64,000 nt of DNA from a virus (lineage: Duplodnaviria; Heunggongvirae; Uroviricota; Caudoviricetes): positions 1 through 64,000 of the IMG/VR virus record IMGVR_UViG_3300031555_003801; one strand, given 5' to 3'. The notes beneath the pieces are model-generated. The model was given only the letters and a program-made list of their open reading frames with translations. It had not been told where the DNA came from and made no database searches. Numbering within the stretch: position 1 is the first letter of the stretch; the number at the start of each line of letters is the position of its first letter. This document shows, in pieces, positions 1 through 64,000 of the stretch. The position numbers were made by a program, and so were the translations under genes.

Positions 1-133
1 TTTTTAAAAACAGAAAATATTACTTTAGAAGAAATAGTAAATAAATATACTTTTAGTAAATATATTTATTATTTACCTTTAGATAATAATCAAAATAATG
101 ATTATAAAATTATAAAAAGGAAAATTAAAAAAT

Positions 134-943
134 ATGAATAATAAATATGCTTATGCAACAGCGATAACAAATGATAATTATATTCCTTGTATAATTTTAA
201 ATAAAAGAATAATGGATTATTTAAAATGTAAATATCCTTTTATTGTCTTAATAGCTGGAGAAGTTACAGAACAAGGAATTAAACAAATGAAAGATTTTGG
301 AATTATTGTTTAGAAAACTGAATTATTTTCTTTATATGATAGAAATTCAAATCATAAATATGCAAGTTTTCATTTTTCTCCGATATCTTTAATAGAATAT
401 GATTTATTAATGATATTTGAAGCTGATGTTGTTTTATTAAATAATATTGAAAATAAATTTGATTTTTATTATAATCAATTAACATTGGCATAGCATGATT
501 TTTTATTTCCTCCAAATAATTTATTAGAATATAATTGTAAAAAAAATAAAATATTTCAAGATTTTGAAACTTTTGTCTTTTTTTGCAAACCAAATATCAA
601 TAATTATAATAAAATTATACAATTACATAATTATAAAATAAATAATAAAACAAATATAATTTCAGATCATGATATTATGAGAGTTTTATTTTATCATAAT
701 ATAAATTATAAAATAAAAATTTTAAAAAGTTTACAATAGTTCCATTTTGTTGGCACTCCTAAAATTTGGAATTCTTTTAATCAAATAAAAATTATAAAAA
801 ATATTTTTTATAATTATAATTTGGAAATAGATTATATTTATAATTTTTTAATAAATAATATTACTAAAATAAAGCAATTATTTATTTATGATTATACCTC
901 TTTTATAAAAAATTTTTATTTATTGGGAGAAAAATATGAATAA
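134..943 (+). CDS. Glycosyltransferase family 8 (glycogenin/LPS glucosyltransferase-like) protein, read through 3 in-frame TAG codons (311, 491, 737)
   Basis: Manual translation: N-terminal AYATAITNDNYIPCIIL (GT8-like) and DxD-type motif IFEADVVLL. A continuous 269-codon frame exists only if TAG is sense. RBS-like AAGGAAA sits upstream. Confidence 0.55.
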
Positions 944-1712
944 TTATGCTTATTGTACTATAGTAACAGATAAAAAATATATTCCTTATATTATTAGAAC
1001 GTAGCAAAGATTAAAATATCTTCAATCAAAATATCCTTTTATTATTTTAATAACAGAAAATATTTATAATAAATATAAGAATATAATAGAAAAAAATAAT
1101 ATTATATATAAAATTATTGATTCTTTATCTTTTGAAATTGAAGATAAACATTATAAAGATACTTTAAATAAATTTCAGATTTTAAATTTAATAGAATATG
1201 AAATTGTTTTATTTCTAGATGCAGATATTATTATTTATAATAATATAGATAATGTTTTTAAAGAATATAATTTTTCAAAAAATAAACCTTTTTATTTATT
1301 TTGTAAAAATTTTAAACAAAAAATAATTCCAGGTGTTTATGGAGCTTATTTTTTCTGTCGACCCAATAAAGAACTTTATAATAAATATATATTAAACAAT
1401 AATATAATAAAAAATATAGAAAATGATTAGGCTTTTTTAAATATTTACTTTTATAACTGTTTATCAAATATAAAATCTGATGATACTATTATTCATAAAA
1501 ATTGTATTCATTTTGCAGGACAATTGAAATTAGCAGATTTATAGTTTTTTTCATTTTTTAAAAATTTTTTTATTGACTGGGAAGAAAAAACATTTAATTC
1601 TTTTTTAGATGATGAAAAAAATATTGATAATTTACAAAAATTAATAATTATTGCTGTACAAACTGAAAAAGAATTAAATAAAATAATAAAAAAAATAAAT
1701 TATAAATTTTAA
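936..1712 (+). CDS. GT8 glycosyltransferase paralog, 3 in-frame TAG codons (1002, 1428, 1542)
   Basis: Codon-by-codon translation from ATG 936 to TAA 1710-1712. Motifs AYCTIVTDKKYIPYII and LFLDADIIIY (DxD). It is a tandem paralog of 134..943 and overlaps its stop. Confidence 0.55.
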
Positions 1713-1837
1713 TTGATTTTTTAAAAAATATATGATATAATATATTATAATAAAAATTAAGAGAGGAAAATTTTAGAAGTTTTCCTCTCTTGGATATGTA
1801 TTTTTAATAAAAATTTTTATTTAAGAATTTTTATTAA

Positions 1838-1952
1838 AGGCACATACAGCAAATCCTCAATTGCGAGAATGGCTCAATGGTAGAGCATAAGTCTGATAAA
1901 CTTACGGTTATTGGTTCGAATCCAATTTTTTGCACAAAATTGAAAGGTGCCT
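1838..1952 (+). repeat. Hairpin-flanked element 'a': inverted repeat AGGCAC/GTGCCT with conserved ACAGCAAA just 3' of the left arm; encloses an intact tRNA-Ile
   Basis: ggcacat-ACAGCAAA at 1839-1853 and gtgcct at 1947-1952. Member of an 8-copy family (see findings). Confidence 0.5.
1863..1934 (+). tRNA. tRNA-Ile (anticodon GAT)
   Basis: Hand-folded cloverleaf. Acceptor gcgagaa/tttttgc (2 G-U). D arm gctc-aatggta-gagc. Anticodon arm taagt-ctGATaa-actta. T arm attgg-ttcgaat-ccaat. Confidence 0.65.
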
Positions 1953-1969
1953 AGAAAAAATATCATAAT

Positions 1970-1998
1970 TTGAAAAATTAAAAAAAATATGATATAAT
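1970..1998 (+). promoter_or_regulatory. sigma70-like promoter: TTGAAA-N17-TATAAT, extended -10 (TGaTATAAT)
   Basis: ttgaaa 1970-1975, 17-nt A-rich spacer ending atatga, tataat 1993-1998. Member of a recurrent promoter family. Confidence 0.6.
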
Positions 1999-2137
1999 AT
2001 TTATATAATAAAGGTTAAAAAACTTTTATTAAAAAATCCTATTTTATATAGGTTGGTGCGGTCGCATTTCCTTTCCGCCATAATGAACGGAAAACGCATA
2101 GGTTAAAAGGTTCCTATTCAAAAAAACCTATAAATAT

Positions 2138-2213
2138 GGGATTGTAGCTCTAGCGGGAGAGCGCCTGGCTTGCATCCAGGAGGTCGTGGGTTCAAATCCC
2201 ACCAGTTCCACCA
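2138..2213 (+). tRNA. tRNA-Ala (anticodon TGC), CCA encoded
   Basis: Acceptor gggattg/cagttcc. D arm gctc-tagcggga-gagc. Anticodon arm cctgg-ctTGCat-ccagg. T arm gtggg-ttcaaat-cccac. 3' acca. Confidence 0.75.
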
Positions 2214-2309
2214 GAAGCGTCGGTTAATGATATCTATGCCGAATAGCCAAAGAGAAGTTCTCAATACGGGTTGCAAACTGTTGCGATAAAATATTCTCCG
2301 CTTTGCCAT

Positions 2310-2384
2310 GTCTCCTTAGTTCAACGGACAGAATATTTGGCTACGAACCAGAAGATGAAGGTTCGATTCCTTTGGGGGATACCA
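2310..2384 (+). tRNA. tRNA-like, probable tRNA-Arg (anticodon ACG), irregular D arm
   Basis: Anticodon arm tttgg-ctACGaa-ccaga. T arm gaagg-ttcgatt-ccttt. CCA present. The acceptor needs 3 G-U pairs and the D arm is unclear. Confidence 0.35.
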
Positions 2385-2471
2385 CAATTATCTAAAAAAC
2401 TATATGAAGTCAAGTTTCAGTTTCTTCTTTCCTTTCTTATTTGGCTGTTTTAAAGACTTCTTAAAAATTTT

Positions 2472-2593
2472 GCTAGACACTTACAGCAAAACATATTGGG
2501 AACAATATATCGTGAGTTCGAGTCTCACTCCGTCCGCCATTAAATTGGACAGATCGCCTAGTTGGTAAGGCAATTATATTTTGAGTGTCTAGC
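2472..2593 (+). tRNA. Candidate circularly permuted tRNA-Pro (anticodon TGG): 3' half precedes 5' half, whole unit enclosed by 9-bp inverted repeat GCTAGACAC/GTGTCTAGC and preceded by ACAGCAAA
   Basis: 3' half: T arm gtgag-ttcgagt-ctcac (2512-2528), acceptor 3' strand tccgtcc + g + CCA (2529-2539). 7-nt linker ttaaatt. 5' half: acceptor 5' strand ggacaga (2547-2553, pairs with tccgtcc with 1 A-C), D arm gcct-agttggta-aggc, anticodon-stem strand attat. Both halves carry ATT at the junction; the joined loop would be aTTGGga. Confidence 0.45.
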
Positions 2594-2627
2594 AAAATTT
2601 TTAAGCAAAAGTAAAAAATCTTTTATT

Positions 2628-2655
2628 TGAAAATTTTATAAAAAAATGTTATAAT
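2628..2655 (+). promoter_or_regulatory. sigma70-like promoter TTGAAA-N17-TATAAT (extended -10 TGtTATAAT)
   Basis: ttgaaa 2627-2632, tataat 2650-2655. Confidence 0.6.
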
Positions 2656-2822
2656 ATATTATAATAAAAAATAAAAATTGGTAGTACCCAGAAAATTCCG
2701 GGCATTGGGAGATGGGTCTAAAGGAACAAGTGACCTTATGAAGCGTAGGAATTACCAATTTATATTAGGTGGGAACCAGCCTTGATCCTCTTAATTTAAG
2801 AGTCTAAAATGGTCTTTAATAT

Positions 2823-2894
2823 TGGGGCGTCGCCAAGTGGTAAGGCACAGGGTTTTGATCCCTGCATCCGTAGGTTCGAATCCTACCGCCTCAG
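2823..2894 (+). tRNA. tRNA-Gln (anticodon TTG)
   Basis: Acceptor tggggcg/cgcctca. D arm gcc-aagtggtaa-ggc. Anticodon arm caggg-ttTTGat-ccctg. T arm gtagg-ttcgaat-cctac. Confidence 0.7.
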
Positions 2895-2896
2895 CG

Positions 2897-2955
2897 GTAT
2901 CAAGAGATAAACCTTCACGTGGTGATACTGATTTCGACAGATTATCTCAAAAAAA
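2897..2955 (+). repeat. Copy 1 of a ~55-nt structured element (GAGATAA ... TTATCTC stem around ACCTTCACGTGGTGATACTGATTTCGACAGA), followed by an A-run
   Basis: Near-identical to 10812-10866 (1 substitution). A diverged third copy at 5044-5100 has compensatory stem changes. Each copy follows an RNA gene 3' end. Confidence 0.5.
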
Positions 2956-2979
2956 TAAATAAAAAGGAGCTATTTAATT

Positions 2980-3597
2980 ATGGCATACATTTATAAAATT
3001 ACTAATTAGATTAATCAAAAATCTTATATTGGAAAAACTTCTAAAATAAATCCACAAAGAAGATGGATGGAACATAAAGCAGATAGTAATAATCCTAATA
3101 GAAATCATAGAGCTTTATATAAAGCTATGAATAAATATGGAATAGATAATTTTATTTTTGAAATTATTGAAGAAACTAATTTGCCAGAAGAACGAGAAAT
3201 ATATTATATACAATATTATAATACTTATCATAATGGTTATAATGAAACTCTCGGCGGAGATGGTGGTAAATATTTAGATTTACCAGAACAAGAAATTTGT
3301 AAATTCTATTTAAAAAATAGAAATTTAAAAGATACCGCTGAGTTTTTTAATCATGATCAATTAACTATTAAACAAGTATTATATAAATATAATATAGAAA
3401 TTATTTCTTCTTATGAAGTTTTAAAAGAAAAAACTTCTAAACCAGTTGCGAAATTAGATAAAAATACAGAAGAAATAATTGAAATTTATCCATCAGTTAT
3501 TGAAGCAGAAAGACAAAATTCATGTCATTCACATATAAAAGATGTTTGTCATGGAAAAAGAAAAACTGCTGGCGGATTTAAATGGAAATTTATATAA
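2980..3597 (+). CDS. GIY-YIG homing endonuclease, 1 in-frame TAG (3007)
   Basis: MAYIYKITN*INQKSYIGKT...RRWMEH (GIY-YIG motifs) continuing into the ORF-track frame 3067..3597. RBS AAGGAG at 2965. Lies inside the tRNA array. Confidence 0.7.
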
Positions 3598-3598
3598 T

Positions 3599-3674
3599 GG
3601 GATTATAGCTCAAAAGTGAAGAGCGATGGTCGAAAGATTGGAGGTTGTGAGTTCAAATCTCACTAATCCCACCA
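3599..3674 (+). tRNA. tRNA-like gene with non-pairing anticodon stem (possible pseudo-tRNA)
   Basis: Acceptor gggatta/taatccc is perfect. D arm gctc-aaaagtgaa-gagc. T arm gtgag-ttcaaat-ctcac. CCA present. The region atggtcgaaagattgga does not form an anticodon stem. Confidence 0.35.
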
Positions 3675-3771
3675 ACGGGCAGAAGTGTAGCAAATATGTG
3701 GCTGCCAAGAGAAGAAAACAAACCACGATGTGCGGGCAGTTGGGGACCTAACCCTAGCTGTAATTTAATAA

Positions 3772-3836
3772 AAAGATGCTAACAGCGATCTTAATGCAAG
3801 CATGCAAATCCTTCCAAGATTTAATAATAGCATCTT
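3772..3836 (+). repeat. Hairpin-flanked element 'h': AAAGATGCTA / TAGCATCTT inverted repeat with ACAGCGA after the left arm
   Basis: Variant member of the ACAGCAAA hairpin family. Confidence 0.4.
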
Positions 3837-3864
3837 GTATTTTCTTCCAAAAGGAGGAAAAAAA

Positions 3865-4146
3865 ATGTAGAATGAGATTTTAAATTTCATTAAACGACGT
3901 TGGAGTATTGACGCAAATTGGACTAATGGAAATTGTTTATGGTTTGCCAAAATTCTTCAATTACGCTTTCCGCAAATTCAAATATATTACCTTCCAATTA
4001 TAGGTCATTTTATTGTTTCTGATGGAGAAAATTACTATGATTGGAATGGAATTTATCTTCCAGAAGAAGAACCAATTAATTGGGAGGAATTGCGGAAAAG
4101 CGATTTTTTATGGGCTGAACGATTGATAAGAGATTGTTGGCTCTGA
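3865..4146 (+). CDS. Small hypothetical protein (93 aa) whose second codon is TAG (ATG TAG AAT...)
   Basis: Strong RBS AAGGAGGA 3851-3858. Reading frame M*NEILNFIKRRWSIDANWTNGNCLWFAKILQ...RDCWL with stop TGA 4144-4146. Confidence 0.4.
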
Positions 4147-4149
4147 TAT

Positions 4150-4235
4150 AGGTGGGCGGCAGAGTTGGAGAGCTGCGCCGGACTGTAAATCCGGTGCCTC
4201 AGGCTGAGTGGGTTCGAATCCCACCCCACCTACCA
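4150..4235 (+). tRNA. tRNA-Tyr (anticodon GTA), class II (long variable arm)
   Basis: Acceptor aggtggg/cccacct. Anticodon arm ccgga-ctGTAaa-tccgg. Variable arm tgcctcaggctgag. T arm gtggg-ttcgaat-cccac. CCA present. Confidence 0.75.
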
Positions 4236-4374
4236 TATATGTCATTTGCGCAATGACCTCGTTGGGAGAAAGGTCCCTCACGTTCAATACGAGAAACATA
4301 GCGGCCTCTATACTTTTCGCTTATCCGTTCTCTTCGTATATGCAGAAAGGCTATAAAAAGTTGAACATAATATA

Positions 4375-4448
4375 CCCTTAGTAGTCTAGTGGTAGGACGA
4401 CAGATTGTGATTCTGTTTGCGGCAGTTCAATTCTGCCCTAGGGGACCA
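4375..4448 (+). tRNA. tRNA-His (anticodon GTG)
   Basis: Acceptor cccttag/ctagggg. D arm gtc-tagtggtag-gac. Anticodon arm acaga-ttGTGat-tctgt. T arm ggcag-ttcaatt-ctgcc. CCA present. Confidence 0.7.
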
Positions 4449-4453
4449 ATATG

Positions 4454-4533
4454 TAGGCACATGTACCAAGGCTGGCGACGGAGTCTCCAAAATTCCGTGT
4501 GGTGGGTTCGATTCCCAACTGTCTATGCCAAAA
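4454..4533 (+). tRNA. tRNA-like sequence (canonical T arm and 3' CCA, unresolved D/anticodon arms)
   Basis: T arm tggg-ttcgatt-ccca followed by tgtctat-g-cca. Possible acceptor partner gtaggca. The anticodon region cggagtctccaaaattccg has an over-long loop. Confidence 0.3.
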
Positions 4534-4549
4534 AATAAAAATCAAAAAT

Positions 4550-4578
4550 TTGATTTTTATAAAAAAATATTGTATAAT
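4550..4578 (+). promoter_or_regulatory. sigma70-like promoter TTGATT-N17-TATAAT
   Basis: ttgatt 4550-4555, tataat 4573-4578 (ttgTATAAT). Confidence 0.55.
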
Positions 4579-4725
4579 ATATATACAATAAAAAAATAAA
4601 TAAAAATACTGAAAAAACTTGGATCCCATAAGTTGATTTAGTAAAGTGAGGGAATGGGTATAGGCCTCCGCTTTTAAAATGGCATTGAAAAATATGTACT
4701 GCTAAATCTTAGGTATTTTTTATAT

Positions 4726-4800
4726 GGTTTATTAGTTCATCGGTTAGAATGCCGGTTTGTCAGGCCGGAGAGGCGGGTTCGATTCCCGCATAAACCGCCA
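4726..4800 (+). tRNA. tRNA-Asp (anticodon GTC)
   Basis: Acceptor ggtttat/ataaacc. Anticodon arm ccggt-ttGTCag-gccgg. T arm gcggg-ttcgatt-cccgc. CCA present. Confidence 0.75.
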
Positions 4801-5043
4801 ATTTGCCCAATTAAATCTTGTATGGAGATTATAGTGGCTTTGGTCGGCCTCGGACCTAAGTAATGGCGATGAGGATATTTTTGAGATTGATTGGTATGCT
4901 CTTCACAGGTTTAGAAGAAACTAAAGATTGCGTATTACCCCCGGACGGTTAAGATTTTCAGATAAGGGTTAAGTTAGGTAAGAAAATCAATTGCATGCAA
5001 GGGTTTCATCATTTCCCTCACTGCGGTGGAAAAATGATAAATG

Positions 5044-5100
5044 ACTCACTATGTAAAAGAACCTTCTCGTGGTGTGAGTTGATTTCGACAGATACTTTTA
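5044..5100 (+). repeat. Diverged copy 3 of the ~55-nt structured element: stem GTAAAAG/CTTTTAC around AACCTTCTCGTGGTGTGAGTTGATTTCGACAGATA
   Basis: Core conserved with copies at 2897 and 10812. The outer stem sequence is different but still complementary (covariation). Confidence 0.45.
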
Positions 5101-5706
5101 CAAAAAAATAAATGCTAAATAACTCAGTGCTAAACTGTATCTCGCAGATATGGCTGAGGTATGCGGAAAATGGTCGGCAGAAAACGAAGCAGGGATACCT
5201 GTTGATACTGGCCCGCTGGTTCTAAGGTGACGAAGTTCCAGAAGAGGAGAGAACTCCCAAACGAAACGCATAGCATTTCATATATCGCAAATAAAAGCAG
5301 TAAGCGAATGGGCGAGGCAATAGAAAGCTCTGTGAATAGCGGAGCCGAATCCAAGTTAGGGTTTAGCTGGTGACTGTATCAATCCTTGGAAATACCAACA
5401 ACTCGTTTGGCCGTGAAGCAGAGAAATCTGTGTATAACATTTGCGCGCAACGTCCGAGTAGGTCAAGGCTATATTGCAATTCAAATTTTTGAAAGTTCTT
5501 ATTTGTTGTAGAAGAATTAACAAGAAATTTACTGAATTGTGGCTGAAAGGTGTGGGTAATCAATCCCGCATAGGACATTGGCTTTTAAAGCTGGGTTAAA
5601 AAAGTCACTGGGGTAGCTCCCCTAGGCTCAGATTTAACTCCCTATTGGCTGAATATATTTGAAGATATGTGACGTAGAACGAAGGTTCATTTAGCATTTT
5701 TTTTAT

Positions 5707-5780
5707 GCGGTATTGGTGTAGAGGTAACATAAGAGCCTTCCAAGCTTGGGTCGCGGGTTCGATTCCCGCATACCGCTCCA
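5707..5780 (+). tRNA. tRNA-Gly (anticodon TCC)
   Basis: Acceptor gcggtat/ataccgc. Anticodon arm agagc-ctTCCaa-gcttg. T arm gcggg-ttcgatt-cccgc. CCA present. Confidence 0.65.
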
Positions 5781-5784
5781 TTAT

Positions 5785-5858
5785 GTGCTAGATTCTTTGC
5801 GGCGAGGAAGTGGTCTGCAAAACCATCAGAGTTGGTTCGACTCCAACCTAGCACTCCA
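5785..5858 (+). tRNA. tRNA-Cys (anticodon GCA)
   Basis: Acceptor gtgctag/ctagcac is perfect. Anticodon arm gtggt-ctGCAaa-accat. T arm gttgg-ttcgact-ccaac. CCA present. Confidence 0.7.
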
Positions 5859-5934
5859 AAAATAATTTGCCGGCATGGCGCAATGGTAGCGCAGGACATT
5901 TGTAATGTCAAGGCTGGGGGTTCAAGTCCCTCTG
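5859..5934 (+). tRNA. tRNA-Thr (anticodon TGT)
   Basis: Acceptor gccggca/tgccggc. D arm gcgc-aatggta-gcgc. Anticodon arm ggaca-ttTGTaa-tgtca. T arm ggggg-ttcaagt-ccctc. CCA present. Confidence 0.7.
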
Positions 5935-6087
5935 CCGGCTCCACTTCGCAGGATGATACTTGCGACAATAACTAATTAGATAACTTCTATCCTCTTTGGG
6001 AATGTTATTTGTGGATAGTCGTATAATAAACATTCCAATTATATAAAATGCCGAATTGGCCATCTGATTCGGCATTTATAAAAATGA

Positions 6088-6164
6088 TGCGGGGTAGACC
6101 AGTGGCTAAGTCGTTAGGCTCATAACCTAAAAATCGAGGGTTCGAGTCCCTCCCGCCGCAACCA
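6088..6164 (+). tRNA. tRNA-Met/fMet/Ile2-type (anticodon CAT)
   Basis: Anticodon arm ttagg-ctCATaa-cctaa is perfect. T arm gaggg-ttcgagt-ccctc. Acceptor tgcgggg/cgccgca has 1 mismatch. CCA present. Confidence 0.6.
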
Positions 6165-6180
6165 GTTAAAAAATCATAAT

Positions 6181-6209
6181 TTGAAAATTTAAAAAAATTA
6201 TGATATAAT
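6181..6209 (+). promoter_or_regulatory. sigma70-like promoter TTGAAA-N17-TATAAT
   Basis: ttgaaa 6181-6186, tataat 6204-6209 (tgaTATAAT). Lies upstream of hairpin element 'c'. Confidence 0.6.
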
Positions 6210-6263
6210 ATTTATATAATAAAAATTTTTAGGCATATACAGCAAATTGGTTTTTTCTTACAA

Positions 6264-6340
6264 ATAGTCTGCAAAACTAATGGTTGTTGGTTCGAGTCCA
6301 ACCTTGAGATTTTATCTCAAGTAGCTCAATTGGGAGAGCT
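6264..6340 (+). tRNA. Candidate circularly permuted tRNA-Cys (anticodon GCA): anticodon arm, T arm and acceptor 3' strand are followed by a 5-nt loop and then the acceptor 5' strand and D arm
   Basis: Anticodon arm atagt-ctGCAaa-actaa (6264-6280). T arm gttgg-ttcgagt-ccaac (6286-6302). Acceptor 3' cttgaga (6303-6309). Loop t+ttta. Acceptor 5' tctcaag (6315-6321) is the exact reverse complement. D arm gctc-aattggga-gagc (6324-6339). Leader ttctta (6255-6260) pairs with trailer taagaa (6344-6349), bringing positions 26/27 together. ACAGCAAA at 6239-6246. Confidence 0.5.
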
Positions 6341-6366
6341 TAATAAGAATATGTGTCTAGAATTAT

Positions 6367-6441
6367 TGGGGGGTGGCGCAATGGCGGCGCGGGTGGCTGT
6401 TAACCACAAGGCTGCGGGTTCGAGTCCCGCCCTCCCAGCCA
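6367..6441 (+). tRNA. tRNA-Asn (anticodon GTT)
   Basis: Acceptor tgggggg/cctccca (1 G-U). Anticodon loop ctGTTaa. T arm gcggg-ttcgagt-cccgc. CCA present. Confidence 0.7.
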
Positions 6442-6445
6442 TTAT

Positions 6446-6522
6446 GGTTCTATAGTGTAATAGGTAAACACATCAGGTTTTCAACCTGAAAAGTCTGGGT
6501 TCGATCCCCAGTAGAATCACCA
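6446..6522 (+). tRNA. tRNA-Glu (anticodon TTC)
   Basis: Acceptor ggttcta/tagaatc. D arm gtgt-aataggtaa-acac. Anticodon arm tcagg-ttTTCaa-cctga. T arm ctggg-ttcgatc-cccag. CCA present. Confidence 0.75.
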
Positions 6523-6789
6523 GGAAAACAATAATTAAAGAAATTGACAAAGGGAAGCCTTTTAAGAGAAAGTACCTGTACTATCTCGGATTAGCGGTTT
6601 ATTGTACCATAGTATACGGGTTTAGGTCGCCGCCATTGACGGGTCGCATAAGCGTCTATAAATAAAAGGTGTGCGTCTTGGTTTGGTAGTAAAATACGAT
6701 AGTCCATGTAGCGTAAGCGAAGTATAAACTACCACTATGAGTTGATAAATAATATGCTTGTTGTTTATCAGCTCTATTTTTTTCTCTTT

Positions 6790-6877
6790 GGAGGAGTACT
6801 CAAGTGGTTAAGAGGGCAGTTTGCTAAACTGTTAGGGTGTAACAGCCGCGTGGGTTCGAACCCCACCTCCTCCGCCA
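6790..6877 (+). tRNA. tRNA-Ser (anticodon GCT), class II
   Basis: Acceptor ggaggag/ctcctcc is perfect. Anticodon arm gcagt-ttGCTaa-actgt. Long variable arm. T arm gtggg-ttcgaac-cccac. CCA present. Confidence 0.75.
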
Positions 6878-6888
6878 AAAATCTTAAT

Positions 6889-6917
6889 TTGAAAAATTTA
6901 AAAAAATATGATATAAT
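6889..6917 (+). promoter_or_regulatory. sigma70-like promoter TTGAAA-N17-TATAAT
   Basis: ttgaaa 6889-6894, tataat 6912-6917. Immediately followed by hairpin element 'd'. Confidence 0.6.
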
Positions 6918-6926
6918 ATTTATATA

Positions 6927-7000
6927 AAGATGGTTACAGCAAATATTTTGATATAACACATTTAATTAGGGATTAAAAGCGTATTATAATAAACCATCTT
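6927..7000 (+). repeat. Hairpin-flanked element 'd': AAGATGGTT / AACCATCTT with ACAGCAAA (6936-6943)
   Basis: 9-bp inverted repeat. It starts about 10 nt downstream of the -10 element and ends 8 nt before the split tRNA. Confidence 0.5.
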
Positions 7001-7007
7001 GCATTAT

Positions 7008-7572
7008 GTCCCATTAGCTCAGTAGGCTAGAGCACGTGACTTTTTAGACTCATGTAGATTGACAATTACTCAAAGAGGTGAAAAAATATGTTGAGTAGTC
7101 ATTTTATAGGAGAAATTACAGAACAGCAAGTGGCAGTTGAATTCTTAAAATTAGGTATTTTAGTTTCGAAGCCATTAGTACAAAGTTCGAAGTATGATTT
7201 TATAGCGGATATAAATCATAAACTTTATAAAATTCAAGTAAAAACTGGAACTTATAAAGAAGATGCTTATTTAGAATTTGCTACAAGTACAAGTCATACA
7301 AATACTAAAGGAACATTAAATCTTTCTTATTCAGAAGATGATGTTGATTTCTTTGCTACAATGCATGAAGGACAATGTTATTTAGTTCCTTATCATCTTT
7401 GTGGTAAAAGAATCCAAAGAATAAGATTTGTTCCAACTAAAAATGGACAAACAAAAGGAATTTTGTTTGCGAAAGATTTTCATTTAGAGGATATAGTAAA
7501 AACTTTGTAATTGTCATTCTGAAGGACTAAAAAATCACGGTGTCCGCAGTTCGAGTCTGCGATGGGACACCA
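7008..7572 (+). tRNA. tRNA gene (probably tRNA-Lys TTT) split in the anticodon loop by a ~490-bp ORF-containing insertion (intron-like)
   Basis: 5' exon: acceptor gtcccat (7008-7014), D arm gctc-agtaggcta-gagc, anticodon-stem strand cgtga (7035-7039). 3' exon: tcacg (7535-7539, exact complement), variable gtgtc, T arm cgcag-ttcgagt-ctgcg, acceptor atgggac (exact complement) + a + CCA (7562-7572). The insertion's ends pair into an extended rod (tttttag/ctaaaaa and tgacaattac/gtaattgtca). Confidence 0.55.
7088..7510 (+). CDS. ORF inside the tRNA insertion: PD-(D/E)XK-like nuclease candidate (possible homing endonuclease)
   Basis: 140 aa. Motif YDFIADINHKLYKIQVKT resembles D...(E/Q)xK. RBS AAAGAGGTG upstream. 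A PD-(D/E)XK homing endonuclease in a tRNA-fMet group I intron (I-Ssp6803I) is a precedent. Confidence 0.45.
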   Translation: MLSSHFIGEITEQQVAVEFLKLGILVSKPLVQSSKYDFIADINHKLYKIQVKTGTYKEDAYLEFATSTSHTNTKGTLNLSYSEDDVDFFATMHEGQCYLVPYHLCGKRIQRIRFVPTKNGQTKGILFAKDFHLEDIVKTL

Positions 7573-7711
7573 TTTATTAGTCCACTATGTGGATCAACAG
7601 CGTTAACATGGATTTGTAAGTTAAACTACCACCGACGGAATTCTATGAATGAAGGTATGTGGCTTAGTGGCAAACGCTATATAAGAAGGCAAAGTAAACT
7701 TACTATAATAT

Positions 7712-7788
7712 GTCCCTGTAATCCAACAGGTAGAGATAGTGGACTTAAAATCCATCCAGTGTGAGTTCGAATCTCACCAGGGACACCA
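7712..7788 (+). tRNA. tRNA with anticodon TAA (Leu-type anticodon) but class I architecture (5-nt variable loop)
   Basis: Acceptor gtccctg/cagggac is perfect. Anticodon arm gtgga-ctTAAaa-tccat. T arm gtgag-ttcgaat-ctcac. Discriminator A. CCA present. Confidence 0.5.
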
Positions 7789-7793
7789 AATAT

Positions 7794-7870
7794 GTCCCAT
7801 TAGCCCAATTGGCAGAGGCGTCTGACTTAGGATCAGATCAGTGCAGGTTCGAATCCTGTGTGGGGCACCA
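7794..7870 (+). tRNA. tRNA with anticodon TAG (Leu CUN-type anticodon) but class I architecture
   Basis: Acceptor gtcccat/gtggggc (2 G-U). Anticodon arm tctga-ctTAGga-tcaga is perfect. T arm gcagg-ttcgaat-cctgt. CCA present. Confidence 0.55.
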
Positions 7871-7876
7871 TTTAAA

Positions 7877-7971
7877 AAGACGCTAGAATACAGCAATTAT
7901 TTTAGGTTAATAGAATTTTGTTGAAGAAGATTTTTAGATGGTTCGAATCCATCACAAGAACCTAGCGTCTT
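7877..7971 (+). repeat. Hairpin-flanked element 'g': AAGACGCTAG / CTAGCGTCTT (10 bp) with ACAGCAA; encloses an orphan tRNA 3' half (T arm gatgg-ttcgaat-ccatc + acaagaa)
   Basis: The inverted repeat, the motif and the T-arm-like segment are all visible in the sequence. No matching 5' half was found. Confidence 0.45.
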
Positions 7972-8098
7972 GTTTTGATTTATTCTGTTACTTAAATTGA
8001 GCGGATGTAGCCGAATTGGTATAGATACATGATTCTAGAGATTTGAATTATTTTACCTATAAATAATAATATTATTAGTTTAAAAGAATATAAATAAA

Positions 8099-8947
8099 AT
8101 GGAATTAATTGATTTTACAAAAGAGATAAATAATGCTTAGTTATTTGTAGGTTCTGGTAAAAAGAAAAAATTATTAATTAATTATAACAATGAATAGTAT
8201 ATAATTAAATTTGCTAAAAATATATGTACAAATAATCAAGGTATTATTACAAATTAGAGAGGCTTTTCAGAATATTTAGCTTGTCAAATTTATCAAAATG
8301 CAGAATTTTTTGTTTAGGAAACTTTATTAGGTTATTATAAAAATAAAAATAATATTTTAACTGCTTGTAAACTTGCAAATAATAAAATTACAGATTTTAG
8401 TTTTTTTATGGAAAAATATGATTATAAAGTAAGTAATAAATTAAATGATATTTTATTAGTTTGTAAATATATTAATATAGAAGAATACTTTTGGGATATG
8501 TTTATTATAGATGCTTTTATTGGTAATACAGATCGTAATACTGGTAATTGGGGATTATTTTATAATGAAAAATTAGATAAAATATTAAGCGTTCCTTTTA
8601 TTTTTGACTGTGAAAATAGTTTTTATCCCAATATGAATGATTATATTTTATAGAATTATTGTCAAAAAGAATTAAAAGAAATAGCTTATAATTATCCAGA
8701 ATCAAAAATAATTTATAATAATAAAAATATAAATTATTTTAATTTTATTTCTTCTTTAGAGAATGAAGATTGTAATGAAGCTTTAAAAAGAATTGTTCCT
8801 AAAATTGATATAGAAAAAATTATTTAGATTATAAATGATCTTCCACTTGAAAAAATATAGAAAAATTTTTTAATAACAATTCTTCAAAAAAGAAAAGAAT
8901 TATTAAATCTTGTTTTAATAAAACTTAATGAAAGAGAAAACCAATGA
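8099..8947 (+). CDS. HipA-like (HipA/CtkA kinase family, divergent catalytic motif) protein with 7 in-frame TAG codons
   Basis: VGSGKKKKL (P-loop-like) and FIIDAFIGNTDRNTGNWG (HipA C-terminal motif region, with D-R-N in place of D-x-H). Same frame as ORF-track fragment 8408..8653. Overlaps the E1 start (ATGA). Confidence 0.5.
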
Positions 8948-9675
8948 TTAGATATAAAGAAAATATTGATGAATTTAATTTAACAGAAAAAATTCAAAAT
9001 CAATTATTAACAAAAAATATTGCAGTAATTGGTTGTGGCGGACAAGGTGGATATACTTTAGAATTTCTTATTCGATTAGGAATTAAATCTATTATTTTTT
9101 GGGATGGAGATTATTTTGAAGAATCTAATCTTAATAGACAAATAGGCTGTTTAATTCCAACGTTACAAAAAAACAAAGCTTTATCTATGAAAGAAAGGCT
9201 TCAACAAATTAATCCAGAAGTAGAATTAATTTGTTGTGATTGGTATTTTGGAGATAAAGAAGATGATAAAGAGAAACTATCTAAAGTAGATTTTATTTTT
9301 GATGCTGCAGATTGTAATTATAATATTTTTAAATTAAGAACAATTTTAAGAGAAGTCATTATTGAATATAATATTCCTATTATTCGTTTCCCTATAAATA
9401 TATTAGGAGGTTATGTTCATATTGAAACTATGAAAGATTTAAGCCATTTTGATTTTATTACGCATAGATTAATTTATCAAAATAAAAATGAAAAAATTTT
9501 TCCAGAAGCAGTAAGTCAACCCGCTTATAAATGTGCAATTATTGCGGGCGAAGCTGTAAATCAAATGGTTCAATATTTTTCTAATTGTAGATATGCGGCT
9601 ATTGATACAACTTTAAATATTGATCTTTATCATCATAAATATGTTGAAGAAGATAGATTTGGAATTATTCCATAA
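8944..9675 (+). CDS. ThiF/MoeB/E1-like adenylyltransferase
   Basis: Rossmann motif IAVIGCGGQGGY. Signature FEESNLNRQ. 243 aa. Confidence 0.75.
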   Translation: MIRYKENIDEFNLTEKIQNQLLTKNIAVIGCGGQGGYTLEFLIRLGIKSIIFWDGDYFEESNLNRQIGCLIPTLQKNKALSMKERLQQINPEVELICCDWYFGDKEDDKEKLSKVDFIFDAADCNYNIFKLRTILREVIIEYNIPIIRFPINILGGYVHIETMKDLSHFDFITHRLIYQNKNEKIFPEAVSQPAYKCAIIAGEAVNQMVQYFSNCRYAAIDTTLNIDLYHHKYVEEDRFGIIP

Positions 9676-9678
9676 TTT

Positions 9679-9759
9679 GGGGACATAGCTCAGTTGGTGA
9701 GAGCGCAGAGCTTATACCTCTGGAATCTGTCGAAGGTTCAAGTCCTTCTGTCCCTACCA
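9679..9759 (+). tRNA. tRNA-Ile (anticodon TAT), 9-nt variable loop
   Basis: Acceptor ggggaca/tgtccct. D arm gctc-agttggtga-gagc. Anticodon arm cagag-ctTATac-ctctg. T arm gaagg-ttcaagt-ccttc. CCA present. Confidence 0.55.
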
Positions 9760-9766
9760 TTTTTAT

Positions 9767-9839
9767 TAGACACAAACAGCAAAATATTTTATGTCAAGCA
9801 AGGAACTTTTAATTCTTATAATAGCTAATAAAGTGTCTA
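9767..9839 (+). repeat. Hairpin-flanked element 'e': TAGACAC / GTGTCTA with ACAGCAAA (9776-9783)
   Basis: Inverted repeat enclosing ~57 nt with no tRNA. Lies between tRNA-Ile(TAT) and tRNA-Ile(GAT). Confidence 0.5.
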
Positions 9840-9846
9840 GAAAATA

Positions 9847-9923
9847 TTGAGAAGTAGCTCAGATGGTTAGAGCGCAGGTCTGATAAACCTGAGGTCGTGA
9901 GTTCAATTCTCACCTTCTCAACC
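9847..9923 (+). tRNA. tRNA-Ile (anticodon GAT), second copy
   Basis: Acceptor tgagaag/cttctca is perfect. D arm gctc-agatggtta-gagc. Anticodon arm caggt-ctGATaa-acctg. T arm gtgag-ttcaatt-ctcac. CCA present. Confidence 0.75.
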
Positions 9924-9932
9924 ATATTAATA

Positions 9933-10009
9933 TCTGGGTATAGCTCAGTTTGGCAGAGCGCCTGATTTGGGTTCAGGAGGCCGCAAGTTCGAATCTTGCT
10001 ACTCAGACC
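9933..10009 (+). tRNA. tRNA-Pro (anticodon TGG), canonical copy
   Basis: Acceptor ctgggta/tactcag. D arm gctc-agtttggca-gagc. Anticodon arm cctga-ttTGGgt-tcagg. T arm gcaag-ttcgaat-cttgc. CCA present. Confidence 0.75.
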
Positions 10010-10325
10010 AGTCCACCGTTTATGTTTTCCTTTCCTACTTTTGGAACATAAGAATAAGGTGGAGAAAGTAGGGCCGCTTAACCGGTTTATATTTATTAGT
10101 AGGCTGCAGAGCCATGTGTATATAGTATTTTTAAATCTCGCAAAAGTCTCACGATATGTTAAGATATCGCGCTGCTGTAATATGTGAATAATGTGAGTAC
10201 GCAATTTTATAAATGAGTATCGGCCTTGGTGTGGATGTTGATGGAGAGGCGACACGGAGCTCTACTTCGTATCTTTGGTGTCAGAGGTTAATTGTCTAAA
10301 ATCGAGAAAATTTATAAAATTATGT

Positions 10326-10420
10326 GGAGGCGTACCGAAGTGGCTATAACGGCGCAGACTTGAAATCTGTTGTGTCAGCTAGTACCTGACGCGGGGGTTC
10401 AAATCCTCCCGCCTCCGCCA
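10326..10420 (+). tRNA. tRNA-Ser (anticodon TGA), class II
   Basis: Acceptor ggaggcg/cgcctcc is perfect. Anticodon arm gcaga-ctTGAaa-tctgt. Long variable arm. T arm ggggg-ttcaaat-cctcc. CCA present. Confidence 0.75.
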
Positions 10421-10463
10421 ATAACAATGAAGAGTTAAAGGCCTGTAAGGACTTTAACTATTA

Positions 10464-10813
10464 CGGGGCTGAAAATGGTTTCGACAGGGTTGTGAAAAAT
10501 TTTAAATCCGCAGGTGTGATTTACCTTACAAATCAAACTTAAATATAAACGCAAAACCTTATAGATTAGCTGCCTAATTAATTGGTAGGCCTAAACGACA
10601 TGCTTGTTGTTCAGCTAAATGTCTGCGGCTCGAGGAATAGAACAATCACCCCAAAGTTTCTTAATTCTTTTTCAAAAATTAAGTGGTGGATACGATGTTT
10701 GTAAAGTGTCTTTACAAAACCCTGAGTTGGTTATCTCTAAAATAACCTATTGCGTAAGTATGATTTAAAATTAGTAACAGTTTTGGACGCGAGTTCGACT
10801 CTCGCCAGCTCCA
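10464..10813 (+). ncRNA. ssrA: tmRNA (ssrA-like transfer-messenger RNA)
   Basis: 5' end GGGGCTGAAAATGGTTTCGACAGGG (tmRNA tRNA-like domain). 3' end ggacgcgag-ttcgact-ctcgc-cagctcc-a (T arm + acceptor pairing with GGGGCTG). Internal tag-like reading frame GCA AAA CCT TAT AGA TTA GCT GCC TAA (…AKPYRLAA*) ending in the typical LAA + TAA. Confidence 0.65.
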
Positions 10814-10866
10814 GGCATCAAGAGATAAACCTTCACGTGGTGATGCTGATTTCGACAGATTATCTC
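10812..10866 (+). repeat. Copy 2 of the ~55-nt structured element (immediately 3' of the tmRNA)
   Basis: catcaagagataaaccttcacgtggtgatGctgatttcgacagattatctcaaaaa. One substitution relative to copy 1. Confidence 0.5.
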
Positions 10867-10898
10867 AAAAATTGTTCTCATTTTCTTTATTTCTATTA

Positions 10899-11052
10899 AG
10901 ACTCAATACAGCAAAATTATAAAACTTGTTTAGGCAATATATAAACTCTACAGAAAATGTGCTGGTGACACGCTTTCACTGTTGTTATTATTTGATAGTA
11001 AGAAAAACAGGGATAATAACGCTAATAAAAACTGTTAAATTCTTTTGAGTCT
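10899..11052 (+). repeat. Hairpin-flanked element 'f': AGACTCAA / TTGAGTCT enclosing ~140 nt, with ACAGCAAA at 10908-10915
   Basis: 8-bp inverted repeat. The insert has no ORF. The suppressor tRNA follows directly. Confidence 0.45.
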
Positions 11053-11061
11053 AGTATTAAA

Positions 11062-11151
11062 GCTCCGTAGTCTAATGGTAAAACGCCGGACTCTAAATCC
11101 GTTATACTCTCTGAAAGGGTAATCTGGGTTCGAATCCCAGCGGGGCCGCCA
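11062..11151 (+). tRNA. Amber suppressor tRNA (anticodon CTA, reads UAG), class II with long variable arm
   Basis: Anticodon arm (c)cgga-ctCTAaa-tccg(t) with U33 and A37. Variable stem tactct/agggta. T arm ctggg-ttcgaat-cccag. Acceptor agctccg/cggggcc (1 A-C at 1-72) + g + CCA. The D arm is irregular. Confidence 0.6.
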
Positions 11152-11160
11152 ATTTTTAAT

Positions 11161-11193
11161 AGCCAGTTTATATTTTTATAAACTGGCTTTTTG
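11161..11193 (+). terminator. Rho-independent terminator closing the tRNA array
   Basis: agccagtttata-ttttt-ataaactggct followed by tttt. Confidence 0.7.
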
Positions 11194-11201
11194 TTATTTA
11201 T

Positions 11202-11230
11202 TTGAAAAAAATTAAAAAATATGATATAAT
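11202..11230 (+). promoter_or_regulatory. sigma70-like promoter TTGAAA-N17-TATAAT
   Basis: ttgaaa 11202-11207, tataat 11225-11230 (tgaTATAAT). Confidence 0.6.
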
Positions 11231-11264
11231 AAACTATGATAAAAAATAAAAAAGGATAAAATAT

Positions 11265-12230
11265 ATGGAATTAATTGACTTTACGAAAGCAATAAATAAT
11301 GCTTAGTTATTTAAACCTACTGGTAACAATAAAAAAAAATTAAAAATTATTTATAATAATGAAGAATATATAATAAAAACTTCAAAATATACAATTGAAC
11401 AAGATAAAGAAAATAAATATAAAATGATTGAATTGTATAATACAATATCGGAATATTTAGGTTGTAAAATTTATGATAGTTTAAATATACCTGCACAAAA
11501 AACTTTATTAGGATATTATTAGTATAAAAATAAAAAACAAATGATAATTGCTTGTAAAAATTTTAATATTGATGATAGTTTTCTTCCTTTTGGTATATTC
11601 TTTAATAAAGAACGACAACAAGATAATAATAAATTGCAATCTTTAGAAATAAAAAATATTATAAAAAAAATTGAAGAACAAAATATTTATGATTCTCAAA
11701 AAATAAAAAAACGTTTTTGGGATATGTTTATTATTGATGCTTTTATTGATAATCCCGATAGAACTTCTGGAAACTGGGGTTTTATAAAAGATAAAAAAAC
11801 AAATACAATCATAAATTTTTGTCCAATTTTTGATTGTGAATAGAACATATTTTTAGAAATACTATTAAAAAATAAAAAACAATTATTAAATAATTAGAAT
11901 AAAATAAATTTTTTAGCTATATCGCCTTTTAAAAAATCTTATTTAATTTATGATAATAAAGTTATAAATTATTTTAATTTTATTTCCTCTTTAGAAAATG
12001 AAGATTGTAATGAAGCTTTAAAAAGAATTGTTCCTAAAATTGATATGGAAAAAATTATTTAGATTATAAATGATCTTCCACTTGAAGAATTCCAAAAAAA
12101 TAATTTAATAATAGTATTAAAAAAAAGAAAAGAATTATTATTAGATTTTCCTTTATTTCTCTTACAAAATATAGATAAAAGAGAAAAATACGAAAAAAAA
12201 ATAGAAAGGATAATATATGATAAATTATAA
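11265..12230 (+). CDS. HipA-like paralog with 5 in-frame TAG codons
   Basis: MELIDFTKAINNA*... FIIDAFIDNPDRTSGNWG. Same frame as ORF-track fragment 11541..11843. Its C-terminal ~125 bp is a near-exact direct repeat of the 3' end of 8099..8947. Stop TAA at 12228-12230 overlaps the ycaO start. Confidence 0.5.
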
Positions 12231-14007
12231 AAATCATTATAAAGAACGAAAACCAGAGGAAACAATAAAAATTATAGAAAACTTTTTTTTAAATCTCAAT
12301 ATGAAAATTAAAAGAAATGAAGTTATGATTAGTGAAATAAATACTTATTCAATACAAATAATATTATTTGATAAAAATGATTTTTTAATTTTATACGCTA
12401 ATGGTAAAGGTGAAACAGAAGAATTTGCAATTGCCTCTGCTTATGGCGAATTATATGAACGTTTCTGTAATATGAGATTTATTATGAAAGATGGTATTGC
12501 TCAAAATTTATTTTTACAAAAAAGAAAACAAAAATATAATTATTATTATCATCCAGAAGAAAAAGAATTTTCTTTAATAGAATTAATTAATGCCGATCAA
12601 AATTTTCATAATTTTTTCTTAGGAGATTTTTCTGAAAAAGATTCTGATATTATTAATTTTTATAATACACTTTTTAATAATAAATTTATTGCTGCGCCTT
12701 ATCAAGATTTATTAGATTCAAATAAACAATATTTTTATAACCCATATTTAATGACAGTGTTAAGAGGATCTGGCGGAATGGCTGCTGGAAATACATTAGA
12801 AGAAGCTTTAAATCAAGGCATTTCAGAACTTTACGAACATTATATTACAGATAAATTTCGTTATTTAAAAAAAGATTTTGATTTTCATTTTATAGATATT
12901 TCAACTATTAAAAACCAAAAATTAAAAGAAAAGATAAAATTATTAACAGATAATGAAAACTATGAATATTATTTAATTGATTTTTCTTATAATTTTAATG
13001 TACCTGTTTTATTATCTATTTTAATTGATAAAACTTTACAAAGATTTTTTATTAATTTTGGTTCTTTTCCTATTTTTGATATTGCTTTAGAAAGAACATT
13101 AACAGAATTATATCAAGGAGTTGTTTCTTTTAAAGAAGAAGAACAATCAAATAATATTATTGTTCCTTATAAAAGTGGAGTAACTATTATAGAAGCTTTA
13201 GACGCTACAGCAAATGTCACTAATTCTCTTTGTTTAAATGAAAGTTTTTTATTAAGTGAAAAAAAATTTTATTCCCCTAATTCAAAAATATTTTTATTTA
13301 ATCAGGATAAAAATTATTCAAATGAAGATATATTAAATTATTATAAAAAATTATCTTCTTATTTAAATATTAATTTTTGTTATTTAGATGTATCTCAATC
13401 TTCTGAAATGCATGCTATACAAATTTATAGTATAAATTTACCTCATTTCTCGTTACCTTTGGAAGCAAAAAAAATGCTTTACAAAAAACAACAATTAAAT
13501 GTTTATAAATTATTATCATATTTTATTCAGTTAGAAAATAAATGGCTAAATAATCATATATGGGATAATTTATTATGGGAAAAAATAATAATTTTATATA
13601 ATCAATTTACTATTGAAGATATTTTATTGTTTAATATTAGTGCCTCTATATTTTGTTTTAATTTTAGTAAAACTAATAATCTTTTATCATTAATTGAACA
13701 ATTTATAAAAATGGATTCAAATATTTATATGATTGAAGAACAAATTATTGCTATGTCTAATAAATCAATTCTTTCAGAAGATATTAAAAAATTCTTAACT
13801 CAATATAGGTATATTGTTAATAATGATTATCTTCCAAGTGAAAAAACTAAAATATTAAAAACTTTAATACCAGAATTTTCACAAGATGAAACATTATTTA
13901 AAAATATTATTACTCCAGAATATTTCTTACAAGTAATAATGGAAAAATTATATGAATATTATCATAGTGAAAAATATTCTGATTATCTTGATGCTTTAGT
14001 TGGATAA
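12217..14007 (+). CDS. YcaO-domain protein
   Basis: ANGKGETEEFAIASAYGELYERF matches the YcaO ATP-binding/cyclodehydratase signature. 596 aa. No TAG codons. Confidence 0.7.
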   Translation: MINYKNHYKERKPEETIKIIENFFLNLNMKIKRNEVMISEINTYSIQIILFDKNDFLILYANGKGETEEFAIASAYGELYERFCNMRFIMKDGIAQNLFLQKRKQKYNYYYHPEEKEFSLIELINADQNFHNFFLGDFSEKDSDIINFYNTLFNNKFIAAPYQDLLDSNKQYFYNPYLMTVLRGSGGMAAGNTLEEALNQGISELYEHYITDKFRYLKKDFDFHFIDISTIKNQKLKEKIKLLTDNENYEYYLIDFSYNFNVPVLLSILIDKTLQRFFINFGSFPIFDIALERTLTELYQGVVSFKEEEQSNNIIVPYKSGVTIIEALDATANVTNSLCLNESFLLSEKKFYSPNSKIFLFNQDKNYSNEDILNYYKKLSSYLNINFCYLDVSQSSEMHAIQIYSINLPHFSLPLEAKKMLYKKQQLNVYKLLSYFIQLENKWLNNHIWDNLLWEKIIILYNQFTIEDILLFNISASIFCFNFSKTNNLLSLIEQFIKMDSNIYMIEEQIIAMSNKSILSEDIKKFLTQYRYIVNNDYLPSEKTKILKTLIPEFSQDETLFKNIITPEYFLQVIMEKLYEYYHSEKYSDYLDALVG

Positions 14008-14017
14008 AATAAAATAA

Positions 14018-14047
14018 AAACGAGATTATTAAAAATAATCTCGTTTT
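14018..14047 (+). terminator. Rho-independent terminator
   Basis: aaacgagattatt-aaaaa-taatctcgttt + T-run. Confidence 0.7.
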
Positions 14048-14058
14048 ATATTTTTTAT

Positions 14059-14087
14059 TTGAAAATTTTCAAAAAAAATGTTATAAT
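14059..14087 (+). promoter_or_regulatory. sigma70-like promoter TTGAAA-N17-TATAAT
   Basis: ttgaaa 14059-14064, tataat 14082-14087 (tgtTATAAT). Confidence 0.6.
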
Positions 14088-14153
14088 ATATTATAAAGTT
14101 AAAAAATAATCCTCTTGTCCAAGAGGAAACAATGAGAAAAAGGAGTAAAGAGA

Positions 14154-15710
14154 ATGAATAAGTTTTTAAATGGATTAACTGATGCAACTAACTTCACTTA
14201 CACTGAAAATGGTGCTATTACCCATAAAACTACTAAGTCTGCTCTGTTAGATATGTTCGCACTTGGTGGAGCATATAGAACTAGAAGTGACGCAGAAGTA
14301 ATCACCTTATTTAAGAACGCATATGAGGAAAATCCTGTTTATGCGTTAAAGTGCCTGTTCTATCTGCGCGACGTGCGTGGCGGACAGGGTGAAAGAAGAT
14401 TTTTCAAAACTGCAATGAAGTGGTTTGCTAATGCTGATGTAGAAGCAGCAAGAAGAAATTTCAAGCATATTCCAGAGTTTGGTAGATGGGATGATTTATA
14501 TCTTTTCATTAATACGCCTCTTGAAAATGAAATGTTCCAGTTTATGAAGGAACAGTTAGCACTCGATATGCAGTGCAAAACACCTTCTCTGTTAGCAAAG
14601 TGGTTAAAGTCTGAAAATACATCTTCTATGGAATCCAGATATCTGGCTAAGAAGACTCGTCAGTATTTTGGCATGACCGCAAAGCAGTATAGAAAGACAT
14701 TATCTATCCTCCGTGAAAGAATTAATGTTCTTGAAAGATTAATGTCTGCAGGTAAGTGGGATGAAATCGAGTTCGATAAGATTCCTTCTAAGGCAGGTTT
14801 AATTTATAAGAATGCTTTTGCTAGACACGATATCGAAAGAATGAAGACTGAAAAGGCTGTAGTATCTTATGCGGATTTCGCTAAGGATGTAACTACAACT
14901 GTAAATGCTAAGGCATTATATCCATATGAAGTAGTAGCTAAGGCTATTGATTTAATGGGATATAATGGTGGTTGGTTCCGTAGCACTCATGATGTTCCAT
15001 TAGATAATACTGATAGACTTATGATTAATAAATATTGGAATAATCTCGCTGATTATATCCAGGGTGCTAATTTTAATGGAATTGCAGTGGTAGATACTTC
15101 TGGTTCTATGACTGGTTCTTTTGCTAGTGCACCAATTAATGTAGCTGTTTCTCTTGGCATGTATTGTGCTGAAAAAAATAATGGTCCATTCAAAGATCAC
15201 TTCATTACATTTGAATCTAATCCTCATTTAATTAAGGTTGAAGGCGTAGACTTTTGCGAAAAGGTTTATAATATTACTGGCGCAGACTGGGGTGGTTCTA
15301 CAAATATTGAAGCAGTGTTTGACTTATTATTAGATACTGCTATCAGAAATAATTGTTCTCAGGATGAAATTCCACAGAATGTAATTGTTATTTCTGATAT
15401 GGAGTTTAACTCTTGTGTAACTTTTAATAGCTTACTTGCAAGAAGATATTATAATGAACCTATGTTTAATACTGAAACTTTATTCGAAACCATGGAACGC
15501 AAATGGAATAGAGCAGGATATCAGATGCCTGCAATTACATTCTGGAATGTTCAGGCAAGACAGAATAATATTCCAATGAAGACTGAAGGTAGAGTAAATT
15601 ATGTATCTGGTATGTCTCCAGTAATCTATGAACAGGTTATGAAAGGTTTAAGTGCTTACGATCTGATGATGGATAAGTTAGATAATGAAAGATATAGCGT
15701 AATTTGCTAA
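14154..15710 (+). CDS. vWA (MIDAS) domain protein with large N-terminal helical domain (Ro60/TROVE-like architecture possible)
   Basis: MIDAS motif VVDTSGSMTG. 518 aa. Clearly higher GC and different codon usage than flanking phage genes. Confidence 0.55.
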   Translation: MNKFLNGLTDATNFTYTENGAITHKTTKSALLDMFALGGAYRTRSDAEVITLFKNAYEENPVYALKCLFYLRDVRGGQGERRFFKTAMKWFANADVEAARRNFKHIPEFGRWDDLYLFINTPLENEMFQFMKEQLALDMQCKTPSLLAKWLKSENTSSMESRYLAKKTRQYFGMTAKQYRKTLSILRERINVLERLMSAGKWDEIEFDKIPSKAGLIYKNAFARHDIERMKTEKAVVSYADFAKDVTTTVNAKALYPYEVVAKAIDLMGYNGGWFRSTHDVPLDNTDRLMINKYWNNLADYIQGANFNGIAVVDTSGSMTGSFASAPINVAVSLGMYCAEKNNGPFKDHFITFESNPHLIKVEGVDFCEKVYNITGADWGGSTNIEAVFDLLLDTAIRNNCSQDEIPQNVIVISDMEFNSCVTFNSLLARRYYNEPMFNTETLFETMERKWNRAGYQMPAITFWNVQARQNNIPMKTEGRVNYVSGMSPVIYEQVMKGLSAYDLMMDKLDNERYSVIC

Positions 15711-15723
15711 TTCAAAAAATAAA

Positions 15724-15756
15724 AGGCGGGGTAAAAATACTCCGCCTTTATTTTTT
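15724..15756 (+). terminator. Rho-independent terminator
   Basis: ggcggggtaaaaatactccgcc + ttta-ttttttt. Confidence 0.7.
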
Positions 15757-15947
15757 TCAAAAAATATGATATAATATTATATAATAAAAAATAAGGAGTG
15801 ATATCATGATTCATGTATTAGTGATAGCTTTCTTTTTAAGTTTCTTTATGGCTTGTGTTGTTGAAAATGATGAAATGCCAAAAGAAGAAAAATATCGCTG
15901 GTTCGCAGTTATAGTAGGATTAATAGTTTATGTTTATTTAACTGCAT

Positions 15948-16751
15948 TTGTTTTATAAGAAAGGATTTTTAATGAAATATTTTATTGATTTTGAAGCCAA
16001 TAGTCCGACGAATGAAATCATTGAAATAGGTTGCGTTTCTGAAAAAAATGATTGTTTTAAAATGTATGTTAAACCAACTACACCTATTGACCCATTTATT
16101 ACGGGATTAACGCATATTACAAATAAAATGGTAGAAGATTCTCCTTTAATTGATGAAGCAATTATGATTTTTTATAATTGGCTTATCAATACGCAGGAAC
16201 ATTTTTCTTGGAAAGATACTACTTTTTATTGCTATGGAAATGCGGATCATTCATTTATTCAGGCTTCAGCACAAACTTGCGAAACAACTGATTCTTATAT
16301 GATTCTTGCGGCTATGGCTATGTCTTTGAAAGATTTTACCAAGAAAGTAAATCATTTCTTTAAAGATAGTATTTCTTTAATCCAGGCATTAAATTATTTT
16401 AAAACCTCGGAAACAGCTTGGGAGCAGTGTCATGATGCTCTTGAGGATGCGCTAGCTTTAAAAGAATTATATAAAGTTTTACCAAAAAAATATTCATTAC
16501 CTTGTTCTCCATTTGTTATTAAAACAGAAATGGGTGTTAGAAGAAATAAAAAAGGTTATGGATATACTGATTATATTAGTTTAACAGAAGCTACTGAATG
16601 TGTTGTAAAAGAAATATTAACAACATCACCAAATTCTAATGTTAAATCTGAAAATATTAGAAAAAGAATTATTCATGCTATTAATAAGAAAAGTTCTTAT
16701 ATGGGATATAAATGGAAATATGTAAAGATTGAGAAAGGGGATGAAGAATAA
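15948..16751 (+). CDS. DEDDh-family 3'-5' exonuclease (DnaQ/RNase T-like)
   Basis: Exo I motif FIDFEANSP..EIIEIG. Exo III motif HDALEDALAL. The true start is probably the internal Met at MKYFIDFE. Confidence 0.65.
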   Translation: MFYKKGFLMKYFIDFEANSPTNEIIEIGCVSEKNDCFKMYVKPTTPIDPFITGLTHITNKMVEDSPLIDEAIMIFYNWLINTQEHFSWKDTTFYCYGNADHSFIQASAQTCETTDSYMILAAMAMSLKDFTKKVNHFFKDSISLIQALNYFKTSETAWEQCHDALEDALALKELYKVLPKKYSLPCSPFVIKTEMGVRRNKKGYGYTDYISLTEATECVVKEILTTSPNSNVKSENIRKRIIHAINKKSSYMGYKWKYVKIEKGDEE

Positions 16752-18169
16752 TGTATTAGGCATATGTAACTAAATTAAAAAATGTGCGGCCGCACCCTAA
16801 TGCTGATAGAATGCTTTTAGCAGACTGTTTCGGCAATACTGTTTGTGTAGGCCTTGACGCGCAAGAGGAAGATGTAATTCTCTATTTTCCAACAGATGGA
16901 CAATTATCTAAAGAATATGCGGAAATCAATAATCTTATAAGAATCAAGAATGAAGATGGAACATATTCCGGTGGATATTTAGACCCAGATAAAAGAAACA
17001 TCAAAGCAATTAAATTAAGAGGTGAAAAATCTGATGGTTTAGTAATGCCACTAGAATCCCTTTCTTCTTTTGGAGATATTTCTACTTTAAATATTGGAAA
17101 TACAATTAATGTCTTTAATGGACATGAAATTTGTAAAAAGTATATTCCAAGAGAAAATCCAATGAAGGTGCGCGCTGGCGGTAATAAGACCCGCAAGACC
17201 AAGCGCCTAATTGCTCCTTTATTCAAAGAACATGCTGATACTGAACAATTAGCATATAATCTTGATGCTTTCAAAGCGGGAGATGAAATTGAAATCACAT
17301 TAAAGATGCATGGAACTTCTCAAAGAACTGCTTACTTACCAAAATTAATTGGTTATAAAAGATCTATTTTAGATAGACTCTTAAAGAGAGAAGGAACTCC
17401 AATCTATGATTGGGGCTATGTGTCTGGAACTCGTAGAACTGTTGTAGATGATTTTGAAAATAGAACAACTTCTTTCTATGGTAGTGATGCATTTAGAGAA
17501 CCGCATGCAAAAATGTTTGAAGGAAAGCTTTATAAGGGTGAAACTGTTTATTATGAAGTTGTTGGTTTTACCGATAATGGAACTCCTATTATGGGTTCTT
17601 GTGATAATAGAAAAACTCAAGATAAAGAGTTTATTAAGAAATATGGTGAAGTGACTACTTTCTCTTATGGTTGTGACTGTGCGGAACAAGCATGGAGAGA
17701 AAATAGAGGACAAGATCCAGACAAACCTCAGTCTGACATTTATGTATATCGAATGACAATGACTAATGAAGATGGTTATGTAATGGAATTAACTCCTGAT
17801 TATATGAGATATAGATGCGAGCAGATGGGTGTAAAGACAGTGCCTGTTATGTGGAAAGGATACATTCCTTATACAGTAGATGACATTGATTCTACTATTC
17901 CTGGTCACAGAATTATACTTAGAGAAGGGGAAAATGCTGGAGACTGGGTTAAGAGTGTAGCAGAACAGTATTACGATGGACCTGACCCAATTGGTAGAAC
18001 CCATGTGCGGGAAGGTGTAGTTGTAAGAATTATAAATAGACCAAAATTTGCAGCATATAAGCATAAAAACTTTAGCTTCAAAGTTCTCGAAGGAATTGTC
18101 AAAGCGGATGCATTAATGCCAGATATGGAAGAAGCACAGGAGACTATTGATGAAAGTTCAGAGATTTGA
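16751..18169 (+). CDS. ATP-dependent RNA ligase (Rnl2/Rnl5-like, nucleotidyltransferase motif I KMHGTS) with N-terminal OB-like domain; codon 3 is TAG
   Basis: ATG TAT TAG at 16751-16759 joins onto ORF-track frame 16784..18169. LKMHGTSQR resembles the KxHG(T/S)N motif I of the Rnl2 family. GC-richer than the surroundings. Confidence 0.55.
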
Positions 18170-18554
18170 AAATGGTCGTAGCTTTCGGGAGGTTTATACT
18201 GAACCTTCCGAAGTTATAGAGTTTTTAGAATATAATATGAATTATCTTATTGATAAATGGAAAATAAAAAGTGAAAAACTTGAAGAAGAAAATCAATTAT
18301 TAAGAGATAATGAATATGTAAAAAAAGTGGAAGAAGAAAATGTAAAATTAAGAAAAAAGCTTAATACAGCATTTATAATTAGTTCCGCAAATAGAGAAAA
18401 AAATAAAAAATGGATTGATGAACACTTAAAACAAAAACATCCAGATAGAAAATGGCTTGATTATCATTATGAATTTTATCCCATTCCTCTTGGAGTTTTT
18501 GGAAGTTGTGTTTGTGATTATTGTAAAGAAAAAAATGATTTAGGCGAGGTATAA
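18147..18554 (+). CDS. Hypothetical protein
   Basis: ORF with coiled-coil-like middle. No recognisable motif. Confidence 0.35.
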   Translation: MMKVQRFENGRSFREVYTEPSEVIEFLEYNMNYLIDKWKIKSEKLEEENQLLRDNEYVKKVEEENVKLRKKLNTAFIISSANREKNKKWIDEHLKQKHPDRKWLDYHYEFYPIPLGVFGSCVCDYCKEKNDLGEV

Positions 18555-18768
18555 TTATTATGATGGGAATGACTAAGGAAAAAATTGTTGCTAGAATTGC
18601 AAAACTGAAGGCACAGGGTATTATTGAAAATGAAAGACTTATTAAGAAGTGGGAAAGAAAGCTGAGAAAGATCGATGGATAAGAAAGTTATTGTTGCCGG
18701 ATTGGTCGGTTCTGCGGTCGCATTAGCTGGGGCTGCAGTAATAATTAAATTATATTCTAATAAAGTAA

Positions 18769-19002
18769 ATGAGGTATTTGATGAAGTGTCCATTTAAAAA
18801 AGAAACACATACTTGTAGTTCTAATCCTATGTATCACGGCTATCCAGCAGATAAAGAAACATTTGAAGTTTTTACTGACTGTATTGGTGAAGAATGCGCG
18901 ATTTGGTCTGGCATAGATTGTAGTTTTAAACAAAAGAGAATTGATCCTTCACCCGAAAATATATTAGAAGCTTTGCAAATATTAAATCCTTATAATAGTT
19001 AG
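18769..19002 (+). CDS. Hypothetical small Cys-containing protein
   Basis: ORF track only. Confidence 0.3.
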   Translation: MRYLMKCPFKKETHTCSSNPMYHGYPADKETFEVFTDCIGEECAIWSGIDCSFKQKRIDPSPENILEALQILNPYNS

Positions 19003-19036
19003 GAAGATTGGCGTTTGCCGTGAAAAAATAATTTTT

Positions 19037-19063
19037 GATTTTTTTAAAAAAATATGTTATAAT
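19037..19063 (+). promoter_or_regulatory. sigma70-like promoter TTGATT-N17-TATAAT
   Basis: ttgatt 19035-19040, tataat 19058-19063 (tgtTATAAT). Confidence 0.55.
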
Positions 19064-19102
19064 TAAGTGTAAAATTAAATAAGAAAAAGGAGTTAAATTA
19101 TA

Positions 19103-20566
19103 ATGAAGAAATTTTTAACATTTGTTTTATGTTTCTGTATTATGTTTACATTCAGTGTCGGAGCTTCATTTGCGGCAGTGGTATCCACTACCTACAAGAG
19201 CGAAGTCGTTAAGAACGCTGTAGAAAGTGTATGCACTGTCGATTTAACAAAGTATTCCAAGAGTATGGAAGAAGTAATCGCAAATGAAATTGCGGAACTG
19301 CGCACTTTTGCTGCTGGTAAGGAATCTCTTGATGCAGAGGTTTTAAAAGCAATTGATGAATTAAAGGATTTTCTTGCTGATAATACTCTTGCGGCTCAGG
19401 AAGCTGAATTAAAGGAAATTAAGACTGATGCTATTATTAAGTTTGAAAATAAGGTTGATGCTTATGTAGCTTCTAAGGAATGGACAGAAGATCAGATTAA
19501 GCTTGGTGAAAAGACTGAATTTGAAGCTGATGTAAAGGCTTTTACTGATTGGTTTATTGGTAAGAGATTCTATCATCCTGGTAAGAATGTAATTAATAGT
19601 GGACATGAAACTGGTTCTACTGAATTAACATTTGCTTCTGCAAAGGCTGATATTGAATATTTAAATGGTAAAGTAATTGATGATGCTTGGTTCGCTCAGA
19701 TTGTTGGCATGCTTGATGAAGTAAAGAATGTTAAGTATGAAGCAGATAAGTATTATGCTGATCTTGCTCATTATAGTTCTGATACTTACTCTGCTGGAGC
19801 AATCGCAGCAGCTAAGGCTGAAACTTATGCTGGTATTGAACTTTTAGATATTACTGATGTTACAAAGTTTGTAGAACCAAAGACTATCGAACAGGAAAAG
19901 GCTGATAAGACAGAAGCTGATGCTAAGGCATTAGTAGATGCTAAGAAGGCTGCTATCTTCGCTATCACAGCTGGCGACTATTATGTAGGAAACTGGAGTG
20001 GTGAAGCTAAGGCATATGTTGCTGATATTCAGTCTAAATATACTGTATATATCAATGCTGCTACTACAATCGCAAAAGTTGATGCTTATAAGTATGAAGC
20101 AATGAGACTTATGGGCGGATATCAATCTGACGTACAGATTAAAGATGAAAACGATAAGTTAATTGGCGATTTAAACGATACTAAGGAAGAATTAGATAAG
20201 ACTAAAGAAGAATTAGAAGCTATTAAGAAAGAAATGGCTTTTGATAAAGCTATGGATAATTTATCTGTAAAGGCTAGAAGTGCAAAGACTTCTAAAGGTT
20301 ATATTAAAATAACTGCTGTGGCTGATACAGAAGAATTAGAAGAACTTGGTTATACTGTAAAGTATAAGTTCTATCGTGCTACTTCAAAGAATGGCGAATA
20401 TGTTGCTAAATTCACAAGCAAAGGAACATATACTAACACTGGCGGAACAAAAGGTAAGATGTATTACTACAGAGTAAAAGCTCTTGTTTATGATGCTGAT
20501 GGTCAGTTAGTAGCAGAAACAAAGATTAAAGATTGTAAGTATGCTTGCAGAAAGTTTGGTAAGTAA
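19103..20566 (+). CDS. Secreted protein with N-terminal signal peptide (hypothetical)
   Basis: MKKFLTFVLCFCIMFTFSVGASFAAV signal peptide. 487 aa. Markedly higher GC than the phage backbone. Strong RBS AAAGGAG. Confidence 0.5.
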   Translation: MKKFLTFVLCFCIMFTFSVGASFAAVVSTTYKSEVVKNAVESVCTVDLTKYSKSMEEVIANEIAELRTFAAGKESLDAEVLKAIDELKDFLADNTLAAQEAELKEIKTDAIIKFENKVDAYVASKEWTEDQIKLGEKTEFEADVKAFTDWFIGKRFYHPGKNVINSGHETGSTELTFASAKADIEYLNGKVIDDAWFAQIVGMLDEVKNVKYEADKYYADLAHYSSDTYSAGAIAAAKAETYAGIELLDITDVTKFVEPKTIEQEKADKTEADAKALVDAKKAAIFAITAGDYYVGNWSGEAKAYVADIQSKYTVYINAATTIAKVDAYKYEAMRLMGGYQSDVQIKDENDKLIGDLNDTKEELDKTKEELEAIKKEMAFDKAMDNLSVKARSAKTSKGYIKITAVADTEELEELGYTVKYKFYRATSKNGEYVAKFTSKGTYTNTGGTKGKMYYYRVKALVYDADGQLVAETKIKDCKYACRKFGK

Positions 20567-20577
20567 TTAATTTAGAA

Positions 20578-20610
20578 TGGGAGAGTTTAATTACTCTCCC
20601 TATTTTTTTT
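20578..20610 (+). terminator. Rho-independent terminator
   Basis: gggagagtttaattactctccc + tattttttttt. Confidence 0.7.
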
Positions 20611-20670
20611 AAGGAGAATTAATAGGCCAAATATATTTAATTTTGATAATTTCATTTTTATATAATAAAA

Positions 20671-20910
20671 ATGAAAGGAAAAATGATTATGGATATTTTT
20701 ACCTTAGCATATATGAAAAATATGATGAAAGGCTTACATACTGAAGATTGTGAAGGTATTCCTGGTAAATCTGCTTATGAAATTGCAGTTGAAAATGGAT
20801 TTGAAGGAACTGAACAAGATTGGTTAAATGCTATTTATATGAATCCTGAAGACCAATGGATTACATTAGATGATATATTGGCAGCTAAACAAAAAAGCGA
20901 GAACAATTAA
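20671..20910 (+). CDS. Hypothetical protein
   Basis: ORF with RBS AAAGGAAA. A terminator follows at 20896-20926. Confidence 0.35.
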   Translation: MKGKMIMDIFTLAYMKNMMKGLHTEDCEGIPGKSAYEIAVENGFEGTEQDWLNAIYMNPEDQWITLDDILAAKQKSENN

Positions 20911-20989
20911 GTTCTCGCTTTTTTGTTTTATATAAAAAAATATGATATAATATAATATAAAATAAAAATGAGTAAAAGGAGAAGAATAT

Positions 20990-22177
20990 ATGTCAAATTG
21001 TAATGAAAATAATTGTTCTTCTTTAAAAGAATTAATTACAAATTATAAATATAATAATTTATTACCAATTCATGGGATTTTATCTGTTACAAATAGATGT
21101 AATTTAAATTGTTCTTATTGTTTTCATAAACAAAATGAAATAGATATAAATTTTTATACTGCGGATATGGCTATAAAATATATTATTTCAAATGCGACTA
21201 TTCAAAAAGTAAAACCTAATATTAGCTTTTTTGGAGGAGAACCTTTATTATTATTTGATGAAATAATAAAACCATTAATTAATAAATATAAAGATTCTAT
21301 AAATTGGACTATTACAACAAATGGAACTTTATTAACAGAAAATATTATAGATTTTTTTACTGATAATAATGTTTCTATTTTATTATCTATGGATGGATGT
21401 AAAAAAGTTCAAGACAATCAAAGGCCTATGAAAAATGGAGAAAGTTGTTTTGATAAATTAAAAAATATCATTCCATATTTATTATTAAAGCAACCTAATA
21501 CTATTTTTAGGTCAACAATCTCAAGATATTCTTTAGATTTTTTAGAAGAAAATATTAATACGGCTAAAAATTTTGGTTTTAAATATATTACATTAGTGCC
21601 TAATTTATTTGAAGAATGGCAACCAGAAGATTTTTATAAGTGGGAACAATTTATAGATAATGAATCTATTAAAATTATGCAAAAAATTTCTTGGGAAGAA
21701 CCTTTTGATTACATATTAACAAATTTAAAAGATGGTATTCAAGGAATTTATAAATCTAATCAAAATAATTATTTAAAAAATCCTATTGATGCTTGTGGAA
21801 TGGGCTTTAAAGGTATTGGAATTTCTCCAAATGGAAAATTACATCCTTGTCAAGAAGAAAACGGTGTAGATGATATAAATATTATAGGTGATATTTATTA
21901 CGGAATTGATAAAAAATTACATGAACAATACTGTAAAGATATTTATAATAAATGGTTAGAATATATAGAAAAAATAGATAATATAATAGGAAGTTCTAAT
22001 TTTAAATTATTTTATGGAAATCATGTTTGTAATACAAGATTAAAAGATGGATTTGCTTTTAATAATACACAAACATATTATTTAAGAGCTTTACATAGAG
22101 CTTGTTCAAGATTATATTATAATTTTAATTTATCTTTAAATCCAAGAGCACAATATTTTTTAGGAGAAATTGAATGA
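20990..22177 (+). CDS. Radical SAM enzyme with C-terminal SPASM/twitch-like Cys cluster
   Basis: CNLNCSYC (CX3CX2C) near the N-terminus. C-terminal CGMGF...HPCQEENG cysteines. Confidence 0.8.
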   Translation: MSNCNENNCSSLKELITNYKYNNLLPIHGILSVTNRCNLNCSYCFHKQNEIDINFYTADMAIKYIISNATIQKVKPNISFFGGEPLLLFDEIIKPLINKYKDSINWTITTNGTLLTENIIDFFTDNNVSILLSMDGCKKVQDNQRPMKNGESCFDKLKNIIPYLLLKQPNTIFRSTISRYSLDFLEENINTAKNFGFKYITLVPNLFEEWQPEDFYKWEQFIDNESIKIMQKISWEEPFDYILTNLKDGIQGIYKSNQNNYLKNPIDACGMGFKGIGISPNGKLHPCQEENGVDDINIIGDIYYGIDKKLHEQYCKDIYNKWLEYIEKIDNIIGSSNFKLFYGNHVCNTRLKDGFAFNNTQTYYLRALHRACSRLYYNFNLSLNPRAQYFLGEIE

Positions 22178-23373
22178 TTACTTTAAACTTACATATAAAT
22201 TATAATTGTCCTTTATCTTGCCGATATTGTTGTCAAAGAAATGATATAGCTTTATTAGATTCTGAATTTACTGCTCAAGAAATGATTGATGTAGTACAAA
22301 ATTTTATGGATTCTAAAAATGTTGATAAATGTAAAATAAATATATCTGGAGGAGAACCTCTTTTAAAATATAAAGATATTCAACAATTAATGAAACATTT
22401 TCCAAATAATACTTATGAAATTTCTACTTCTGGATATTTATTAACTGCTGAAAAAGCTAAATTCTTTTCTTATTATGGAGTTAGTTATATTTTATCTGTT
22501 GATGGGGGAGAAAAAGTAACTAATTATTTAAGACCTCTAGCAAATGGAGAACAAGGATATTTTCAAAAATTAAAAGAAAATATACCACATATTTTATATT
22601 ATGCTCCAAGAACAAGAGCAAAATTAATTGTTCCTAAAAATTTAATTTCAGAAATTTTTAACACTTATTTAGAATTAGAAAGACTTGGTTTTCAAGAAAT
22701 TTTTATAACACCTAATGTATATGAAAATGAGGTTGATACACATCATCCAGAATTAGAGACAGGTCATTGGGAAGAAGAAGATTGGAATAAATTTAGAACT
22801 GAAATTTTTAAAATTATGAAAGAAATAGAATTAGGTATTTCTTTAAATCGAAAAAGATGTTTAATTACTAATATTATTACTATTTTAGTAAAAATGTTAA
22901 TTCCAGAAGAAGGAAAATTTAATAGTGCTAAATTAATTTGTGAAGTATTAGATTTTAAAGGCGGAACAAGTCCTGCTGGTGGGCAAGTTCCTATTTTAAA
23001 TACAGATATTTCTTTATGTATGAGAAATATAAATGAAGAAATTGATACTCAAGAAAAACTGTTAAATAAAATAAAACAAGATTATTTAGCTCTTAATGGC
23101 GTTTGCGAGCTAGATGAAAAATGTCCATATCAATCTACTTGTATGTATAGTGTTTGTTTATCTGAAAATTTAAAAAGTAAACATAAAAATATTTTTACTC
23201 CAACATTATTTCAGTGTAATACTCAAAAGATTTATCATGATGCAGCAATGTTATTTTTAAATCTTTTAAATGATAAAAATAATGAAGTTATAAAATATTA
23301 TTGGAATGAAATTTATTATAGAAAAGAGGTGTCTATGAATAATGCCTTATTATCCAGCTGGAACGGTGAATGA
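22174..23373 (+). CDS. Second radical SAM/SPASM-like enzyme
   Basis: CPLSCRYC (CX3CX2C). C-terminal CELDEKCPYQSTCMYSVC Cys cluster. Overlaps the upstream gene by 4 nt. Confidence 0.75.
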   Translation: MITLNLHINYNCPLSCRYCCQRNDIALLDSEFTAQEMIDVVQNFMDSKNVDKCKINISGGEPLLKYKDIQQLMKHFPNNTYEISTSGYLLTAEKAKFFSYYGVSYILSVDGGEKVTNYLRPLANGEQGYFQKLKENIPHILYYAPRTRAKLIVPKNLISEIFNTYLELERLGFQEIFITPNVYENEVDTHHPELETGHWEEEDWNKFRTEIFKIMKEIELGISLNRKRCLITNIITILVKMLIPEEGKFNSAKLICEVLDFKGGTSPAGGQVPILNTDISLCMRNINEEIDTQEKLLNKIKQDYLALNGVCELDEKCPYQSTCMYSVCLSENLKSKHKNIFTPTLFQCNTQKIYHDAAMLFLNLLNDKNNEVIKYYWNEIYYRKEVSMNNALLSSWNGE

Positions 23374-24028
23374 AGTTTGTGAAGCTTGTTATGCTTCTGA
23401 AAGTTCTTGCAAACCAGATTTTGGAAGTTCAACTGAATCCACCTACTGTGGAAATTGTAATGTTCAATGTAATACATCTCAAAGTTTTTGTTCTATTGGA
23501 ATTCAAAATATTTCTTCTCATGGAAATGTAGGTTCTTTTAGTGGCTTTGGTGCAACCAGTGATAATTTAATTTTTGAAAAATGGACAGCAAGTAAATGGA
23601 ATGAATTACAACAATTATATGAAATTGCTAATGGTTTAGGAATTAAACAAAATCAAGGAGCAAGTTTTTCATTTACAAGAGCCGCGGCAGATCCTTGTAA
23701 TAATACACATCCTGCGAATTCTTTAATTACTGCTGAAAAATATAATGAATTTTCTACTGCTGCAGAAAAATTTGGTTCTTATATTCCAACTGTTACTGGA
23801 GGACCTAGTGGTACAGTTATAACTGCTGGGCATTCTACAAATTTAGAAAATGGTTTTTCTAATGCTAAATTTAATACTTCTGTATGTGATATATGTAACG
23901 CAGGAACTGAACATAACTGTGGTTATAATTGTAGCTGTAATTATAATTGTGGTTATAACTGTAATTATAATTGCTGTAATCATAATTGTAATAAAAATGA
24001 AACAAGTGATGCTGGCGGTGCTAAATAA
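23342..24028 (+). CDS. Cysteine-rich protein with C-terminal tandem NCGYN/NCxYN repeats; candidate substrate of the adjacent rSAM enzymes
   Basis: N-terminal CEACYASESSCK...CGNCNVQCNTSQSFC. C-terminal NCGYNCSCNYNCGYNCNYNCCNHNCNKN, encoded by a ~15-bp tandem DNA repeat at 23917-23995. Overlaps the rSAM stop. A terminator follows at 24038. Confidence 0.55.
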   Translation: MPYYPAGTVNEVCEACYASESSCKPDFGSSTESTYCGNCNVQCNTSQSFCSIGIQNISSHGNVGSFSGFGATSDNLIFEKWTASKWNELQQLYEIANGLGIKQNQGASFSFTRAAADPCNNTHPANSLITAEKYNEFSTAAEKFGSYIPTVTGGPSGTVITAGHSTNLENGFSNAKFNTSVCDICNAGTEHNCGYNCSCNYNCGYNCNYNCCNHNCNKNETSDAGGAK

Positions 24029-24037
24029 AAATATTAA

Positions 24038-24070
24038 AGGTGAGATAAAAAATCTCACCTTTATTTTTTT
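24038..24070 (+). terminator. Rho-independent terminator
   Basis: aggtgagataaaaaatctcacct + ttatttttttt. Confidence 0.75.
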
Positions 24071-24130
24071 TAAAAAATATGTTATAATATATTATAATAA
24101 AAATTAAGAAATAAATAAGGAGTTGATACT

Positions 24131-24850
24131 ATGGCTACTTACATTTGCAGTGATTTACATGGCAATTATAATGTATGGTATGAAATCAAAAAATTCTTAA
24201 AAAAAGATGATAAATTAATTTGCCTTGGTGATGTAATTGATAGAGGTTCCGCAGGATATTCCATTTTAGTAGAAATGCTTGGAGATTCAAGAGTAGAATT
24301 ATTTATGGGTAATCATGAAGATATGATGATTCGTAGTTGTGATTTACATCTTAAAGGTGCTAATACAAATACTTCTTCCACTATGGCAAATTGGATTTAT
24401 GGCAATGGTGGAAATTGTACTTTTGAAGATTGGTGTCTCGATCCTGGTCGTATGGAAATATTAGAACAAATGCGCAATCTACCTTTAAAAAGATTACATA
24501 TTAATGAAAAAGGTTTAAAAATTATTTTATGTCATGCAGGTTGTTGTTCAGAAGATTTTTATAATGATAATATTGAAGATTTTGATTTGTTATGGGATCG
24601 AAATCATTTTCATTTTCCTTGGCCAAAAGATGAAGAATTTGAAGACTGGATGGTAGTTCATGGACATACTCCAATAGCAAAGATGATGAATTGGCCAGAT
24701 TATGTGCCGACCAAAGCTCTATGGTATGAAGGTGGGCATAAAATTGATATTGATTGTTTAACAGCATTTACCAATTTTACTATTCTTCTTAATATTGATA
24801 CTTTTGAAGAACATATTATTGGAGAACCTATTGAGGAGGTGCTTTGGTAA
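24131..24850 (+). CDS. Calcineurin-like metallophosphoesterase / Ser-Thr protein phosphatase (lambda PPase/ApaH-like)
   Basis: Motifs CSDLHGN, GDVIDRG, GNHE. Confidence 0.75.
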   Translation: MATYICSDLHGNYNVWYEIKKFLKKDDKLICLGDVIDRGSAGYSILVEMLGDSRVELFMGNHEDMMIRSCDLHLKGANTNTSSTMANWIYGNGGNCTFEDWCLDPGRMEILEQMRNLPLKRLHINEKGLKIILCHAGCCSEDFYNDNIEDFDLLWDRNHFHFPWPKDEEFEDWMVVHGHTPIAKMMNWPDYVPTKALWYEGGHKIDIDCLTAFTNFTILLNIDTFEEHIIGEPIEEVLW

Positions 24851-25140
24851 TGGCTGCTTATGAAATTCATGATTTTTATTGTATTAAATGCGGAAATAAA
24901 TCAATTCCATTATCTCGTAAAAGTGGGCATCAGCATGCAAGAGGTCATAGAAAGAAATTATATTGTCCGCATTGTAAATTAACTATTAACCATGTAGAAG
25001 TAAGGAATTATGATGAAAAAGAAGAATTTTTGGAAAAATTTAAAAATGGTGAATTCATTGCCGAAGTCGAAGAAAGCATTGAGAATTGTGAGAATTCATC
25101 CATGCGGGTATTGTTCGAATCCATATCTAGCAAGAGATAA
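24844..25140 (+). CDS. Hypothetical zinc-ribbon protein
   Basis: CIKCGN...CPHCK. Confidence 0.35.
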   Translation: MVMAAYEIHDFYCIKCGNKSIPLSRKSGHQHARGHRKKLYCPHCKLTINHVEVRNYDEKEEFLEKFKNGEFIAEVEESIENCENSSMRVLFESISSKR

Positions 25141-25164
25141 TTTTGCGAGTCAAAAATATGATGT

Positions 25165-25674
25165 TTGGTTTTGTCCAAAATGCGGAACGGGATGGGTGAT
25201 ATAATGGCAACAAGTTTAATTATGATGGTTGGCGCGCCTGGAAGTGGTAAAACTACTTGGATTAAAAATGCTAAAGAATTTAATTTAGAAGGAAATCATA
25301 TTTCTCGAGATGTAATTAGATTTTCTTTAGTAAAAGAAGACGAAGAATATTTTAGTCGAGAAAATGAAGTATTTGATAAATTTATTGAAGAAATTCAAAA
25401 GTCTATTGATGCGGGACAGCGCACTTATGTAGATGCTACTAATCTCAATGAAAGATCAAGAAATAAAGTTCTTGATAGATTAAATCTTGAAAATGTAGAT
25501 TTATATGCTTTAGTTTTTAATATTCCTCTTGAAGAATGTTTGCGACGCAATGCTCTGCGGACCGGACGTGAAGTAGTGCCAGAAAGCGCTCTGACGCGCA
25601 TGCATAAATCTATGACAAATCCGCGAGGAGACCAGAAATATAAATATAAGGAGGTATATGTAATTTATGCCTAA
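25165..25674 (+). CDS. Polynucleotide 5'-kinase (T4 Pnk kinase-domain-like P-loop kinase)
   Basis: MMVGAPGSGKTTW (Walker A), ISRDVIR, DATNLNERSR, FNIPLEECLRRNALR, all similar to the T4 Pnk kinase domain. The start is probably the ATG at 25204. Confidence 0.65.
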   Translation: MVLSKMRNGMGDIMATSLIMMVGAPGSGKTTWIKNAKEFNLEGNHISRDVIRFSLVKEDEEYFSRENEVFDKFIEEIQKSIDAGQRTYVDATNLNERSRNKVLDRLNLENVDLYALVFNIPLEECLRRNALRTGREVVPESALTRMHKSMTNPRGDQKYKYKEVYVIYA

Positions 25675-25909
25675 ATATTGCAAATATTGCGGAAAAGAAT
25701 TAGAGTTAGATTTTAATTTTGATCTTGGTTTTTCTTCTCCTAATAATACTTCCTATAAAGAATGTAATTGTGAAACTAAACAAAAAATTAAAAAATTAAA
25801 AGAAAAAATTCATGAACTTGAAATAAAAAAGAAAGCTTTGCATGAAGAACAATATCATTTAAAATGCGATTTAAATGATTTAGAATATAATGCTACAAAA
25901 TATATTTAA
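25667..25909 (+). CDS. Hypothetical protein (Cys pair + coiled coil)
   Basis: ORF track only. Confidence 0.3.
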   Translation: MPKYCKYCGKELELDFNFDLGFSSPNNTSYKECNCETKQKIKKLKEKIHELEIKKKALHEEQYHLKCDLNDLEYNATKYI

Positions 25910-25912
25910 GGA

Positions 25913-26536
25913 GTGATACTAATGGGGAAAATTTTCCTTACTAGTGACTGTCATTTCAACCATGTTAATATTATTAAATATGAGTCTGAAACACGCGGCA
26001 TGTTTGCTAGTCCCGCAGAAATGAATGAAAAAATTATTGAAAATTGGAATAGTGTAGTTAGTCCAGAAGACACAGTATATGTTTTAGGGGATTTATGTAT
26101 GGGAAAGCTAGATGATATTCCCTTAATTATTGAAAGACTAAATGGCACTATTGTTCTCGTTCGCGGTAACCACGATACAGAGAACAGATTACGTCTTTAT
26201 CGTTCTCTTGGAATTGAAGTAAAAGATATTGCTTACCTTGAATATAAAGGCAGATTTTTTGTAATGTGTCATTTCCCTATGACTAATCCAGAATTTATTA
26301 AATTAGTTACAAAAGATAATAGTGAAGTAGTTATGCTTTATGGACATATTCACTCTAATGCGCCAAAGGGTTATGTAGATGGAACTTATCATGTAGGTAT
26401 GGATACAAATGATTTAACCCCAATTTCAATTCATCAAATTTGGAAAGAATGTTGGCCAGAAAATATGAATGAACAAAATAAAGCATATAAAGCAAAGTAT
26501 GAATGTGGAGGTTGTCCAGAAGAAGATAATTGTTAG
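25913..26536 (+). CDS. Metallophosphoesterase (calcineurin-like; candidate 2',3'-cyclic phosphodiesterase/3'-phosphatase partner of the kinase)
   Basis: TSDCHFNH, GDLCMG, GNHD, GHIH motifs. Confidence 0.7.
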   Translation: MILMGKIFLTSDCHFNHVNIIKYESETRGMFASPAEMNEKIIENWNSVVSPEDTVYVLGDLCMGKLDDIPLIIERLNGTIVLVRGNHDTENRLRLYRSLGIEVKDIAYLEYKGRFFVMCHFPMTNPEFIKLVTKDNSEVVMLYGHIHSNAPKGYVDGTYHVGMDTNDLTPISIHQIWKECWPENMNEQNKAYKAKYECGGCPEEDNC

Positions 26537-26602
26537 TTCTTTTTTGATAAAGAACATTGTGGAGTTTTTAATTAAAATTTAATATATAAAAGGAGTTTTT
26601 TA

Positions 26603-27994
26603 ATGGAAAAAATTATTGGTATTCTTGCGGCCGGCGTTCCGGTATTAGCAGTTATCGTCCTCGTAGCTCTTGTAGTAGTCTTTGGTTATGTAAAGGCACC
26701 GCCTGATGTTGCCTACATTATTTCCGGAGTAAGAAAAAATCAACGAATCCTCGTTGGTAAGGCTGGCATTAAGATTCCATTCTTTGAAAGACTTGATAAG
26801 TTAGCTCTTGGCGCAATTCAGATTGATGTAAAGACTGGTTCTTCTGTTCCAACAGCAGAATATATCAATGTTAGAATTGACTCTACTGTATCTGTAAGAG
26901 TAAGCCAGGATCCAGCGCTGATGAAGATTGCAGCTCAGAACTTCTTGAATGTGCCACGTGAAGAAATTGCGCGTAAGGTAAATGATTTACTGGAAGGTAA
27001 TATCCGTGAAATCGCAGGTTCTATGAAGCTTACTGAAATGGTTAGCGATAGAAAGAAATTTAGCGAACAGGTTCAGGAAAATGCTGTTCCAGACTTACAG
27101 AGATTTGGTCTTGAATTAGTTTCTTTCAATGTTCAGAACTTCGTCGATGACAATGATGTGATTACTAACTTAGGTATTGACAATGTAGAACAGATTAGAA
27201 AGGCAGCTATGATTGCTAAGTCTAATGCACAGAGAGAAGTTGCTATCGCAGAAGCAGAAAATGCTAAGCAGGCAAATGATGCTAAGGTTAAGGCAGCCGA
27301 AGAAATTGCTGTAAGAAATAATGACCTGGCTATTAAGAAAGCTCAGCTTCAGAAGATTTCTGATACTGAACAGGCTCAGGCAGATGCAGCAGCTGGTATC
27401 GAAGCAGAAAATCAGCGTAAAGTAATGGAAGTTGCGGCAGCAAATGCTAACATTGCTAAGGCTGAAAGAGAAACTGAATTAAAGAGACAGCAGATTGAAT
27501 TAAAAGAAAGAGAACTGGATGCTCTGGTTCGTAAGCAGGCAGATGCTGAAAAGTATGCCGCTGAAAAGAAAGCAGAAGCAGAATTAATTACTCGTCAGAA
27601 GAAAGCAGAAGCTGAACGCTATGAAAAGGAACAGGAAGCAGAAGCTATGAAGGCTCAGGCTGATGCAGCTAAATATGCGGCAATGGCTGAAGCAGAAGGT
27701 ATTGCGGCCAAAGGTCGTGCGGAAGCAGAAGCTATTGAAAAGAAGGCAGAAGCTCAGAAGTTAATGGGTGAAGCATCTGTAGTAGATATGATTCTTCAGA
27801 CATTACCAGAAATGACTGCCGCAGCTGCTGCTCCACTTGCCAATGTAGATACTATGAACCTCTATGGTGAAGGTAATGGAGGTAAAGTTGTTGGCGATGT
27901 AATGAAGATTACTAATCAGGTAATGGAAGGTCTCGCTGCTAATGGTATCAATGTAATTGATATTATTAATAAAGCAATGGAACGCAATAGATAA
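26603..27994 (+). CDS. Flotillin/SPFH (band 7) family protein
   Basis: N-terminal TM segment, SPFH domain, long Ala/Glu/Lys-rich coiled coil (KAEAE repeats). GC-richer than the backbone. Confidence 0.8.
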   Translation: MEKIIGILAAGVPVLAVIVLVALVVVFGYVKAPPDVAYIISGVRKNQRILVGKAGIKIPFFERLDKLALGAIQIDVKTGSSVPTAEYINVRIDSTVSVRVSQDPALMKIAAQNFLNVPREEIARKVNDLLEGNIREIAGSMKLTEMVSDRKKFSEQVQENAVPDLQRFGLELVSFNVQNFVDDNDVITNLGIDNVEQIRKAAMIAKSNAQREVAIAEAENAKQANDAKVKAAEEIAVRNNDLAIKKAQLQKISDTEQAQADAAAGIEAENQRKVMEVAAANANIAKAERETELKRQQIELKERELDALVRKQADAEKYAAEKKAEAELITRQKKAEAERYEKEQEAEAMKAQADAAKYAAMAEAEGIAAKGRAEAEAIEKKAEAQKLMGEASVVDMILQTLPEMTAAAAAPLANVDTMNLYGEGNGGKVVGDVMKITNQVMEGLAANGINVIDIINKAMERNR

Positions 27995-28011
27995 TTAAAT
28001 CCTTTTGGACA

Positions 28012-28040
28012 AAACCGAGATATTATTATCTCGGTTTTTT
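28012..28040 (+). terminator. Rho-independent terminator
   Basis: aaaccgagata-ttatt-atctcggttt + tttt. Confidence 0.7.
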
Positions 28041-28083
28041 CGTATTTTTATGGAAATAAAAAAATTTTTAAAGGAGGAATATT

Positions 28084-28584
28084 ATGGGTCCTTTTATTTA
28101 TTCTAATAGCGGACATACCGCTTATGGAGTAAAAGAATATATTTGTGATACTAATGCAGATGTAGATTTACTTCCATTAGATGACACCCCAGGTAGTTCC
28201 GCACTTGTAATTGATTCCGGCGATTTATATATATTAAATAGTAAACATGAATGGAAATAGCAAGGTGGAGGATCTTCCTCTGGTGGCGGTGGAGATACAA
28301 CCGCACTCGAAAATAAAATAAAAGAACTTGAAAAGACTGTAGAAAGTCTCACACAACAAGTTTCTGAATTAACTACAATTAATTAGGAATTAACTCAAAA
28401 AGTGCAAGAGTTAGAAGATCAAATAGCTGAACTTGAAAAAGAAGAAGTTGTAGTTAATAAAGAGTCTGGTTCTATGGTTATTCCAGAAGAAGCAGCAGTT
28501 ATTAGTAGTGAAACAGGCACAGTAATTTTCGATGAAGAAGTTGCTGAAGTTAGAAAAGAAACAGGAACTTTAGTTCTTAAATAA
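28084..28584 (+). CDS. Tail-fibre-like protein (N-terminal globular segment, Gly/Ser linker, coiled coil), 2 in-frame TAG codons (28258, 28384)
   Basis: Codon-by-codon translation from ATG 28084 is continuous to the ORF-track frame 28402..28584 if TAG is sense. Confidence 0.5.
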
Positions 28585-28595
28585 GGAGGATAAAA

Positions 28596-29606
28596 ATGGT
28601 TAAATTATATAATGCTGAAATTGGAAATGAAATTTTCCCAATTAAAGACTATAATTTATATGAATTAGAATAGGCTGTAAATGCTGGAAAAGTAATTGGT
28701 ATTGCTGATGATGGTAGTTTAGTAGCTATTAATTTAGATAAATCTCCAATTGAAGTAGAAGGTAATGGCGTTGCTACTTTAGCAGAAGCTTTTGAATTAG
28801 GTGGAGAAGTTAAATTATTAGAAGATATAGTTATTACTGAACAAGTACATTGCGCAAAAGTTGTAGTATTAAATCTTAATGGTCATAATATTATTGCTGA
28901 TTTTGAATTAGCTAGTGGCGCACTTAATGTTGCTCATGGTGGAGAATTAACTATTAAAGGTATTGGTCATATTCATGCTCCTAAATGCTATGGCGCAGTT
29001 ACTATGACTCAAAAAGGTGATACTAATGATAGTCAAGTAGCTAAATTAGTAGTAGAAGATGGTTGCTTAAAAGGTCAATATTATGCTATTTGCGGAAATG
29101 GTAATCCTGGTAGAGGAAATACTAGTATTACTATTAATGGTGGTAAATTAGGTACTTTTGAAGAAACTGGTACTGCAATCTTTAATCCGCAAGAAAATAG
29201 TGAAGTTATTATCAATGGCGGAAAAATCATTGGTTCTACTGGAATTGAAATGCGTTCTGGTGATTTAGAAGTAAATGGTGGAGAAATTGTAGGTATTGGT
29301 GTTCCTTCTTCTTCCACTCCTAATGGTAGCGGTACTACTTCTGATGGTTGCGGAATTGCTGTTGCACAACATACTACAAATCATCCTATTAATGTAGTTG
29401 TAAATAAAGGTTTTATTAGAGGTTATAGTGCTTTATATCAAAGCAATCCTCAAAACACTGACCATACAATTGTTAATATGGTTGTAAATGGAGGAGTATT
29501 TAACACTATTAATAATGGTACTGTTTCTGTTTATAGTGAAAATAAAACTGGATTTATTAATGGCGGAGTATTTGCTCCTGCGGCTGATGAAGTTTACATG
29601 GCTTAA
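28596..29606 (+). CDS. Right-handed beta-helix (pectate-lyase-like) fibre/depolymerase-like protein, 1 in-frame TAG (28671)
   Basis: Repetitive GxNGGxI / NGGKI beta-helix repeats. Joins ORF-track frame 29004..29606. RBS AAGGAGGA. Confidence 0.55.
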
Positions 29607-29617
29607 TTTTATTTTTC

Positions 29618-29648
29618 GGGACTAACTTTTGTTAGTCCCAATTTTTTG
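29618..29648 (+). terminator. Rho-independent terminator
   Basis: gggactaac-ttttg-ttagtccc + aattttttg. Confidence 0.7.
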
Positions 29649-29767
29649 TTTCCCTGAACGGTCGAAGTTTGGACCAAAAATCGCATAGCAAATTTTTTCC
29701 ATAAAAACCTCCATATTTGTTTTTATATATTTTTTATGATATAATAAAAATAAAAAAGGAGTTTCCA

Positions 29768-30220
29768 ATGAAGAGAGAGCCTGAATTTATTTGGAATGAA
29801 CAAGCAGGTATTGCTACTTGCGTAATTGAAGACGCAAAGGGAAGAAATCATGTAGGTGTTGCTGCTTGTCATCCAAAAGACAGAGATATGATGACAGATA
29901 AAGTTGGTTGCGAAATTGCGCTCAGACGTGCGGAAATTGAAGCTCTTCGCTCATATATTAGAGATGAATTAAAACCAGGTCTTGACGCTTTAAATCAGCT
30001 TTATTTTTCTATTAAACATAGTAAGAAGTTTAGTCCTAAAGGATATGAGACTATTATGTTATATAGACAAATTAGACAAAAAGAAGAAGATATTGCTCTT
30101 GTAAAAAGTATTATTAGAGAAAGAAAATCTGATTTAAAAGCTTATATTGATGCAAAAGAACATTTTTATCAGATTACTCGCAAGGGTAGAGAACTTGCAG
30201 CTGAGGGCAATAATATTTAA
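29768..30220 (+). CDS. Hypothetical protein
   Basis: Start chosen at ATG 29768, which has RBS AAAGGAG and an upstream -10 TGATATAAT. The ORF-track start at 29717 would include the promoter. Confidence 0.4.
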   Translation: MKREPEFIWNEQAGIATCVIEDAKGRNHVGVAACHPKDRDMMTDKVGCEIALRRAEIEALRSYIRDELKPGLDALNQLYFSIKHSKKFSPKGYETIMLYRQIRQKEEDIALVKSIIRERKSDLKAYIDAKEHFYQITRKGRELAAEGNNI

Positions 30221-30300
30221 TTTTATTAAAAACATTTTTAATAAAATTAAGGAATATACAAATATATTCCAAAACTATTAGCAAAGAGGGAAGATACAGA

Positions 30301-31560
30301 ATGAAGATATACAAATTTTATGATACTTGCAGTCTATTAATCAAGGCAGATGCTTTATTTAAAGATGAACAAGATACCATAGTTATTTCTTCAATAAGCT
30401 TAGAAGAGTTAGAAAACATTAAAACCTCTGGCTCTAAGGATGAAGATACTAAGATGCGTGCTAGACATTTATTGCGCGTTCTTGATGAAAATCCTGACAA
30501 GTATGAAATTTGGATCTTTAAAGAACCAATGTTGAAGCCTATTGAGGAAAAGGGTTTTAGCATCTCAAATGATATGAGAATCCTTGCTAGCGCAATTGAT
30601 TATGATAATACTTGCCATCCAGATGAAACAGTATTTATAACCAATGATTTATTATTAAAACATATTGCTAATTTATTTTTTGGTGAAGATTCTGTTGGTA
30701 GTATAGAAGAAAATATTGATGATGGATATACTGGCTTCAAGGAAGTATATTTATCTAATGAAGAAATGGCCTAGTTTTATTAGAATATAAACTAGAATAT
30801 TTTTAATTTGCATATAAATTAGTATTTATTTATTTATAATCAATAGAAATAGCATGTAGATACTGTCTGCTGGGATGGTGAAACACATCGTAGTGTAATA
30901 TATCATTCATTTAAATCTGAATGGTTTGGTGAAGTCAAACCATATAAACATGATATTTATCAAGTCATTTTGGCAGATAGTTTATGTAATAATCAAATAA
31001 CCATGGTAAAGGGGCCTGCGGGCACAGGTAAAACATTCCTTTCTCTTGGTTATTTAATGCATTTATTAGAAAAAGGTAAAATTGATAAGATTATTGTTTT
31101 TTGTAATACCGTAGCTACCAAAAATTCTGCTAAGCTGGGGTATTATCCAGGAACTAGAAATGAAAAGCTTCTGGATTCACAAATTGGTAATCTACTAATT
31201 AGTAAGTTAGGAGACAGATATGCGGTTGAAGATTTAATTGAAACCGGAAAATTAGTTTTATTACCTTTATCTGATATTAGAGGCTATGATACTTCTGGAA
31301 TGAATGCAGGTATTTATATCTCAGAAGCGCAAAATATGGATATTTCATTAATGAAATTAACATTACAGAGAATCGGAGAAGATAGTGTTTGTATCATTGA
31401 TGGTGATTGTAAAACTTAGGTAGATGATATGAGTTTTGCGGGTCGCAATAATGGTATGCGTAGAGTTTCAAAAGTATTTAGAGGACAAGATGTGTATGGA
31501 GAAGTTGAACTTCAAATTATACATCGTTCAAAAATAGCACAAATTGCGGAGCAGTTATAA
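30301..31560 (+). CDS. PhoH-like protein (N-terminal PIN domain + PhoH P-loop ATPase) read through 8 in-frame TAG codons, 7 of them clustered in the interdomain linker
   Basis: PIN-like FYDTCSLL, SLEEL, ITNDLLL. ATPase motifs GPAGTGKT and IIDGDCKT*VDD...GEVELQIIHRSKIAQIAEQL. ORF-track pieces 30301..30774 and 30970..31419 are in the same frame and are joined by TAG-containing sequence. Confidence 0.65.
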
Positions 31561-31577
31561 AAACTGCTCCTTTTTTA
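31546..31577 (+). terminator. Rho-independent terminator
   Basis: gcggagcagtt-ataaaa-actgctcc + tttttt. Confidence 0.65.
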
Positions 31578-32342
31578 TTGAAAAGAAAGGGGTTGAATAT
31601 TTTGGCATCTAAAACTACAGCTAAGCAAGTCCTTGCCGCAGCAAAAGGTGAAATTAGAGAAAAGAAATATGGAAAGCCTAATAAGTATAGCAGATGGTAT
31701 TATGGGAATGAAACCAAAGCTGCTTGGTGCGGGATTTTTGTTAAATATGTAATTGAAAAATTATGTGGGGATAAAGAACTTCTTGCCGGATGTTCTAATT
31801 TCGCATATGTTCCTACCATTCATGAATGGGCAAAGAAAAAAGGTTATGTAAAATATTCTCCAGAACCAGGAGATTTAGTAATCTTTGACTGGAAATGCGG
31901 AAATGGTATTCCTGAAAGAGACCATGTAGGTTTCTGTGTAAAAGATAATAAAAATGGAACTATTACTACATATGAAGGAAATACTTCTTCTGTCTCTAAT
32001 GGTAATGGAGATTGCGTTCAATAGAGAATAAGAGATAAAAAATTTGTTCTTTGCTACATAAGACTTCCATATAAAAAATCTAAAACTACAGCAAAAAAGA
32101 AAACAAAATATACTGGTGAATTTCCTACTGCATTAGTAAGTGTTGAAAAAGGAACTAAAACTAATATTAAAAGATGGTAGAAATTCCTTAACTGGGCACT
32201 TGACGCGGGACTTACTGTTGATGGTATTTTCGGCACAATGTCTATGAAAGCTACAAAAGAGTTCCAAAGAACTGTTGGAATTGCGGACGATGGTATCGCT
32301 GGAACTAATACTATAACAAAGGCGAAAAAATATGAAAAATAA
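31578..32342 (+). CDS. Endolysin: CHAP-domain peptidase + C-terminal peptidoglycan-binding (PG_binding_1-like) domain, 2 in-frame TAG codons (32022, 32178)
   Basis: CHAP Cys/His motifs (AWCGIFV, HVGF). C-terminal LNWALDAGLTVDGIFGTMSMKATKEFQRTVGIADDGIAG reached only through the TAGs. Confidence 0.7.
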
Positions 32343-32415
32343 AAAAAAGCATCCTAAATTATAGCTTTTAAAAAATAGTTCTTGGAAGCAGTGGCCTGTA
32401 AGAAAATTTTCATTT

Positions 32416-32634
32416 ATGTATTGTTTAATTGCTAGTACAATTTTAATTGCTTGGACTGGTTTTTTAGCATATACAACAGATCATATTGATACCGCAATTT
32501 GGATTCAAGAATCTTTAAAACAATTTAGATTTATTATAGGAACAGGAACTCTTATTGTTCTTCTTCCTTTTGATGAATTAAAAAAAGTATTACTTTCTAA
32601 ATTTGCTGAAAATTTGGAAGAAGATTTAGAGTAA
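32416..32634 (+). CDS. Small membrane protein, holin candidate
   Basis: 72 aa, two hydrophobic segments, immediately downstream of the endolysin. A terminator follows at 32630-32659. Confidence 0.35.
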   Translation: MYCLIASTILIAWTGFLAYTTDHIDTAIWIQESLKQFRFIIGTGTLIVLLPFDELKKVLLSKFAENLEEDLE

Positions 32635-32723
32635 GGCTAGTCCTTACTCTTTTTTTTTGCCTTTTTTAAAAAAATATGTTATAATTATTATAGAATAAAA
32701 AGAATGATAAAAAGGAGGTTTCA

Positions 32724-34634
32724 ATGTCTAATACAGTTGATTATGGTGTAAAAGATATAAGAACCCTTGAAGGGATAGAAGCCATTAGACTTCGTCCGGG
32801 AATGTATATTGGTAGCACCGGTCCAGAGGGCGTGAAACATATTACATTAGAAATTATTTCTAATGCGATTGATGAATATCTTAATGGTCATTGTACTGAA
32901 TGTTATATTGAAGTATCAAAAGATGATGTAATTAAGATTTCTGATAATGGTCGAGGAGTTCCTTTTGGTCCAGCAGAAGATGGAACTGAAACATTGGAAA
33001 ATATTTTTACAAAATTACATACTGGTGCGAAGTTCGATAGTTCTGGTAAAACTGGATATAATACGTCTGGTGGTATGAATGGTGTTGGGGCCAAAGCAAC
33101 AAATGCTCTTTCAGAATTTTTTATTGTTTCTTCCAAAAGAGAAGATGTTTGCGCAACTATGTATTTTGAAGAAGGTATTAGAGTATCTTTTGATAAAAAG
33201 CCAGATCCGTTTGGTAATGGTAATACAGGTACAACAATAACATTTAAACCTGACGCAAAAATCTTTAAAGAAGGAATTACTTTAGATTATAACATATTAA
33301 AAAAGCAAATTCAAGAACTGGCATATTTATCCCCAGGTTTAACATTCCACTTATCTTACAAAGATAAAGGAGAAGAAATAATCTTATCTCAAAATGGTAT
33401 TAAAGATTATATGAATAATTTATGTAAAGAAAGAGAAACTATTACAGGAATTTTTTATACTGAATCCATTGAAGATAAGATTGGTGTTAAAATTGCGATG
33501 CAGTATAATAGTTTATATACTGATACATATAAATTATTTACTAACTCAATTCCAAATACTGGCGGAACACACTTAACTGGTTTTAGAACAGCCTTAACTC
33601 AAGCAGTAAATGAATATGCAAGAGATAATAAACTTTTAAAAGAAAAAGATACAAATATTACTGGCGAAGAATTAAAAGAAGGTTTAACTTTAATTTTATC
33701 TTTCATTATGCCAGATCCAGTATTCTCCGGACAAACAAAAGAAGTTTTAAGTTCAAGTGAAGCAAGAACTGCGGTTCAGAGATTAGTATCTAAGGAATTA
33801 AAAGTTTGGTTTAATAATAATCCAAAAGACATTAAGGCTATCATTGATAAGGCTATGCTTGCGCGCGCAGCTCGTGAAAAGGCAAAAAAGGCAAAGGAAA
33901 CTGTTCGTAAGCAAGATAAGGCAAAGAGAGCAGTATTACCTGGTACATTATCTGATGCGAACTCAAAGAATCGTAAAGAATGTGAAGTATTTATTGTAGA
34001 AGGTAAGTCCGCAAGTGGTACAGCAAAAGATGCAAGAGATCGAGGAACCCAGGCAATTCTTCCAGTAAGAGGTAAGATTTTAAATGTTCTTAAAGCAGAT
34101 CTTCATAAAGCGATGCAGAATCAAGAAATTAATGCGATGATTGATGCTTTTGGATTAGAAGTAAAAGATAATAAAATTATTGTTAATGAAGATAAATTAA
34201 GATATGGTAAAATTATTATTACAGCCGATGCGGATGTCGATGGTAGCCATATTAGAATCTTATTCTTAACTTTCATCTGGAAATTCTGTCCAGAATTACT
34301 AGAAAAAGGATATATTTATGCGGCAGTTCCTCCATTATATAAAGCAACAATGGGAACTAAAATTCAATATATTAAAGATGATGCTGCTTTAGAAGTATTT
34401 AGAGCGCAGACAAAGAAATCTTTTGAGTTAGGTCGTATGAAAGGTCTTGGTGAAATGGATGCTGATGAACTTGCTGAAACAGTTATGAATCCAGAATCAA
34501 GAACTTTAAAGCGTATTACAATGGAAGATGCTGCGGAAGTAGCAAAAACCTTTATGAACTTAATGGGTGAATCAGTAACACCAAGAAAGAAGTTTATTGA
34601 AGAAAATGCTTGGAGGGCAAATATTGATGTTTAA
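32724..34634 (+). CDS. Type IIA DNA topoisomerase, ATPase (GyrB/ParE-like) subunit
   Basis: GHKL ATPase and TOPRIM motifs (EGKSA, IITADADVDGSHI). 636 aa. Confidence 0.9.
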   Translation: MSNTVDYGVKDIRTLEGIEAIRLRPGMYIGSTGPEGVKHITLEIISNAIDEYLNGHCTECYIEVSKDDVIKISDNGRGVPFGPAEDGTETLENIFTKLHTGAKFDSSGKTGYNTSGGMNGVGAKATNALSEFFIVSSKREDVCATMYFEEGIRVSFDKKPDPFGNGNTGTTITFKPDAKIFKEGITLDYNILKKQIQELAYLSPGLTFHLSYKDKGEEIILSQNGIKDYMNNLCKERETITGIFYTESIEDKIGVKIAMQYNSLYTDTYKLFTNSIPNTGGTHLTGFRTALTQAVNEYARDNKLLKEKDTNITGEELKEGLTLILSFIMPDPVFSGQTKEVLSSSEARTAVQRLVSKELKVWFNNNPKDIKAIIDKAMLARAAREKAKKAKETVRKQDKAKRAVLPGTLSDANSKNRKECEVFIVEGKSASGTAKDARDRGTQAILPVRGKILNVLKADLHKAMQNQEINAMIDAFGLEVKDNKIIVNEDKLRYGKIIITADADVDGSHIRILFLTFIWKFCPELLEKGYIYAAVPPLYKATMGTKIQYIKDDAALEVFRAQTKKSFELGRMKGLGEMDADELAETVMNPESRTLKRITMEDAAEVAKTFMNLMGESVTPRKKFIEENAWRANIDV

Positions 34635-35211
34635 AAATTATTGGAAACACTTTAAATTAATTACTAAACATAAATATTATGTTTTTAAGAATTGTTGTTA
34701 TGCAGGTATTCTTTTACAGGGAATACTGCATGATTTATCTAAATATTCTCCAACTGAATTTTTAGAATCTGTAAAAAATTATTCTGGTAATCGTTCTCCA
34801 ATAGACAATTTAAAAGATAAAGGTGAAATTAGTATGGCATGGCTTCATCATAGAGGCCGCAATAAACATCATTGGGAATATTGGATTGATAATTTAGCTG
34901 ATGGTCCAGATGCTCTTCTCATGCCAGAAAAATATGCTATTGAAATGCTTTGCGATTTTTTAGGTGCTGGACAGGCATACATGGGAAAAAACTGGACTAT
35001 GAGTTCTCCTTATGAATGGTGGCAGACTAAAAAAGACCATTGCCTTATGCATCCAGCAACTAAAATGTTTATTGATAATATTTTCATTCTTATGAAAGAG
35101 AATGAATTTAAATATAAAAACTATTTAAATCCAAAAATTTTAAGAGATTCTTATAAGAGATGTATTAGTTATGCTGAACAAGCAGAAATTGGAAAATATT
35201 GGAGGGAATAA
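34597..35211 (+). CDS. Hypothetical protein with His-rich (HD-like) motifs
   Basis: GILHDLSKY...AWLHHRGRNKHHWEYW. Confidence 0.3.
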   Translation: MKKMLGGQILMFKNYWKHFKLITKHKYYVFKNCCYAGILLQGILHDLSKYSPTEFLESVKNYSGNRSPIDNLKDKGEISMAWLHHRGRNKHHWEYWIDNLADGPDALLMPEKYAIEMLCDFLGAGQAYMGKNWTMSSPYEWWQTKKDHCLMHPATKMFIDNIFILMKENEFKYKNYLNPKILRDSYKRCISYAEQAEIGKYWRE

Positions 35212-35883
35212 ATGATAACAATATATACTGATGGAGCATGTAGCGGAAATGGTAAAGAAAATTCTAAGGGCGGTTTTGGAGTAGTAGTTATCAAAGATGA
35301 TAAAATAATTGATGCTTATCAAGAATTTTCAGAAAATACAACCAATAATAGAGAAGAAATTAAAGCTATTCTTTGGGCTTTAAAAAATTATGGTTATCCA
35401 AAAGATGAATTTCAATATCCTCTCGTTTATTCTGACTCAATGTATTGTGTAAATACTTTTAATGAATGGATGTATAATTGGGCACGCAATGGCTGGATTA
35501 AATCAGATAAAAAGCCACCGGAAAACCTTGATTTAATTGAAGAATATTTTAATTCTGATAAAAAAATTGAATTGAAATATGTAAGAGGTCATGCAGGAAA
35601 TAAATACAATGAAATTGCTGATGGTTTAGCTACTGGAAGATATAAAATAAAAGATTTTGTCATAGAAGCTGAAACTACTGAAAAAAATGAAATATTAAAA
35701 CCTTTTGATATTTCAACATTTAAAGTAGAAGAAAATGATAATATTTTAGTTAAAATAGATCCAGATTTAGTAAAACTTGATGATACATCTTATATCCATA
35801 AATATCTATCTGAAGCTTTTCCAAATAATAATGTAATCACTATACTTAAAGGAATTGAAATTGAAATAGAAAAAAATATATGA
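35212..35883 (+). CDS. rnhA: Ribonuclease HI
   Basis: YTDGACSGNG, REEIKAILWAL, YSDSMY, HAGNKYNEIADGLA (DEDD catalytic motif set). Confidence 0.85.
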   Translation: MITIYTDGACSGNGKENSKGGFGVVVIKDDKIIDAYQEFSENTTNNREEIKAILWALKNYGYPKDEFQYPLVYSDSMYCVNTFNEWMYNWARNGWIKSDKKPPENLDLIEEYFNSDKKIELKYVRGHAGNKYNEIADGLATGRYKIKDFVIEAETTEKNEILKPFDISTFKVEENDNILVKIDPDLVKLDDTSYIHKYLSEAFPNNNVITILKGIEIEIEKNI

Positions 35884-35906
35884 TATAATAATAGGAGAAG
35901 ATAAAA

Positions 35907-36134
35907 ATGAGTGGTGTAATTGAAGTTGGAAGATGTAAAATTTGTGGTTCAGAAGATGTTCCTTTAACTAGAAAATATTATTATTATAGTATTCAATGTG
36001 AGTGTTGTGGTTGCAAACATGAAGGTAAAGATGTTCATTTTGAATATGTAGCACATTGTAAAGATTGCGAACCGCATCCTCCAAGAGAAATTAAAGTTTT
36101 ATTAAATGGAAGGAAATATTTAATTAATGAGTAA
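35907..36134 (+). CDS. Hypothetical zinc-ribbon protein
   Basis: CKICGS...CECCGC...CKDC. Confidence 0.35.
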   Translation: MSGVIEVGRCKICGSEDVPLTRKYYYYSIQCECCGCKHEGKDVHFEYVAHCKDCEPHPPREIKVLLNGRKYLINE

Positions 36135-38505
36135 TATTATAGAAACGCCTATTATTGCGGAAGTAGAACAAAGTTTTTTAGATTATGGTTTAAGTGTAAT
36201 TACAGATAGAGCACTTCCTTCCACAGAAGATGGTTTAAAGCCAGTAGCAAGAAGAATCCTTTGGGATATGTTCGATAAAGGTTGGAAGAATGATAAAAAG
36301 TTTGTAAAATGCGCGCAGCCGGTCGGTGATACCATGGGTCGTTTCCATCCGCATGGAGATAGTTCTATCTATGGAGCATTAGTATGGTTATCGCAACCTT
36401 GGAATATGAGATATCCATTAATTTCATTCCATGGAAATAACGGTAGTAGAGATGGTGATGAACCTGCGTCAATGCGTTATACAGAATGTAAATTATCTAA
36501 AATTGGAGAAGAAATGTTAGCTGATATCAAGAAAGATACTATTGATTGGCAGTTAGCATATACAGACGATGAAGAAGAACCAGTTTATCTTCCAGCATAT
36601 TTTCCAAATCTTTTAGTTAATGGTACTTCTGGAATCGCGGTAGCAATGGCTTGCTCATTTGCTCCACATAACTTAAATGAAATTATGGAAGCAGCAAAGC
36701 ATATTTTACAGAATCCAGATTGTAAAGTCAATGATTTATTAGAATATGTAAAAGGTCCAGATTTTCCAACAGGTGGAACAATTATCAATAAAGATGAACT
36801 TCCAACTGCGTATTTGACAGGTAAGGGGCGCGCACGAATTAGAGGTGAATATACTATTGAAACCAAAGCCGGCAAAGATAGTATTGTATTTACATCTATT
36901 CCATATAAAGTATCAAAAGAAAAGTTAATTGTTGAAATTGATAAATTATGTGAAGAAGGAAAAATTGATGGTGTAGTTTCAATTAGAGACGAAAGTAATC
37001 ATCAAGGTGTGCGTTTTGTAATTGAATTAGCAAAAGGCGTAAGTTCTGAACCAATAATTGCGAAAATCTTTAAAAATACTGATTTAGAAACTACTTATAG
37101 CATTAATCAAGTAGCATTGGTTAATAAGAAACCAAGATTACTTAATTTAAAGCAATTAATTGAAATATATAATGAACATCAGAAAGATGTTTTAATTAGA
37201 AAAACTAATTTTGAATTAAAGAAAGCAAAAGCAAGACTTCATATTTTAGATGGTTTATTAATAGCATTAAATAATATTGATGATGTTATTGTGATGATTA
37301 AGAGTAGCGGAAGTGCGGCTGAAGCTAAGGAAAGATTAATGGCAGCATATAATCTTACTGAAATGCAAGCTAAAGCTATTCTTGATATGAAATTAAGTAA
37401 ATTAGCAAAATTAGAAAAAAAAGAAATTGAAAATGAAAAGAATAGTTTAGAAAATGAAATTAAGAAATTAAATACTATTCTTGAAAATCCAATTCCAGAA
37501 TTAATTAATATTTATAATAATTTAGTAAATAAATATGGTGATGAAAGACGTTCTACAATTATTCAGGTTGCGGCAGCAACAAAGGAAGAAAAAGAAATTG
37601 AATTTGTAGAACCAGAAAAATGTGTTGTAGTAATGACTGAAAGTGGTCTTATTAAGAGAATTCCATCAAGTAGTTTCCGCACTCAGCGTAGAAATACAAA
37701 GGGTGTAAAAACGCAGGACGATATTACTAGTATGGTAATTAGAACAAACACAATTGATAATTTAATGATTTTCACTAACAAAGGTCGCATGTATCGTTTA
37801 TTAGTAAATGATATTCCTATTGGAACAAATGTTTCACAGGGTCAGTCTATTAAGTCATTAATTGCAATGGAAACTGATGAAGAACCTACAACAATGTATT
37901 CTATTTATAGAGATACTGATGCTAAATATGTTTTATTTATTACAAAGAATGGTGTAGTAAAGAAAACAACATTAGAAGAATATACTAAAACTAAAAAGAA
38001 AACAGGTATTGCCGCAATCAATATCAAAGAAGGCGATGAATTAATATCTGTATGTTTAGTAAAAGATGAAGAATTAGTATTATTAACTCAAAATGGTATG
38101 GGTATTAGATTTAATTCTACAGAAGTTTCTGCGAGTGGTAGAACTACTGCGGGAGTAAAAGGTATTACATTAAAAGAAAATGATTATGTAGTTGCCGGAA
38201 TGCCTATTAGAAATAGTTCTGATGATATAGCAATTTTTGCGGAAAATGGTTTAGCAAAAAAGATTTTAATTAATGAACTTCCTCTCCAAAAGAGAGCAGG
38301 TAAAGGATTAATTTGTTATAAACCAACTGAAATAACTGGTAATGTTGTTTGTGGAGCATTAGTATCTGCAGAAGATGATATACTTATTTGCGGAAATAAT
38401 ACAAATTTATGTATTTCGGCAAGTGAGATACCTGAACTTAATAGAGGTTCTGTTGGAAATCAAATGATTAAAGGTAGTAAAATTATTAATGTTAGTAAGG
38501 TATAA
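36127..38505 (+). CDS. Type IIA DNA topoisomerase, breakage-reunion (GyrA/ParC-like) subunit
   Basis: GyrA N-terminal motifs (ITDRALP, RRILWDM, active-site region RYTEC). 792 aa. Confidence 0.9.
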   Translation: MSNIIETPIIAEVEQSFLDYGLSVITDRALPSTEDGLKPVARRILWDMFDKGWKNDKKFVKCAQPVGDTMGRFHPHGDSSIYGALVWLSQPWNMRYPLISFHGNNGSRDGDEPASMRYTECKLSKIGEEMLADIKKDTIDWQLAYTDDEEEPVYLPAYFPNLLVNGTSGIAVAMACSFAPHNLNEIMEAAKHILQNPDCKVNDLLEYVKGPDFPTGGTIINKDELPTAYLTGKGRARIRGEYTIETKAGKDSIVFTSIPYKVSKEKLIVEIDKLCEEGKIDGVVSIRDESNHQGVRFVIELAKGVSSEPIIAKIFKNTDLETTYSINQVALVNKKPRLLNLKQLIEIYNEHQKDVLIRKTNFELKKAKARLHILDGLLIALNNIDDVIVMIKSSGSAAEAKERLMAAYNLTEMQAKAILDMKLSKLAKLEKKEIENEKNSLENEIKKLNTILENPIPELINIYNNLVNKYGDERRSTIIQVAAATKEEKEIEFVEPEKCVVVMTESGLIKRIPSSSFRTQRRNTKGVKTQDDITSMVIRTNTIDNLMIFTNKGRMYRLLVNDIPIGTNVSQGQSIKSLIAMETDEEPTTMYSIYRDTDAKYVLFITKNGVVKKTTLEEYTKTKKKTGIAAINIKEGDELISVCLVKDEELVLLTQNGMGIRFNSTEVSASGRTTAGVKGITLKENDYVVAGMPIRNSSDDIAIFAENGLAKKILINELPLQKRAGKGLICYKPTEITGNVVCGALVSAEDDILICGNNTNLCISASEIPELNRGSVGNQMIKGSKIINVSKV

Positions 38506-38510
38506 TAAAT

Positions 38511-38547
38511 GGGGAGATTAATAAATCTCCCCTTTGTTTTTTTATAA
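38511..38547 (+). terminator. Rho-independent terminator
   Basis: ggggagatt-aataa-atctcccc + tttgttttttt. Confidence 0.75.
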
Positions 38548-38793
38548 AAATTATGATATAATAAATTATAATAATATACAAAAGAGGAGAAATGATAAAT
38601 ATGATTACAAAAGATATGAAAATTGAAGATATCATTGAAATTAATTCTAATGCTCCTGCTATTCTTATGTCAGAAGGAATGCATTGTCTTGGTTGTGTGA
38701 TGGCACATACTGAAAATCTAGCAGAAGCCGCAGAAGTACATGGAATTGATATTGATGAATTAGTAAATAAATTAAATGAAATGGAGTAATTAA

Positions 38794-39417
38794 ATGAAAG
38801 ATATTAAAATTACTGATTTAGTAAAAAGTTTAATTGAATCTGATAAAGACCAGTATGATTTTGGTGATATTACTGATTTAAGTAATGCTCTTAATAGACA
38901 ATTAAATGTTGGAGAAATTGATGGTAATGTTGGTGATGCCATTGATAGTTATATTAGGTTTTTCAATAGACAAGATGAACAAGATGGTATTCCAGTAGAA
39001 GAAAGAGTGCCTATCAAGATTTATATTGATTCCCCAGGGGGAGATTTAATTGCGACATTTACAATGATTAATTCAATTAGAATGTCTAAGACTCCTGTTT
39101 GGACTATTAATATTGGAGCAGCATATTCTGGTGGTTTCTTTACATTTATTGCGGGACATAAGAGATTTGCATATCCTTTATCATCTTTTCTTTTCCATGA
39201 AGGTTCTACTGGAACTTCTGGTGATGCTGGTAAGTTTAGAAACTTCGCTGATTTCTATAAAAAGGAATTAGATAATTTAAAGAAAGTTGTTTTAGAATAT
39301 ACTGATATTACCGAAGAAGATTACGAAAAACATATTAATGATGACTGGTGGTTTACTGCCAAAGAAGCATTAGAATATGGTATTTGTGATGAAATTACGA
39401 AGGAACTGATTTATTAA
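38794..39417 (+). CDS. ClpP-family serine protease (possibly prohead/scaffold protease)
   Basis: IDSPGGDL...YSGGFFTFIAGHKR...FHEG Ser/His catalytic motifs. Confidence 0.65.
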   Translation: MKDIKITDLVKSLIESDKDQYDFGDITDLSNALNRQLNVGEIDGNVGDAIDSYIRFFNRQDEQDGIPVEERVPIKIYIDSPGGDLIATFTMINSIRMSKTPVWTINIGAAYSGGFFTFIAGHKRFAYPLSSFLFHEGSTGTSGDAGKFRNFADFYKKELDNLKKVVLEYTDITEEDYEKHINDDWWFTAKEALEYGICDEITKELIY

Positions 39418-39594
39418 TGTATATTAGTAGAGAAAGATTAAAAGAATTATTAGTATCTGATTTAAAAATTAAAGCTTTATCAGAATTTTTAAGAGAACAT
39501 AGTCCTGAAACTTTTTTAGCTGTAAGTGTAGCTCATTATAATATAAAAAATAAAACAAAATTTAAAAATTTTGAAGAATTAGCAGAATATTTAA

Positions 39595-41553
39595 TTGATA
39601 ATGATAAATACCATGGATAAATTAGAATTATTAAACATAGCAACAGATGCATATAATAAAGGACAACCATTTATGTCCGATAAAGAATGGGATGACTTAT
39701 ATTTTGAGCTTGGTGAACAGGCTCAAAATATAAGATATGAAGTAGTTAGTGAGCTTCAGAAAGTTGAGCATGAATATCCGATGTTATCTCTTGATAAGAC
39801 TAAAAATGAAGATGATATTTTTAGTTTTATTAAACAGAGAGATATTGTTATTATGGGTAAAATGGATGGTTTAACTTGCGCGTTGACCTATCTCGATGGA
39901 GAATTAGTGCGAGCTGAAACTCGCGGCAATGGAATGATTGGTGAAGATATTACTCATAATGCAATGGTTATTCCATCTATTCCAAAGAAAATTGAATATA
40001 AGGATAAATTAACTGTATTTGGTGAAATTATTTGTAAATATGATGATTTTGAAATATTTAATAATTCTTATAAAAACCCTCGTAATTTTGCGGCAGGTAG
40101 TATTAGATTATTAGATGCTAATGAATGTGCTAAAAGAAAATTAACTTTTATTGCTTGGGATGCTATTGCACCAGCAGATGAATGTAATAGTTTAGCAGAT
40201 TTATTTTATATTTTACATAAAAATTCATTTATAATTGTTCCATATTCTTATATTCCTTATAATCCTCCAAAAGGTCCTTTTGAGGAAGAATTAGAATATC
40301 CTGCTTTTATTAGATGGAATTTAAATGGTGTTCAAGAATTATGTCAAGAATTATCATATCCAATAGATGGATTAGTCATTAAATATGATAATATTATGTT
40401 AGGTCAAACACTTGGCCGCACAGAACATCATTTTAATAATGCATTAGCTTTTAAATTTTATGATGAAACATATGAAACTGAATTATTAGATATTGAATGG
40501 TCTATGGGCCGCACAGGAGTTCTTACCCCAATCGCAATATTTAAACCAGTTGAAATTGATGGTTCAACAGTAGAAAGAGCAAGTCTTCATAATTTAAGCA
40601 TTATGGATGAAATCTTTGGTTCTCCTGGACCTTTTGAATATCAAAAAATTTCAGTATTTAAAGCGAATATGATAATTCCGCAAATTGAAAAAGCATTTGA
40701 TACAGACAGAGGCACTCTATTTTATATGGCTCAAAGATTTATTGATCCGCCTGAAATTTGTCCTATTTGTGGAGGTCCAACAGAAGAAGTTCAATCAAAT
40801 GATACAAAACAATTAGTTTGCACAAATCCTACTTGTCAAGGTAAATTAATTAATAGAATTGACCATTTTGCAAGTAAGAAAGGTCTTGATATTAAAGGTC
40901 TTTCAAAGAAAACTATTGAAAAATTAATTGATGAATGCGATGTATCTTCTATTACTGATTTATATAATATTGAAAAGTGGTCTAAAAAATTATATAAATT
41001 AAACGGTTTTGGTGAAAAATCAGTAAACAATTTAATTGAATCTATTAATCAATCCAGACTTTGTAATTTACAAGCATTTATTTGTTCTCTTGGTATTCCA
41101 TTAGTAGGCTCAACTGTAAGTAAATTATTATCTGAAAAATTCAATGATTATCATGATTTTAGAATGGCTGTTATGAATAATTATAAATTCTTTAATATTC
41201 CTACTATTGGGCCAGAAATTCATAATGCTATTATGAAATTTGATTATTCAGAAGCGGATAAATTAGCAGAAGAAATTTTTATTATAACTAATCCAAAAGA
41301 AGAGAAAAAAGAAGATATATTTGCGGGAAAGACATTTGTTATTACCGGCAAATTAAAAACATATAAAAATAGAGCTGAGTTAGAATCAATTATTAAACAA
41401 TATGGTGGTAAAGTTTCTTCATCAGTAAGTAAAAATACTTCATATTTAATTAATAATGATATAAATAGTACATCATCAAAGAATGAAAGTGCGAAAAAAC
41501 TCGGTATAGAGATTATCACAGAAGAAAATTTTAAAAATTTTCTTGACTTATAA
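39595..41553 (+). CDS. ligA: NAD-dependent DNA ligase
   Basis: KMDGL (KxDG), Zn-finger CPICGG...CTNPTC, HhH and C-terminal BRCT-like region. 652 aa. Confidence 0.9.
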   Translation: MIMINTMDKLELLNIATDAYNKGQPFMSDKEWDDLYFELGEQAQNIRYEVVSELQKVEHEYPMLSLDKTKNEDDIFSFIKQRDIVIMGKMDGLTCALTYLDGELVRAETRGNGMIGEDITHNAMVIPSIPKKIEYKDKLTVFGEIICKYDDFEIFNNSYKNPRNFAAGSIRLLDANECAKRKLTFIAWDAIAPADECNSLADLFYILHKNSFIIVPYSYIPYNPPKGPFEEELEYPAFIRWNLNGVQELCQELSYPIDGLVIKYDNIMLGQTLGRTEHHFNNALAFKFYDETYETELLDIEWSMGRTGVLTPIAIFKPVEIDGSTVERASLHNLSIMDEIFGSPGPFEYQKISVFKANMIIPQIEKAFDTDRGTLFYMAQRFIDPPEICPICGGPTEEVQSNDTKQLVCTNPTCQGKLINRIDHFASKKGLDIKGLSKKTIEKLIDECDVSSITDLYNIEKWSKKLYKLNGFGEKSVNNLIESINQSRLCNLQAFICSLGIPLVGSTVSKLLSEKFNDYHDFRMAVMNNYKFFNIPTIGPEIHNAIMKFDYSEADKLAEEIFIITNPKEEKKEDIFAGKTFVITGKLKTYKNRAELESIIKQYGGKVSSSVSKNTSYLINNDINSTSSKNESAKKLGIEIITEENFKNFLDL

Positions 41554-41878
41554 AAAAAAATTTAGTATAATATATGTGTAAAATAAATAAAGGAAAAATT
41601 TATGGATAGAAAAAATCGTAGAGAAATCGCTCGTGAAATCGCGAAGTGCGAACTTATCATTCAAAAGAGTAATAATGATTTAAATAAGAATAAAGCAATG
41701 AATAGAATTGAAACACTGACTATGAGAATTACAAATTTAGAAGATATGCTTGCGATCGACGACATGGTACAGAAGATTTTAGAACAAAAAATTTTGACTT
41801 AAAAAAATTTTTCTGATATAATATTTACATAAAATAAAAAAATAAAAAAAAATATAATTTTAAAGGAGAAAAATACAA

Positions 41879-42148
41879 ATGGCAATGAAAGAAAATTCCA
41901 AGAAAGTTTTAAATTATTTAAAGGGTATCAATGGCGCTCAGGTTACAGCTGCTGATGTAGCAGAAGCACTTGGTTTAGAAAAGAGAAGCGTAGACGGTAT
42001 CTTTACATCCGCTATCCAGAGAAAGGGTCTTGGCGTAAGAACTCCTGCTGAAATCGAACTTGAAGATGGTTCCCACAAGGCTGTTAAGTTCTTATCTTTA
42101 ACTGATGCTGGTATGGCATTTGATCCAGACGCAGAAGACGCTGAATAA
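41879..42148 (+). CDS. Hypothetical protein (GC-rich, possibly DNA-binding)
   Basis: ORF with bacterial-like codon usage. Confidence 0.35.
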   Translation: MAMKENSKKVLNYLKGINGAQVTAADVAEALGLEKRSVDGIFTSAIQRKGLGVRTPAEIELEDGSHKAVKFLSLTDAGMAFDPDAEDAE

Positions 42149-42169
42149 TTATTGAATTAAATAGAATAT

Positions 42170-42201
42170 GGGGTAGATAAAAATTCTACCCCAATTTTTT
42201 T
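42170..42201 (+). terminator. Rho-independent terminator
   Basis: ggggtagat-aaaaat-tctacccc + aattttttt. Confidence 0.7.
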
Positions 42202-42209
42202 AAGTAATT

Positions 42210-43160
42210 ATGGATATAATAATATATAGTTTAATTGGTGTCTTAACTGGTGGTATTATAATTTATTTTATAATGCGATCAAAAGTAAAACAAAGAGTTT
42301 TTTTAGATACCGAATTAGAAAAAGAAAATAGTAAATTAAGACAAGAATATGAATTTCTACGTGATGAATATGTCAGAATAAAAGCATAGAGAGAATCTAT
42401 TATAGAAAATTTAGGCATGTTAGAAAAGTAGGCAAGGCAATCTGCTGAAGTTTTTTATCAAAAGAATATGGAGATTGCATAGCAAAATCTTGAAGCATCA
42501 TTAGAAAAGTTTAGTCAAGAAATCCAATAGTCAAAAGATTAGTATGAAGCAGAATATTTAGCAATTATAAAAGATTTAGCAGATAAAGCATAGCTAAAAA
42601 CAGAAGAAGTTAATAAACTTATATCTGATTTAGATAATGAACTAAATGAAAAACAATCTATTGTTAATGCAGCTGTTGAAGCAAGTAAACGAGCAAAAGA
42701 AATGGAAGAATCTAAAGATTTTTATCGTTTATAGCTATCAGATACTGATGTTGATGAAATTGCGCGACTTCGCTCAGTAGTTCCTTATTTGCGAAATGCT
42801 GAACCAATTAATAAAGTTATTTGGAAAGTTTATTATGAAAAACCATATACTGATTTAATTGGTAGAGTTATTGGTTCTGGCGTTCACACCGGCATTTATA
42901 AAATTACTAATATGGAAAATAATATGTGCTATGTTGGTCAAGCCGCTAACTTATCAGAGCGTTGGAGACAACATATTAAGCGTGGTGTCGGCGCAGAAGC
43001 TCCAACCCGCAATAAACTCTACCCAGCTATGGAAGAATTTGGGGTAGAGAATTTTACATTTGAAGTAATTGAAGAGTGCGATAGAGCTAAACTTGATGCG
43101 CAAGAAGATTATTGGCAAGAATATTTTAAAGCAAAAGAATTTGGTTATAGTATAAAATAA
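42210..43160 (+). CDS. Membrane-anchored coiled-coil protein with C-terminal GIY-YIG nuclease domain, 7 in-frame TAG codons
   Basis: N-terminal hydrophobic segment. Coiled coil KA*RESIIENL...EIA*QNLEASLEKFSQEIQ*SKD*YEAEY. C-terminal GIYKITNMENNMCYVGQAANLSERWRQH. The ORF track shows only the last 123 codons (42789..43160). Confidence 0.6.
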
Positions 43161-43170
43161 GGAGAAATAA

Positions 43171-43845
43171 ATGGGTAGAGTAATTATTCAGCCTCATACT
43201 ACAAAAAATCCAATTACTTTAATTGGTGAAGAAGCAGGTATTTGCTATGGCACAGATACAACAGATCCAGTGAAGAATTATAAACGTGGTAAAAGATGTA
43301 TTGAAGATGGTCATGGCAGAGTATTAGAATTTCCGCAAGTATACATGATTCTTGATGGTTATTCTGCAAGAGTAATGAGAGAATATTATACACATATTGG
43401 AGGCGCTCCTACAAGACTTCAAGCCTCTACAAGATATATTGGATATAGTGATTTTGATTATATCATCCCTCCAAATATTGAAAAAGACCCAATAGCAAAA
43501 GAAATTTATGATGATTGTATGCATCATATTGCTATTGCAAGAGTACGTTTAGCAACTGAATGTGGCATTGATAAGGAAGATTCCGCAAATCTTCTTCCTC
43601 TTGGAATGGAGAGTAAAGTAGTTGTAAGGACTAATGCTCGTCAATTAATTGATATGGATGGTACAAGAGAATGCACTCGTGCTTATTGGGAAATTAGAAA
43701 TATTATGAAAGATATTAAAGCAGCACTTTCTGAATATTCAGAAGAGTGGAAATATCTAATTGATACTCAATTTAAAGTAAAATGTGATATTGTTGGTTAT
43801 TGTTTAGAAACAGAGTGTTGTGGAAGACATGAAAAGAAAAATTAA
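43171..43845 (+). CDS. thyX: Flavin-dependent thymidylate synthase ThyX-like
   Basis: TH...QASTRY and RxxRExxTH-type motifs. 224 aa. Confidence 0.55.
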   Translation: MGRVIIQPHTTKNPITLIGEEAGICYGTDTTDPVKNYKRGKRCIEDGHGRVLEFPQVYMILDGYSARVMREYYTHIGGAPTRLQASTRYIGYSDFDYIIPPNIEKDPIAKEIYDDCMHHIAIARVRLATECGIDKEDSANLLPLGMESKVVVRTNARQLIDMDGTRECTRAYWEIRNIMKDIKAALSEYSEEWKYLIDTQFKVKCDIVGYCLETECCGRHEKKN

Positions 43846-44233
43846 AATATTTACTCCAAATGAAAATGGAAAATTTGAATTTACAAAACAAGAATTAGAA
43901 GAACTAATAAATGAAGCATATGAAGAAGGTTGTTCCGATGGGTAGGGAACATCACTATATTGGCCTCCTGGAACAAGACATATTGAAAAAGATATAACTT
44001 GGGATTGGCATGATGGTCCTACTTGTACAAATGAATTATGGCCTGCAGAAAAATCTATCTCTATTTCTTATGAAGGAGAAGTACCAAAAGGACAATTATA
44101 TGGATGCGATGATAATCGTGCGGAATTAATTAATTCTAATTGTATAGATAATTGTATAAAAGATTATACTACATTGTGTGATAATTTAGAAAAATCTGTT
44201 TCATCAAATAGAATGATTTATGCTCATTTATAA
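43829..44233 (+). CDS. Hypothetical Cys-rich protein, 1 in-frame TAG (43943)
   Basis: MKRKIKIFTPNENGKFEFTKQ...CSDG*GTSLYWPPG...; the frame is continuous only with TAG as sense. Confidence 0.35.
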
Positions 44234-44242
44234 TTTACAAAT

Positions 44243-44270
44243 TGACTTTTTTAATAAAAAATGTTATAAT
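44243..44270 (+). promoter_or_regulatory. sigma70-like promoter TTGACT-N16-TATAAT
   Basis: ttgact 44243-44248, tataat 44265-44270 (tgtTATAAT). Confidence 0.6.
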
Positions 44271-44305
44271 ATTTATATAAAATTAAAAAAGGAGTTTGTA
44301 AAAGG

Positions 44306-44653
44306 ATGTCAAAAAAGCAAGAATTTATTAATTATGTTGAAGATTTAATGAATGGTGAAAAGCCGGAAATGACAGAAAATGTAAAGTTGTATTGGGAAGC
44401 GTTTAAAGGAAAAGAAGAAGTTGATAAGCCTCTTTTTACAGACAACGGAAAGCTGATTCTTCAGTGCATGAAGGACCACACTGAAACGCCAATGTGGAAG
44501 TCAAGAGATATCGCAGAAGTGTTATTTATTTCTTCCAGAGCAGTATCCGGAGCTATGAGAAAGTTAGTTTCTGATGGATATGTTGAAAAGGTTGGTCAGG
44601 ACCCAACTATATACACTTTAACAGACAAAGGCACAAAAATTGAAATTGTTTAA
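44306..44653 (+). CDS. Hypothetical winged-helix (MarR-like) DNA-binding protein
   Basis: DIAEVLFISSRAVSGAMRKLVSDGYVEKV helix-turn-helix. Confidence 0.4.
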   Translation: MSKKQEFINYVEDLMNGEKPEMTENVKLYWEAFKGKEEVDKPLFTDNGKLILQCMKDHTETPMWKSRDIAEVLFISSRAVSGAMRKLVSDGYVEKVGQDPTIYTLTDKGTKIEIV

Positions 44654-44674
44654 TTTTAAGGAGAATTATAATTT

Positions 44675-45619
44675 ATGAAAAAGATGACAAATGAAACTCA
44701 TATTGAAGGTAGAATTTATGAACATGACCTTGCGTTAAAGGTATCTGGTCCAAATTCTCAGACACCAGGAACACAATTTATTGGTGGTTCTGTGAGCATT
44801 GCAACAGATGAAGAATGTTTAAATGTAGTTCAGGTTTATTTTACATATGTAACAGCAACTACAAAGAAAGGTTCTACTAATGCTACTTTCACTACTTTAA
44901 AGAACATCATTGATGGTGTATTTAAGACAGTAATGAAGGACGGTAAAGATAATGCTACAAAGGTAAGAATTGATTCTGCTGTTGGTTTAAATGATTTCTA
45001 TGTAGAAGATAGAAATAATCCAGGCCAGTTAGAATTAGTTAGTGCAAAGAGAAATATTGGTGGTTTTGTTCACGTAGCAGATGCATTAGCAGAAGATGAA
45101 AATATTAGAAACACTTTTAAGTGTGATATGTTAATTACAAATGTAACAAGAAAAGAAGCTGATGAAGAACGTAATCTTCCAGAAAAGGCAATTATAAAGG
45201 GTTATGTATTTGATTTCGCTGGTTCTTTACTTCCAATTGAATTTAGTGCTACAAATCCAAATGCAATTAATTATTTTGAAGGACTTGAAGCAAGTCCATC
45301 TAACCCTATTTTCACAAAGGTTTGGGGTCGTCAGATTTCTGAAACTATTATTCGTGAAATTAGAGAAGAATCTGCATTTGGTGATGCAAGTGTAAGAGAA
45401 GTTAAGAGCACTCGTAAGGACTTTGTAATTACTGGCGCACAAACAGAACCATATATTTGGGATGATGAATCCACAATGACTGTTGCTGAATTAAAGGAAA
45501 AGATTGCAGCTCGTGAAACACATCTAGCGACTGTAAAACAGAAATATCTTGAATATAAGGCATCTCAAAAGGCTCCTGTAGCAGCAGCAGCTCCTGCAAC
45601 TGGCGGTTTCAGTTTCTAA
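44675..45619 (+). CDS. Hypothetical protein (possible ssDNA-binding/recombination partner of the downstream AAA_24 ATPase)
   Basis: 314 aa, GC-richer, Ala-rich C-terminal tail. Confidence 0.4.
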   Translation: MKKMTNETHIEGRIYEHDLALKVSGPNSQTPGTQFIGGSVSIATDEECLNVVQVYFTYVTATTKKGSTNATFTTLKNIIDGVFKTVMKDGKDNATKVRIDSAVGLNDFYVEDRNNPGQLELVSAKRNIGGFVHVADALAEDENIRNTFKCDMLITNVTRKEADEERNLPEKAIIKGYVFDFAGSLLPIEFSATNPNAINYFEGLEASPSNPIFTKVWGRQISETIIREIREESAFGDASVREVKSTRKDFVITGAQTEPYIWDDESTMTVAELKEKIAARETHLATVKQKYLEYKASQKAPVAAAAPATGGFSF

Positions 45620-45671
45620 TTGAAACCCCAGTTCATAGATATATTTTAAAAAATAAGGAGAATAAAAAATA

Positions 45672-46652
45672 ATGGCAATTGATTTATTAGCAATTAAACC
45701 TCATAAAGTAAGTAAAGATTTAAGTGGATATATTACATATATCTATGGAGCACCAAAGACAGGAAAAACTACATTAGCATCTTAGATGGAAGGTGCTCTG
45801 CTTCTCGCATTTGAACCAGGTTATCATGCTCTTCCAGGTGTAATGGCACAGGATATTACATCTTGGACTGAAATGAAGCAGGTTTATAGAGAATTAAAGA
45901 AGCCAGAAGTAAAAGCGAACTTTAAGTCAATTATTATTGATACCATTGATATCGCAGCTGATTTTTGCAAGAAATATATTTGTAGTCAAAATGATATTGA
46001 AGATCTTGGAGATATGGGTTATGGTAAAGGTTGGACTAAATTTAAAGATGAATTTAATAATATCTTTAGAGGATTAACTCAACTTGGTTATGCTGTATTC
46101 TTTATCGGTCATGATAAGACAGAAAGCATTGATAATCCAGATGGAACTAAAACATATAAGATTAGACCTGCTTTAAGTAATTCTACAAAAACAGTAATTG
46201 CAGGTATGGCTGATATTTATGGCTATGCACATCAGAAGTATGCTGGTGAAATGTCTGTTTTAACTTTAAGAGATCCTTCTAATTTAATTGAATGTGGTGG
46301 AAGATTTAAGTATCTTGCAAATGAAATTCCTATGAATTATAAGAATTTAGTAAATGCTCTTCATGAAGCAATCGAAAAAGAAGCTGCTGAAAATGGCGGA
46401 AAGTTTGTAACAGAAGAAAGAATTGTTGCTCCTGTTGAAAAGACTTATGATTTTGATGCTTTAAAGGCTGAATTTGAAGGTCTTGTAGGTCAGTTAATGA
46501 ATAAGAATCAAACTTACTATGCTCCAAAGATTATGGAAATCGTAGAAAAGTATCTTGGTAAGGGCAAAAAAGTAGCAGATGCTACACCTTCCCATGCTGA
46601 ATTCTTACATTTAATTGTAACTGATATTAAAGAAGATTTAATGACTGAATAA
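45672..46652 (+). CDS. AAA_24/Sak4-like RecA-fold ATPase, 1 in-frame TAG (45783) directly after the Walker A motif
   Basis: YIYGAPKTGKTTLAS*MEGALLLAFEPG. Joins ORF-track frame 45786..46652. RBS AAGGAGAA. Confidence 0.65.
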
Positions 46653-46658
46653 TATAAA

Positions 46659-46697
46659 CAACTCTGGATGAAATATTCCAGAGTTGATTTTTTTTTG
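46659..46697 (+). terminator. Rho-independent terminator
   Basis: caactctggat-gaaat-attccagagttg + atttttttttg. Confidence 0.75.
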
Positions 46698-46726
46698 AAA
46701 ATATGATATAATATTTATATAAACTA

Positions 46727-47266
46727 TTGAAAGGAGTATTTATTTATATGGCACATAATGTAAAGTGTCCGATTTGTGGAAAAACATTTGACCGAGATAA
46801 AGTACCTTTTGTTCAGGTTTCTCCTCGCAGATATGCCCATAAAGAATGCTCTATGTCTGAGGATGAACGCAAAACACAAGAAATAAAAGATAAAGAAGAA
46901 TTAGATAATTATATAATGTCTTTATTTAAAATGACTTATGTAGATGCGAGAATCCAAAAGCAAATCAAAAAGTATGTAGATGAAAATAATTATACATATT
47001 CTGGCATAAAAAAAGCTTTGGTTTATTTTTTTGAAATAAAAGGCAATTCTGTTGAAAAAGCAAATGGTGGAATAGGTATAGTTCCTTATGTTTATCAGCA
47101 AGCATATAATTATTATTATTCATTGTGGTTGGCTCAACAAAAAAATGAAGATAAAGTAGTTGAGGAATATGTTCCAATAGTAAAAGAAATAATTATTCCA
47201 GTGCCTGAACGTAAAGTACGGAAAAGGCCATTATTTTCATTTTTAGACGAGGAAGGTGAAATATGA
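46727..47266 (+). CDS. Hypothetical zinc-ribbon protein (possible helicase loader)
   Basis: CPICGKTF...HKEC. Directly upstream of and overlapping dnaB. Confidence 0.4.
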   Translation: MKGVFIYMAHNVKCPICGKTFDRDKVPFVQVSPRRYAHKECSMSEDERKTQEIKDKEELDNYIMSLFKMTYVDARIQKQIKKYVDENNYTYSGIKKALVYFFEIKGNSVEKANGGIGIVPYVYQQAYNYYYSLWLAQQKNEDKVVEEYVPIVKEIIIPVPERKVRKRPLFSFLDEEGEI

Positions 47267-48792
47267 GTTCTAAATATGTCGATGTTGCGGCAACAATGCA
47301 AGTTGTAGGTTGTGTATTTAATAATCCACAATTATTAGATATTTCAGATAGATATATTATAACAGATGAAGATTTCGCAAATGAGTTTCATAAAATTGTT
47401 TTTGGTGCAATTTATAAATTACATGAATTAGGTGCGCAAGAAATTACATTAGAAAGTATTTCAGATTTTCTTGCGGCTCGACCAAAAAGTGAAGCGGTTT
47501 TTAAAACTCAAAAAGGTGAAGAATGGCTAATTAAAGTTGCAGAAAATAGTATTCCTTCTGCATTTGATTATTATTATCAAAGATTAAAAAAGTTTTCATT
47601 ATTGAGGGCTTATGATAATTGCGGAATGGATGTTTCTGATATATATGATCCAGATAATTTTCTTGATATGAAGAAAAAACAACTTCAAGAAGAAATATTG
47701 GATAATTCAACCTTAGAACAAATTGCAGATAAGATTGATGAAAAAATTGATGCAATTAGAATGCAGTATGTTGATGATTCTTTTGGAGAGGCTTTTCAAG
47801 CTGGTGAAGGAATTGAAGATTTAATTGATAGATTTAAAGAGCATCCGGAAGTTGGTGTTCCATTATATGGACCATTAATTAATACAGTTACAAGAGGAGC
47901 GAGATTGAAAAAGTTTTATCTGCGGTCTGCAGCCACAGGTATTGGAAAAACTCGTTCTATGATTGCGGATGCTTGTTATATCGCTTGTGAAAAACTTTAC
48001 GATGAAACATTCGGATGGATTGGAACTGGACTTGCTCAGCCAGTATTATTTATTACAACTGAGCAGGAATTAGAAGAAATCCAAACAATGATGTTGGCAT
48101 TTTTATCGGGTGTAAATGAAGACCATATTCTTAATGGTGAATATGAACCAGGTGAAGAAGACCGCGTACGTCAAGCCGCAGTTTTAATTAAAAACGCACC
48201 TTTATATGTAGAAGAACTTCCAGATTTTTCATTAAAAGATGTTGAAGATAAAATTAAGAAGAATATTAGAGAACATGATGTAAAATATGTGTTCCATGAT
48301 TATATACATACAAGTTTAAAAATATTAGAAGAAATCACTCGTAGAAGTGGTGGTGTAAAATTAAGAGAAGATAATATTTTATTTATGTTATCAACTCGAT
48401 TAAAAGATATTTGTAATAAGTATGGAATTTTTATTATGTCTGCGACACAGTTAAATGGCGATTATAAAGACGCAAAAGTTCCTGACCAGAATTTACTTCG
48501 TGGCGCAAAAGCGATTGCGGATAAAATTGACTATGGCGCAATTTTAATGGGTGTTACTGATGAAGATTTAGTAGCATTAGATAAAATACTTTGTGCAAAT
48601 ATTTTTGAAAGACCAACAATTAAAATGTCAGTCTATAAAAATCGTAGAGGAAGATATAAAGGAGTTTATCTCTGGTGTAAAGCAGATTTAGGTTCTTGTA
48701 GAATTAAACCGATGTTTTGCACAGGTTATGATTATGAAATGATTAATATAGATGATATTAGAATTAAAATAGAGGAGCCATCAGCGTTTTGA
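47263..48792 (+). CDS. dnaB: DnaB-like replicative DNA helicase
   Basis: N-terminal DnaB domain. RecA-fold with Walker A SAATGIGKTRS. 509 aa. Confidence 0.8.
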   Translation: MSSKYVDVAATMQVVGCVFNNPQLLDISDRYIITDEDFANEFHKIVFGAIYKLHELGAQEITLESISDFLAARPKSEAVFKTQKGEEWLIKVAENSIPSAFDYYYQRLKKFSLLRAYDNCGMDVSDIYDPDNFLDMKKKQLQEEILDNSTLEQIADKIDEKIDAIRMQYVDDSFGEAFQAGEGIEDLIDRFKEHPEVGVPLYGPLINTVTRGARLKKFYLRSAATGIGKTRSMIADACYIACEKLYDETFGWIGTGLAQPVLFITTEQELEEIQTMMLAFLSGVNEDHILNGEYEPGEEDRVRQAAVLIKNAPLYVEELPDFSLKDVEDKIKKNIREHDVKYVFHDYIHTSLKILEEITRRSGGVKLREDNILFMLSTRLKDICNKYGIFIMSATQLNGDYKDAKVPDQNLLRGAKAIADKIDYGAILMGVTDEDLVALDKILCANIFERPTIKMSVYKNRRGRYKGVYLWCKADLGSCRIKPMFCTGYDYEMINIDDIRIKIEEPSAF

Positions 48793-49901
48793 TAGTTTAT
48801 AATAAAAGTGAAATTAGAGAAAACTTAACAATAGATAATATATTTGATTTATTAGAAGAGTTCGGTGGAGAACCAGAACATGTTTCCACTGGTTTAGTTT
48901 CACGAACAATTTGTCATAATAATATAAATGATGATGCTTCTCGAAAATTATATTATTATGAAAATACTGGTTTATTTAGATGTTATACTGGCGGATGCGA
49001 AGAGCCAATCTTTGATATATTTGAATTAGTTATTAAAGTAATGTCAATTCAAAAAAATGAAGATTTTGATTTAAATGACGCAGTCCGTTGGGTAGCATCA
49101 AAGTTTCATATTTCTGGTCGTGAAGAAGATGCTCCAGAAGATGAAGGATTAGATGATTGGAAATATTTAGCAAACTATAATCGTATTCAAGATATAGAAG
49201 TTAAAACTAATAATATTATTTTAAAAGAATATGATGATAGTATTTTAAAGAATTTTAATTATAAAGTGCGGATTGAGCCTTGGTTAAAAGAAGATATAAC
49301 TCAAGAAGCACTCACTAATTCTACTATTGGATTTTATCCTGGTGGAGACCAAATTACAATTCCTCATTTTGACCAAAACGGCAGATTTATTGGTTTGCGT
49401 GGTAGAGCATTATGTAAAGATGAAGCAGAAAAATATGGAAAATATAGACCATTAAAAATAAATAATATTTTATACAATCATCCTCTTGGAATGAATTTAT
49501 ATAATTTAAATAATTCCAAAAAAGCCATTTCGATCCTCGAAAAAGCGATTGTGTTTGAGGGCGAGAAATCAGTCCTCAAATATCAATCGTATTTCGGATT
49601 AGAGAATGATATATCAGTTGCTTGTTGCGGAAGTAATTTATCTGCTTATCAAGTTCAACTATTAATTGAAGCTGGAGCAAAAGAAATTATTGTTGCTTTT
49701 GATAGACAGTTTCAAGAAATTGGAGATAAAGAATTTTATCATTTAAAAAAGAATTTGATGAAATTACATAATAAGTATCACAGCGAAGTGATAATTAGTT
49801 TTATTTTTGATAAGAATATTATCACAGATTATAAAGCAAGTCCAATTGATGAAAGCAAAGAAAAGTTTATACAATTATTTAAGGAAAGGATAGTATTATA
49901 A
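48789..49901 (+). CDS. DNA primase (zinc-binding + TOPRIM)
   Basis: Zn-ribbon CHNN...CYTGGC. TOPRIM-like IVFEGEKSVL. Overlaps dnaB and the next gene. Confidence 0.65.
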   Translation: MIVYNKSEIRENLTIDNIFDLLEEFGGEPEHVSTGLVSRTICHNNINDDASRKLYYYENTGLFRCYTGGCEEPIFDIFELVIKVMSIQKNEDFDLNDAVRWVASKFHISGREEDAPEDEGLDDWKYLANYNRIQDIEVKTNNIILKEYDDSILKNFNYKVRIEPWLKEDITQEALTNSTIGFYPGGDQITIPHFDQNGRFIGLRGRALCKDEAEKYGKYRPLKINNILYNHPLGMNLYNLNNSKKAISILEKAIVFEGEKSVLKYQSYFGLENDISVACCGSNLSAYQVQLLIEAGAKEIIVAFDRQFQEIGDKEFYHLKKNLMKLHNKYHSEVIISFIFDKNIITDYKASPIDESKEKFIQLFKERIVL

Positions 49902-50692
49902 TGTTTGAAAAAGTAAATCCATCACATCCAGATAAAGTAGCAGATAGAATTGCGGGCGCATTAGTAGATTTAGCATATAGTGAGCAAGAAAATCCAAAAG
50001 TAGCAATTGAAGTATTAATCGGACATAATGAATGTTATATTACAGGTGAATCTAGTTATTTGTTTGCAATAACAGAAGTCAATGAAATTGTTAAAAGAAT
50101 TGATCCATCAATTCAATCTCTTACATTAACAGTTGCGCCACAGGATGTGCATTTAGCAAAGAACCAAGAAGAGGCTATTAGATGTGGTGATAATGGTATT
50201 TTTAAAGGAATGCCAGTAACATCAGAGCAGGCTACATTAGCGACAATCGCAAGAGATATCTATAGTAATTTCCCAACAGATGGAAAGTATATCCTTGATG
50301 AAAAGCATGATAAATTAATTATTTGTCAAAGCAATGCAAATACAGAAAATCTACGTGTAATGTATGAAAATGCAATCATCAATCCACTTGGTGATTGGAC
50401 TGGTGGAACTGGGGTTGATGCTGGTGCTACCAATAGAAAATTAGGCTCTGATATGGCGGATAGTGTAACTGGTGGAGGACTTCATGGTAAAGACCTTTCA
50501 AAAGCTGATGTATCTGTTAATATTTATGCTTGGTTAAAAGCTCAGCAGACCGGCGAACCGCAAGCATTTTGTTGCGCAATTGGTGATGAAGAAATTGATG
50601 GAGTTCCATATTCTGAAATTGTTGAAATCGCAAGAGAATATATTAATTCTTGTGGCGGTTTTGAAAAGTTTGCTGAATGGGGTTTAATTTAA
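49901..50692 (+). CDS. S-adenosylmethionine synthetase (MetK)-like protein, short form
   Basis: N-terminal SHPDKVADRIAGALVD ~ MetK GHPDKxCDQISDAVLD. GGGLHGKDLSKADVS ~ MetK GGGAFSGKDPTKVDRS. Only 263 aa. Confidence 0.5.
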   Translation: MFEKVNPSHPDKVADRIAGALVDLAYSEQENPKVAIEVLIGHNECYITGESSYLFAITEVNEIVKRIDPSIQSLTLTVAPQDVHLAKNQEEAIRCGDNGIFKGMPVTSEQATLATIARDIYSNFPTDGKYILDEKHDKLIICQSNANTENLRVMYENAIINPLGDWTGGTGVDAGATNRKLGSDMADSVTGGGLHGKDLSKADVSVNIYAWLKAQQTGEPQAFCCAIGDEEIDGVPYSEIVEIAREYINSCGGFEKFAEWGLI

Positions 50693-51058
50693 AATGTATG
50701 GATTAGTAATAGGTAAAAATTTTACTGTGGCAGAAAAAATATTAAAAAGTATTATTCTGCACTATGAACAAAATCATGTATTTACTTCTTTTATAAGAAA
50801 AGATCAAGTTCGTTTTGAAAATAATCAATTGTGGGTGGCTGTTGGTGAAAGCCACCCTGCCAAAATTAGAGGATATAAACCAAAAGTTATTTATCTTGAT
50901 TCTAGGGTTAAGGATGCTGAAATATTAAATAATATTCAGTATTTAAAAATGACAATTCCTAATTTAAAGATAGTAGTATGGTGAAAGGTGGTTAATTTAT
51001 TTGAAACGAAAATTAAATAAATAGATGGTGATTGATATGAAAGGAGGTTAACATTCTT

Positions 51059-52813
51059 ATGGAGTATCAATTAATTAAATCCCCTCTTAAATATGGTTCA
51101 TAGCTGTCCATAATTGAAGAGTTATTGACAAACAGAGGAATAAACCTAGAAAATATTAATCACTATTTAAACACTACTGATGGAGATATTTTAAACCCAT
51201 CAATAATTGCTAATGTGCGGGAAGGCGCTAAAATGCTAATTTCGCACATTCACAAAGGAGACAAAGTTCTCATTCAAATAGACTCTGATGCTGATGGTTT
51301 TACATCTTCCGCATTATTAATTAACTATTTGAATTGTCTATTTCCTGCCTTTGTGAGAAATAATATATCTTATAGATTACATACAGGAAAACAGCACGGC
51401 ATTGTCCTGGACACAATTCCCGATGATGTTAAATTAGTTATTGCTCCAGATTCATCTAGTAATGACTACGAAGTTCATGAGGCGCTTGCGCTTCGTGGAG
51501 TTGATGTGCTGGTAATAGACCACCATGACGCAGAGAAAGTATCAGAATATGCTTGTGTCATAAACAACCAATTATGTGATTACCCTACTAAATCTTTATC
51601 TGGTGTAGGTATGGTATATAAATTCTGTGCTTACTTAGACCAACTTTTAAAGGATAATAAAGCAGAGCAATTCCTTGATTTGGTTGCTGTTGGCATGGTG
51701 GCTGACATGATGGATTTACGAGATTTTGAAACAAGACATTTGGTCGTAAGTGGCTTAAATAAAATTCGCAATCCTTACCTAAAAGGTATGATTAACACAA
51801 ATGAATATTCTATTTCAAGAGGTGGAGGTCTAAATCCTTTTACGGTAGCTTTTTATATTGCGCCATATATTAACGCAACCATTCGCGTCGGCACACAAGA
51901 TGAAAAGCTCATGCTATTCGAATCTATGCTTGACTATCGGGGATATGAACAAATCCCTTCGACCAAACGAGGATGTAAGGGTCAAGTAGAGACAAGAGTA
52001 GAACAGGCTTGTCGCAATTGCACTAACATCAAGAAGAGACAAACAAACGCAAGAGATTCAAGTCTGAATATAATTGAACAAACAATAAAAGAAAGAAATC
52101 TATTAGACCATAAATTATTAGTTATTCAAGTTCAAGATGTAGATACTAATTTAACAGGTTTAATTGCTAATGAATTAGCTTCAAAATATCAAAGACCTAC
52201 TTTATTATTAAATAAAAAAGTAAATGAAGAAGGCGTGATATCTTGGGAAGGCTCTGGCAGAAATTATAGTAATTCTCCAATAGAAAGTTTTAGAGAATTA
52301 CTATTAGAAACTGGTTTTGCTATGTATAGTGAAGGACATGCTTCTGCTTTTGGCTTCGGAGTTTTAGATTCTAATTTTGATGAATTTATATCATATACAG
52401 ATAATTTATTAGCAGATTTCGACTTTTCCCCATGTTATACAGTAGATAAGATTTATCATTATGGTAATTTTAATCCTAATGATATTTTAAAAGTTGCTGA
52501 ATTAAAACCAATATGGGGCCAAGGGTTGGAAGAACCTCTCATTGTATTAGAACAATTAGATTTAAAAAATTGTAAAATTGATTTAATGTCAAGAGATAAA
52601 AATCCAACCTTAAAGATAACCTTGCCGCAAGGCTTGAGTTTGATTAAGTTCGGGTCGTCTGAAGAAGAATATGATAATATCATTAATTCTGATTTTAATT
52701 GTGTAAATATGAACATCGTTGGTAAATGCGATAAAAACGAATGGGGGGGCAGAATAACGCCTCAAATTAGTATAGAAGATTACGAAATTGTAGCAAAAAA
52801 ATATATCTTCTAA
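51059..52813 (+). CDS. recJ: RecJ-like DHH/DHHA1 phosphoesterase (ssDNA exonuclease), 1 in-frame TAG (51101)
   Basis: DSDADGFTS and DHH motifs. N-terminus MEYQLIKSPLKYGS*LSIIEELLTNRGI from ATG 51059 (RBS AAGGAGG) is in frame with ORF-track 51125..52813. Confidence 0.75.
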
Positions 52814-52858
52814 ATATTGCACAGTCGGCCTAATATAAAATATTAGGAGGATTTAAAT

Positions 52859-53683
52859 ATGAAAAAGATTATTGCTATTTTTATGGTTTTAGTATTTATG
52901 TTTAGCGTTATTGGAGTAGCATATGCCGCTGAATCCATAGAAATAGAAGAACCAACTACAACTTCGGAAGATAACATCCCTTCTGAAACTCTTATGACTG
53001 TTAATTCTTTAATTTCTTCCATAGAAAGAGATAAAACTAAGGATATGGATGAATTAGAAGAATTAATTGATGAATGCGCGGCTCGCATGGATGCCGCAAA
53101 ACAAATGAAAGAATCTGCTGAGGATCTTGGATATCATGATGAACATGCAGTAATATTACTTGCTGAACAAGAATATGAAAATGCAAAAGCAGATAAGAAA
53201 TTTTATAAAGATACTTTAAAGAAACAAGAAGAAAAGTATTGGAATAAAAAAAGAAATCAATATCCTGTGGCAACAGAAATCTGGCTATATCTTAAAGATG
53301 AAGGTTATAATGATTATGTGTGCGCTGGCATTTTAGGAAATTTAATGGCAGAAGTAGGAGGACAAACTCTTAACATTAATCCGTTGAGAAATAGTGGCAA
53401 TGGATATTATGGAATGTGCCAATGGAGCAAAAAATATTATCCAAAAGTCGTAGGGGAAGACTTAAATGGCCAACTAGAATTTTTAAATAGTAATATTAAA
53501 ACTATTATTAATAAATATGGAAAAAATTATAAATCAGATTTTAATTATTCCAAATTTAAAAAATTAAAAAATGAAAAAGAAGCTGCGAAAGCATTTGCGG
53601 CTTGCTATGAACGTTGCGCAAGCTATACTTATTCTCAAAGAATGAAGAACGCAACAGTTGCTTATGAATATTTCGTAAGATAA
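52859..53683 (+). CDS. Secreted lysozyme-like (SLT/GH23-like) protein
   Basis: Signal peptide MKKIIAIFMVLVFMFSVIGVAYA. CAGILGNLMAEVGG...GMCQW resembles transglycosylase catalytic motifs. RBS AGGAGG. Confidence 0.45.
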   Translation: MKKIIAIFMVLVFMFSVIGVAYAAESIEIEEPTTTSEDNIPSETLMTVNSLISSIERDKTKDMDELEELIDECAARMDAAKQMKESAEDLGYHDEHAVILLAEQEYENAKADKKFYKDTLKKQEEKYWNKKRNQYPVATEIWLYLKDEGYNDYVCAGILGNLMAEVGGQTLNINPLRNSGNGYYGMCQWSKKYYPKVVGEDLNGQLEFLNSNIKTIINKYGKNYKSDFNYSKFKKLKNEKEAAKAFAACYERCASYTYSQRMKNATVAYEYFVR

Positions 53684-53690
53684 TTTTAAA

Positions 53691-53722
53691 GGGTTATGTA
53701 GAAATACATAACCCTATTTTTT
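53691..53722 (+). terminator. Rho-independent terminator
   Basis: gggttatgta-gaaa-tacataaccc + tattttttg. Confidence 0.75.
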
Positions 53723-53820
53723 GTTTCTATAAACTAGTTGCTTGCGCCGGCCTCAATCACAAAATCCGCAAACCCAAATTAAAACCACTCTTCAAAATTT
53801 TTAGACCAAATATTCAAAAC

Positions 53821-53849
53821 TTGATTTTTAATATAAAATATGATATAAT
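53821..53849 (+). promoter_or_regulatory. sigma70-like promoter TTGATT-N17-TATAAT
   Basis: ttgatt 53821-53826, tataat 53844-53849 (tgaTATAAT). Confidence 0.6.
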
Positions 53850-54172
53850 ATTATATATAAGTAAAAGAGGAGGAATTAAATGAAAGATAATTGGTGTCAA
53901 TATTTAGGAAAAGAAGGAAAAGATTGTATTGAGTTATTTGATAAATTAGATTTTTCTAAATTTTTGCAAGATGATGATGTTGCAGATATAAAAGATATAA
54001 TTGATGATATTGAGATATATTACGGAACTGATTTTGAAGATATTACTGGTGGTTTATTATTTAATCTATTTAATACATTAGAAATTATAGAATATTTAGA
54101 AGATAGATATGAAATTCGTTTTATTGAACATGTAACATATTTAAAAGTTGGAACAGGAGAAAAGAAAAATAA

Positions 54173-55333
54173 ATGATTCTTACTTATAAACAAGAAGAAG
54201 GATTAAAAATAGCAATTCAAAGATATAAAGATAGAGAACGATATACTGTAATTAGTGGATATGCTGGAAGTGGTAAATCAACCCTTGTAAAATTTATTAT
54301 CTCTGCTCTTGGCCTTTATAATGAAGATGTGGCATATATAGCATATACGGGTAAAGCAGCACTTGTTCTTAAAGAAAAAGGTTGTCCTAATGCTACAACT
54401 GCACATAAATTATTATATCAATCTTTCCCAAGAAAAGATGGCACATTTTATCATAAGCCTCGTCGCCCACTAGAATATCCTTATAAATTAATTATAGTGG
54501 ATGAAGTATCAATGCTTCCAAAAGAAATGTGGGATTTATTATTATCTCATAGAGTTCATGTAATAGCACTTGGAGATCCTGGACAGCTTCCTCCAATAGG
54601 AGAAGATAATGAAATTTTGGCTCAACCTCATATTTTTCTTGATGAAATCATGAGACAAGCACAAGAAAGTGAAATTATTAGATTAACTATGGATGTGCGG
54701 GCCGGCAAGTCTTTAAGTCTCTATAAGGGTAATGAAGTTCAAATTATTGATAAAAAAGAATTAGTAAGTGGAATGTTTACATGGGCAGATCAAATTTTAG
54801 TAGCAAAGAATGATACTCGCTTTAAAATAAATCAATTGATGAGAAGTTATTTGCATAATGTTTGGGATAGCACATATCCCGTTGAAGGAGACAAAGTAAT
54901 TTGTTTGCGCAATTATTGGGAAGAACCGAATATATCTGGTGATGTACTAGTTAATGGTACTATTGGATATATAACTAATTTAGAAAAACCAAATAGAGTT
55001 CATCCCCTTTTTATTGGTCATGTAGTAAATGCAAAATTTACACCAGATTATGGTGAATCATCTTTTGAAAATACTTTGATAGATAATAAATTATTAACAA
55101 CTGGTAATTCAATTATTAATAATAATAATTTTAATATATTTAAAAATGTTCCTAATAAGCCTAAGCATTTTGATTATGGTTATGCGATTACTTGTCATAA
55201 GGCACAAGGTAGTGAATATAATAAAGTATTAGTATTAGAAGAATGGTTAAAAGGTGGCGATCATGCTCGTTGGCTTTATACAGCGGCAACTCGCGCAAAA
55301 GAAAAATTAGTAATAGTAAAGGATTATAAATAA
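54173..55333 (+). CDS. SF1 DNA helicase (Dda/RecD-like)
   Basis: Walker A GYAGSGKST. Motif II IIVDEVSML. 386 aa. Confidence 0.8.
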   Translation: MILTYKQEEGLKIAIQRYKDRERYTVISGYAGSGKSTLVKFIISALGLYNEDVAYIAYTGKAALVLKEKGCPNATTAHKLLYQSFPRKDGTFYHKPRRPLEYPYKLIIVDEVSMLPKEMWDLLLSHRVHVIALGDPGQLPPIGEDNEILAQPHIFLDEIMRQAQESEIIRLTMDVRAGKSLSLYKGNEVQIIDKKELVSGMFTWADQILVAKNDTRFKINQLMRSYLHNVWDSTYPVEGDKVICLRNYWEEPNISGDVLVNGTIGYITNLEKPNRVHPLFIGHVVNAKFTPDYGESSFENTLIDNKLLTTGNSIINNNNFNIFKNVPNKPKHFDYGYAITCHKAQGSEYNKVLVLEEWLKGGDHARWLYTAATRAKEKLVIVKDYK

Positions 55334-55962
55334 TGGGACAATATACAACAAAAGGTTTATATAATGGATATGATAAAAAGCATAAAGAAAGAGATAAAAC
55401 TGACTATTATGCTACTCCAACTGTAGAAGTAAAAAATATTTTAGAAACATTAGGAATTAATTTTGATGGTTTAACAATTCTTGAACCATGTGCTGGCGGA
55501 GGACATATGTTAAAAGGCATTAAAGAATATGCTCCAAATGCTACTATTTATGCTACTGATTTTACAAAACATCCAAGAATTGAAGATTTTGAAATTTTAA
55601 CTGGTGAAGAATATGATTTTCTTGCTGATAATTATAATTTACCAGATGAAAATATTGATTGGATAATTATGAATCCTCCGTATTCTACAATTGAACCATT
55701 TACTATTAGAGCATTAGAAATTGCCGAAAAAGGCATAATTATGTTAGCAAGATTACAATTCCTTGAAGGTTCTGGTAGATATGAAACAATTTTAAAAGAC
55801 AATCCTCCAACTGATGTATATGTATATGTTGATAGAATTCAATGTTGGAAGAATGGAGATAAACCAGATGGCTCTTCTGCACAAGCATATGCTTGGTTTG
55901 TTTGGAATAAAACATTAGATAAAAAAGAAACAAAAGTAAATTGGATTAGGAGAGCTAAATGA
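55333..55962 (+). CDS. N6-adenine DNA methyltransferase
   Basis: Motif I LEPCAGGGHM. Motif IV IIMNPPYS. Confidence 0.7.
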   Translation: MGQYTTKGLYNGYDKKHKERDKTDYYATPTVEVKNILETLGINFDGLTILEPCAGGGHMLKGIKEYAPNATIYATDFTKHPRIEDFEILTGEEYDFLADNYNLPDENIDWIIMNPPYSTIEPFTIRALEIAEKGIIMLARLQFLEGSGRYETILKDNPPTDVYVYVDRIQCWKNGDKPDGSSAQAYAWFVWNKTLDKKETKVNWIRRAK

Positions 55963-56561
55963 AAAATATAGTAACTATTGATTTTGATATTATAATGGCT
56001 CCTTGTATTGATTTATATAATCATTTGGTCCCAAGAGTTCCATGGTTTGAATTACGACATATTCCACAATTAAATTTATTAACAGCAGATATGTTTTATT
56101 ATCAACGTTTAACAGAATATTTAATTTCTTTATTACCACATTTAAGATTTGATCAGATTCATTTTGTTTATGAACATCAAACAGCAACTTTTAAAATGCC
56201 TGGTGATGAAAAATTAACTATTTATAATATAGATCATCATCATGATTGTGGATATCATGATGAACAAGAGCCTATTTCAGAACAAGATTTAACATGTGCA
56301 AATTGGGTTAGAAAAATTAAAGATTTTGATTTATTAGAAAGGTATATTTGGATCAAAAATGTTAATTCTGATTTAAAACCAGAAGATTTTGATATGGAAG
56401 AAAATTTTATGGGAAGTTATAATTTAGAACAAATTCCTATTCCAGACCAATTAATTTTAGTTTTATCTCCTCAATGGGTTCCGGAAGATTTTTATCCATT
56501 ATTTAAATTATGGCAATCAATTGTAACAGATTATTATAAGCAACCTGCAATTATAGAATAA
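55959..56561 (+). CDS. Hypothetical protein
   Basis: ORF overlapping the MTase stop. His-rich DHHHDCGYHD segment. Confidence 0.35.
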   Translation: MKNIVTIDFDIIMAPCIDLYNHLVPRVPWFELRHIPQLNLLTADMFYYQRLTEYLISLLPHLRFDQIHFVYEHQTATFKMPGDEKLTIYNIDHHHDCGYHDEQEPISEQDLTCANWVRKIKDFDLLERYIWIKNVNSDLKPEDFDMEENFMGSYNLEQIPIPDQLILVLSPQWVPEDFYPLFKLWQSIVTDYYKQPAIIE

Positions 56562-56821
56562 GGAGAAAATAGTTATGAATATGGATATGACAGTAAATCT
56601 TAAAAATGTAAAAGAATTTATAGAATCTCAAAAATTTACTCAATTTTTATTAAGTAATACAACTGATTTTTCAACAGCAGCTTTTATTCTTCAAACACTT
56701 TTAGATAAAGTGAAAGAACTTGACGCTGAATAAAAAATATGGTATAATAATATAAATATATAAAAGATGAAAGGAATAAGTTCAATGCGAAAGTATTTCG
56801 GGATTCATAAAAAGGTGTCAA

Positions 56822-59800
56822 ATGAGAAAATATTTTAATTGTCATAATCATACTGAATATTCTAATATTAGATTATTAGATTCGATTAATCGACCAAAAG
56901 ATTTAATCAAAAAAGCAATTGAATTAGGTTTAAGCGGTATTGCTATTACAGACCACGAATGTCTTGCTGCACATCCAATAGTGAACAGATTAGCAGAAGA
57001 TTATCCAGATTTTAAAATTGCGTTAGGCAATGAAATTTATTTAACAAATACAAGAGAATCTGGACAAAAATATTATCACTTTATTCTTATTGCAAAAGAT
57101 GAAATTGGTTATCGCGCAATAAAAGAATTAAGTTCGATAGCTTGGTATAACTCTTATTCTGATAGAGGTATGGAAAGAGTTCCATTATTAAAATCAGAAT
57201 TAAAAGAAGTTATGTCCAAGTATAAGGGTCATGTTATAGCGACTACCGCTTGTTTAGGTGGAGAACTTTCTACAAATGCTCTAGGTATGAGCATGTCAGA
57301 GGAAGTTAATGATATGACTTCAGCAAAAATATTTTATGACAATATTCTTAAATTTATGGAATATTGTTTAGATGTTTTTGGTGAAGATTTTTATATTGAG
57401 TGCGCACCATCGACAGATAAAGACCAAATTCAAGTTAATAAAAAACTTTATCGAATTGCGCAAGTATATAATGTAAAAATGGTAGTTGGTACAGATGCGC
57501 ATTATCTCACAGCCGCAGATAGACCAGTTCATAAAGCATACCTTAATTCAAAAAATGGAGATAGAGAAGTAGATAGTTTCTATGAATTTTCTCGTCTCAT
57601 GGATAGTGATGAAATAAATAAATTATTATCTCTTTGTTTTTCAGAAGAAACAATAGATTGGATTTTAGATAATACATTAGAAATTGAAAATAAAATTCAA
57701 AAATATTCTTTATTTCATAAACAAAATATTCCAACAGTAGAAGTTAAGAATTATCCTCCTTTAGAAGTAGAATCTGATTTTACTGGCAGATATAAGCCTG
57801 AATGGAATTTTCCTCATTTAGATGAAATGTTAAGTTCAGATGATATTCAGAATAGATATTGGGTAAATCAATGTCTTGAAAAATTATCTAAATTAAATAA
57901 ATATAACACACAATATTTATCTCAATTAGAAGAAGAAGCAAGAGTAAAATCTATTATTTCTGAAAAGTTAGAAACTAATATGTTTAGATATCCAAACACT
58001 CTTCAGCATTATATTGATATGATTTGGGAGTGCGGATCAATGGTAGGTGCAGGACGTGGTTCATCTTGTGCAGCACTTAATCATTATTTAATGGGTATTA
58101 CACAATTAGACCCGATTGAATGGAATCTTCCATTCTTCAGATATTTAAATGAAGAACGTATTGAACTTGGTGATATTGATATAGATATTTGTCCATCAAA
58201 AAGACCTCTTATTCTTCAAAAGATTAAAGAAGAAAGAAGTCAAATGTTTGATAAGAATATTGATGAATGGGCAAAGAGTAATCTTGGATGTACATTAATT
58301 GCGACTTTTGGAACTGAAAAAACAAAGTCCGCAATTCAAACAGCATGTCGAGGTTATAGAAGTGAAGATTATCCAGATGGTATTGATGTTGATGAAGCAT
58401 TATATATGTCATCATTGATTCCAGAAGAAAGAGGATTTTTATGGTCTATTAAAGAAGTTGTTTATGGTGATGAAGAAAAAGGAAGAAAACCAGTAACATC
58501 ATTTTTAAGAGAAGTAAATAATTATCCTGGACTTTTGGATATTATCATGGCGATTGAAGGTCTTGTCAACCATAGAGGAAGTCATGCATCTGGTGTAATT
58601 TTATTTGAAGGAGATCCATTTGAGCATTGTGCTTTTATGAAAACTCCAAAAGGTGAAATAACTACACAGTTTGACTTACATGATTGCGAATATATGGGAT
58701 TAACAAAATATGACTTTCTGGTAACAGAAGTTCAAGATAAGTTAGTTCAAGCGATTAAATTAATGCAAGAAGATGAAGTTATTGAATCTGAATTAAGTTT
58801 AAGAGAAGTTTATGATAAATATTTTCATCCAAATGTTTTGCCATTAAATGATAATAGAATTTGGAAAGCATTAAGTGATGTATCAGTTATTAATACATTC
58901 CAGTTTGACTCATTAGAAGGATCAAAGACAGCAAAGAAAATTCAACCAAAAAATATTTTGGAAATGACTGCGGCCAATGGCCTAATGCGATTAATGGGTG
59001 AAGAAGGTGAAGAACGTCCAATTGATAAATATATTCGTCAGAAAAATAATATTCAATTATGGTATGATGAAATGACAAAATATGGTTTATCAGAAGAAGA
59101 ACAGAGTTGGCTTGAACCATATTTTAAAGCAGACTATGGAGTTCCACCTGACCAAGAAAGTTTAATGTTAATGTTAATGGATAAAAATCTTTGCGGATTT
59201 ACCTTAGGTGAAGCGAATGCTGCAAGAAAAATTGTAGGTAAAAAGCAAATGTCAAAGATTCCAGAACTTCGAGAAAAAGTATTAACTAATGCAACTTCAA
59301 AAGCATTAGGTAGATATATCTGGAAGTATGGCGCTGGTCCGCAGATGGGTTATTCATTCTCTCGAATTCATGCATTAGCTTATTCATTTATTGGTGTTCA
59401 AACATTATTTATTGCAACTAATTGGAATCCTATCTATTGGAATACAGCTTGTTTAATTGTAAACAGTGGTTCATTAGAAGATAATAGCGAAGAAGAATTA
59501 GTTGATATTTATGAACCAGAAGCTTCTGATTTAGCTGATGGAATTACATTTGTAGATTTACCAGATAAAAGCGCCAAGATTCGCAAAACCGCCTCTACTG
59601 ATTATGGTAAGATGGCTAAGGCAATGGGCGATATTATGAGTGCTGGTATTAAATTAAGTTTAGTAGATATTAATAAATCTGACTTTGGATTTAAACCAGA
59701 TGTAGAAAATAATCAAATTCTTTTTGGAATGAAAGGTTTATTGAATGTAAGTGATGATACTGTTAGAGCTATTATAGCAAATAGACCTTATGAATCTCCT

Positions 59801-60796
59801 AGAGATTTCTTAAATAAAGTAAAACCAAATAAACAAGCAATGATTTCACTTATTAAAGGCGGAGCATTTGATTCTATGATGGATAGAAAAAGATGTATGG
59901 TTTGGTACATTTGGGAAACTTGTGACAAAAAGAAAAGAATAACACTACAAAATATGGGAGGATTAATTAAACATAATTTACTTCCAAAAGATACAGAAGA
60001 AAGAATTTTTGCATTTAAGATTTATGAATTTAATCGTTATTTAAAAGCAATGTGCGCGAAAGACGCAACTCATTATACGTTAGATGAACGCGCAATTGAT
60101 TTCTTAATTTCTTCTGGATATGAAGCATTAATTGAAGAAGATTTTAAATTAAATCTTAAAAACTGGGAAAAGAAATATCAAGCTTGGATGGATGTTTTTA
60201 GAGATTGGATCGCTAAAGATAAAGAGAAGATTTTAAATGATTTAAATAATTCTATCTTTAAAGAAGATTGGGATAAATATGCTAGTGGAACTATCTCTGC
60301 ATGGGAAATGGAAGTATTATGCTTCTATTATCATGAACATGAATTAGCTCACGTAGATAAAGAAAGATATGGTTTTGTTGATTTCTTTGAATTACCAACT
60401 GAACCAGTTGTTGAAAAAACATATCCTCGTGGTGGTAAAACAATTAATATTTTTAAATTAGATAAAATTTGCGGAACTTGTATCGCAAAGAATAAAACAA
60501 AGAGTACAGTTACATTATTAACTACAACAGGTGTAGTTAATGTTAAATTTAGAAAAGAATATTTCACATTATTTGATAAACAGATTTCAGAAAAAGGTGC
60601 AGATGGTGTGAAACATGTAGTTGAGAAATCTTGGTTTAATAGAGGAAATATGATTGTTGTTCAAGGAATAAGACAGGGCGATGATTTTATTACGAAAAAA
60701 TATGCAACCTCTAATGGACATCAGCTTTATAAAATTGACTCAATTACAGCTAACAACGAATTAGTTCTAAAAACAGAAAGGTACATGGGAGAATAA
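56822..60796 (+). CDS. dnaE: DNA polymerase III alpha subunit (DnaE-type, PHP + polymerase core + OB)
   Basis: PHP domain motifs (CHNHTEYS, ITDHE). 1324 aa. No in-frame TAG. Confidence 0.9.
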   Translation: MRKYFNCHNHTEYSNIRLLDSINRPKDLIKKAIELGLSGIAITDHECLAAHPIVNRLAEDYPDFKIALGNEIYLTNTRESGQKYYHFILIAKDEIGYRAIKELSSIAWYNSYSDRGMERVPLLKSELKEVMSKYKGHVIATTACLGGELSTNALGMSMSEEVNDMTSAKIFYDNILKFMEYCLDVFGEDFYIECAPSTDKDQIQVNKKLYRIAQVYNVKMVVGTDAHYLTAADRPVHKAYLNSKNGDREVDSFYEFSRLMDSDEINKLLSLCFSEETIDWILDNTLEIENKIQKYSLFHKQNIPTVEVKNYPPLEVESDFTGRYKPEWNFPHLDEMLSSDDIQNRYWVNQCLEKLSKLNKYNTQYLSQLEEEARVKSIISEKLETNMFRYPNTLQHYIDMIWECGSMVGAGRGSSCAALNHYLMGITQLDPIEWNLPFFRYLNEERIELGDIDIDICPSKRPLILQKIKEERSQMFDKNIDEWAKSNLGCTLIATFGTEKTKSAIQTACRGYRSEDYPDGIDVDEALYMSSLIPEERGFLWSIKEVVYGDEEKGRKPVTSFLREVNNYPGLLDIIMAIEGLVNHRGSHASGVILFEGDPFEHCAFMKTPKGEITTQFDLHDCEYMGLTKYDFLVTEVQDKLVQAIKLMQEDEVIESELSLREVYDKYFHPNVLPLNDNRIWKALSDVSVINTFQFDSLEGSKTAKKIQPKNILEMTAANGLMRLMGEEGEERPIDKYIRQKNNIQLWYDEMTKYGLSEEEQSWLEPYFKADYGVPPDQESLMLMLMDKNLCGFTLGEANAARKIVGKKQMSKIPELREKVLTNATSKALGRYIWKYGAGPQMGYSFSRIHALAYSFIGVQTLFIATNWNPIYWNTACLIVNSGSLEDNSEEELVDIYEPEASDLADGITFVDLPDKSAKIRKTASTDYGKMAKAMGDIMSAGIKLSLVDINKSDFGFKPDVENNQILFGMKGLLNVSDDTVRAIIANRPYESPRDFLNKVKPNKQAMISLIKGGAFDSMMDRKRCMVWYIWETCDKKKRITLQNMGGLIKHNLLPKDTEERIFAFKIYEFNRYLKAMCAKDATHYTLDERAIDFLISSGYEALIEEDFKLNLKNWEKKYQAWMDVFRDWIAKDKEKILNDLNNSIFKEDWDKYASGTISAWEMEVLCFYYHEHELAHVDKERYGFVDFFELPTEPVVEKTYPRGGKTINIFKLDKICGTCIAKNKTKSTVTLLTTTGVVNVKFRKEYFTLFDKQISEKGADGVKHVVEKSWFNRGNMIVVQGIRQGDDFITKKYATSNGHQLYKIDSITANNELVLKTERYMGE

Positions 60797-61350
60797 TGTA
60801 CAATATTATTGCTATTATGGGTAAAGCAGGTAGTGGTAAGGATACTATTTTAAAATAGGTCCTTGCCGCAAGACCTCTTGAATTAAATGAAATTATTCAA
60901 TCAACAACACGACCAATGCGAGAGGGAGAGACAGAGGGCGTTAATTATTATTTTTTAACAGAAGAACAATTTGCTTATAAAGTATTAAGTTATGAAATGC
61001 TTGAAGCAAGTCTTCATAATTGGTATTATGGTACAACCTATGAGGCATTGAGAAGTGATGTTACTAATGTTGGGGTTTTTAATCCTGAAGCATTGAATTA
61101 TATTTATAATAATAAAAATATAAATTTAAGAGTATTTTATATTCATACAGATGATAAAATAAGATTATTAAGACAATTAAATAGAGAACAAAATCCAGAT
61201 GTAAATGAAATTGTTCGCCGATATGGAACAGATGCAAGAGATTTTAATCCGGGTGATTTTGATTTTAAATATACTTTATTAATAAATAATGAAGAAGAAG
61301 ACTTACAAAAATGTGTAGATCGTATTATAGAAGCTATTGGGCAATTTTAA
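60796..61350 (+). CDS. Guanylate kinase-like nucleoside monophosphate kinase, 1 in-frame TAG (60856)
   Basis: MYNIIAIMGKAGSGKDTILK*VLAARPLELNEIIQSTTRPMREGE (P-loop + S-TTR-R-GE motif) from ATG 60796, in frame with ORF-track 60916..61350. Confidence 0.6.
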
Positions 61351-61415
61351 TTAATTTTGTAGCCGCAACACACAAATAAATATACGACTACAAAATATAG
61401 AAGGAGGTTATAATC

Positions 61416-62672
61416 TTGATCAATATAAGAAAACGAAATGGAGAATTAGTTCCTTTTAATAAACAAAAAATTGTCGATGCTATCAACGGCGCACTTGTTG
61501 AAGTTGATGGTCTTCTTTATGAAGAAGATACTGCTAATAGTATTGCAGAAGATGTATATCGTGAAGCAATTAAAAGAGAATTAACAGTAGAAGACATTCA
61601 AGATTTAGTAGAACATTATTTAATGACTTCGGAGCGTAAAGATGTTGCGAAGGCATATATTAGATTTAGATATAAAAAAGAAGTTGCTAGAAATTATAGC
61701 AATGATTTTATTGAAGCAATTAAAGAAAAACTTCGTGCAGAAGATGTTCAAAATCAAAATGCAAATGTTGATGAACATTCATTTGGTGGTAGAACAGGAG
61801 AAGCATCTGGGGTTGTTACTAAAAGACTTGCTTTAGATTTTTTAATCTCTCCAAAAGCAAGAGCAAATCATGAGAATAATATGATTTATATTCATGATTT
61901 AGACAGTTATTTTGTAGGTTCTCATAATTGTTTATCTGTTCCTTTTGACCATTTATTAGCAAATGGTTTTAATACAAGACAAACTGATGTGCGGCCAGCA
62001 GGTTCTGTAAATACAGCATTCCAGTTAGTTGCTGTAATTTTCCAATTACAATCATTACAGCAATTTGGTGGTGTATCTGCAACTCATTTAGACTGGACAA
62101 TGGTTCCTTATGTTAGAAAGAGCTTTGCAAAACATTATAAAGATGGATTAAAATATCTTGCTGATTGGGAAGGTATTGATTATTCCATTGAAAATATGTT
62201 AAAAAACGCAGTAGATTATTCTATTGATGAATTAGATTATAGTGCTTATTGTGATAAAGCATATGAATATGCTATTGATCAAACAAGAAAAGAAGTTCAT
62301 CAAGCAGTAGAGGGTTTATATCATAATTTAAATACATTACAATCTCGTTCTGGTAATCAATTACCATTTACAAGTATTAATTATGGAACTTGTACTCTTT
62401 CAGAAGGAAGAATGGTAATTGAAGAATTATTAAAGGTATCTATTGAAGGCTTAGGTGCTTTACATAAAACATCTATTTTCCCTTGTGGAATTTTCCAATT
62501 AGGAAAAGGTATTAATAGAGAACCTGGTGATCCTAACTATGATTTATATCAGTTAGCATTAGAATCTACTTCAAAAAGATTATATCCTAATTATGCTAAT
62601 ATTGATTGGTCTGGTAATGCAGGATATGACCCTAATGATCCTAAGACTTATTTCTCAACGATGGGTAAGTGA
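61416..62672 (+). CDS. nrdD: Anaerobic ribonucleoside-triphosphate reductase NrdD, exon 1
   Basis: ATP-cone INIRKRNGELVPFNKQKIVDAI and class III RNR core. The ORF stops at 62672 but NrdD sequence resumes about 0.9 kb downstream. Confidence 0.75.
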   Translation: MINIRKRNGELVPFNKQKIVDAINGALVEVDGLLYEEDTANSIAEDVYREAIKRELTVEDIQDLVEHYLMTSERKDVAKAYIRFRYKKEVARNYSNDFIEAIKEKLRAEDVQNQNANVDEHSFGGRTGEASGVVTKRLALDFLISPKARANHENNMIYIHDLDSYFVGSHNCLSVPFDHLLANGFNTRQTDVRPAGSVNTAFQLVAVIFQLQSLQQFGGVSATHLDWTMVPYVRKSFAKHYKDGLKYLADWEGIDYSIENMLKNAVDYSIDELDYSAYCDKAYEYAIDQTRKEVHQAVEGLYHNLNTLQSRSGNQLPFTSINYGTCTLSEGRMVIEELLKVSIEGLGALHKTSIFPCGIFQLGKGINREPGDPNYDLYQLALESTSKRLYPNYANIDWSGNAGYDPNDPKTYFSTMGK

Positions 62673-63557
62673 AAATGCAGCTCATCTAAAATCTTTTGAA
62701 CCTCGCCCGAGGGTGTTTCTTAAAGAGGCTAACGGTTAGGTCTTATTAAAAATAGTTCATTTAATAAGATGAGACCGTGCTAAGATTCATCATAATATTC
62801 ATCATAAGGTGGTGAATATAATGGAAATATATAAAATTACAAATAAAATAAATGGTAAAGTTTATATAGGCCAAACAATTCGTCCTGTTTAGTATCGTTT
62901 TCATAGACACATAAATGATGCAATGCGAAATATTATTGATACACATTTCGCAAGAGCAATTAGAAAATATGGTCCAGATCAATGGCTTCTTGAAGTTATT
63001 GATAACGCGGAAACACAGGAAGAATTAAATCAAAAAGAACAATATTGGATTCAATATTATAATTCTGTTGAAGAAGGATATAATGAAACCGACGCAATCA
63101 ATAAATGTGGCGGAAATACATATCGTTCTAAAACAGAAGAAGAAATGGAAGTTATTAAAGAAAAAATTCGTCAAACAAAAATAGGTAATAAAAATCCTAT
63201 GGCTAAAAAAATTAAACGAATTAATATTCAAACTAGTGAAATTGACATCTTTGAAACGATTATTAATTGTGCTAAGGCTTGTGGAATTAATAATGGAAAA
63301 ACTTCTATTACAACAAGATTAAATGGACAAATTAAAAGTCCATTTAAAGGAAAATGGCTATTTGAATATTATGATGAATAAAGTGTATCGACTATCCCTG
63401 ATGAATGTAAGGGAGTAGGATGTGAGATAGGCGCACATTCGAAGCGGAAGACAACCTCACTTTTGTGAGATGAAGATATAGTCAGCGCCAATGGTGACAT
63501 TGGATAAACGTGTGTAGAACCGCAAATGGCTGGGATATTAATGGACTCGGCCAACAG
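62673..63557 (+). mobile_element. Group I intron in nrdD carrying a GIY-YIG homing endonuclease ORF (boundaries approximate)
   Basis: Intron-like 5' segment contains ACCGTGCTAAGAT (P7-like CCGTGCTAA element of phage group IA introns). It interrupts a conserved gene, as in the T4 nrdD intron. Confidence 0.55.
62821..63381 (+). CDS. Intron-encoded GIY-YIG homing endonuclease, 1 in-frame TAG (62890)
   Basis: MEIYKITNKINGKVYIGQTIRPV*YRFHRH...YNETD (GIY-YIG). Joins ORF-track 62923..63381. Confidence 0.7.
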
Positions 63558-64000
63558 AAAGATGGAAGAGGAAATATTTGTCCTGTTACAATTATTTTAC
63601 CAACACTAGCAATGGAAGCTGTAGAACTAGCAGATAATTTTAGCGAAGATAGTTGGAGCACTGAATTAGAATTAAATATTTTCTTTGATATGCTTGAAGC
63701 AAAGATTGATGAAGCAAAGGATATGTTAATCGAAAGATTTGAATGGATTGCTTCACAGTCACCTAAAGCTGCAAAGTTTATGTATGAAAATGGTTTAATG
63801 GCAGGATATGTTCCAGAAGAAGGAATTAGAAGTGCCCTTAAACATGGTACACTAGCAATCGGTCAATTAGGTCTTGCGGAAACACTTCAAATCTTAATCG
63901 GCACAGACCATACAACTGAAAAAGGTATGGCGTTAGCAAAAAGAATTGAACAAATGTTCAAAGATAAATGTGCGAAATTCAAGGAAGAATATAAATTAAA
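63558..64000 (+). CDS. nrdD: NrdD exon 2 (partial, runs off the window; 5' boundary approximate)
   Basis: ...KDGRGNICPVTIILPTLAMEA... matches the conserved GRxNxGVVTxNLP region of class III RNR, followed by further NrdD-like sequence to position 64000. Confidence 0.6.

Follow-up and report, generated by a model that had tools for sequence, protein, structure and literature searches.

YrlA RNAs are Y RNAs that are bound by the Ro60 (Rsr) proteins of bacteria and phages (PMC4201824; Wang et al. 2018, bioRxiv 10.1101/312249). As an effector module they carry a tRNA mimic, in which a T arm, with or without a preceding V hairpin, is followed by a closed acceptor stem and a D arm (PMC4201824), and YrlAs have already been said in the YrlA literature to "resemble circularly permuted tRNAs". 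The YrlA of M. smegmatis, which has a 7-bp stem, has been shown to be cut by RNase P and to receive CCA in vivo (Chen et al. 2014, PMC4201824), and those who described the YrlA structure suggested that some YrlAs might be processed to forms more like a tRNA. A 7-bp acceptor is given in the YrlA literature as the feature by which YrlAs become substrates of RNase P. The definition of YrlA uses an upstream, same-strand location near a Ro60 gene (PMC4201824); Chen et al. also warned that tRNA dimers may mimic YrlA (PMC4201824). For the Ro60 protein of Thermus phage phiLo, hijacking of the host PNPase has been proposed as a role (PMC12135203). In permuted tRNA genes, the known junctions lie at positions 20/21, 37/38, 50/51 and 59/60 and carry BHB or BHB-like motifs as sites of the splicing endonuclease, a BHB being formed by 3-nt bulges separated by a 4-bp helix (PMC3978253).

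The DNA analyzed here, referred to as the window, is a stretch of 64,000 nucleotides from a tailed phage (positions 1 to 64,000 of IMG/VR record IMGVR_UViG_3300031555_003801). An element at positions 6229 to 6360 (Table 1), for which the original prediction was a tRNA-Cys(GCA) gene permuted between the D arm and the anticodon arm, is probably a Y-type ncRNA of the YrlA kind, which mimics a tRNA and has a Ro60-like DUF2828 protein as its partner, rather than a working tRNA gene. This reading draws on a match to the Rfam YrlA model, on membership in a covariance-model family, on covariation, on linkage to DUF2828 genes, on a triplet that varies among relatives and on the RNA-repair-type genes nearby.

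Table 1. Positions of the element, its parts and related features in the window
Feature	Positions	Strand	Observations
Whole element	6229..6360	+	Putative Y-RNA-like ncRNA with circularly permuted tRNA-like core; R2, R1 and Rfam YrlA scores in text
Promoter-like site TTGAAA-N17-(TG)TATAAT	6181..6209	+	11/12 matches, extended -10; 20 nt 5' of element
Basal stem, 5' strand UAGGCAUAU	6230..6238	+	9 bp with 6351-6359, including 2 G.U; covariation in A2 columns 2-10/139-147
Single-stranded ACAGCAAA bulge	6239..6246	+	Directly after basal stem 5' strand; same sequence in 18/18 aligned relatives
Inner helix P1b, 5' strand TTCTTA	6255..6260	+	Pairs with 6344-6349; 6 bp; compensatory replacements in relatives
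CAA linker	6261-6263	+	Opposite UAA 6341-6343
Hairpin X, anticodon-arm mimic ATAGT-CUGCAAA-ACTAA	6264..6280	+	GCA at 6271-6273
Variable-loop equivalent UGGUU, 5 nt	6281..6285	+	U6285 (position 48) pairs with A15 (6329)
T arm GTTGG-TTCGAGT-CCAAC	6286..6302	+	100% paired in family; 4/5 pairs with compensatory changes
Closed acceptor hairpin	6303..6321	+	7 bp; all 7 pairs covary; no encoded CCA
U8-A9 (6322-6323), D arm GCTC-AATTGGGA-GAGC (6324-6339), nucleotide 26 (U6340)	6322..6340	+	
UAA linker	6341-6343	+	Faces CAA 6261-6263
Inner helix P1b, 3' strand TAAGAA	6344..6349	+	Pairs with 6255-6260
Basal stem, 3' strand AUGUGUCUA, and terminal G	6351..6360	+	Conserved GYCUAG end
Sibling element (earlier "tRNA-Pro" candidate)	2460..2605	+	Same family; perfect 22-bp terminal stem
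Basal module (stem, ACAGCAAA and CUAG) around ordinary-order tRNA-Ile(GAU) without CCA	1836..1954	+	
518-aa DUF2828+DUF7788 protein, proposed partner	14154..15710	+	Ro60-like in the fold model (helical repeat half and vWA)

The complete cloverleaf in circularly permuted order, with a leader/trailer stem attached at the 26/27 junction, is a direct reading of the DNA; all of the pieces that had been listed sit where they were placed, and when the two halves (6315-6340 and 6264-6310) were rejoined, ARAGORN called a tRNA-Cys(GCA). The unrearranged element received no ARAGORN tRNA call in place, and the Rfam tRNA model (RF00005) gave the linear sequence a partial match of 19.4 bits at 6259-6302, covering model positions 8-63 and not reaching the gathering score of 29 bits. 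Hairpin X has 4 bp and an A.A mismatch, and its 7-nt loop has U33 and A37. In the acceptor hairpin, the 3' strand CTTGAGA (6303-6309) is followed by U73 (6310), UUUA and the perfectly complementary 5' strand TCTCAAG (6315-6321). Taken together, the four hairpins of the junction make up a whole class I tRNA with all of its usual tertiary-contact nucleotides, in a fold backed by covariation. The outer 9-bp stem 6230-6238/6351-6359, the ACAGCAAA motif and the terminal CUAG had gone unmentioned in the original prediction.

The element lies in a tRNA cluster, with 21 tRNA genes, a tmRNA and a ROOL RNA between 1863 and 11151. The promoter-like sequence upstream of the element is also present at 1970, 2627, 6889 and 11202, giving five near-identical sites within this cluster, and a tRNA-Asn starts at 6367, 7 nt 3' of the element. 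A split tRNA-Lys was found to have an intron that matched neither group I nor group II models in an Rfam scan. All genes of the window are on one strand and include those for gyrase, an NAD-dependent ligase, DnaB and the Pol III alpha subunit, as well as NrdD, ThyX, a tail lysozyme and a CHAP domain protein. Nearby genes encode an RNase T-like exonuclease, an RNA ligase (16784-18169), two metallophosphoesterases and a P-loop kinase, along with PIN domain, PhoH-like and SPFH/band-7 proteins. These neighbors form an RNA-repair-type set, as discussed for jumbo phages.

Relatives of the element were collected by patterns. The pattern ACAGCAAA...GTTCGANTC...GYCTAG, applied to IMG/VR, matched 35 loci, and a second, looser pattern, applied to metagenomes, yielded 67 loci, which come from rumen, human gut and freshwater. 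A pattern specific to the element found one distant IMG/VR relative (L072) and no match in the metagenome collection, and a near-identity search of positions 5000-12000 against GenBank phages returned short tRNA matches only. In the family consensus, a terminal stem (UAGRCNC.../...GNGYCUAG) leads into the ACAGCAAA bulge; next come a hairpin, the T arm, a closed acceptor hairpin of 7 bp and the D arm. The searchable literature on DUF2828, YrlA, phage Ro60 and phage permuted tRNAs yielded no description of a ACAGCAAA-type RNA family, which is not proof of novelty.

The R2 covariance model, which was built from IMG/VR sequences only, i.e., from other phage contigs and independently of the window, finds 6229-6360 at full length with 86.8 bits (E 2.5e-16), and the R1 model gives the same positions 91.6 bits. 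In an alignment of 18 non-redundant family members (A2), scored for a specified structure, 91.8% of the cells were paired and compensatory changes were found in 21 of the 26 base pairs. The helices were individually 91-100% paired, and every one of them, including the outer stem, was backed by covariation. The covariation score was 0.734, whereas shuffles reached 0.245 and slid controls 0.08-0.17. Even the tertiary pair 15:48 covaries, being G:C in 9 members, A:U in 7 and something else in 2. The element is a conserved, selected structure, far beyond chance.

The original prediction had also proposed that the leader TTCTTA and trailer TAAGAA pair next to 3-nt bulges. The pairing stands; the P1b helix is replaced compensatorily by TTTTGTA/TACAAAA in L115, TTTCTT/AAGAAA in L093, ATTGTT/AACAAT in L120 and TTTACAA/TTGTAAA in L002, and the helix is real for the subtype of the element. 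Maturation in the manner of algal or archaeal permuted tRNAs was not supported. A reading of the CAA and UAA bulges as a BHB was rejected on geometry, as the two lie opposite one another, both at one end of the 6-bp leader/trailer helix, and the 4-bp helix that should separate them is missing.

A permissive Rfam scan found a single non-tRNA match at the element, to YrlA (RF02553) at 6264-6363 with 35.1 bits (E 1.4e-4 in 14 kb). The YrlA gathering score of 69 bits was not reached by the element, by the sibling region 2488-2594 (24.7 bits) or by the relatives (30-41 bits). Agreement with the YrlA consensus covers the T arm, the closed acceptor hairpin and GUAGCUCAAUUGG-AGAGC; the stem region does not align. 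Counted against the Y RNA reading are this score, which is half of the gathering threshold, and the absence of the canonical Ro60-binding motif GNCGAAN0-1G / CGAA. At the place where known Y RNAs carry that motif, the element has the ACAGCAAA bulge, which by analogy is proposed to be the protein-binding site.

The ACAGCAAA motif is present in six copies across the tRNA cluster of the window. The sibling element has a hairpin X with a GGAA tetraloop and carries G-CCA directly after the acceptor 3' strand (2527-2530). The sibling had been presented, together with the Cys candidate, as two independent permuted genes with different junctions that argue against coincidence. They are in fact members of one family with the same junction, and R2 gives the sibling (2473-2592) 87.2 bits. 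In addition to the tRNA-Ile(GAU) listed in Table 1, the module of stem, ACAGCAAA and CUAG flanks cargo that is not tRNA at 6926-7001, 9766-9840 and 10897-11054. As the module surrounds both non-tRNA cargo and a tRNA in ordinary order, it appears to be a general handle and not a splice signal.

The proposed partner of these RNAs is encoded on the same strand, 7.8 kb downstream of the element. Ro60 proteins consist of a TROVE domain, which is a ring of HEAT repeats, and a vWA domain after it. Ro60 structures were the best fold match for a model of the DUF2828 protein (pLDDT 66.9, medium confidence), and neither sequence nor profile searches against Pfam TROVE and PDB Ro60 chains gave a match. 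A DUF2828 homologue with 23-60% identity was found in 24 of the 103 loci defined by the RNA. Where a locus had both, RNA and gene were on the same strand in 28/28 cases, with the RNA upstream in 27/28. The gap between them had a median of approx. 1.3 kb, was often 100-700 nt, was 92-134 nt in four loci and did not exceed 4 kb in 21/28. In the loci of three close DUF2828 homologues (P0009, P0029 and P0097), synteny was lost and weak matches to the basal module were all that was found, and the locus of P0001 proved to be the 188-kb phage-like contig of the window itself (JGI 3300029305 Ga0307249_10001222). Considering the fold model and the genomic linkage together, the DUF2828 protein is likely the Ro60-like RNA partner of the element. 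The lack of a TROVE match, the 7.8-kb gap, the dimensions of the anticodon arm and the NCCA in relatives are also counted against the Y RNA reading.

A hairpin of anticodon-arm size with U33 and R37 precedes the T arm in 30 of the 69 family clusters, compared to 3.0 expected from shuffles; the shuffle control is the unbiased test here, as the sequences of a further alignment (A4) were chosen for pairing. In the family, such hairpins are followed by a canonical 4-5-nt variable loop. Within the otherwise conserved YU-NNN-AA loop, the triplets GAU, GCA, GUA, UGA, GAA, UUU, CAU, CGA and GUU were found. In L115, the closest relative, the hairpin retains its stem ATAGT/ACTAA but has the loop CUGAUUA with U37, and near-identical RNAs of IMG/VR 3300045988 phages differ solely in the triplet (UGA, GAA or GCA). 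NCCA was found exactly after the 7-bp acceptor 3' strand in 13/69 clusters, where approx. 1 would be expected, while no cluster had it at offsets 0, 2 or 3. Among the members with NCCA are the sibling 2473-2592 and the Tyr-like L016 and L026, which lie approx. 100 nt upstream of a DUF2828 gene, and in some members the acceptor loop is merely N-CCA-U. The anticodon-arm dimensions and the NCCA suggest a behavior that is more tRNA-like than a mere tether requires.

If the element is a YrlA-kind RNA, its transcription would start from the promoter-like site at 6181-6209, and it would head a unit running into tRNA-Asn and tRNA-Glu. With tRNA-Asn starting 7 nt downstream, the RNase P cut at its 5' end (6367) would free and define the 3' end of the element. 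By analogy to Ro60 and Y RNAs, the stem with the ACAGCAAA module would be bound by the DUF2828 protein as a Ro60-like ring. The tRNA-shaped module could then present a look-alike to tRNA-recognizing proteins and may tether them to the Ro60-like protein or, alternatively, could lure those host enzymes by which particular anticodon loops are attacked. Judging from the nearby genes for an RNase T-like exonuclease, RNA ligase, kinase and phosphoesterases, the role may lie in tRNA repair or turnover. By analogy to the M. smegmatis YrlA, the 7-bp acceptor would probably be opened by RNase P, leaving a nicked RNA held together by its stems.

A bolder form of this reading, which is possible though on balance unlikely, is that jumbo phages of gut, rumen and freshwater carry a large family of permuted, complete tRNA mimics on a Ro60-type handle, with a changeable triplet in the anticodon arm and in many cases NCCA, which are opened by RNase P and are genuinely tRNA-like, either as charged two-piece tRNAs or as sacrificial targets of anticodon-specific defenses, with DUF2828 being an unrecognized Ro60 clade. 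That the element itself acts as a nicked two-piece tRNA mimic is unlikely. In that case, RNase P, with RNase Z or exonucleases, would open the loop, CCA would be exposed or added, and the RNA would be charged or would engage EF-Tu, synthetases or CCA-dependent enzymes; its pieces could still be held by the stems, perhaps on the Ro60-like protein, which makes this compatible with the main Y RNA reading. A 7-bp acceptor stacked on a T arm is an RNase P determinant, with the M. smegmatis YrlA as precedent, and the NCCA of the sibling and other relatives, in some cases as an N-CCA-U loop, points in the same direction. Yet the element lacks CCA, its loop has only 5 nt, and identity elements are inconsistent across the family.

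The mimic could also soak up or report anticodon nucleases or modification enzymes of the host, as a decoy for anticodon-directed defenses with the triplet evolving in an arms race, but this is improbable. It would account for the diversity of triplets in an otherwise conserved loop and for near-identical RNAs that differ in the triplet alone, and it is in keeping with repair-type genes being linked, with a conventional tRNA of the same triplet as the RNA coexisting in the window as well as in L131 and L128, and with the jumbo-phage literature, in which tRNA provision and repair have been tied to tRNA-cleaving defenses. An anticodon-like loop is absent, however, from about two thirds of the family, and a lack of constraint would explain the variation of the triplet equally well.

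A true permuted tRNA-Cys gene, as originally predicted, is very improbable. Its transcript would have the stem cut away, be ligated at 26/27 (e.g., by the phage RNA ligase encoded at 16784-18169), have the resulting circle opened in the acceptor loop by RNase P and RNase Z, receive CCA and decode UGY. The call of a tRNA by ARAGORN on the rejoined element and on 47 of 61 rejoined relatives, the exact sizes of arms and loops, and the presence of U73, which is the discriminator for CysRS, would fit such a gene, as would the NCCA of some relatives and the RNA ligase, kinase and phosphoesterase genes of the genome. Against it, the BHB geometry is missing, and the 49 ORFs of the window that were scanned contained no Pfam domain of a tRNA-splicing endonuclease; such an enzyme is not known from bacteria. 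The same stem module flanks RNAs without a tRNA core, both triplet and position 37 differ in the nearest relative (L115), members with GCA have mismatched discriminators (C73 in L131, A73 in L019), and in many family members the hairpin is unfit as an anticodon arm. Such a tRNA would be redundant with the conventional tRNA-Cys(GCA) at 5785-5858, 400 nt upstream of the element, and the CCA that is encoded by 19 of the 21 tRNAs of the window is absent from the element and from the embedded tRNA-Ile. With the triplet varying in relatives, a conventional tRNA-Cys(GCA) present and CCA missing, a decoding function was not supported. Neither was the suggestion that the element arose from tRNA-Cys 5785-5858 by rearrangement; the rejoined sequence is 66% identical to that gene, which ranks seventh among the tRNAs of the window, and the shared T stem GTTGG/CCAAC is common within the RNA family and not peculiar to this tRNA.

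Chance juxtaposition or decay, with the 3' part of one tRNA pseudogene left next to the 5' part of another, can be dismissed: although a tRNA-Leu/tRNA-Leu pair at 7716-7836 scores 28-33 bits with R1 and R2 and YrlA-like tRNA dimers are the subject of the warning by Chen et al. (PMC4201824), the element has no D arm upstream and no T arm downstream, its two acceptor strands, 5 nt apart, match each other in perfect complementarity, and covariation in each helix, including the outer stem, and the full-length model matches (87-92 bits) rule out a dimeric-tRNA artefact and two unrelated degenerate fragments alike.

If the YrlA-kind reading is true, DUF2828/DUF7788 proteins, of which at least 7,981 relatives were scored in one metagenome search, could be predicted to act as RNA-binding rings of the Ro60 type, and their RNA ligands would be identified along with this role. 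The Y RNA world would reach into a distinct branch of phages that lies below the current Rfam thresholds and in which the mimic is complete to the anticodon loop and sometimes CCA. The natural variation in triplet and CCA would offer test cases for what the tRNA-like module of YrlA binds, and this phage RNA family would represent the best candidates for testing tRNA-like processing of YrlAs. It would also follow that cloverleaf logic alone is insufficient for calling permuted tRNAs in bacteria and phages.

Compared to known systems, the element shares with tmRNA and the TYMV TLS the copying of the tRNA L-shape for a purpose other than decoding, and two-piece, permuted tmRNAs provide a bacterial precedent for a permuted tRNA-like domain. 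Unlike the element, tmRNA and the TYMV TLS have a free CCA end, are aminoacylated and lack both a Ro60-type partner and a terminal Y-type stem. With the permuted tRNAs of Cyanidioschyzon merolae, green algae and Thermofilum pendens, the element has in common that the 3' half is placed upstream of the 5' half, that leader and trailer pair, that rejoining gives a good cloverleaf, and that a short stretch (5 nt here, 1-74 nt in those known) connects the acceptor ends. The element differs from them in its junction at 26/27 without a central 4-bp helix and in its occurrence in a bacteriophage, with no endonuclease found among the window ORFs scanned. The Yrl1 and Yrl2 RNAs of Thermus phage phiLo, which also lie just upstream of a phage gene for a Ro60-type ring protein and have a 5'-3' stem around a bulge with a short conserved motif, bear CGAA and are not described as tRNA-like, and their protein is a recognizable TROVE protein (PMC12135203).

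The likeness to YrlA extends to a stem formed by the 5' and 3' ends, whose 5' side bears a conserved bulge motif, to a core with the order optional hairpin, T arm, closed acceptor-like stem, UA and D arm, and to conserved D and T loop nucleotides with a covarying 15:48 pair. Hairpin X takes the position of the YrlA "V" stem-loop, and the acceptor has 7 bp, the same length as in the RNase P-cleaved YrlA of M. smegmatis. Also shared are the occurrence in phages and a location, often among tRNAs, on the strand of a Ro60-type gene (here a putative one) and upstream of it. By comparison, the stem of the element has ACAGCAAA and a CUAG end in place of GNCGAAN0-1G (CGAA), its proposed partner is a DUF2828/DUF7788 protein without a TROVE match at the sequence level, and the distance between RNA and gene is 7.8 kb in the window, compared to approx. 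4 kb in the YrlA criterion, a distance that 21/28 family loci do not exceed. While canonical YrlA is without an anticodon loop, the hairpin of the element has the size of a true anticodon arm (5 bp and 7 nt, with U33 and A37) and is followed by a 5-nt variable loop. NCCA is encoded in relatives of the element, many copies per genome are possible, and the same handle carries other cargo. What is new relative to known YrlAs is the full anticodon-arm mimic, the NCCA of some relatives, the ACAGCAAA motif and the proposed DUF2828 partner.

The handle of the YrlA-like RNA at 6229-6360, comprising a basal stem, a single-stranded motif and a CUAG end, was also found on five further RNAs in the window. 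One of these carries tRNA-Ile(GAU) in ordinary order and without CCA, and three contain A/U-rich inserts of 55-130 nt that lack tRNA features. The combination of stem, ACAGCAAA and CUAG looks like a modular carrier. In one set of family members, near-identical to one another, the acceptor has 5 bp and is closed by a GGCG tetraloop, and the sole difference among these RNAs is the loop triplet (CUUGAAA, CUGAAAA or CUGCAAA).

Features of the window and of loci holding relatives of the 6229-6360 element
Feature	Position	Strand	Remarks
Further handle-bearing RNAs (5)	1836-1954, 6926-7001, 7883-8038, 9766-9840, 10897-11054	+	Cargo differs
Family members near-identical to one another	L003, L012, L015, L020, L027; e.g. 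L003:5468-5584		IMG/VR sample 3300045988
tRNA-Tyr-like members	L016:4293-4428, L026:8701-8839, L066:5760-5896, L038:6276-6412		
Promoter-like sites (5, near-identical)	1970-1998, 2627-2655, 6181-6209, 6889-6917, 11202-11230	+	TTGAAA-N17-TATAAT, extended -10 TG
tRNA-Gln(UUG)	2823-2895	+	
ROOL RNA, full-length	5099-5707	+	Rfam RF03087, 337 bits
Split tRNA-Lys(UUU)	7009-7573	+	Two parts ~495 nt apart; insertion in anticodon loop
PD-(D/E)XK endonuclease ORF	7088-7510	+	140 aa; PF11645; inside tRNA-Lys(UUU) insert
tmRNA, phage-encoded	10465-10813	+	Tag AKPYRLAA*
tRNA with CUA anticodon	11061-11151	+	Long extra arm
ThiF-like, YcaO and two radical SAM genes	8944-9675, 12217-14007, 20990-23373	+	Either side of Ro60-like gene

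The tRNA cluster is punctuated by the five promoter-like sites, each surrounded by a repeated block of ~45 nt. The 165 nt between the site at 2627 and tRNA-Gln(UUG), the only free-standing tRNA of the window without an encoded CCA, carry no annotation and appear structured. The end of the ROOL RNA coincides exactly with the start of tRNA-Gly. In the split tRNA-Lys(UUU), the 5' part provides the acceptor, D arm and CGUGA-CUUUU, and the 3' part AA-UCACG, the T arm, acceptor and ACCA; the insert, only ~75 nt of which is non-coding, matched neither group I nor group II intron models, even in a focused scan. With its CUA anticodon, the tRNA at 11061-11151 would serve to suppress amber codons, a hint of stop-codon recoding; a similar tRNA occurs in L128.

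The Ro60-like (DUF2828) gene, whose product is the proposed partner of the 6229-6360 RNA, is flanked by ThiF-like, YcaO and radical SAM genes, which might act in RNA or peptide modification. Radical SAM and ThiF genes likewise adjoin DUF2828 in three loci with relatives (L073, L074 and L077). A DUF2828 gene also lies ~100 nt downstream of the tRNA-Tyr-like members, which have a GUA loop, a long variable arm and an acceptor followed by A-CCA, with U33 replaced by A in L066 and L038. These four members look like permuted bacterial tRNA-Tyr.

Follow-up and report, generated by a model that had tools for sequence, protein, structure and literature searches.

The DNA analyzed here is a stretch of 64,000 nucleotides from a virus of the Caudoviricetes (the window), and its tRNA array contains a single tRNA-Lys gene, which is interrupted. 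Positions 7008 to 7569, with an encoded CCA extending to 7572, make up a single tRNA-Lys(UUU) gene that is interrupted between nucleotides 36 and 37 (Table 1). Read directly, the 5' exon (7008 to 7044) is GTCCCAT TA GCTC AGTAGGCTA GAGC A CGTGA CTTTT, and the 3' exon (7533 to 7569) is AA TCACG GTGTC CGCAG TTCGAGT CTGCG ATGGGAC A, followed by CCA at 7570 to 7572. Complementarity across the insert is exact in the acceptor stem (7 of 7 pairs) and the anticodon stem (5 of 5), and the T stem is also perfect (5 of 5). The 7-nt loop CTTTTAA is restored by one split only, after U36 (7044) and before A37 (7533), and the insert is therefore 7045 to 7532, or 488 nt. With the insert removed, the sequence forms a cloverleaf with U8, the D-loop GG, a TTCRANY T loop, and a 7-nt anticodon loop carrying U33 and a purine at 37. 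The predicted exon junction, GAGCACGTGACTTTTAATCACGGTGTCC, is present exactly in six uninterrupted phage tRNA-Lys(UUU) genes, and the insert boundaries match those of an occupied and empty site pair in the cultured phages EFP01 and iF6. An earlier note on this DNA had described one interrupted tRNA gene that reads Lys-UUU after removal of an insert of ~490 bp; the exact stems, the loop, and the six intron-less junctions support that description, with the insert now sized at 488 nt and placed between nucleotides 36 and 37.

The split tRNA-Lys gene escaped both ARAGORN in its standard mode and the Rfam tRNA scan. With introns allowed, ARAGORN called a tRNA at 7008 to 7572 and put the intron in the wrong position. 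The signature of this tRNA, with its phage-specific acceptor ends, is GTCCCAT...CGTGACTTTTAATCACG...ATGGGAC.

Table 1. Features of the interrupted tRNA-Lys gene and of candidate processing genes in the window
Feature	Position	Strand	Remarks
Promoter-like site, TTGAAA-17-TATAAT with TG	6889..6917	+	~90 nt upstream of the split tRNA; 11/12 consensus match, by consensus only
5' exon, tRNA-Lys(UUU)	7008..7044	+	Acceptor 5' strand, D arm, anticodon stem 5' strand (7035-7039), C32, U33, anticodon UUU (7042-7044)
Helix 1, 5' strand	7041..7047	+	U33, anticodon U34-U36, intron nt 1-3; 5' splice site inside (between 7044 and 7045); partner 7527-7533
Intervening sequence, 488 nt	7045..7532	+	Between tRNA nucleotides 36 and 37; sole split restoring loop CTTTTAA
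Conserved irregular segment, 5' strand (ACUCAUGUAGAU)	7048..7059	+	C(i5) pairs with G(-8); A(i8) opposite A(-11)
Helix 2, 5' strand (TGACAATTAC)	7060..7069	+	10 pairs, 6 changed on both sides
Shine-Dalgarno-like AAGAGGTGA	7073..7081	+	6 nt 5' of ATG; sequence reading
PD-(D/E)XK homing endonuclease ORF, I-Ssp6803I family (PDDEXK_5), 140 aa	7088..7510	+	Pfam PF11645, PDB 2OST
Helix 2, 3' strand (GTAATTGTCA)	7507..7516	+	Includes ORF stop codon TAA (7508-7510)
Conserved irregular segment, 3' strand (UUCUGAAGGA)	7517..7526	+	Conserved in relatives
Helix 1, 3' strand	7527..7533	+	Intron nt -6 to -1 plus A37; 3' splice site inside (between 7532 and 7533)
3' exon	7533..7572	+	A37, A38, anticodon stem 3' strand (7535-7539), variable loop, T arm, acceptor 3' strand, discriminator A7569, encoded CCA
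RNA ligase, candidate sealing enzyme (putative link)	16784..18169	+	PHROG 968 E 2.5e-64; Pfam PF09414
AAA_33 P-loop kinase, candidate for RNA end healing (putative)	25165..25674	+	Between two metallophosphoesterases, 24131-24850 and 25913-26536, also putative candidates for end healing

Encoded endonuclease and RNA fold

The ORF product matches Pfam PF11645 over residues 4 to 133 of 140 (90.9 bits against a cut-off of 26.1, E = 9.6e-26) and PDB 2OST at E = 2e-6, in agreement with the earlier proposal of a PD-(D/E)XK homing endonuclease like that of Synechocystis. Its catalytic D...Q-x-K aligns with YD...VQVK of 2OST, and the corresponding D37, Q50, and K52 are invariant in 40 diverse homologs of 30 to 58% identity. 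There are 646 close homologs, and 2089 clusters (50% identity) match at E <= 0.001. The protein alignment of diverse homologs was too divergent for finding intron loci.

Two fold-back helices with the ORF in their terminal loop, as had been proposed, were confirmed by covariation in relatives. Helix 1 joins UUUUUAG to CUAAAAA, and helix 2 joins TGACAATTAC to GTAATTGTCA. Within the window's subtype, 99.2% of cells in the two helices are paired and 11 pairs are doubly changed; none of 500 shuffles was equally good, and slid controls were 36 to 49% paired. The ORF ends in TAA or TGA, and the second base of this codon changes in concert with intron nucleotide 23 (U or C). Folding energies gave z = -5.3 for the full region and z = -4.8 for an ORF-deleted construct, and the predicted fold is a cloverleaf with an extended anticodon helix.

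In the transcript, the 3' end of the intron pairs with the anticodon, its final three bases (AAA) being the anticodon's complement, U33 pairs with A37, and the 5' end of the intron pairs deeper in the structure. The result is a single long, irregular helix that prolongs the anticodon stem and holds the ORF in its terminal loop. Both splice sites lie within this helix, on opposite strands and three base pairs apart, flanking the anticodon triplet.

The irregular segment between the two helices is near-invariant in 14 to 18 type-A relatives. Judged by eye, it has the look of AGUA/GAA, a loop E or bulged-G motif, and neither the loop-E reading nor a K-turn reading (box C/D-like CUGA...GA) gave a clean fit across subtypes on the same kind of inspection. 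The RNA helix also contains a pseudo-palindrome (GACU at 30-33 and -8 to -5), which was set aside; it is one base off cleavage symmetry and occurs in some subtypes only.

A family of mobile introns at position 36/37

The window intron is one of a large family whose members interrupt at least eight tRNA species, always at this site. Intact tRNA halves were found around the ORF at 71 loci, which gave 55 unique anticodon-arm constructs, and the addition of genome contigs and EFP01 brought the total to 76 unique introns. The members come mainly from rumen and gut phage contigs, plus one cultured phage, Enterococcus phage EFP01 (KY549443). Every member is inserted at 36/37, in tRNAs for Lys, Thr, Asn, Ile, Arg, Glu, Ala, and Pro (anticodons UUU, UGU, GUU, GAU, UCU, AGU, UAU, UGG, UUC, and UGC). 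A search of IMG/VR with the 5' end of the window intron returned 0 matches. ORF-less mini-introns of this type were not found in the sequence set searched (ARAGORN, 8- to 149-nt introns), which yielded only type II tRNAs and neighbor-gene chimeras.

The anticodon is fully paired with the final three intron nucleotides in 75 of the 76 unique introns. Among the 55 constructs, 34:-1, 35:-2, and 36:-3 are canonical in 55, 54, and 55, with four, six, and two pair types, respectively. None of 1000 shuffles matched 34:-1, and none matched 35:-2; the 36:-3 pair is nearly invariant U-A and was matched by 17 of 1000 shuffles, so that it carries little information. Positions 33:37 and i1:-4 are also canonical in 54 to 55 constructs, and pairs deeper in the intron are canonical in 49. 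Every Asn intron has a G.U pair at U35/G(-2), which argues for pairing at the RNA level. Across all intron types, i5:-8 is C-G in 39 constructs and i8/-11 is A.A in 41; both features keep a constant spacing to the splice sites in every subtype, consistent with a shared recognition element. All 66 unique sequences spliced in silico were called as normal tRNAs, with U8 in 66, the T-loop consensus in 63, and the D-loop GG in 65.

The insert is a mobile intervening sequence that consists of an I-Ssp6803I-family endonuclease gene and ~65 nt of flanking RNA. In EFP01, a 463-nt insert lies exactly at 36/37 without target duplication, and 29 Schiekviruses have the empty site ACTGG CTGTT/AA CCAGT, with flanks that are 92 to 98% identical (26 at 95 to 99%). 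Insert-free alleles, which the earlier note had named as a check, are these 29 empty sites and the six intron-less tRNA-Lys(UUU) genes with the exact junction. The EFP01 tRNA-Asn(GUU) that carries the insert is unannotated. Spread would proceed by DNA-level homing into empty tRNA alleles of coinfecting phages. Free-standing PDDEXK_5 homologs lie between tRNA genes without an intron in Pectobacterium phage My1 and Kuttervirus, and one free-standing homolog (L075) still has a flanking hairpin. T4 SegB is likewise encoded by a free-standing homing endonuclease gene in a phage tRNA cluster. These free-standing genes resemble the window intron in their same or analogous enzymes, their tRNA-region targets, and their spread by coinfection, but they sit between tRNA genes and interrupt nothing.

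The only reported non-group-I phage tRNA introns that we found are the "enigmatic" ones of the Lak megaphages, anticodon-loop insertions whose splicing mechanism is unexplained (Devoto et al. 2019, PMC6784885). These were considered as ORF-less relatives and rejected. The Lak Tyr intron, 93 nt by its authors' prediction (PMC6784885), is ORF-less and, unlike the window intron, has a tRNA-like element inside; its final three bases do not pair with the anticodon, which breaks the pairing rule of the family.

Intron class and proposed removal from the transcript

The well-known tRNA introns of bacteria and their viruses are self-splicing group I, or rarely group II, ribozymes. The window insert is very probably neither of these, nor a bulge-helix-bulge intron. 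A covariance search of 6950 to 7650 against Rfam at E <= 10 gave no match, including none to group I (RF00028) or group II, and a search of seven other family members also gave none; the same search scored a group I intron in a phage tRNA-Leu gene at 54 bits. The group II reading was rejected on this result and on the ORF, which encodes a 140-aa nuclease. Group I and known small ribozymes were rejected on the lack of an Rfam match, the lack of a terminal G, and size. What remains to be considered is a degenerate or highly compacted group I intron with its core overlapping the ORF, as in the Synechocystis tRNA-fMet intron, a reading that is already largely refuted and that we regard as very improbable. 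It draws on an endonuclease family that occurs in a real group I tRNA intron, on a U immediately 5' of the 5' splice site in 73 of 76 introns, and on the fact that some tRNA introns at 36/37 are missed by the Rfam model (PMC13011429). That U is not universal, however (the introns of Glu and Ala tRNAs have C there, and the one in the Pro tRNA has G), and the final intron base across the 76 introns is A in 54, C in 17, U in 1, and the G expected of group I in only 4, with A in the window. The insert contains 43 + 22 = 65 nt of noncoding RNA, and the shortest bacterial tRNA intron of group I on record measures 184 nt (PMC13011429). Nothing suggests that an RNA core is concealed in the ORF, where synonymous variation is not suppressed and third-codon-position conservation is flat (0.64 to 0.85). 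The early judgment that the insert is too compact for a group I core therefore holds. Its parallel with Synechocystis PCC 6803 stands in part: the tRNA-fMet intron that encodes I-Ssp6803I shares the PF11645/2OST family, the D...QxK motif, and an anticodon-loop insertion beside the anticodon triplet, but it is a true, self-splicing group I intron at 33/34 (PMC13011429), whereas the window intron lies at 36/37, lacks a core and a terminal G, and pairs its 3' end with the anticodon.

An archaeal- or eukaryal-type bulge-helix-bulge intron, cut by an EndA-like endonuclease and joined by RtcB, is also highly unlikely. Some archaea do have protein-spliced tRNA introns with a homing endonuclease gene, and the crenarchaeal rRNA and tRNA introns with LAGLIDADG genes share with the window intron an endonuclease gene, the absence of a ribozyme, and expected removal by an endonuclease and a ligase. 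The resemblance stops at the bulge-helix-bulge itself: here the splice sites lie in a continuous helix instead of 3-nt bulges 4 bp apart, and the insertion is at 36/37 instead of 37/38. Such a motif at 36/37 would shift the register of the anticodon stem and would require pairing of nucleotides 31 to 34 with -3 to -6, a pairing that does not form, A31 being opposite A-3 in the window. The window endonuclease is of another family, no EndA or RtcB family member was matched among 41 window ORFs scanned with Pfam, and the setting is that of a bacterial virus (tmRNA; Firmicutes-type relatives). Pairing of anticodon and intron is also seen in eukaryotic pre-tRNAs, and in introns of the yeast type an anticodon complement extends the anticodon stem; those introns differ in that they are short and ORF-less, are placed at 37/38, have unpaired splice sites (in a loop or a bulge), and depend on the Sen complex for cleavage.

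Sequence comparison points to a mobile intron removed by proteins, namely an endonuclease, possibly the encoded one, and a phage-encoded RNA ligase, a reading that we prefer while holding it at even confidence. The intron would have no ribozyme; the endonuclease would cut both strands of the helix and leave a 3-nt 3' stagger, after which the ligase would rejoin the anticodon loop, U36 to A37. The leading candidate for the cutter is the encoded endonuclease, because the cut geometry reported for I-Ssp6803I on DNA fits and because the RNA helix reproduces base pairs 27 to 36 of the DNA homing site; an RNase of the host or the phage would be the alternative. Bonocora and Shub reportedly found in 2001 that I-Ssp6803I leaves a 3-nt 3' overhang on DNA. 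Against protein-based removal as we prefer it, the right half of the DNA site is not copied by the right half of the RNA helix, we know of no PD-(D/E)XK restriction-like enzyme that cuts double-stranded RNA, and the sequence set searched yielded no ORF-less mini-introns of this type. RNase III as the cutter was disfavored by reasoning only, as it makes a 2-nt stagger and its 3' cut would fall one base too early. Bacterial rRNA intervening sequences, which the host nuclease RNase III removes, resemble the window insert in their long flanking helix and lack of a ribozyme, but their fragments are not religated and RNase III leaves its 2-nt stagger, whereas the window intron would need a 3-nt stagger and religation to yield a working tRNA.

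Candidates for the remaining steps are encoded in the window (Table 1), as is a Ro-like protein. Orthologs of the ligase (56 to 58% identity) lie 4 to 9 kb downstream of the same intron in the L127 and L129/L130 phage lineages, but the ligase-intron link is weak, as the three lineages that share the ligase are related phages. A tblastn search of Enterococcus phages with the window ligase gave no match at E <= 1e-3, and EFP01 appears to lack a homolog.

The main rival to protein-based removal, which we consider rather unlikely, is that the insert is never spliced: by homing, a selfish endonuclease gene would have entered a tRNA gene that the phage can spare and put it out of action. The helix could then serve the endonuclease gene, for example by protecting its message in the tRNA-array transcript, by creating a processing site at which the message is freed, or by coupling translation to unfolding; the fold incorporates the Shine-Dalgarno sequence and the start and stop codons, with the stop in helix 2. 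The fold may indeed partly serve the endonuclease gene, because L075 keeps its flanking hairpin as a free-standing homolog, one of those that lie between tRNA genes without an intron. The case for splicing is comparative only, phages can usually do without their tRNAs, EFP01 is viable with the interrupted gene while 29 relatives carry it uninterrupted, and the intact exons could come from recent or repeated homing into functional alleles instead of selection for a spliced tRNA. Against an unspliced insert, the pairs at the splice sites (34-36 with -1 to -3) are stricter, at 54 to 55 of 55, than the deeper pairs, at 49 of 55, and are rematched in each different tRNA species, which a stem kept for stability would not need. 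Decay was seen in 0 of 66 unique exon pairs even though identity among the endonucleases has fallen to 38%, the window array has no tRNA-Lys besides the interrupted one, and at another locus (L013) two adjacent tRNA-Lys genes are both interrupted. A new small self-splicing or self-cleaving RNA is improbable. Its catalytic core would be the irregular segment (ACUCAUGUAGA / UUCUGAAGGA), cutting both sites, with joining by the RNA itself or by a ligase. The segment is strictly conserved within the subtype, C-G and A.A stand at fixed splice-site distances in all subtypes, and the AGUA/GAA look is that of loop E, a motif also found in loop B of the hairpin ribozyme. Among subtypes, however, the segment varies greatly, from (U)GACC/GCUGAUG in some to only A/CA in Thr and Ile introns. 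The location of both splice sites in a continuous Watson-Crick helix disfavors in-line attack, Rfam gave no ribozyme match, only ~65 nt are usable, and RNA-level constraint is absent from the ORF. There is scant reason to invoke a DNA-level element with terminal inverted repeats, moved by the PD-(D/E)XK enzyme, with the tRNA gene restored in DNA. The junctions are inverted repeats that contain half of the target site, and insertion is clean, without target duplication; yet neither junction resembles the full target site, the systematic G.U pairs of the Asn introns favor RNA pairing, and homing by double-strand-break repair already accounts for the pattern of presence and absence. Of the three mechanisms listed in the earlier note, an ORF-embedded group I core and a bulge-helix-bulge intron are now disfavored, and a DNA-level insertion survives, in the form of an insert that is never spliced, as the main rival.

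Implications

Splicing of tRNA by proteins is regarded as a trait of archaea and eukaryotes, and to our knowledge protein-based removal of introns from tRNA is not known for bacteria or their viruses. All phage introns known by 2014 were in protein-coding genes, according to a review of that year (PMC3984707). A literature search for a prior description of this endonuclease-intron family found nothing, and the family is apparently undescribed. It follows a simple rule, insertion at 36/37 with an intron 3' end complementary to the anticodon, and has hundreds of close homologs and a member in one culturable phage, which makes ribozyme-less tRNA splicing in bacteria and phages, and its enzymes, directly testable. 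Phage tRNA inventories are undercounted because standard tools miss such tRNAs, as with the tRNA-Lys of the window and the tRNA-Asn of EFP01. An endonuclease that cuts structured RNA at defined bonds, if this is what the enzyme does, could serve as a tool.

In a specific and rather doubtful version of protein-based removal, the homing endonuclease would double as the splicing endonuclease: the helix would be an RNA copy of the left half and center of the DNA target (27 to 36), the two bonds cut around the anticodon would be those that this enzyme family reportedly cuts in DNA, and a phage ligase would reseal the exons. If true, the intron would represent a new mechanistic class, and its pathway would be the first in the bacterial world to splice tRNA with proteins only; one small protein would give its own intron both mobility and excision.

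A tRNA-Lys gene split by an endonuclease-encoding insert

Positions 7008-7572 had been read in the earlier note as one tRNA gene interrupted by an insertion. Direct reading of the sequence bears this out, since the acceptor, anticodon, and T stems of the two halves are perfect complements across the insert. Only one split, after U36 (7044) and before A37 (7533), regains the 7-nt loop CTTTTAA, and the insert is therefore 7045-7532 (488 nt). Once it is removed, the tRNA is Lys(UUU) as proposed, and insert-free alleles exist: six uninterrupted phage tRNA-Lys(UUU) genes in IMG/VR contain the predicted 28-nt junction exactly. Standard ARAGORN and Rfam scans of the window missed the split gene, although they listed a tmRNA and 22-23 further tRNAs; ARAGORN reported it once introns were allowed.

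Features of the split gene and of the region downstream of its tRNA array
Feature	Position	Remarks
5' half of tRNA-Lys(UUU)	7008-7044	GTCCCAT TA GCTC AGTAGGCTA GAGC A CGTGA CTTTT
Endonuclease ORF, 140 aa	7088-7510	preceded by AAGAGGTGA
3' half of tRNA-Lys(UUU)	7533-7569	AA TCACG GTGTC CGCAG TTCGAGT CTGCG ATGGGAC A
Encoded CCA	7570-7572	directly after tRNA 3' half
Ro-like RNA-binding protein	14154-15710	downstream of array; Ro/TROVE-like (DUF2828/DUF7788)
RNase T-like exonuclease	15948-16751	downstream of array
RNA ligase	16784-18169	downstream of array; PHROG 968, E = 2.5e-64
Two metallophosphoesterases and AAA_33 kinase	24131-26536	downstream of array
PIN-domain protein	30301-30774	downstream of array

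The ORF matches Pfam PF11645 (PDDEXK_5; E = 9.6e-26, well over the curated cutoff) and the solved structure of I-Ssp6803I (2OST; E = 2e-6), in agreement with its suspected identity as a PD-(D/E)XK homing endonuclease-like protein. Residues D37, Q50, and K52 are invariant across 40 homologues (30-58% identity). Judged by sequence matches, the endonuclease family is large: a word-indexed protein search returned 646 proteins at E ≤ 0.001 (82-95% identity among the matches listed), and 2089 clusters (50% identity) match the ORF protein at E ≤ 0.001. Homologues in Pectobacterium phage My1 and Kuttervirus are free-standing genes between tRNA genes, and a 2026 paper lists 80 PDDEXK_5 genes of jumbo gut phages as stand-alone endonucleases.

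Distribution and mobility of the intron family

A protein-based search recovered 79 loci in rumen and human gut metagenomes (38-94% protein identity), a few IMG/VR loci, and 7 further loci on contigs that were binned with Ruminococcus, Oscillospiraceae, and Clostridia genomes and are probably phage contigs. A purpose-written search for tRNA halves flanking each endonuclease ORF found perfect or near-perfect tRNA stems around the ORF at 71 loci. Of the remaining loci, nearly all are truncated by the end of a contig; two (L068 and L075) are free-standing genes. All inserts lie between nucleotides 36 and 37. The 76 unique introns are hosted by tRNAs for Lys (UUU, 33), Thr (UGU, 17; AGU, 1), Asn (GUU, 11), Ile (GAU, 6; UAU, 1), Arg (UCU, 4), Glu (UUC, 1), Ala (UGC, 1), and Pro (UGG, 1). 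At the sequence level these host genes show no decay: all 66 unique sequences spliced in silico were called as ordinary tRNAs, with U8 in 66/66, the T-loop consensus in 63/66, and the D-loop GG in 65/66.

One contig (L013, 873-1983) carries two adjacent tRNA-Lys(UUU) genes, 7 nt apart and each interrupted at 36/37, by different subtypes of the family whose endonucleases are ~41% identical. The free-standing member in L075 (~940-1470) lies between two tRNA genes, its hairpin still flanking it and bearing a CA bulge that directly follows the stop codon (AAATAA CA TTTTT...), like the Thr, Ile, and Arg intron subtypes; this hairpin could be an intron relic, or it could mean that the gene itself makes use of part of the fold.

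In the cultured Enterococcus phage EFP01 (Schiekvirus), a family member lies inside an unannotated tRNA-Asn(GUU) gene that is uninterrupted in 29 other Schiekviruses, whose flanks are 92-98% identical (95-99% in 26 of the 29). Aligned with the empty site of Schiekvirus iF6 (ACTGG CTGTT/AA CCAGT), EFP01 has a 463-nt insert exactly at the slash, with no duplication.

Exon-intron pairing and comparison with known intron classes

Base pairs were counted in 55 unique constructs anchored on the splice sites, with 1000 shuffles as a control (intron bases are numbered i1 onward from the 5' end and -1 backward from the 3' end). Pair 34:-1 forms in 55/55 constructs with four pair types and 35:-2 in 54/55 with six, while 36:-3 forms in 55/55 and gives little covariation signal because it is nearly invariant U-A. 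Pairing continues at i1:-4 (55/55), i2:-5, and i3:-6 (49/55 each); U33 pairs with A37, and C32 faces A38. No shuffle equalled any counted pair, the near-invariant 33:37 and 36:-3 excepted. A C-G pair at i5:-8 (39/55) and an A.A mismatch at i8/-11 (41/55) keep a fixed distance from the splice sites in all subtypes.

Whichever tRNA is host, the final three intron bases complement the anticodon in 75 of the 76 unique introns. The lone exception is a tRNA-Ile(GAU) intron (L056, 932-1475) ending in AGC, an ending typical of Asn(GUU) introns; here it places A35 opposite G(-2), a mismatch that may reflect a recent move from one tRNA species to another. The U.G at 35:-2 that all Asn introns use favors pairing in RNA over pairing in DNA.

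The two fold-back helices noticed earlier (7041-7047 with 7527-7533 and 7060-7069 with 7507-7516) hold up in a 14-sequence alignment of the window's own subtype, with 99.2% paired cells and 11 pairs changed on both sides; none of 500 shuffles was as good, and only 36-49% of cells paired with the partner slid. In the second helix, covariation extends to the stop codon, whose second base (TAA or TGA) changes together with the base opposite it. The ORF-deleted precursor is predicted to fold as a cloverleaf whose anticodon arm is extended (-52.9 kcal/mol, z = -4.8). A promoter-like match at 7059-7087 (TTGACA-17-AAAAAT with TG, 10/12) overlaps the second helix and the ribosome-binding site; it is probably due to chance, because its -10 element runs up to the start codon.

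A search of 6950-7650 against Rfam gave nothing beyond noise even at E ≤ 10, and seven other family members likewise had no Rfam match. The same search did detect the classic group I intron of a phage tRNA-Leu(UAA) gene (contig L012, 8738-8925; 54 bits). The noncoding parts of the insert amount to 43 nt + 22 nt, whereas a 2026 survey (PMC13011429) gives 184 nt as the minimum for bacterial tRNA group I introns; the insert is thus too compact for a group I core, as had been argued. The window intron ends in A (last base over 76 unique members: A 54, C 17, G 4, U 1). Lacking an Rfam match, room for a core, and a terminal G, it was rejected as a group I intron. An RNA core hidden inside the ORF was ruled out by third-position conservation that is flat along the whole ORF (0.64-0.85) in 20 relatives of the window's subtype, among which identity by codon position is 0.87/0.94/0.73. 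A bulge-helix-bulge motif was ruled out because both splice sites lie in a continuous helix.

Group I introns do occur in phage tRNA genes, as the tRNA-Leu(UAA) of L012 (8709-9000) holds one of 206 nt; a neighboring tRNA (7787-8448) has an insert of 584 nt carrying an HNH-type ORF, and this insert ends in G but has no Rfam group I match.

The 5' site (36/i1) and the 3' site (-1/37) are on opposite strands of one helix, three anticodon base pairs apart; a cut at each would produce a 3' overhang of 3 nt consisting of the anticodon. RNase III leaves a 2-nt stagger, which would give the wrong exon ends, and is disfavored as the cutter. From 27:43 to 36:-3, the helix matches the left half and center of the intron-less DNA target pair for pair, except at position 32 and, in some subtypes, at G.U pairs in the anticodon. 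In the 2001 work of Bonocora and Shub, I-Ssp6803I reportedly cuts each DNA strand beside the anticodon triplet, producing 3' extensions of 3 nt. If this geometry is correct, the RNA splice sites are the bonds that the endonuclease family cuts in DNA.

Gene neighborhood and proposed splicing

The split gene is the only tRNA-Lys of its array, which also holds a ROOL RNA, a tmRNA, and a suppressor-like tRNA. The genes at 14154-18169 and 24131-26536 resemble an RNA repair set. Two other phage lineages have an orthologous ligase (56-58% identity) at 4-9 kb downstream from the same intron, and in one of them RlaP, cREC, and kinase genes are present too; this neighborhood is weak evidence because the phages sharing it are related. 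No Enterococcus phage matched the window ligase by tblastn at E ≤ 1e-3.

The ROOL RNA (5099-5707; RF03087, 337 bits) directly adjoins a tRNA-Gly. ROOL also lies beside tRNA arrays in contigs L002 (4422-5011) and L012 (4991-5605) and, in EFP01 (L124, 2133-2719), ~460 nt past the interrupted tRNA; a trans role in tRNA processing would be pure speculation. The phage-encoded tmRNA (10465-10814; tag AKPYRLAA) is followed by a suppressor-like tRNA (11061-11151; anticodon CUA, long variable arm, "Pyl" per ARAGORN). Similar CUA and UCA tRNAs occur in L002, L050, and L059, and the endonuclease ORF of L002 reads through in-frame TAG codons. Sub-threshold matches to YrlA (Y RNA-like) lie beside tRNAs in L096, L013, and L001. 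A ThiF-like E1 enzyme, a YcaO cyclodehydratase, and two radical SAM proteins, a peptide- or RNA-modification-like set, flank the array (8944-9675, 12217-14007, 20990-23373). At 30301-31419, a PIN_4 domain ORF and a separate ORF matching the PhoH profile only at 14-156 of 205 resemble a split PhoH2-type RNA helicase/nuclease.

Other possible mobile elements include an ORF at 3067-3597 that matches PHROG families annotated as homing endonucleases (GIY-YIG and HNH types among them) and stops 1 nt before a tRNA (3599-3671) detected by Rfam only and missed by ARAGORN. A GIY-YIG endonuclease ORF (42789-43160) lies immediately upstream of thyX. The nrdD ORF (61416-62672), whose match stops about halfway along the NRDD profile (2-262 of 562), may be interrupted further downstream by another mobile element.

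The intervening sequence of the tRNA-Lys gene is mobile, encodes an endonuclease, and has no recognizable ribozyme; its position and its pairing, which link exon and intron, both follow strict rules. We put at about even the chance that it is removed by protein-dependent splicing of RNA, in which a double cut within the helix would be followed by ligation. The most economical candidates would be the encoded endonuclease as the cutter and the phage's own RNA ligase as the sealer. The main rival, which we consider rather unlikely, is that the tRNA is simply lost without splicing, with the helix acting in expression of the endonuclease gene. The exons could then look healthy because the element keeps homing into intact alleles, but the pairs adjoining the splice sites are the ones kept most strictly, and they are re-matched in each new tRNA host. 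A small ribozyme of unknown kind seems improbable, and all other readings taken together slightly more so.

A literature search found no earlier account of this element. A 2014 review placed every phage intron known at the time in protein-coding genes (PMC3984707), and "enigmatic" tRNA introns of Lak megaphages were reported in 2019 as the first in phages (PMC6784885). Unlike the window family, the one Lak megaphage intron examined here is ORF-less, has a tRNA-like element inside, and departs from the anticodon-pairing rule. The window's element appears to be an undescribed variant among mobile tRNA introns that encode a homing endonuclease, and would be a new class if protein-dependent splicing were shown.

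Follow-up and report, generated by a model that had tools for sequence, protein, structure and literature searches.

Two intact CtkA-family genes of the HipA superfamily are present in the window, the 64,000-nucleotide stretch of phage DNA analysed here, and each is coupled to an ATP-dependent enzyme, one to a ThiF-type E1 and the other to a YcaO. We tentatively favour a reading in which YcaO and E1 belong to a phage pathway for protein maturation and have these kinase-fold proteins as their dedicated, probably non-canonical partners. No description of this pairing was found in the papers and annotated phage genomes searched.

Kinase-like genes and genetic code

Both genes lie on the plus strand: c1, the E1-linked paralogue, at 8099-8947 (282 aa, seven in-frame TAG codons) and c2, the YcaO-linked paralogue, at 11265-12230 (321 aa, five in-frame TAG codons). 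A profile of c1, c2 and their homologues matched H. pylori CtkA (PDB 3AKJ) at E=1e-104; singly, c1 and c2 reached 19 and 16 bits, short of the 30.5 that Pfam HipA_C requires. In PADLOC, c1 matched PDC-M03A (E=7e-19). The preliminary description saw two paralogues of HipA/CtkA type whose catalytic motif is altered, and this is borne out by the CtkA match and by the catalytic loop, which reads GNTDRNTGNW in c1 (D-R-N) and DNPDRTSGNW in c2 (D-R-T), while D-R-H is kept in 116 of the 120 nearest homologues, which are bacterial. The histidine is absent from every phage copy and is replaced by N, T, G or V (DRN, DRT, DRG in three copies, DFV and DRNN), the loop of the copy P0042 being DFVDEN. Since D-R-N occurs naturally in about 20 of 132 representatives of the wider family, loss of the histidine alone is no proof of inactivity. 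The Gly-rich loop, GANGxK in the family, is eroded in most phage copies; it reads VGSGKKK in c1, has shrunk to PTGNNKK in c2 and is gone from most c2 copies. DCG is changed to DCE in all phage copies, in which erosion affects two of the four canonical Hip motifs. The ATP-binding Lys, the catalytic Asp and the Mg-binding Asn and Asp are retained; across the six phage-type sequences 59 columns do not vary, among them K37, E58, D145, N150 and D170. In bacteria, the homologues resemble toxin-antitoxin systems: 4 nt upstream of them lies an HTH gene, whose product matched no PADLOC model. Within the CtkA/HipA kinase fold, the kinase-like genes are best placed in a subfamily specific to phages.

The source is a large gut phage in which the TAG stop is read as glutamine. 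Its genome measures at least 188 kb, and the earlier label of megaphage does not apply. In the alignment, TAG codons of the kinase-like genes fall on Q73 and Q254, two positions at which the family has an invariant Gln, and ARAGORN found an encoded suppressor tRNA(CUA) at 11061-11151. At the local base composition, the chance of 282 or 321 codons without TAA or TGA is about 1e-12 or 1e-14, respectively. TAG accounts for 12 of the 29 Gln codons in the two kinase-like genes vs 0 of 35 in E1 and YcaO (Fisher p=1.6e-5). The proposal that the HipA-like genes are recoded and the enzymes are not holds within the window (7 + 5 TAG codons vs 0) but not in relatives, where E1 and YcaO genes carry one to eight TAGs. 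TAG recoding was seen in every inspected contig that has an E1 or YcaO of these families.

The E1 and YcaO enzymes

The ThiF/MoeB-type E1 adenylyltransferase (8944-9675, plus strand, 243 aa, no TAG) scores 6e-29 against Pfam ThiF. It retains every ATP/Mg motif, GCGGQGG, SNLNRQ and the Mg-binding Asp included, and has neither a CxxC zinc site nor a rhodanese domain. Its motifs indicate a catalytically intact enzyme and not a degenerate docking domain. The fold is nearest to MoeB, AclA and PaaA, and lies nearer to enzymes that work by adenylating the C-terminus of a protein or peptide (MoeB, PaaA) than to the tRNA-specific TcdA. MoeB-like E1 enzymes adenylate a carboxylate, and YcaO enzymes carry out ATP-dependent activation of a backbone amide. 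The YcaO (12217-14007, plus strand, 596 aa, no TAG) matched Pfam YcaO at 1e-29 and PDB 4Q84 at E=6e-19, and its ATP/Mg-binding residues are conserved as invariant columns. An AF2 model (pLDDT 87.9) aligned with 4Q86 in Foldseek at TM 0.66 over the full length, so that the architecture is that of full-length E. coli YcaO. Scores fell far below the cut-offs of both the TOMM/SagD model (44 bits vs 219) and the YcaO_for_S12 equivalog (111 bits vs 700).

Operon organization and RNA genes

As previously noted, each kinase-like gene overlaps the start of the enzyme gene that follows it. The c1 stop and E1 start share ATGA at 8944-8947, and the YcaO ATG at 12217 lies 14 nt inside c2, preceded by its own AAGGA Shine-Dalgarno sequence. 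A weak promoter-like site 5' of c1 (8043-8070, plus strand; TTGAAT-16-AATAAT, 9/12) is a consensus match only. The c2-YcaO operon is bracketed by a promoter-like site and terminator-like hairpins: an intrinsic terminator-like hairpin 3' of the suppressor tRNA (11161-11188, plus strand; a 12-bp stem followed by a T run), a promoter-like site at 11202-11230 (plus strand; TTGAAA-17-TATAAT, extended TG, 11/12) and a bidirectional terminator-like hairpin that ends the operon (14017-14047, plus strand; 14-bp stem), 3' of which stands a second promoter, TTGAAA-17-TATAAT, at 14059-14087. An equivalent extended -10 precedes the kinase-like gene in the related contigs L024 and L120.

Between the two modules, ARAGORN and Rfam place a block of RNA genes (9679-11151, plus strand) comprising tRNA-Ile(UAU), tRNA-Ile(GAU), tRNA-Pro, tRNA-Ser, tmRNA (10465-10813) and the suppressor tRNA, in an order identical in L024, L025, L026 and L007. 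Among phages with 42-65% protein identity, the sequence of the suppressor tRNA is unchanged (100% identity); this tRNA is unusual in its long variable arm, G73 and A1:C72 mismatch. The neighbourhood is RNA-centred, with a ROOL RNA, a Ro-like DUF2828 protein and an RNA ligase.

Paralogue evolution and synteny

The paralogues share a 3' gene-conversion block on the plus strand (8728-8851 and 11963-12086) that is identical at 121 of 124 positions, with only two synonymous differences. The near-perfect 3' direct repeat described earlier is thus real, with its second coordinate range off by 2-6 nt. A 5' block (8099-8147 vs 11265-11313) is identical at 44 of 49 positions, and the gene middles are about 55-60% identical. 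Between the window and a second lineage, middle-region identity is 53% for c1-c1, 48% for c2-c2 and 38-42% for cross pairs; c2-type sequences share indels of their own. Of the two origins offered for the repeat, 3' gene conversion stands and recent duplication is unlikely, because another lineage has both paralogue types as well and homogenisation of the 3' ends has taken place inside each genome. The central third of the genes is hypervariable: in a 3.6-kb comparison of L025 with L024 (97.8% identity), the differences cluster there. Such variability between near-identical strains would fit an arms-race gene at least as well as a partner protein. In L024 the duplicated unit consists of the promoter and whole ORF to its stop; copy 1 there may be an assembly collapse, as the contig begins inside the repeat.

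This concerted evolution of c1 and c2 goes along with conserved synteny. L024, L025 and L026 share the order kinase-like gene, E1, tRNA/tmRNA/suppressor-tRNA block, kinase-like gene, YcaO, with 65% (E1) and 55% (YcaO) identity to the window, and in L120 a kinase-like gene precedes a YcaO that is 45% identical. The two-paralogue layout is thus repeated in a second phage lineage and the kinase-like/YcaO arrangement in a third. The kinase-like and YcaO genes do not overlap in L024 and L120, where YcaO carries TAGs. The arrangement differs in two close relatives, L007, where a methylase and a GmrSD/HNH gene lie upstream of YcaO, and L123, where DUF2828 is directly upstream of E1; neither has an adjacent kinase-like gene, and none was found beside E1/YcaO in the more distant clusters of L028, L035 and L037. 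These cases weigh against the partner reading: the kinase-like partner is therefore either not obligatory or encoded elsewhere.

A putatively associated radical SAM cluster

The pairing of E1 with YcaO is specific to phages. In L028, L035 and L037, both occur in one tRNA-free cluster that also holds two genes of the rSAM/SPASM type and one for a Cys-rich tail protein, and the E1 orthologue of L123 lies inside an rSAM/Cys-rich cluster of the window type. We infer that the corresponding cluster of the window (20990-24028, plus strand) is tied to E1 and YcaO. It holds two PapB-like rSAM/SPASM peptide-maturase-like genes (20990-22177 and 22174-23373), matching the NCBIfam PapB family below its cut-off (150 bits, E=6e-44), and a 228-aa Cys/Asn-rich protein ending ...CGYNCSCNYNCGYNCNYNCCNHNCNKNETSDAGGAK (23342-24028), a candidate substrate for which no homology to the tail proteins of L028, L035 and L037 could be detected. 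E1, YcaO and rSAM genes of the window share a GC3 of about 0.08, as do E1 and rSAM1 of L123; in L007, YcaO is at about 0.08 and the adjacent DUF2828 gene at 0.27-0.34. A search for small ORFs with Gly-Gly ends yielded no Ubl-like one within the window. E1 and YcaO had been taken for the core of azoline/thioamide machinery, a reading upheld only in part. Peptide or protein modification remains plausible given the rSAM/SPASM and Cys-rich context in relatives, but the window does not carry the classical azoline core, because the E1 motifs are intact, the YcaO is of E. coli type and far below the SagD cut-off, and the two genes lie 2.5 kb apart with tRNAs between them.

Alternative explanations

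The kinase-like proteins might instead be host-directed effectors, atypical but active Ser/Thr kinases derived from bacterial CtkA/HipG-like toxins and aimed at a host target such as an aminoacyl-tRNA synthetase, as for HipA and HipT, with the TAGs delaying expression to late infection and the adjacency of E1 and YcaO reflecting shared transcription only. Activity as toxins has been predicted for short Hip kinases (PMC8262856). The invariant ATP and Mg ligands and catalytic Asp, the natural D-R-N variants, the toxin-antitoxin-like bacterial homologues with their HTH gene, the location among tRNA, tmRNA and suppressor-tRNA genes, the hypervariable middle and the lack of a kinase-like neighbour in L007 and L123 are all consistent with this. 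It is nevertheless unlikely: it leaves unexplained why paralogues precede both members of one enzyme pair in a layout kept in three lineages, the Gly-rich loop is lost from most c2 copies and P0042 carries DFVDEN, and a translation-blocking kinase would harm phage translation as well. Rather less probable is that they are anti-defence decoys, catalytically compromised homologues of the CtkA/Hip-type abortive-infection kinases of the host, known in PADLOC as PDC-M03, that titrate the host toxin's trigger, antitoxin or substrate. The top PADLOC matches (PDC-M03A), the two eroded Hip motifs, the strain-level hypervariability with mosaic recombination and the conflict genes, methylase and GmrSD/HNH, in the slot 5' of the L007 YcaO point that way. 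However, TAG-rich genes need prior suppression and suit early counter-defence poorly, decoys would not explain why coupling to E1 and YcaO is conserved, and PDC-M03 is a candidate system only, the HTH protein of the bacterial homologues matching no PADLOC model.

Known paradigms tie all three protein types to translation, through aminoacyl-tRNA synthetases as the targets of HipA, a link of E. coli YcaO to the decoding-centre ribosomal protein S12 and the action of the E1-like TcdA on tRNA. In line with them, E1, YcaO and the kinase-like proteins could act on the translation apparatus for TAG-to-Gln decoding. The conserved block from E1 through the tRNAs, tmRNA and tRNA(CUA) to the kinase-like gene and YcaO, the unvarying and unusual suppressor tRNA, the TAG-free enzymes of the window, the recoding of all inspected contigs and the RNA-centred neighbourhood agree with this. 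A survey of stop-codon recoding identified no code-change enzymes for most recoded phages (bioRxiv 10.1101/2021.08.26.457843). We give the idea little credence, as relatives' E1 and YcaO genes carry TAGs, the L028, L035 and L037 clusters are tRNA-free and contain peptide-type rSAM/SPASM enzymes, the E1 fold is nearer MoeB and PaaA than TcdA, the YcaO is far from the S12 cut-off and the kinase-like genes themselves require suppression. A marginally weaker case can be made for regulatory leader ORFs that mainly gate translation of the coupled E1 and YcaO until suppression is active; this would explain the skew in TAG usage, the overlapping stop and start codons and the duplicated L024 unit, but not that a kinase fold of 280-320 aa is strongly conserved at the protein level, its active-site ligands invariant, that YcaO has a Shine-Dalgarno sequence of its own or that overlap is lacking in L024 and L120, where YcaO carries TAGs. 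That the genes are non-functional decayed duplicates, as the altered catalytic motif and many "stop" codons under the standard code might imply, has a negligible probability. It is contradicted by ORFs intact under code 15 (chance 1e-12 to 1e-14), TAG at invariant Gln columns, intact orthologues in three other lineages and the 59 invariant columns.

Proposed partnership

In the favoured partner reading, a CtkA/HipA subfamily would have been drawn from bacterial kinases of the toxin-antitoxin type to serve the two ATP-dependent enzymes as dedicated partner subunits, c1 being co-translated with the MoeB-like E1 and c2 with the E. coli-type YcaO. E1, YcaO and the PapB-like rSAM/SPASM enzymes would then belong to one pathway maturing a phage protein or peptide, for which the Cys/Asn-rich protein at 23342-24028 is the best candidate substrate. 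The kinase-fold proteins may be atypical phosphotransferases that prime substrate Ser/Thr residues. Alternatively, they may be substrate-recruiting or allosteric pseudokinases, and as such would play a part analogous to that of the degenerate E1-like proteins, Ocin-ThiF and TfuA that accompany other YcaOs. If the partner reading is true, the phage genes would represent a previously undescribed variant of YcaO-plus-partner systems.

Genetic code and the tRNA array

The window comes from contig Ga0307249_10001222, which is at least 188 kb long and also occurs in an NCBI MAG labelled 'Firmicutes bacterium'. It is low in G+C, its ORF table contains large-phage-type replication genes, and it carries 21 tRNA genes plus a tmRNA and a tRNA with the anticodon CUA. 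The region of two kinase-like genes, c1 and c2, is fragmented under the standard code, and long ORFs appear there once TAG is read as sense. TAG positions in the kinase-like genes match Gln columns that are invariant in homologues (Q73 and Q254), and in the E1 gene of a relative TAG stands in place of the conserved Q of the motifs QPAYKC and NQMVQ. Because TAG falls at these positions, its decoding as Gln (code 15) is supported. The preliminary description had set the E1 and YcaO genes apart as not recoded, but their TAG-free state is not conserved in relatives. Besides c1 and c2, only 30301-31560 and 42210-43160 are strongly TAG-rich, with 7 TAGs each; most genes in the window have none or one.

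The suppressor tRNA(CUA) (11061-11151, + strand, 91 nt) has a Gln-like D-arm; its variable arm is long, its discriminator base is G73 and its A1:C72 position is mismatched. Three phages share it without a single difference, the other copies lying at 1723-1813 of contig L007 and 3905-3995 of contig L024, whereas the adjoining proteins there are only 42-65% identical. ARAGORN also called two tRNA-Leu genes (UAA and UAG) at 7712-7788 and 7794-7870, both 77 nt and without the long variable arm that bacterial tRNA-Leu carries. The spacer that follows (7871-8098) contains tRNA-like debris scoring only 12.6 bits with the Rfam tRNA model. Its T-arm GGTTCGAATCC (7939-7949) lies within a 10-bp long-range inverted repeat (7877-7886 with 7961-7970), and its positions 8000-8046 resemble the 5' half of a tRNA with CTA at an anticodon-loop-like position. 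An extra tRNA at 3599-3671 scored 46.9 bits with Rfam and was not called by ARAGORN.

The array also contains a full-length ROOL RNA at 5099-5707 (+; Rfam RF03087, 337 bits vs a gathering score of 99) and two endonuclease-like genes that may be homing-type mobile genes. One of these (7088-7510) is of the PD-(D/E)XK type (PDDEXK_5); the other (2980-3597) we take by eye to be GIY-YIG-like, a Pfam GIY-YIG gene occupying the same tRNA block in L024. A match to YrlA, a Y RNA-like RNA, at 6264-6363 is below threshold (35 bits vs 69). A few kb from it are genes for a DUF2828/DUF7788 protein (14154-15710), a DEDD/RNase T-like exonuclease (15972-16751) and an RNA ligase (16751-18169). DUF2828 is presumably a Ro/TROVE-related vWA protein, and the YrlA-like RNA, DUF2828 protein, exonuclease and RNA ligase may make up a phage set for RNA quality control or repair of the Ro/Y-RNA type. 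At the start of the window, two overlapping genes (134-943 and 936-1712) have a G+C of 15-16%, a GC3 of 0.06-0.08 and three TAGs each; by eye, we take them to be glycosyltransferase-8 (GT8)-like. In the compared loci L010 and L035 the YcaO gene is flanked by GT8 and GT2 genes.

Two recoded kinase-like genes upstream of E1 and YcaO

The first kinase-like gene, c1 (8099-8947, +), encodes 282 aa with 7 in-frame TAGs, and its stop shares ATGA with the start of the gene for a ThiF/MoeB-type E1 (8944-9675, 243 aa). The second, c2 (11265-12230, +), encodes 321 aa with 5 in-frame TAGs, and the ATG of the YcaO gene (12217-14007, 596 aa) lies 14 nt inside its 3' end. The 3' ends of c1 and c2 are identical at 121/124 positions (8728-8851 vs 11963-12086), with just two synonymous differences; the first 49 nt are identical at 44, and the middle is ~55-60% identical. 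Two paralogous recoded genes with overlapping E1 or YcaO starts and near-identical 3' ends had been described beforehand, and all of these features were confirmed. Decay of c1 and c2 into pseudogenes is rejected, the chance of TAA/TGA-free ORFs of this length at the composition of the window being ~1e-12 for c1 and ~1e-14 for c2.

Across the middle region, c1-type copies match one another at 53% and c2-type copies at 48%, with shared indels, and cross pairs reach 38-42%. In the C-terminal part, the copies of the L024/L025 genome do not differ, and those of the window are ~97% identical over 40 residues. Type-specific orthology combined with ends that are identical within a genome indicates that the duplication is old, that both paralogues were kept and that their ends undergo concerted evolution. 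The recent duplication proposed earlier is therefore replaced by an old one with gene conversion. A database protein from a 2903-bp ENA contig, P0001, is an exact chimera of ~255 N-terminal c2 residues (from 11265) and the c1 C-terminus (to 8947); either natural recombination across the 124-nt repeat or an assembly join there would account for it.

On the + strand, c1 is preceded by a tRNA and a 229-nt spacer, and c1-E1 run into tRNA-Ile(UAU), 3 nt 3' of E1. Upstream of c2 and YcaO are the suppressor tRNA, a terminator-like hairpin (11161-11188) and a strong promoter-like site (11202-11230); a further hairpin (14017-14047) lies 3' of YcaO, and a second copy of the c2-type promoter then precedes the next gene.

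The kinase-like proteins and their motifs

On their own, c1 and c2 score below the Pfam HipA_C gathering threshold (19.1 and 16.1 bits vs 30.5). They have 917 homologues, and the family profile matched Helicobacter pylori CtkA (PDB 3AKJ) at E=1e-104, and by sequence and fold homology both proteins belong to the CtkA/HipA superfamily. Both also match the PADLOC candidate defence component PDC-M03A (E=7e-19 and 8e-17). The closest bacterial homologues, from the Firmicutes Lachnospiraceae and Pseudoramibacter, are ~40% identical and ~300 aa long, and in 6/6 genomic places inspected an HTH_26 gene lies 4 nt upstream in a hipBA-like layout. This layout and length fit the short 'core kinase' families HipG/HipM/HipI/HipJ of HipA-homologous toxin-antitoxin modules (PMC8262856). 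By comparison, no hipBA-like antitoxin gene of the HTH, HipS-like or HIRAN type adjoins c1 or c2.

The bacterial homologues carry the motifs GANGxK, D-R-H-N-G-N-W and DCG, with D-R-H kept in 116/120 nearest homologues. The phage copies depart from the D-x-H-x-x-N motif (D-R-H-N-G-N in CtkA) and retain its Asp and Asn. The catalytic-loop His is replaced by N in c1 and in contigs L025 and L026, by T in c2, by G in L024/P0009, P0351 and P0352, and by V in P0042 (motif DFVDEN). A representative-level search of the wider family, queried with P0001 and P0009, found D-R-N in ~20/132 representatives; therefore, His loss alone is no proof of inactivity. The Gly-rich loop, G-A-N-G-x-K in bacterial homologues and CtkA, is VGSGKKK in c1, which retains G-x-G, and PTGNNKK in c2. 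It lacks Gly altogether in L024 (TLNKKKK) and P0351 (IDKNNKK), the erosion being strongest in the YcaO-linked type. All phage copies read DCE in place of DCG, and across them K37, E58, D145, N150 and D170 are invariant (K37 being the ATP-binding Lys and D170 the Mg2+-binding Asp). The phage proteins appear to form a distinct subfamily, non-canonical at two of four Hip motifs.

The E1 and YcaO proteins

The E1 has a ThiF domain with GxGxxG, NxxRQ, the Lys and the Mg-binding Asp, and retains all ATP/Mg residues. Its structure model is highly confident (pLDDT 95.9), and the top structural matches included AclA (24.7), UBA5 (24.6), PaaA (24.2) and MccB (22.4). A literature search on AclA, ranked second among the structural matches of the E1, found nothing. 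A role as TcdA-like tRNA ct6A dehydratase was rejected, TcdA not being the closest E1-like enzyme in the fold ranking. The E1 clade is tight and phage-only, with ~90 sequences, and 8/8 contexts inspected were TAG-recoded phage contigs. Small ORFs ending in Gly-Gly, candidate beta-grasp or peptide substrates of the E1 that the preliminary description had suggested looking for, did not turn up: none of 25-140 aa is present in the window under code 15.

The YcaO protein scored 104.5 bits with Pfam YcaO (threshold 25.7) and has the YcaO domain and the ATP/Mg residues, with S74, E78, E81, E204, E207, R293 and E297 invariant among 40 homologues. In Foldseek, the full-length model aligned to E. coli YcaO (4Q86) with a TM of 0.66 over ~580 residues, including the C-terminal helical domain. 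The TOMM YcaOs LynD and TruD matched the core only (TM ~0.4), as did archaeal YcaOs. Scores against family models were 111.6 vs a cut-off of 700 for NCBIfam YcaO_for_S12 and 43.8 vs 219 for the SagD-type TIGR03604. E. coli YcaO (PDB 4Q84-4Q86) assists RimO, as an accessory factor, in methylthiolating ribosomal protein S12, and no RimO-type methylthiotransferase was detected near the phage YcaO gene. No precursor adjoins YcaO as in a TOMM cyclodehydratase locus, and the E1 is 2.5 kb off with intact motifs. The azoline-machinery reading offered earlier is supported in part only; its components are of subtypes wrong for a classical TOMM cyclodehydratase.

Pairing in related phages

The synteny comparison that had been proposed showed that the kinase-like gene recurs upstream of E1 or YcaO in relatives. 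L024, with an E1 65% and a YcaO 55% identical to those of the window, has the order kinase-like, E1, tRNA-Met, tRNA-Ile(UAU), tRNA-Ile, tRNA-Pro, tRNA-Ser, tmRNA, GIY-YIG gene, tRNA(CUA), kinase-like, YcaO. Its two kinase-like copies show no difference across at least 952 nt and the contig starts within the repeat, so copy 1 is possibly an assembly collapse. A kinase-like gene upstream of E1 is independently confirmed by L025 and L026, contigs from other samples that carry a different allele (DRNN) upstream of the E1 found in L024. In L120 (G+C 17%), a promoter is followed by a kinase-like gene (P0042) and a YcaO 45% identical to that of the window.

Other loci have the enzymes without this neighbor. 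L007 shares the tRNA block and a DUF2828 gene (~82% identical), and its YcaO (42% identical) is preceded by a methylase and a GmrSD/HNH gene in place of the kinase-like gene. No kinase-like gene lies upstream of E1 in L123, nor in the E1/YcaO clusters of L028, L035 and L037. L007, L123 and these distant clusters are evidence against a kinase-like partner being obligatory for E1 or YcaO.

Database searches returned little of the phage type. IMG/VR, searched with the YcaO query and two kinase-like alignments, yielded none, only D-R-H copies of bacterial or prophage type with an HTH-like gene upstream. GenBank phages gave no DNA match; YcaO matched, at 27% identity, only a gene annotated as ycaO in the record of an Escherichia phage, and the only kinase-like match was one unannotated 8-kb fragment. 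A metagenome scan with the phage-type alignment, run by standard-code tblastn and thus probably penalizing recoded copies, found 80 loci, nearly all bacterial D-R-H, with no E1 or YcaO orthologue nearby. In that scan E1 was matched only in L076 and L081, weakly (32% over 104 aa) and at a distance of several kb.

Radical SAM and Cys-rich clusters

In L037 and L035, E1 and YcaO occur in one cluster of ~10 genes with two rSAM/SPASM-like enzymes, an Fe-S protein and a protein of 151-164 aa, and L035 also has glycosyltransferases. L028 has E1 in a cluster of this type, with no YcaO on that 8-kb contig. Among the remaining proteins of the distant clusters, Pfam found nothing beyond radical SAM and a generic 4Fe-4S domain; assignment of a 287-aa protein as U32-like was dropped, no match supporting it. 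The 151-164-aa proteins combine a conserved N-terminal part with a hypervariable Cys/Ser/Asn/Phe-rich C-terminal tail containing N-x-S/T-like repeats (for example NSSFNSSFNSSF...), and all end aromatic (...TRNF or ...TDYF). Their genes (L028 3286-3780, L037 7652-8107, L035 2104-2583) lie directly upstream of the two rSAM/SPASM-like genes.

The window has two PapB/SCIFF-like rSAM/SPASM genes, rSAM1 (20990-22177) and rSAM2 (22174-23373), followed by a gene for a 228-aa Cys/Asn-rich protein (23342-24028), all on the + strand; this set (20990-24028) is conserved in L123. The PapB/SCIFF-like scores are 150.6 bits (E=6e-44) for rSAM1 and 72.4 bits for rSAM2, against an equivalog cut-off of 340. Flanking genes in L123 are 70-86% identical to those of the window, and its E1 lies between DUF2828 and a block of a 487-aa gene, two rSAM genes and a Cys-rich gene orthologous to 19103-24028. 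The 228-aa protein has C-terminal repeats and ends CGYNCSCNYNCGYNCNYNCCNHNC...GGAK; the L123 orthologue differs in YNC repeat number and ends ...GGVK. This terminus is a possible E1 substrate end, which we offer as a lead only. For the Cys-rich protein of the window, no homology to the 151-164-aa proteins of the distant clusters was detectable.

Base composition follows the same genes. GC3 is ~0.06-0.09 in E1, YcaO, c1, c2, rSAM1, rSAM2, the Cys-rich gene and the two GT8-like genes, vs 0.12-0.28 in most other genes of the window, and L123 E1 and rSAM1 and L007 YcaO show the same low value. The rSAM/Cys-rich set resembles a ranthipeptide-like 'RiPP-protein' cluster of a phage, and only neighborhood and base composition connect it with E1, YcaO and the kinase-like genes. 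Co-location in clusters and GC3 together support a shared role, and we infer that E1, YcaO and the rSAM enzymes act in protein or peptide maturation.

Possible roles of the kinase-like proteins

We tentatively rank first, at somewhat less than an even chance, the reading that the kinase-like proteins are partner subunits of E1 and YcaO, because it is the sole model that explains their placement, persistence and motif pattern together. A partner role would explain why a paralogue lies immediately upstream of each member of one enzyme pair and why the layout persists with paralogue-specific orthology. It would also explain the retention of nucleotide ligands while catalytic-loop and P-loop features drift. 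The middle of the kinase-like proteins is hypervariable between strains otherwise 97.8% identical, which would also fit a conflict gene. A Hip-type kinase directed at the host is unlikely, and an anti-defence decoy is more doubtful than that. The kinase-like genes could instead be TAG-gated leader ORFs for the enzymes behind them, which we consider the least probable of these readings. Hardly more credible is one that takes the conserved block of E1, the tRNAs and tmRNA, tRNA(CUA), the kinase-like gene and YcaO as a single 'code-change module', whose enzymes would remodel the host translation apparatus to let the unusual, invariant suppressor tRNA read TAG as Gln in a standard-code host. They might act on ribosomal protein S12 at the decoding centre, on an aminoacyl-tRNA synthetase or amidotransferase, or on the tRNA; if true, this reading would bear on how phages with a changed code bring such hosts to use it.

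A search of the accessible literature found no papers linking YcaO with HipA or CtkA, a survey of stop-codon recoding makes no mention of the kinase-like, E1 or YcaO genes, and both phage families (kinase-like and YcaO) are essentially absent from annotated phage genomes. If the partnership of kinase-like protein and enzyme holds, it would be a third kind of YcaO partner, beside the E1-like/Ocin-ThiF type and TfuA, and would give a first way into the function of the long E. coli-type YcaO branch, which is poorly understood. It would also show clearly that a phage can domesticate a toxin-type kinase of bacteria as a biosynthetic or regulatory subunit. The data point to a multi-enzyme protein-maturation system comprising E1, YcaO, two rSAM/SPASM enzymes and, in some relatives, glycosyltransferases, which would occur widely among TAG-recoded phages of the gut and rumen and be essentially missing from annotated phage genomes.

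Comparison with known systems

We rate the phage set as a variant of a YcaO/E1 modification system and of a domesticated Hip kinase. The kinase-like proteins resemble CtkA and the short Hip families in fold, in their length of ~300 aa without a HipA N-subdomain, and in the ATP-binding Lys, catalytic Asp and Mg-binding Asn/Asp. They differ in that the phage copies lack an HTH or HipS-like antitoxin gene and have an altered His, Gly-rich loop and DCG, and in that c1 and c2 reside in a virulent-type large phage, contain in-frame TAGs and are operonic with E1 or YcaO. Unlike MoeB/ThiF, MccB and PaaA, the phage E1 has no zinc CxxC, rhodanese or peptide-clamp domain, and unlike MoeB/ThiF systems the window holds no ThiS/MoaD-like or Gly-Gly-ended partner ORF. 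E. coli YcaO is the closest solved structure to the phage YcaO over its full length, and the ATP-binding residues are common to both; identity is 16-17% when structurally aligned and 27% in a local tblastn match to E. coli ycaO.

The rSAM genes compare with ranthipeptide/SCIFF clusters (PapB). Their scores are under the family cut-offs and the 'precursor', at 228 aa, is no short peptide, but two rSAM/SPASM genes adjoin a protein whose C-terminus is Cys/Asn-rich and repetitive, and in relatives E1 and/or YcaO are co-clustered with the rSAM genes.

YcaO proteins act with partners in TOMM cyclodehydratases (an E1-like C protein or Ocin-ThiF) and in thioamidation (TfuA). Compared with TOMM and archaeal systems, the phage YcaO is of the long E. 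coli type and the E1 is catalytically intact with a kinase-like partner of its own; the literature search found no precedent for a partner with a Hip/CtkA kinase fold. As in YcaO-partner systems, the gene of an ATP-dependent YcaO stands with that of a degenerate-motif partner of another nucleotide-binding fold and is associated with RiPP-type tailoring enzymes. By this analogy, the kinase-like partners would follow the pattern known from other YcaO partner proteins.
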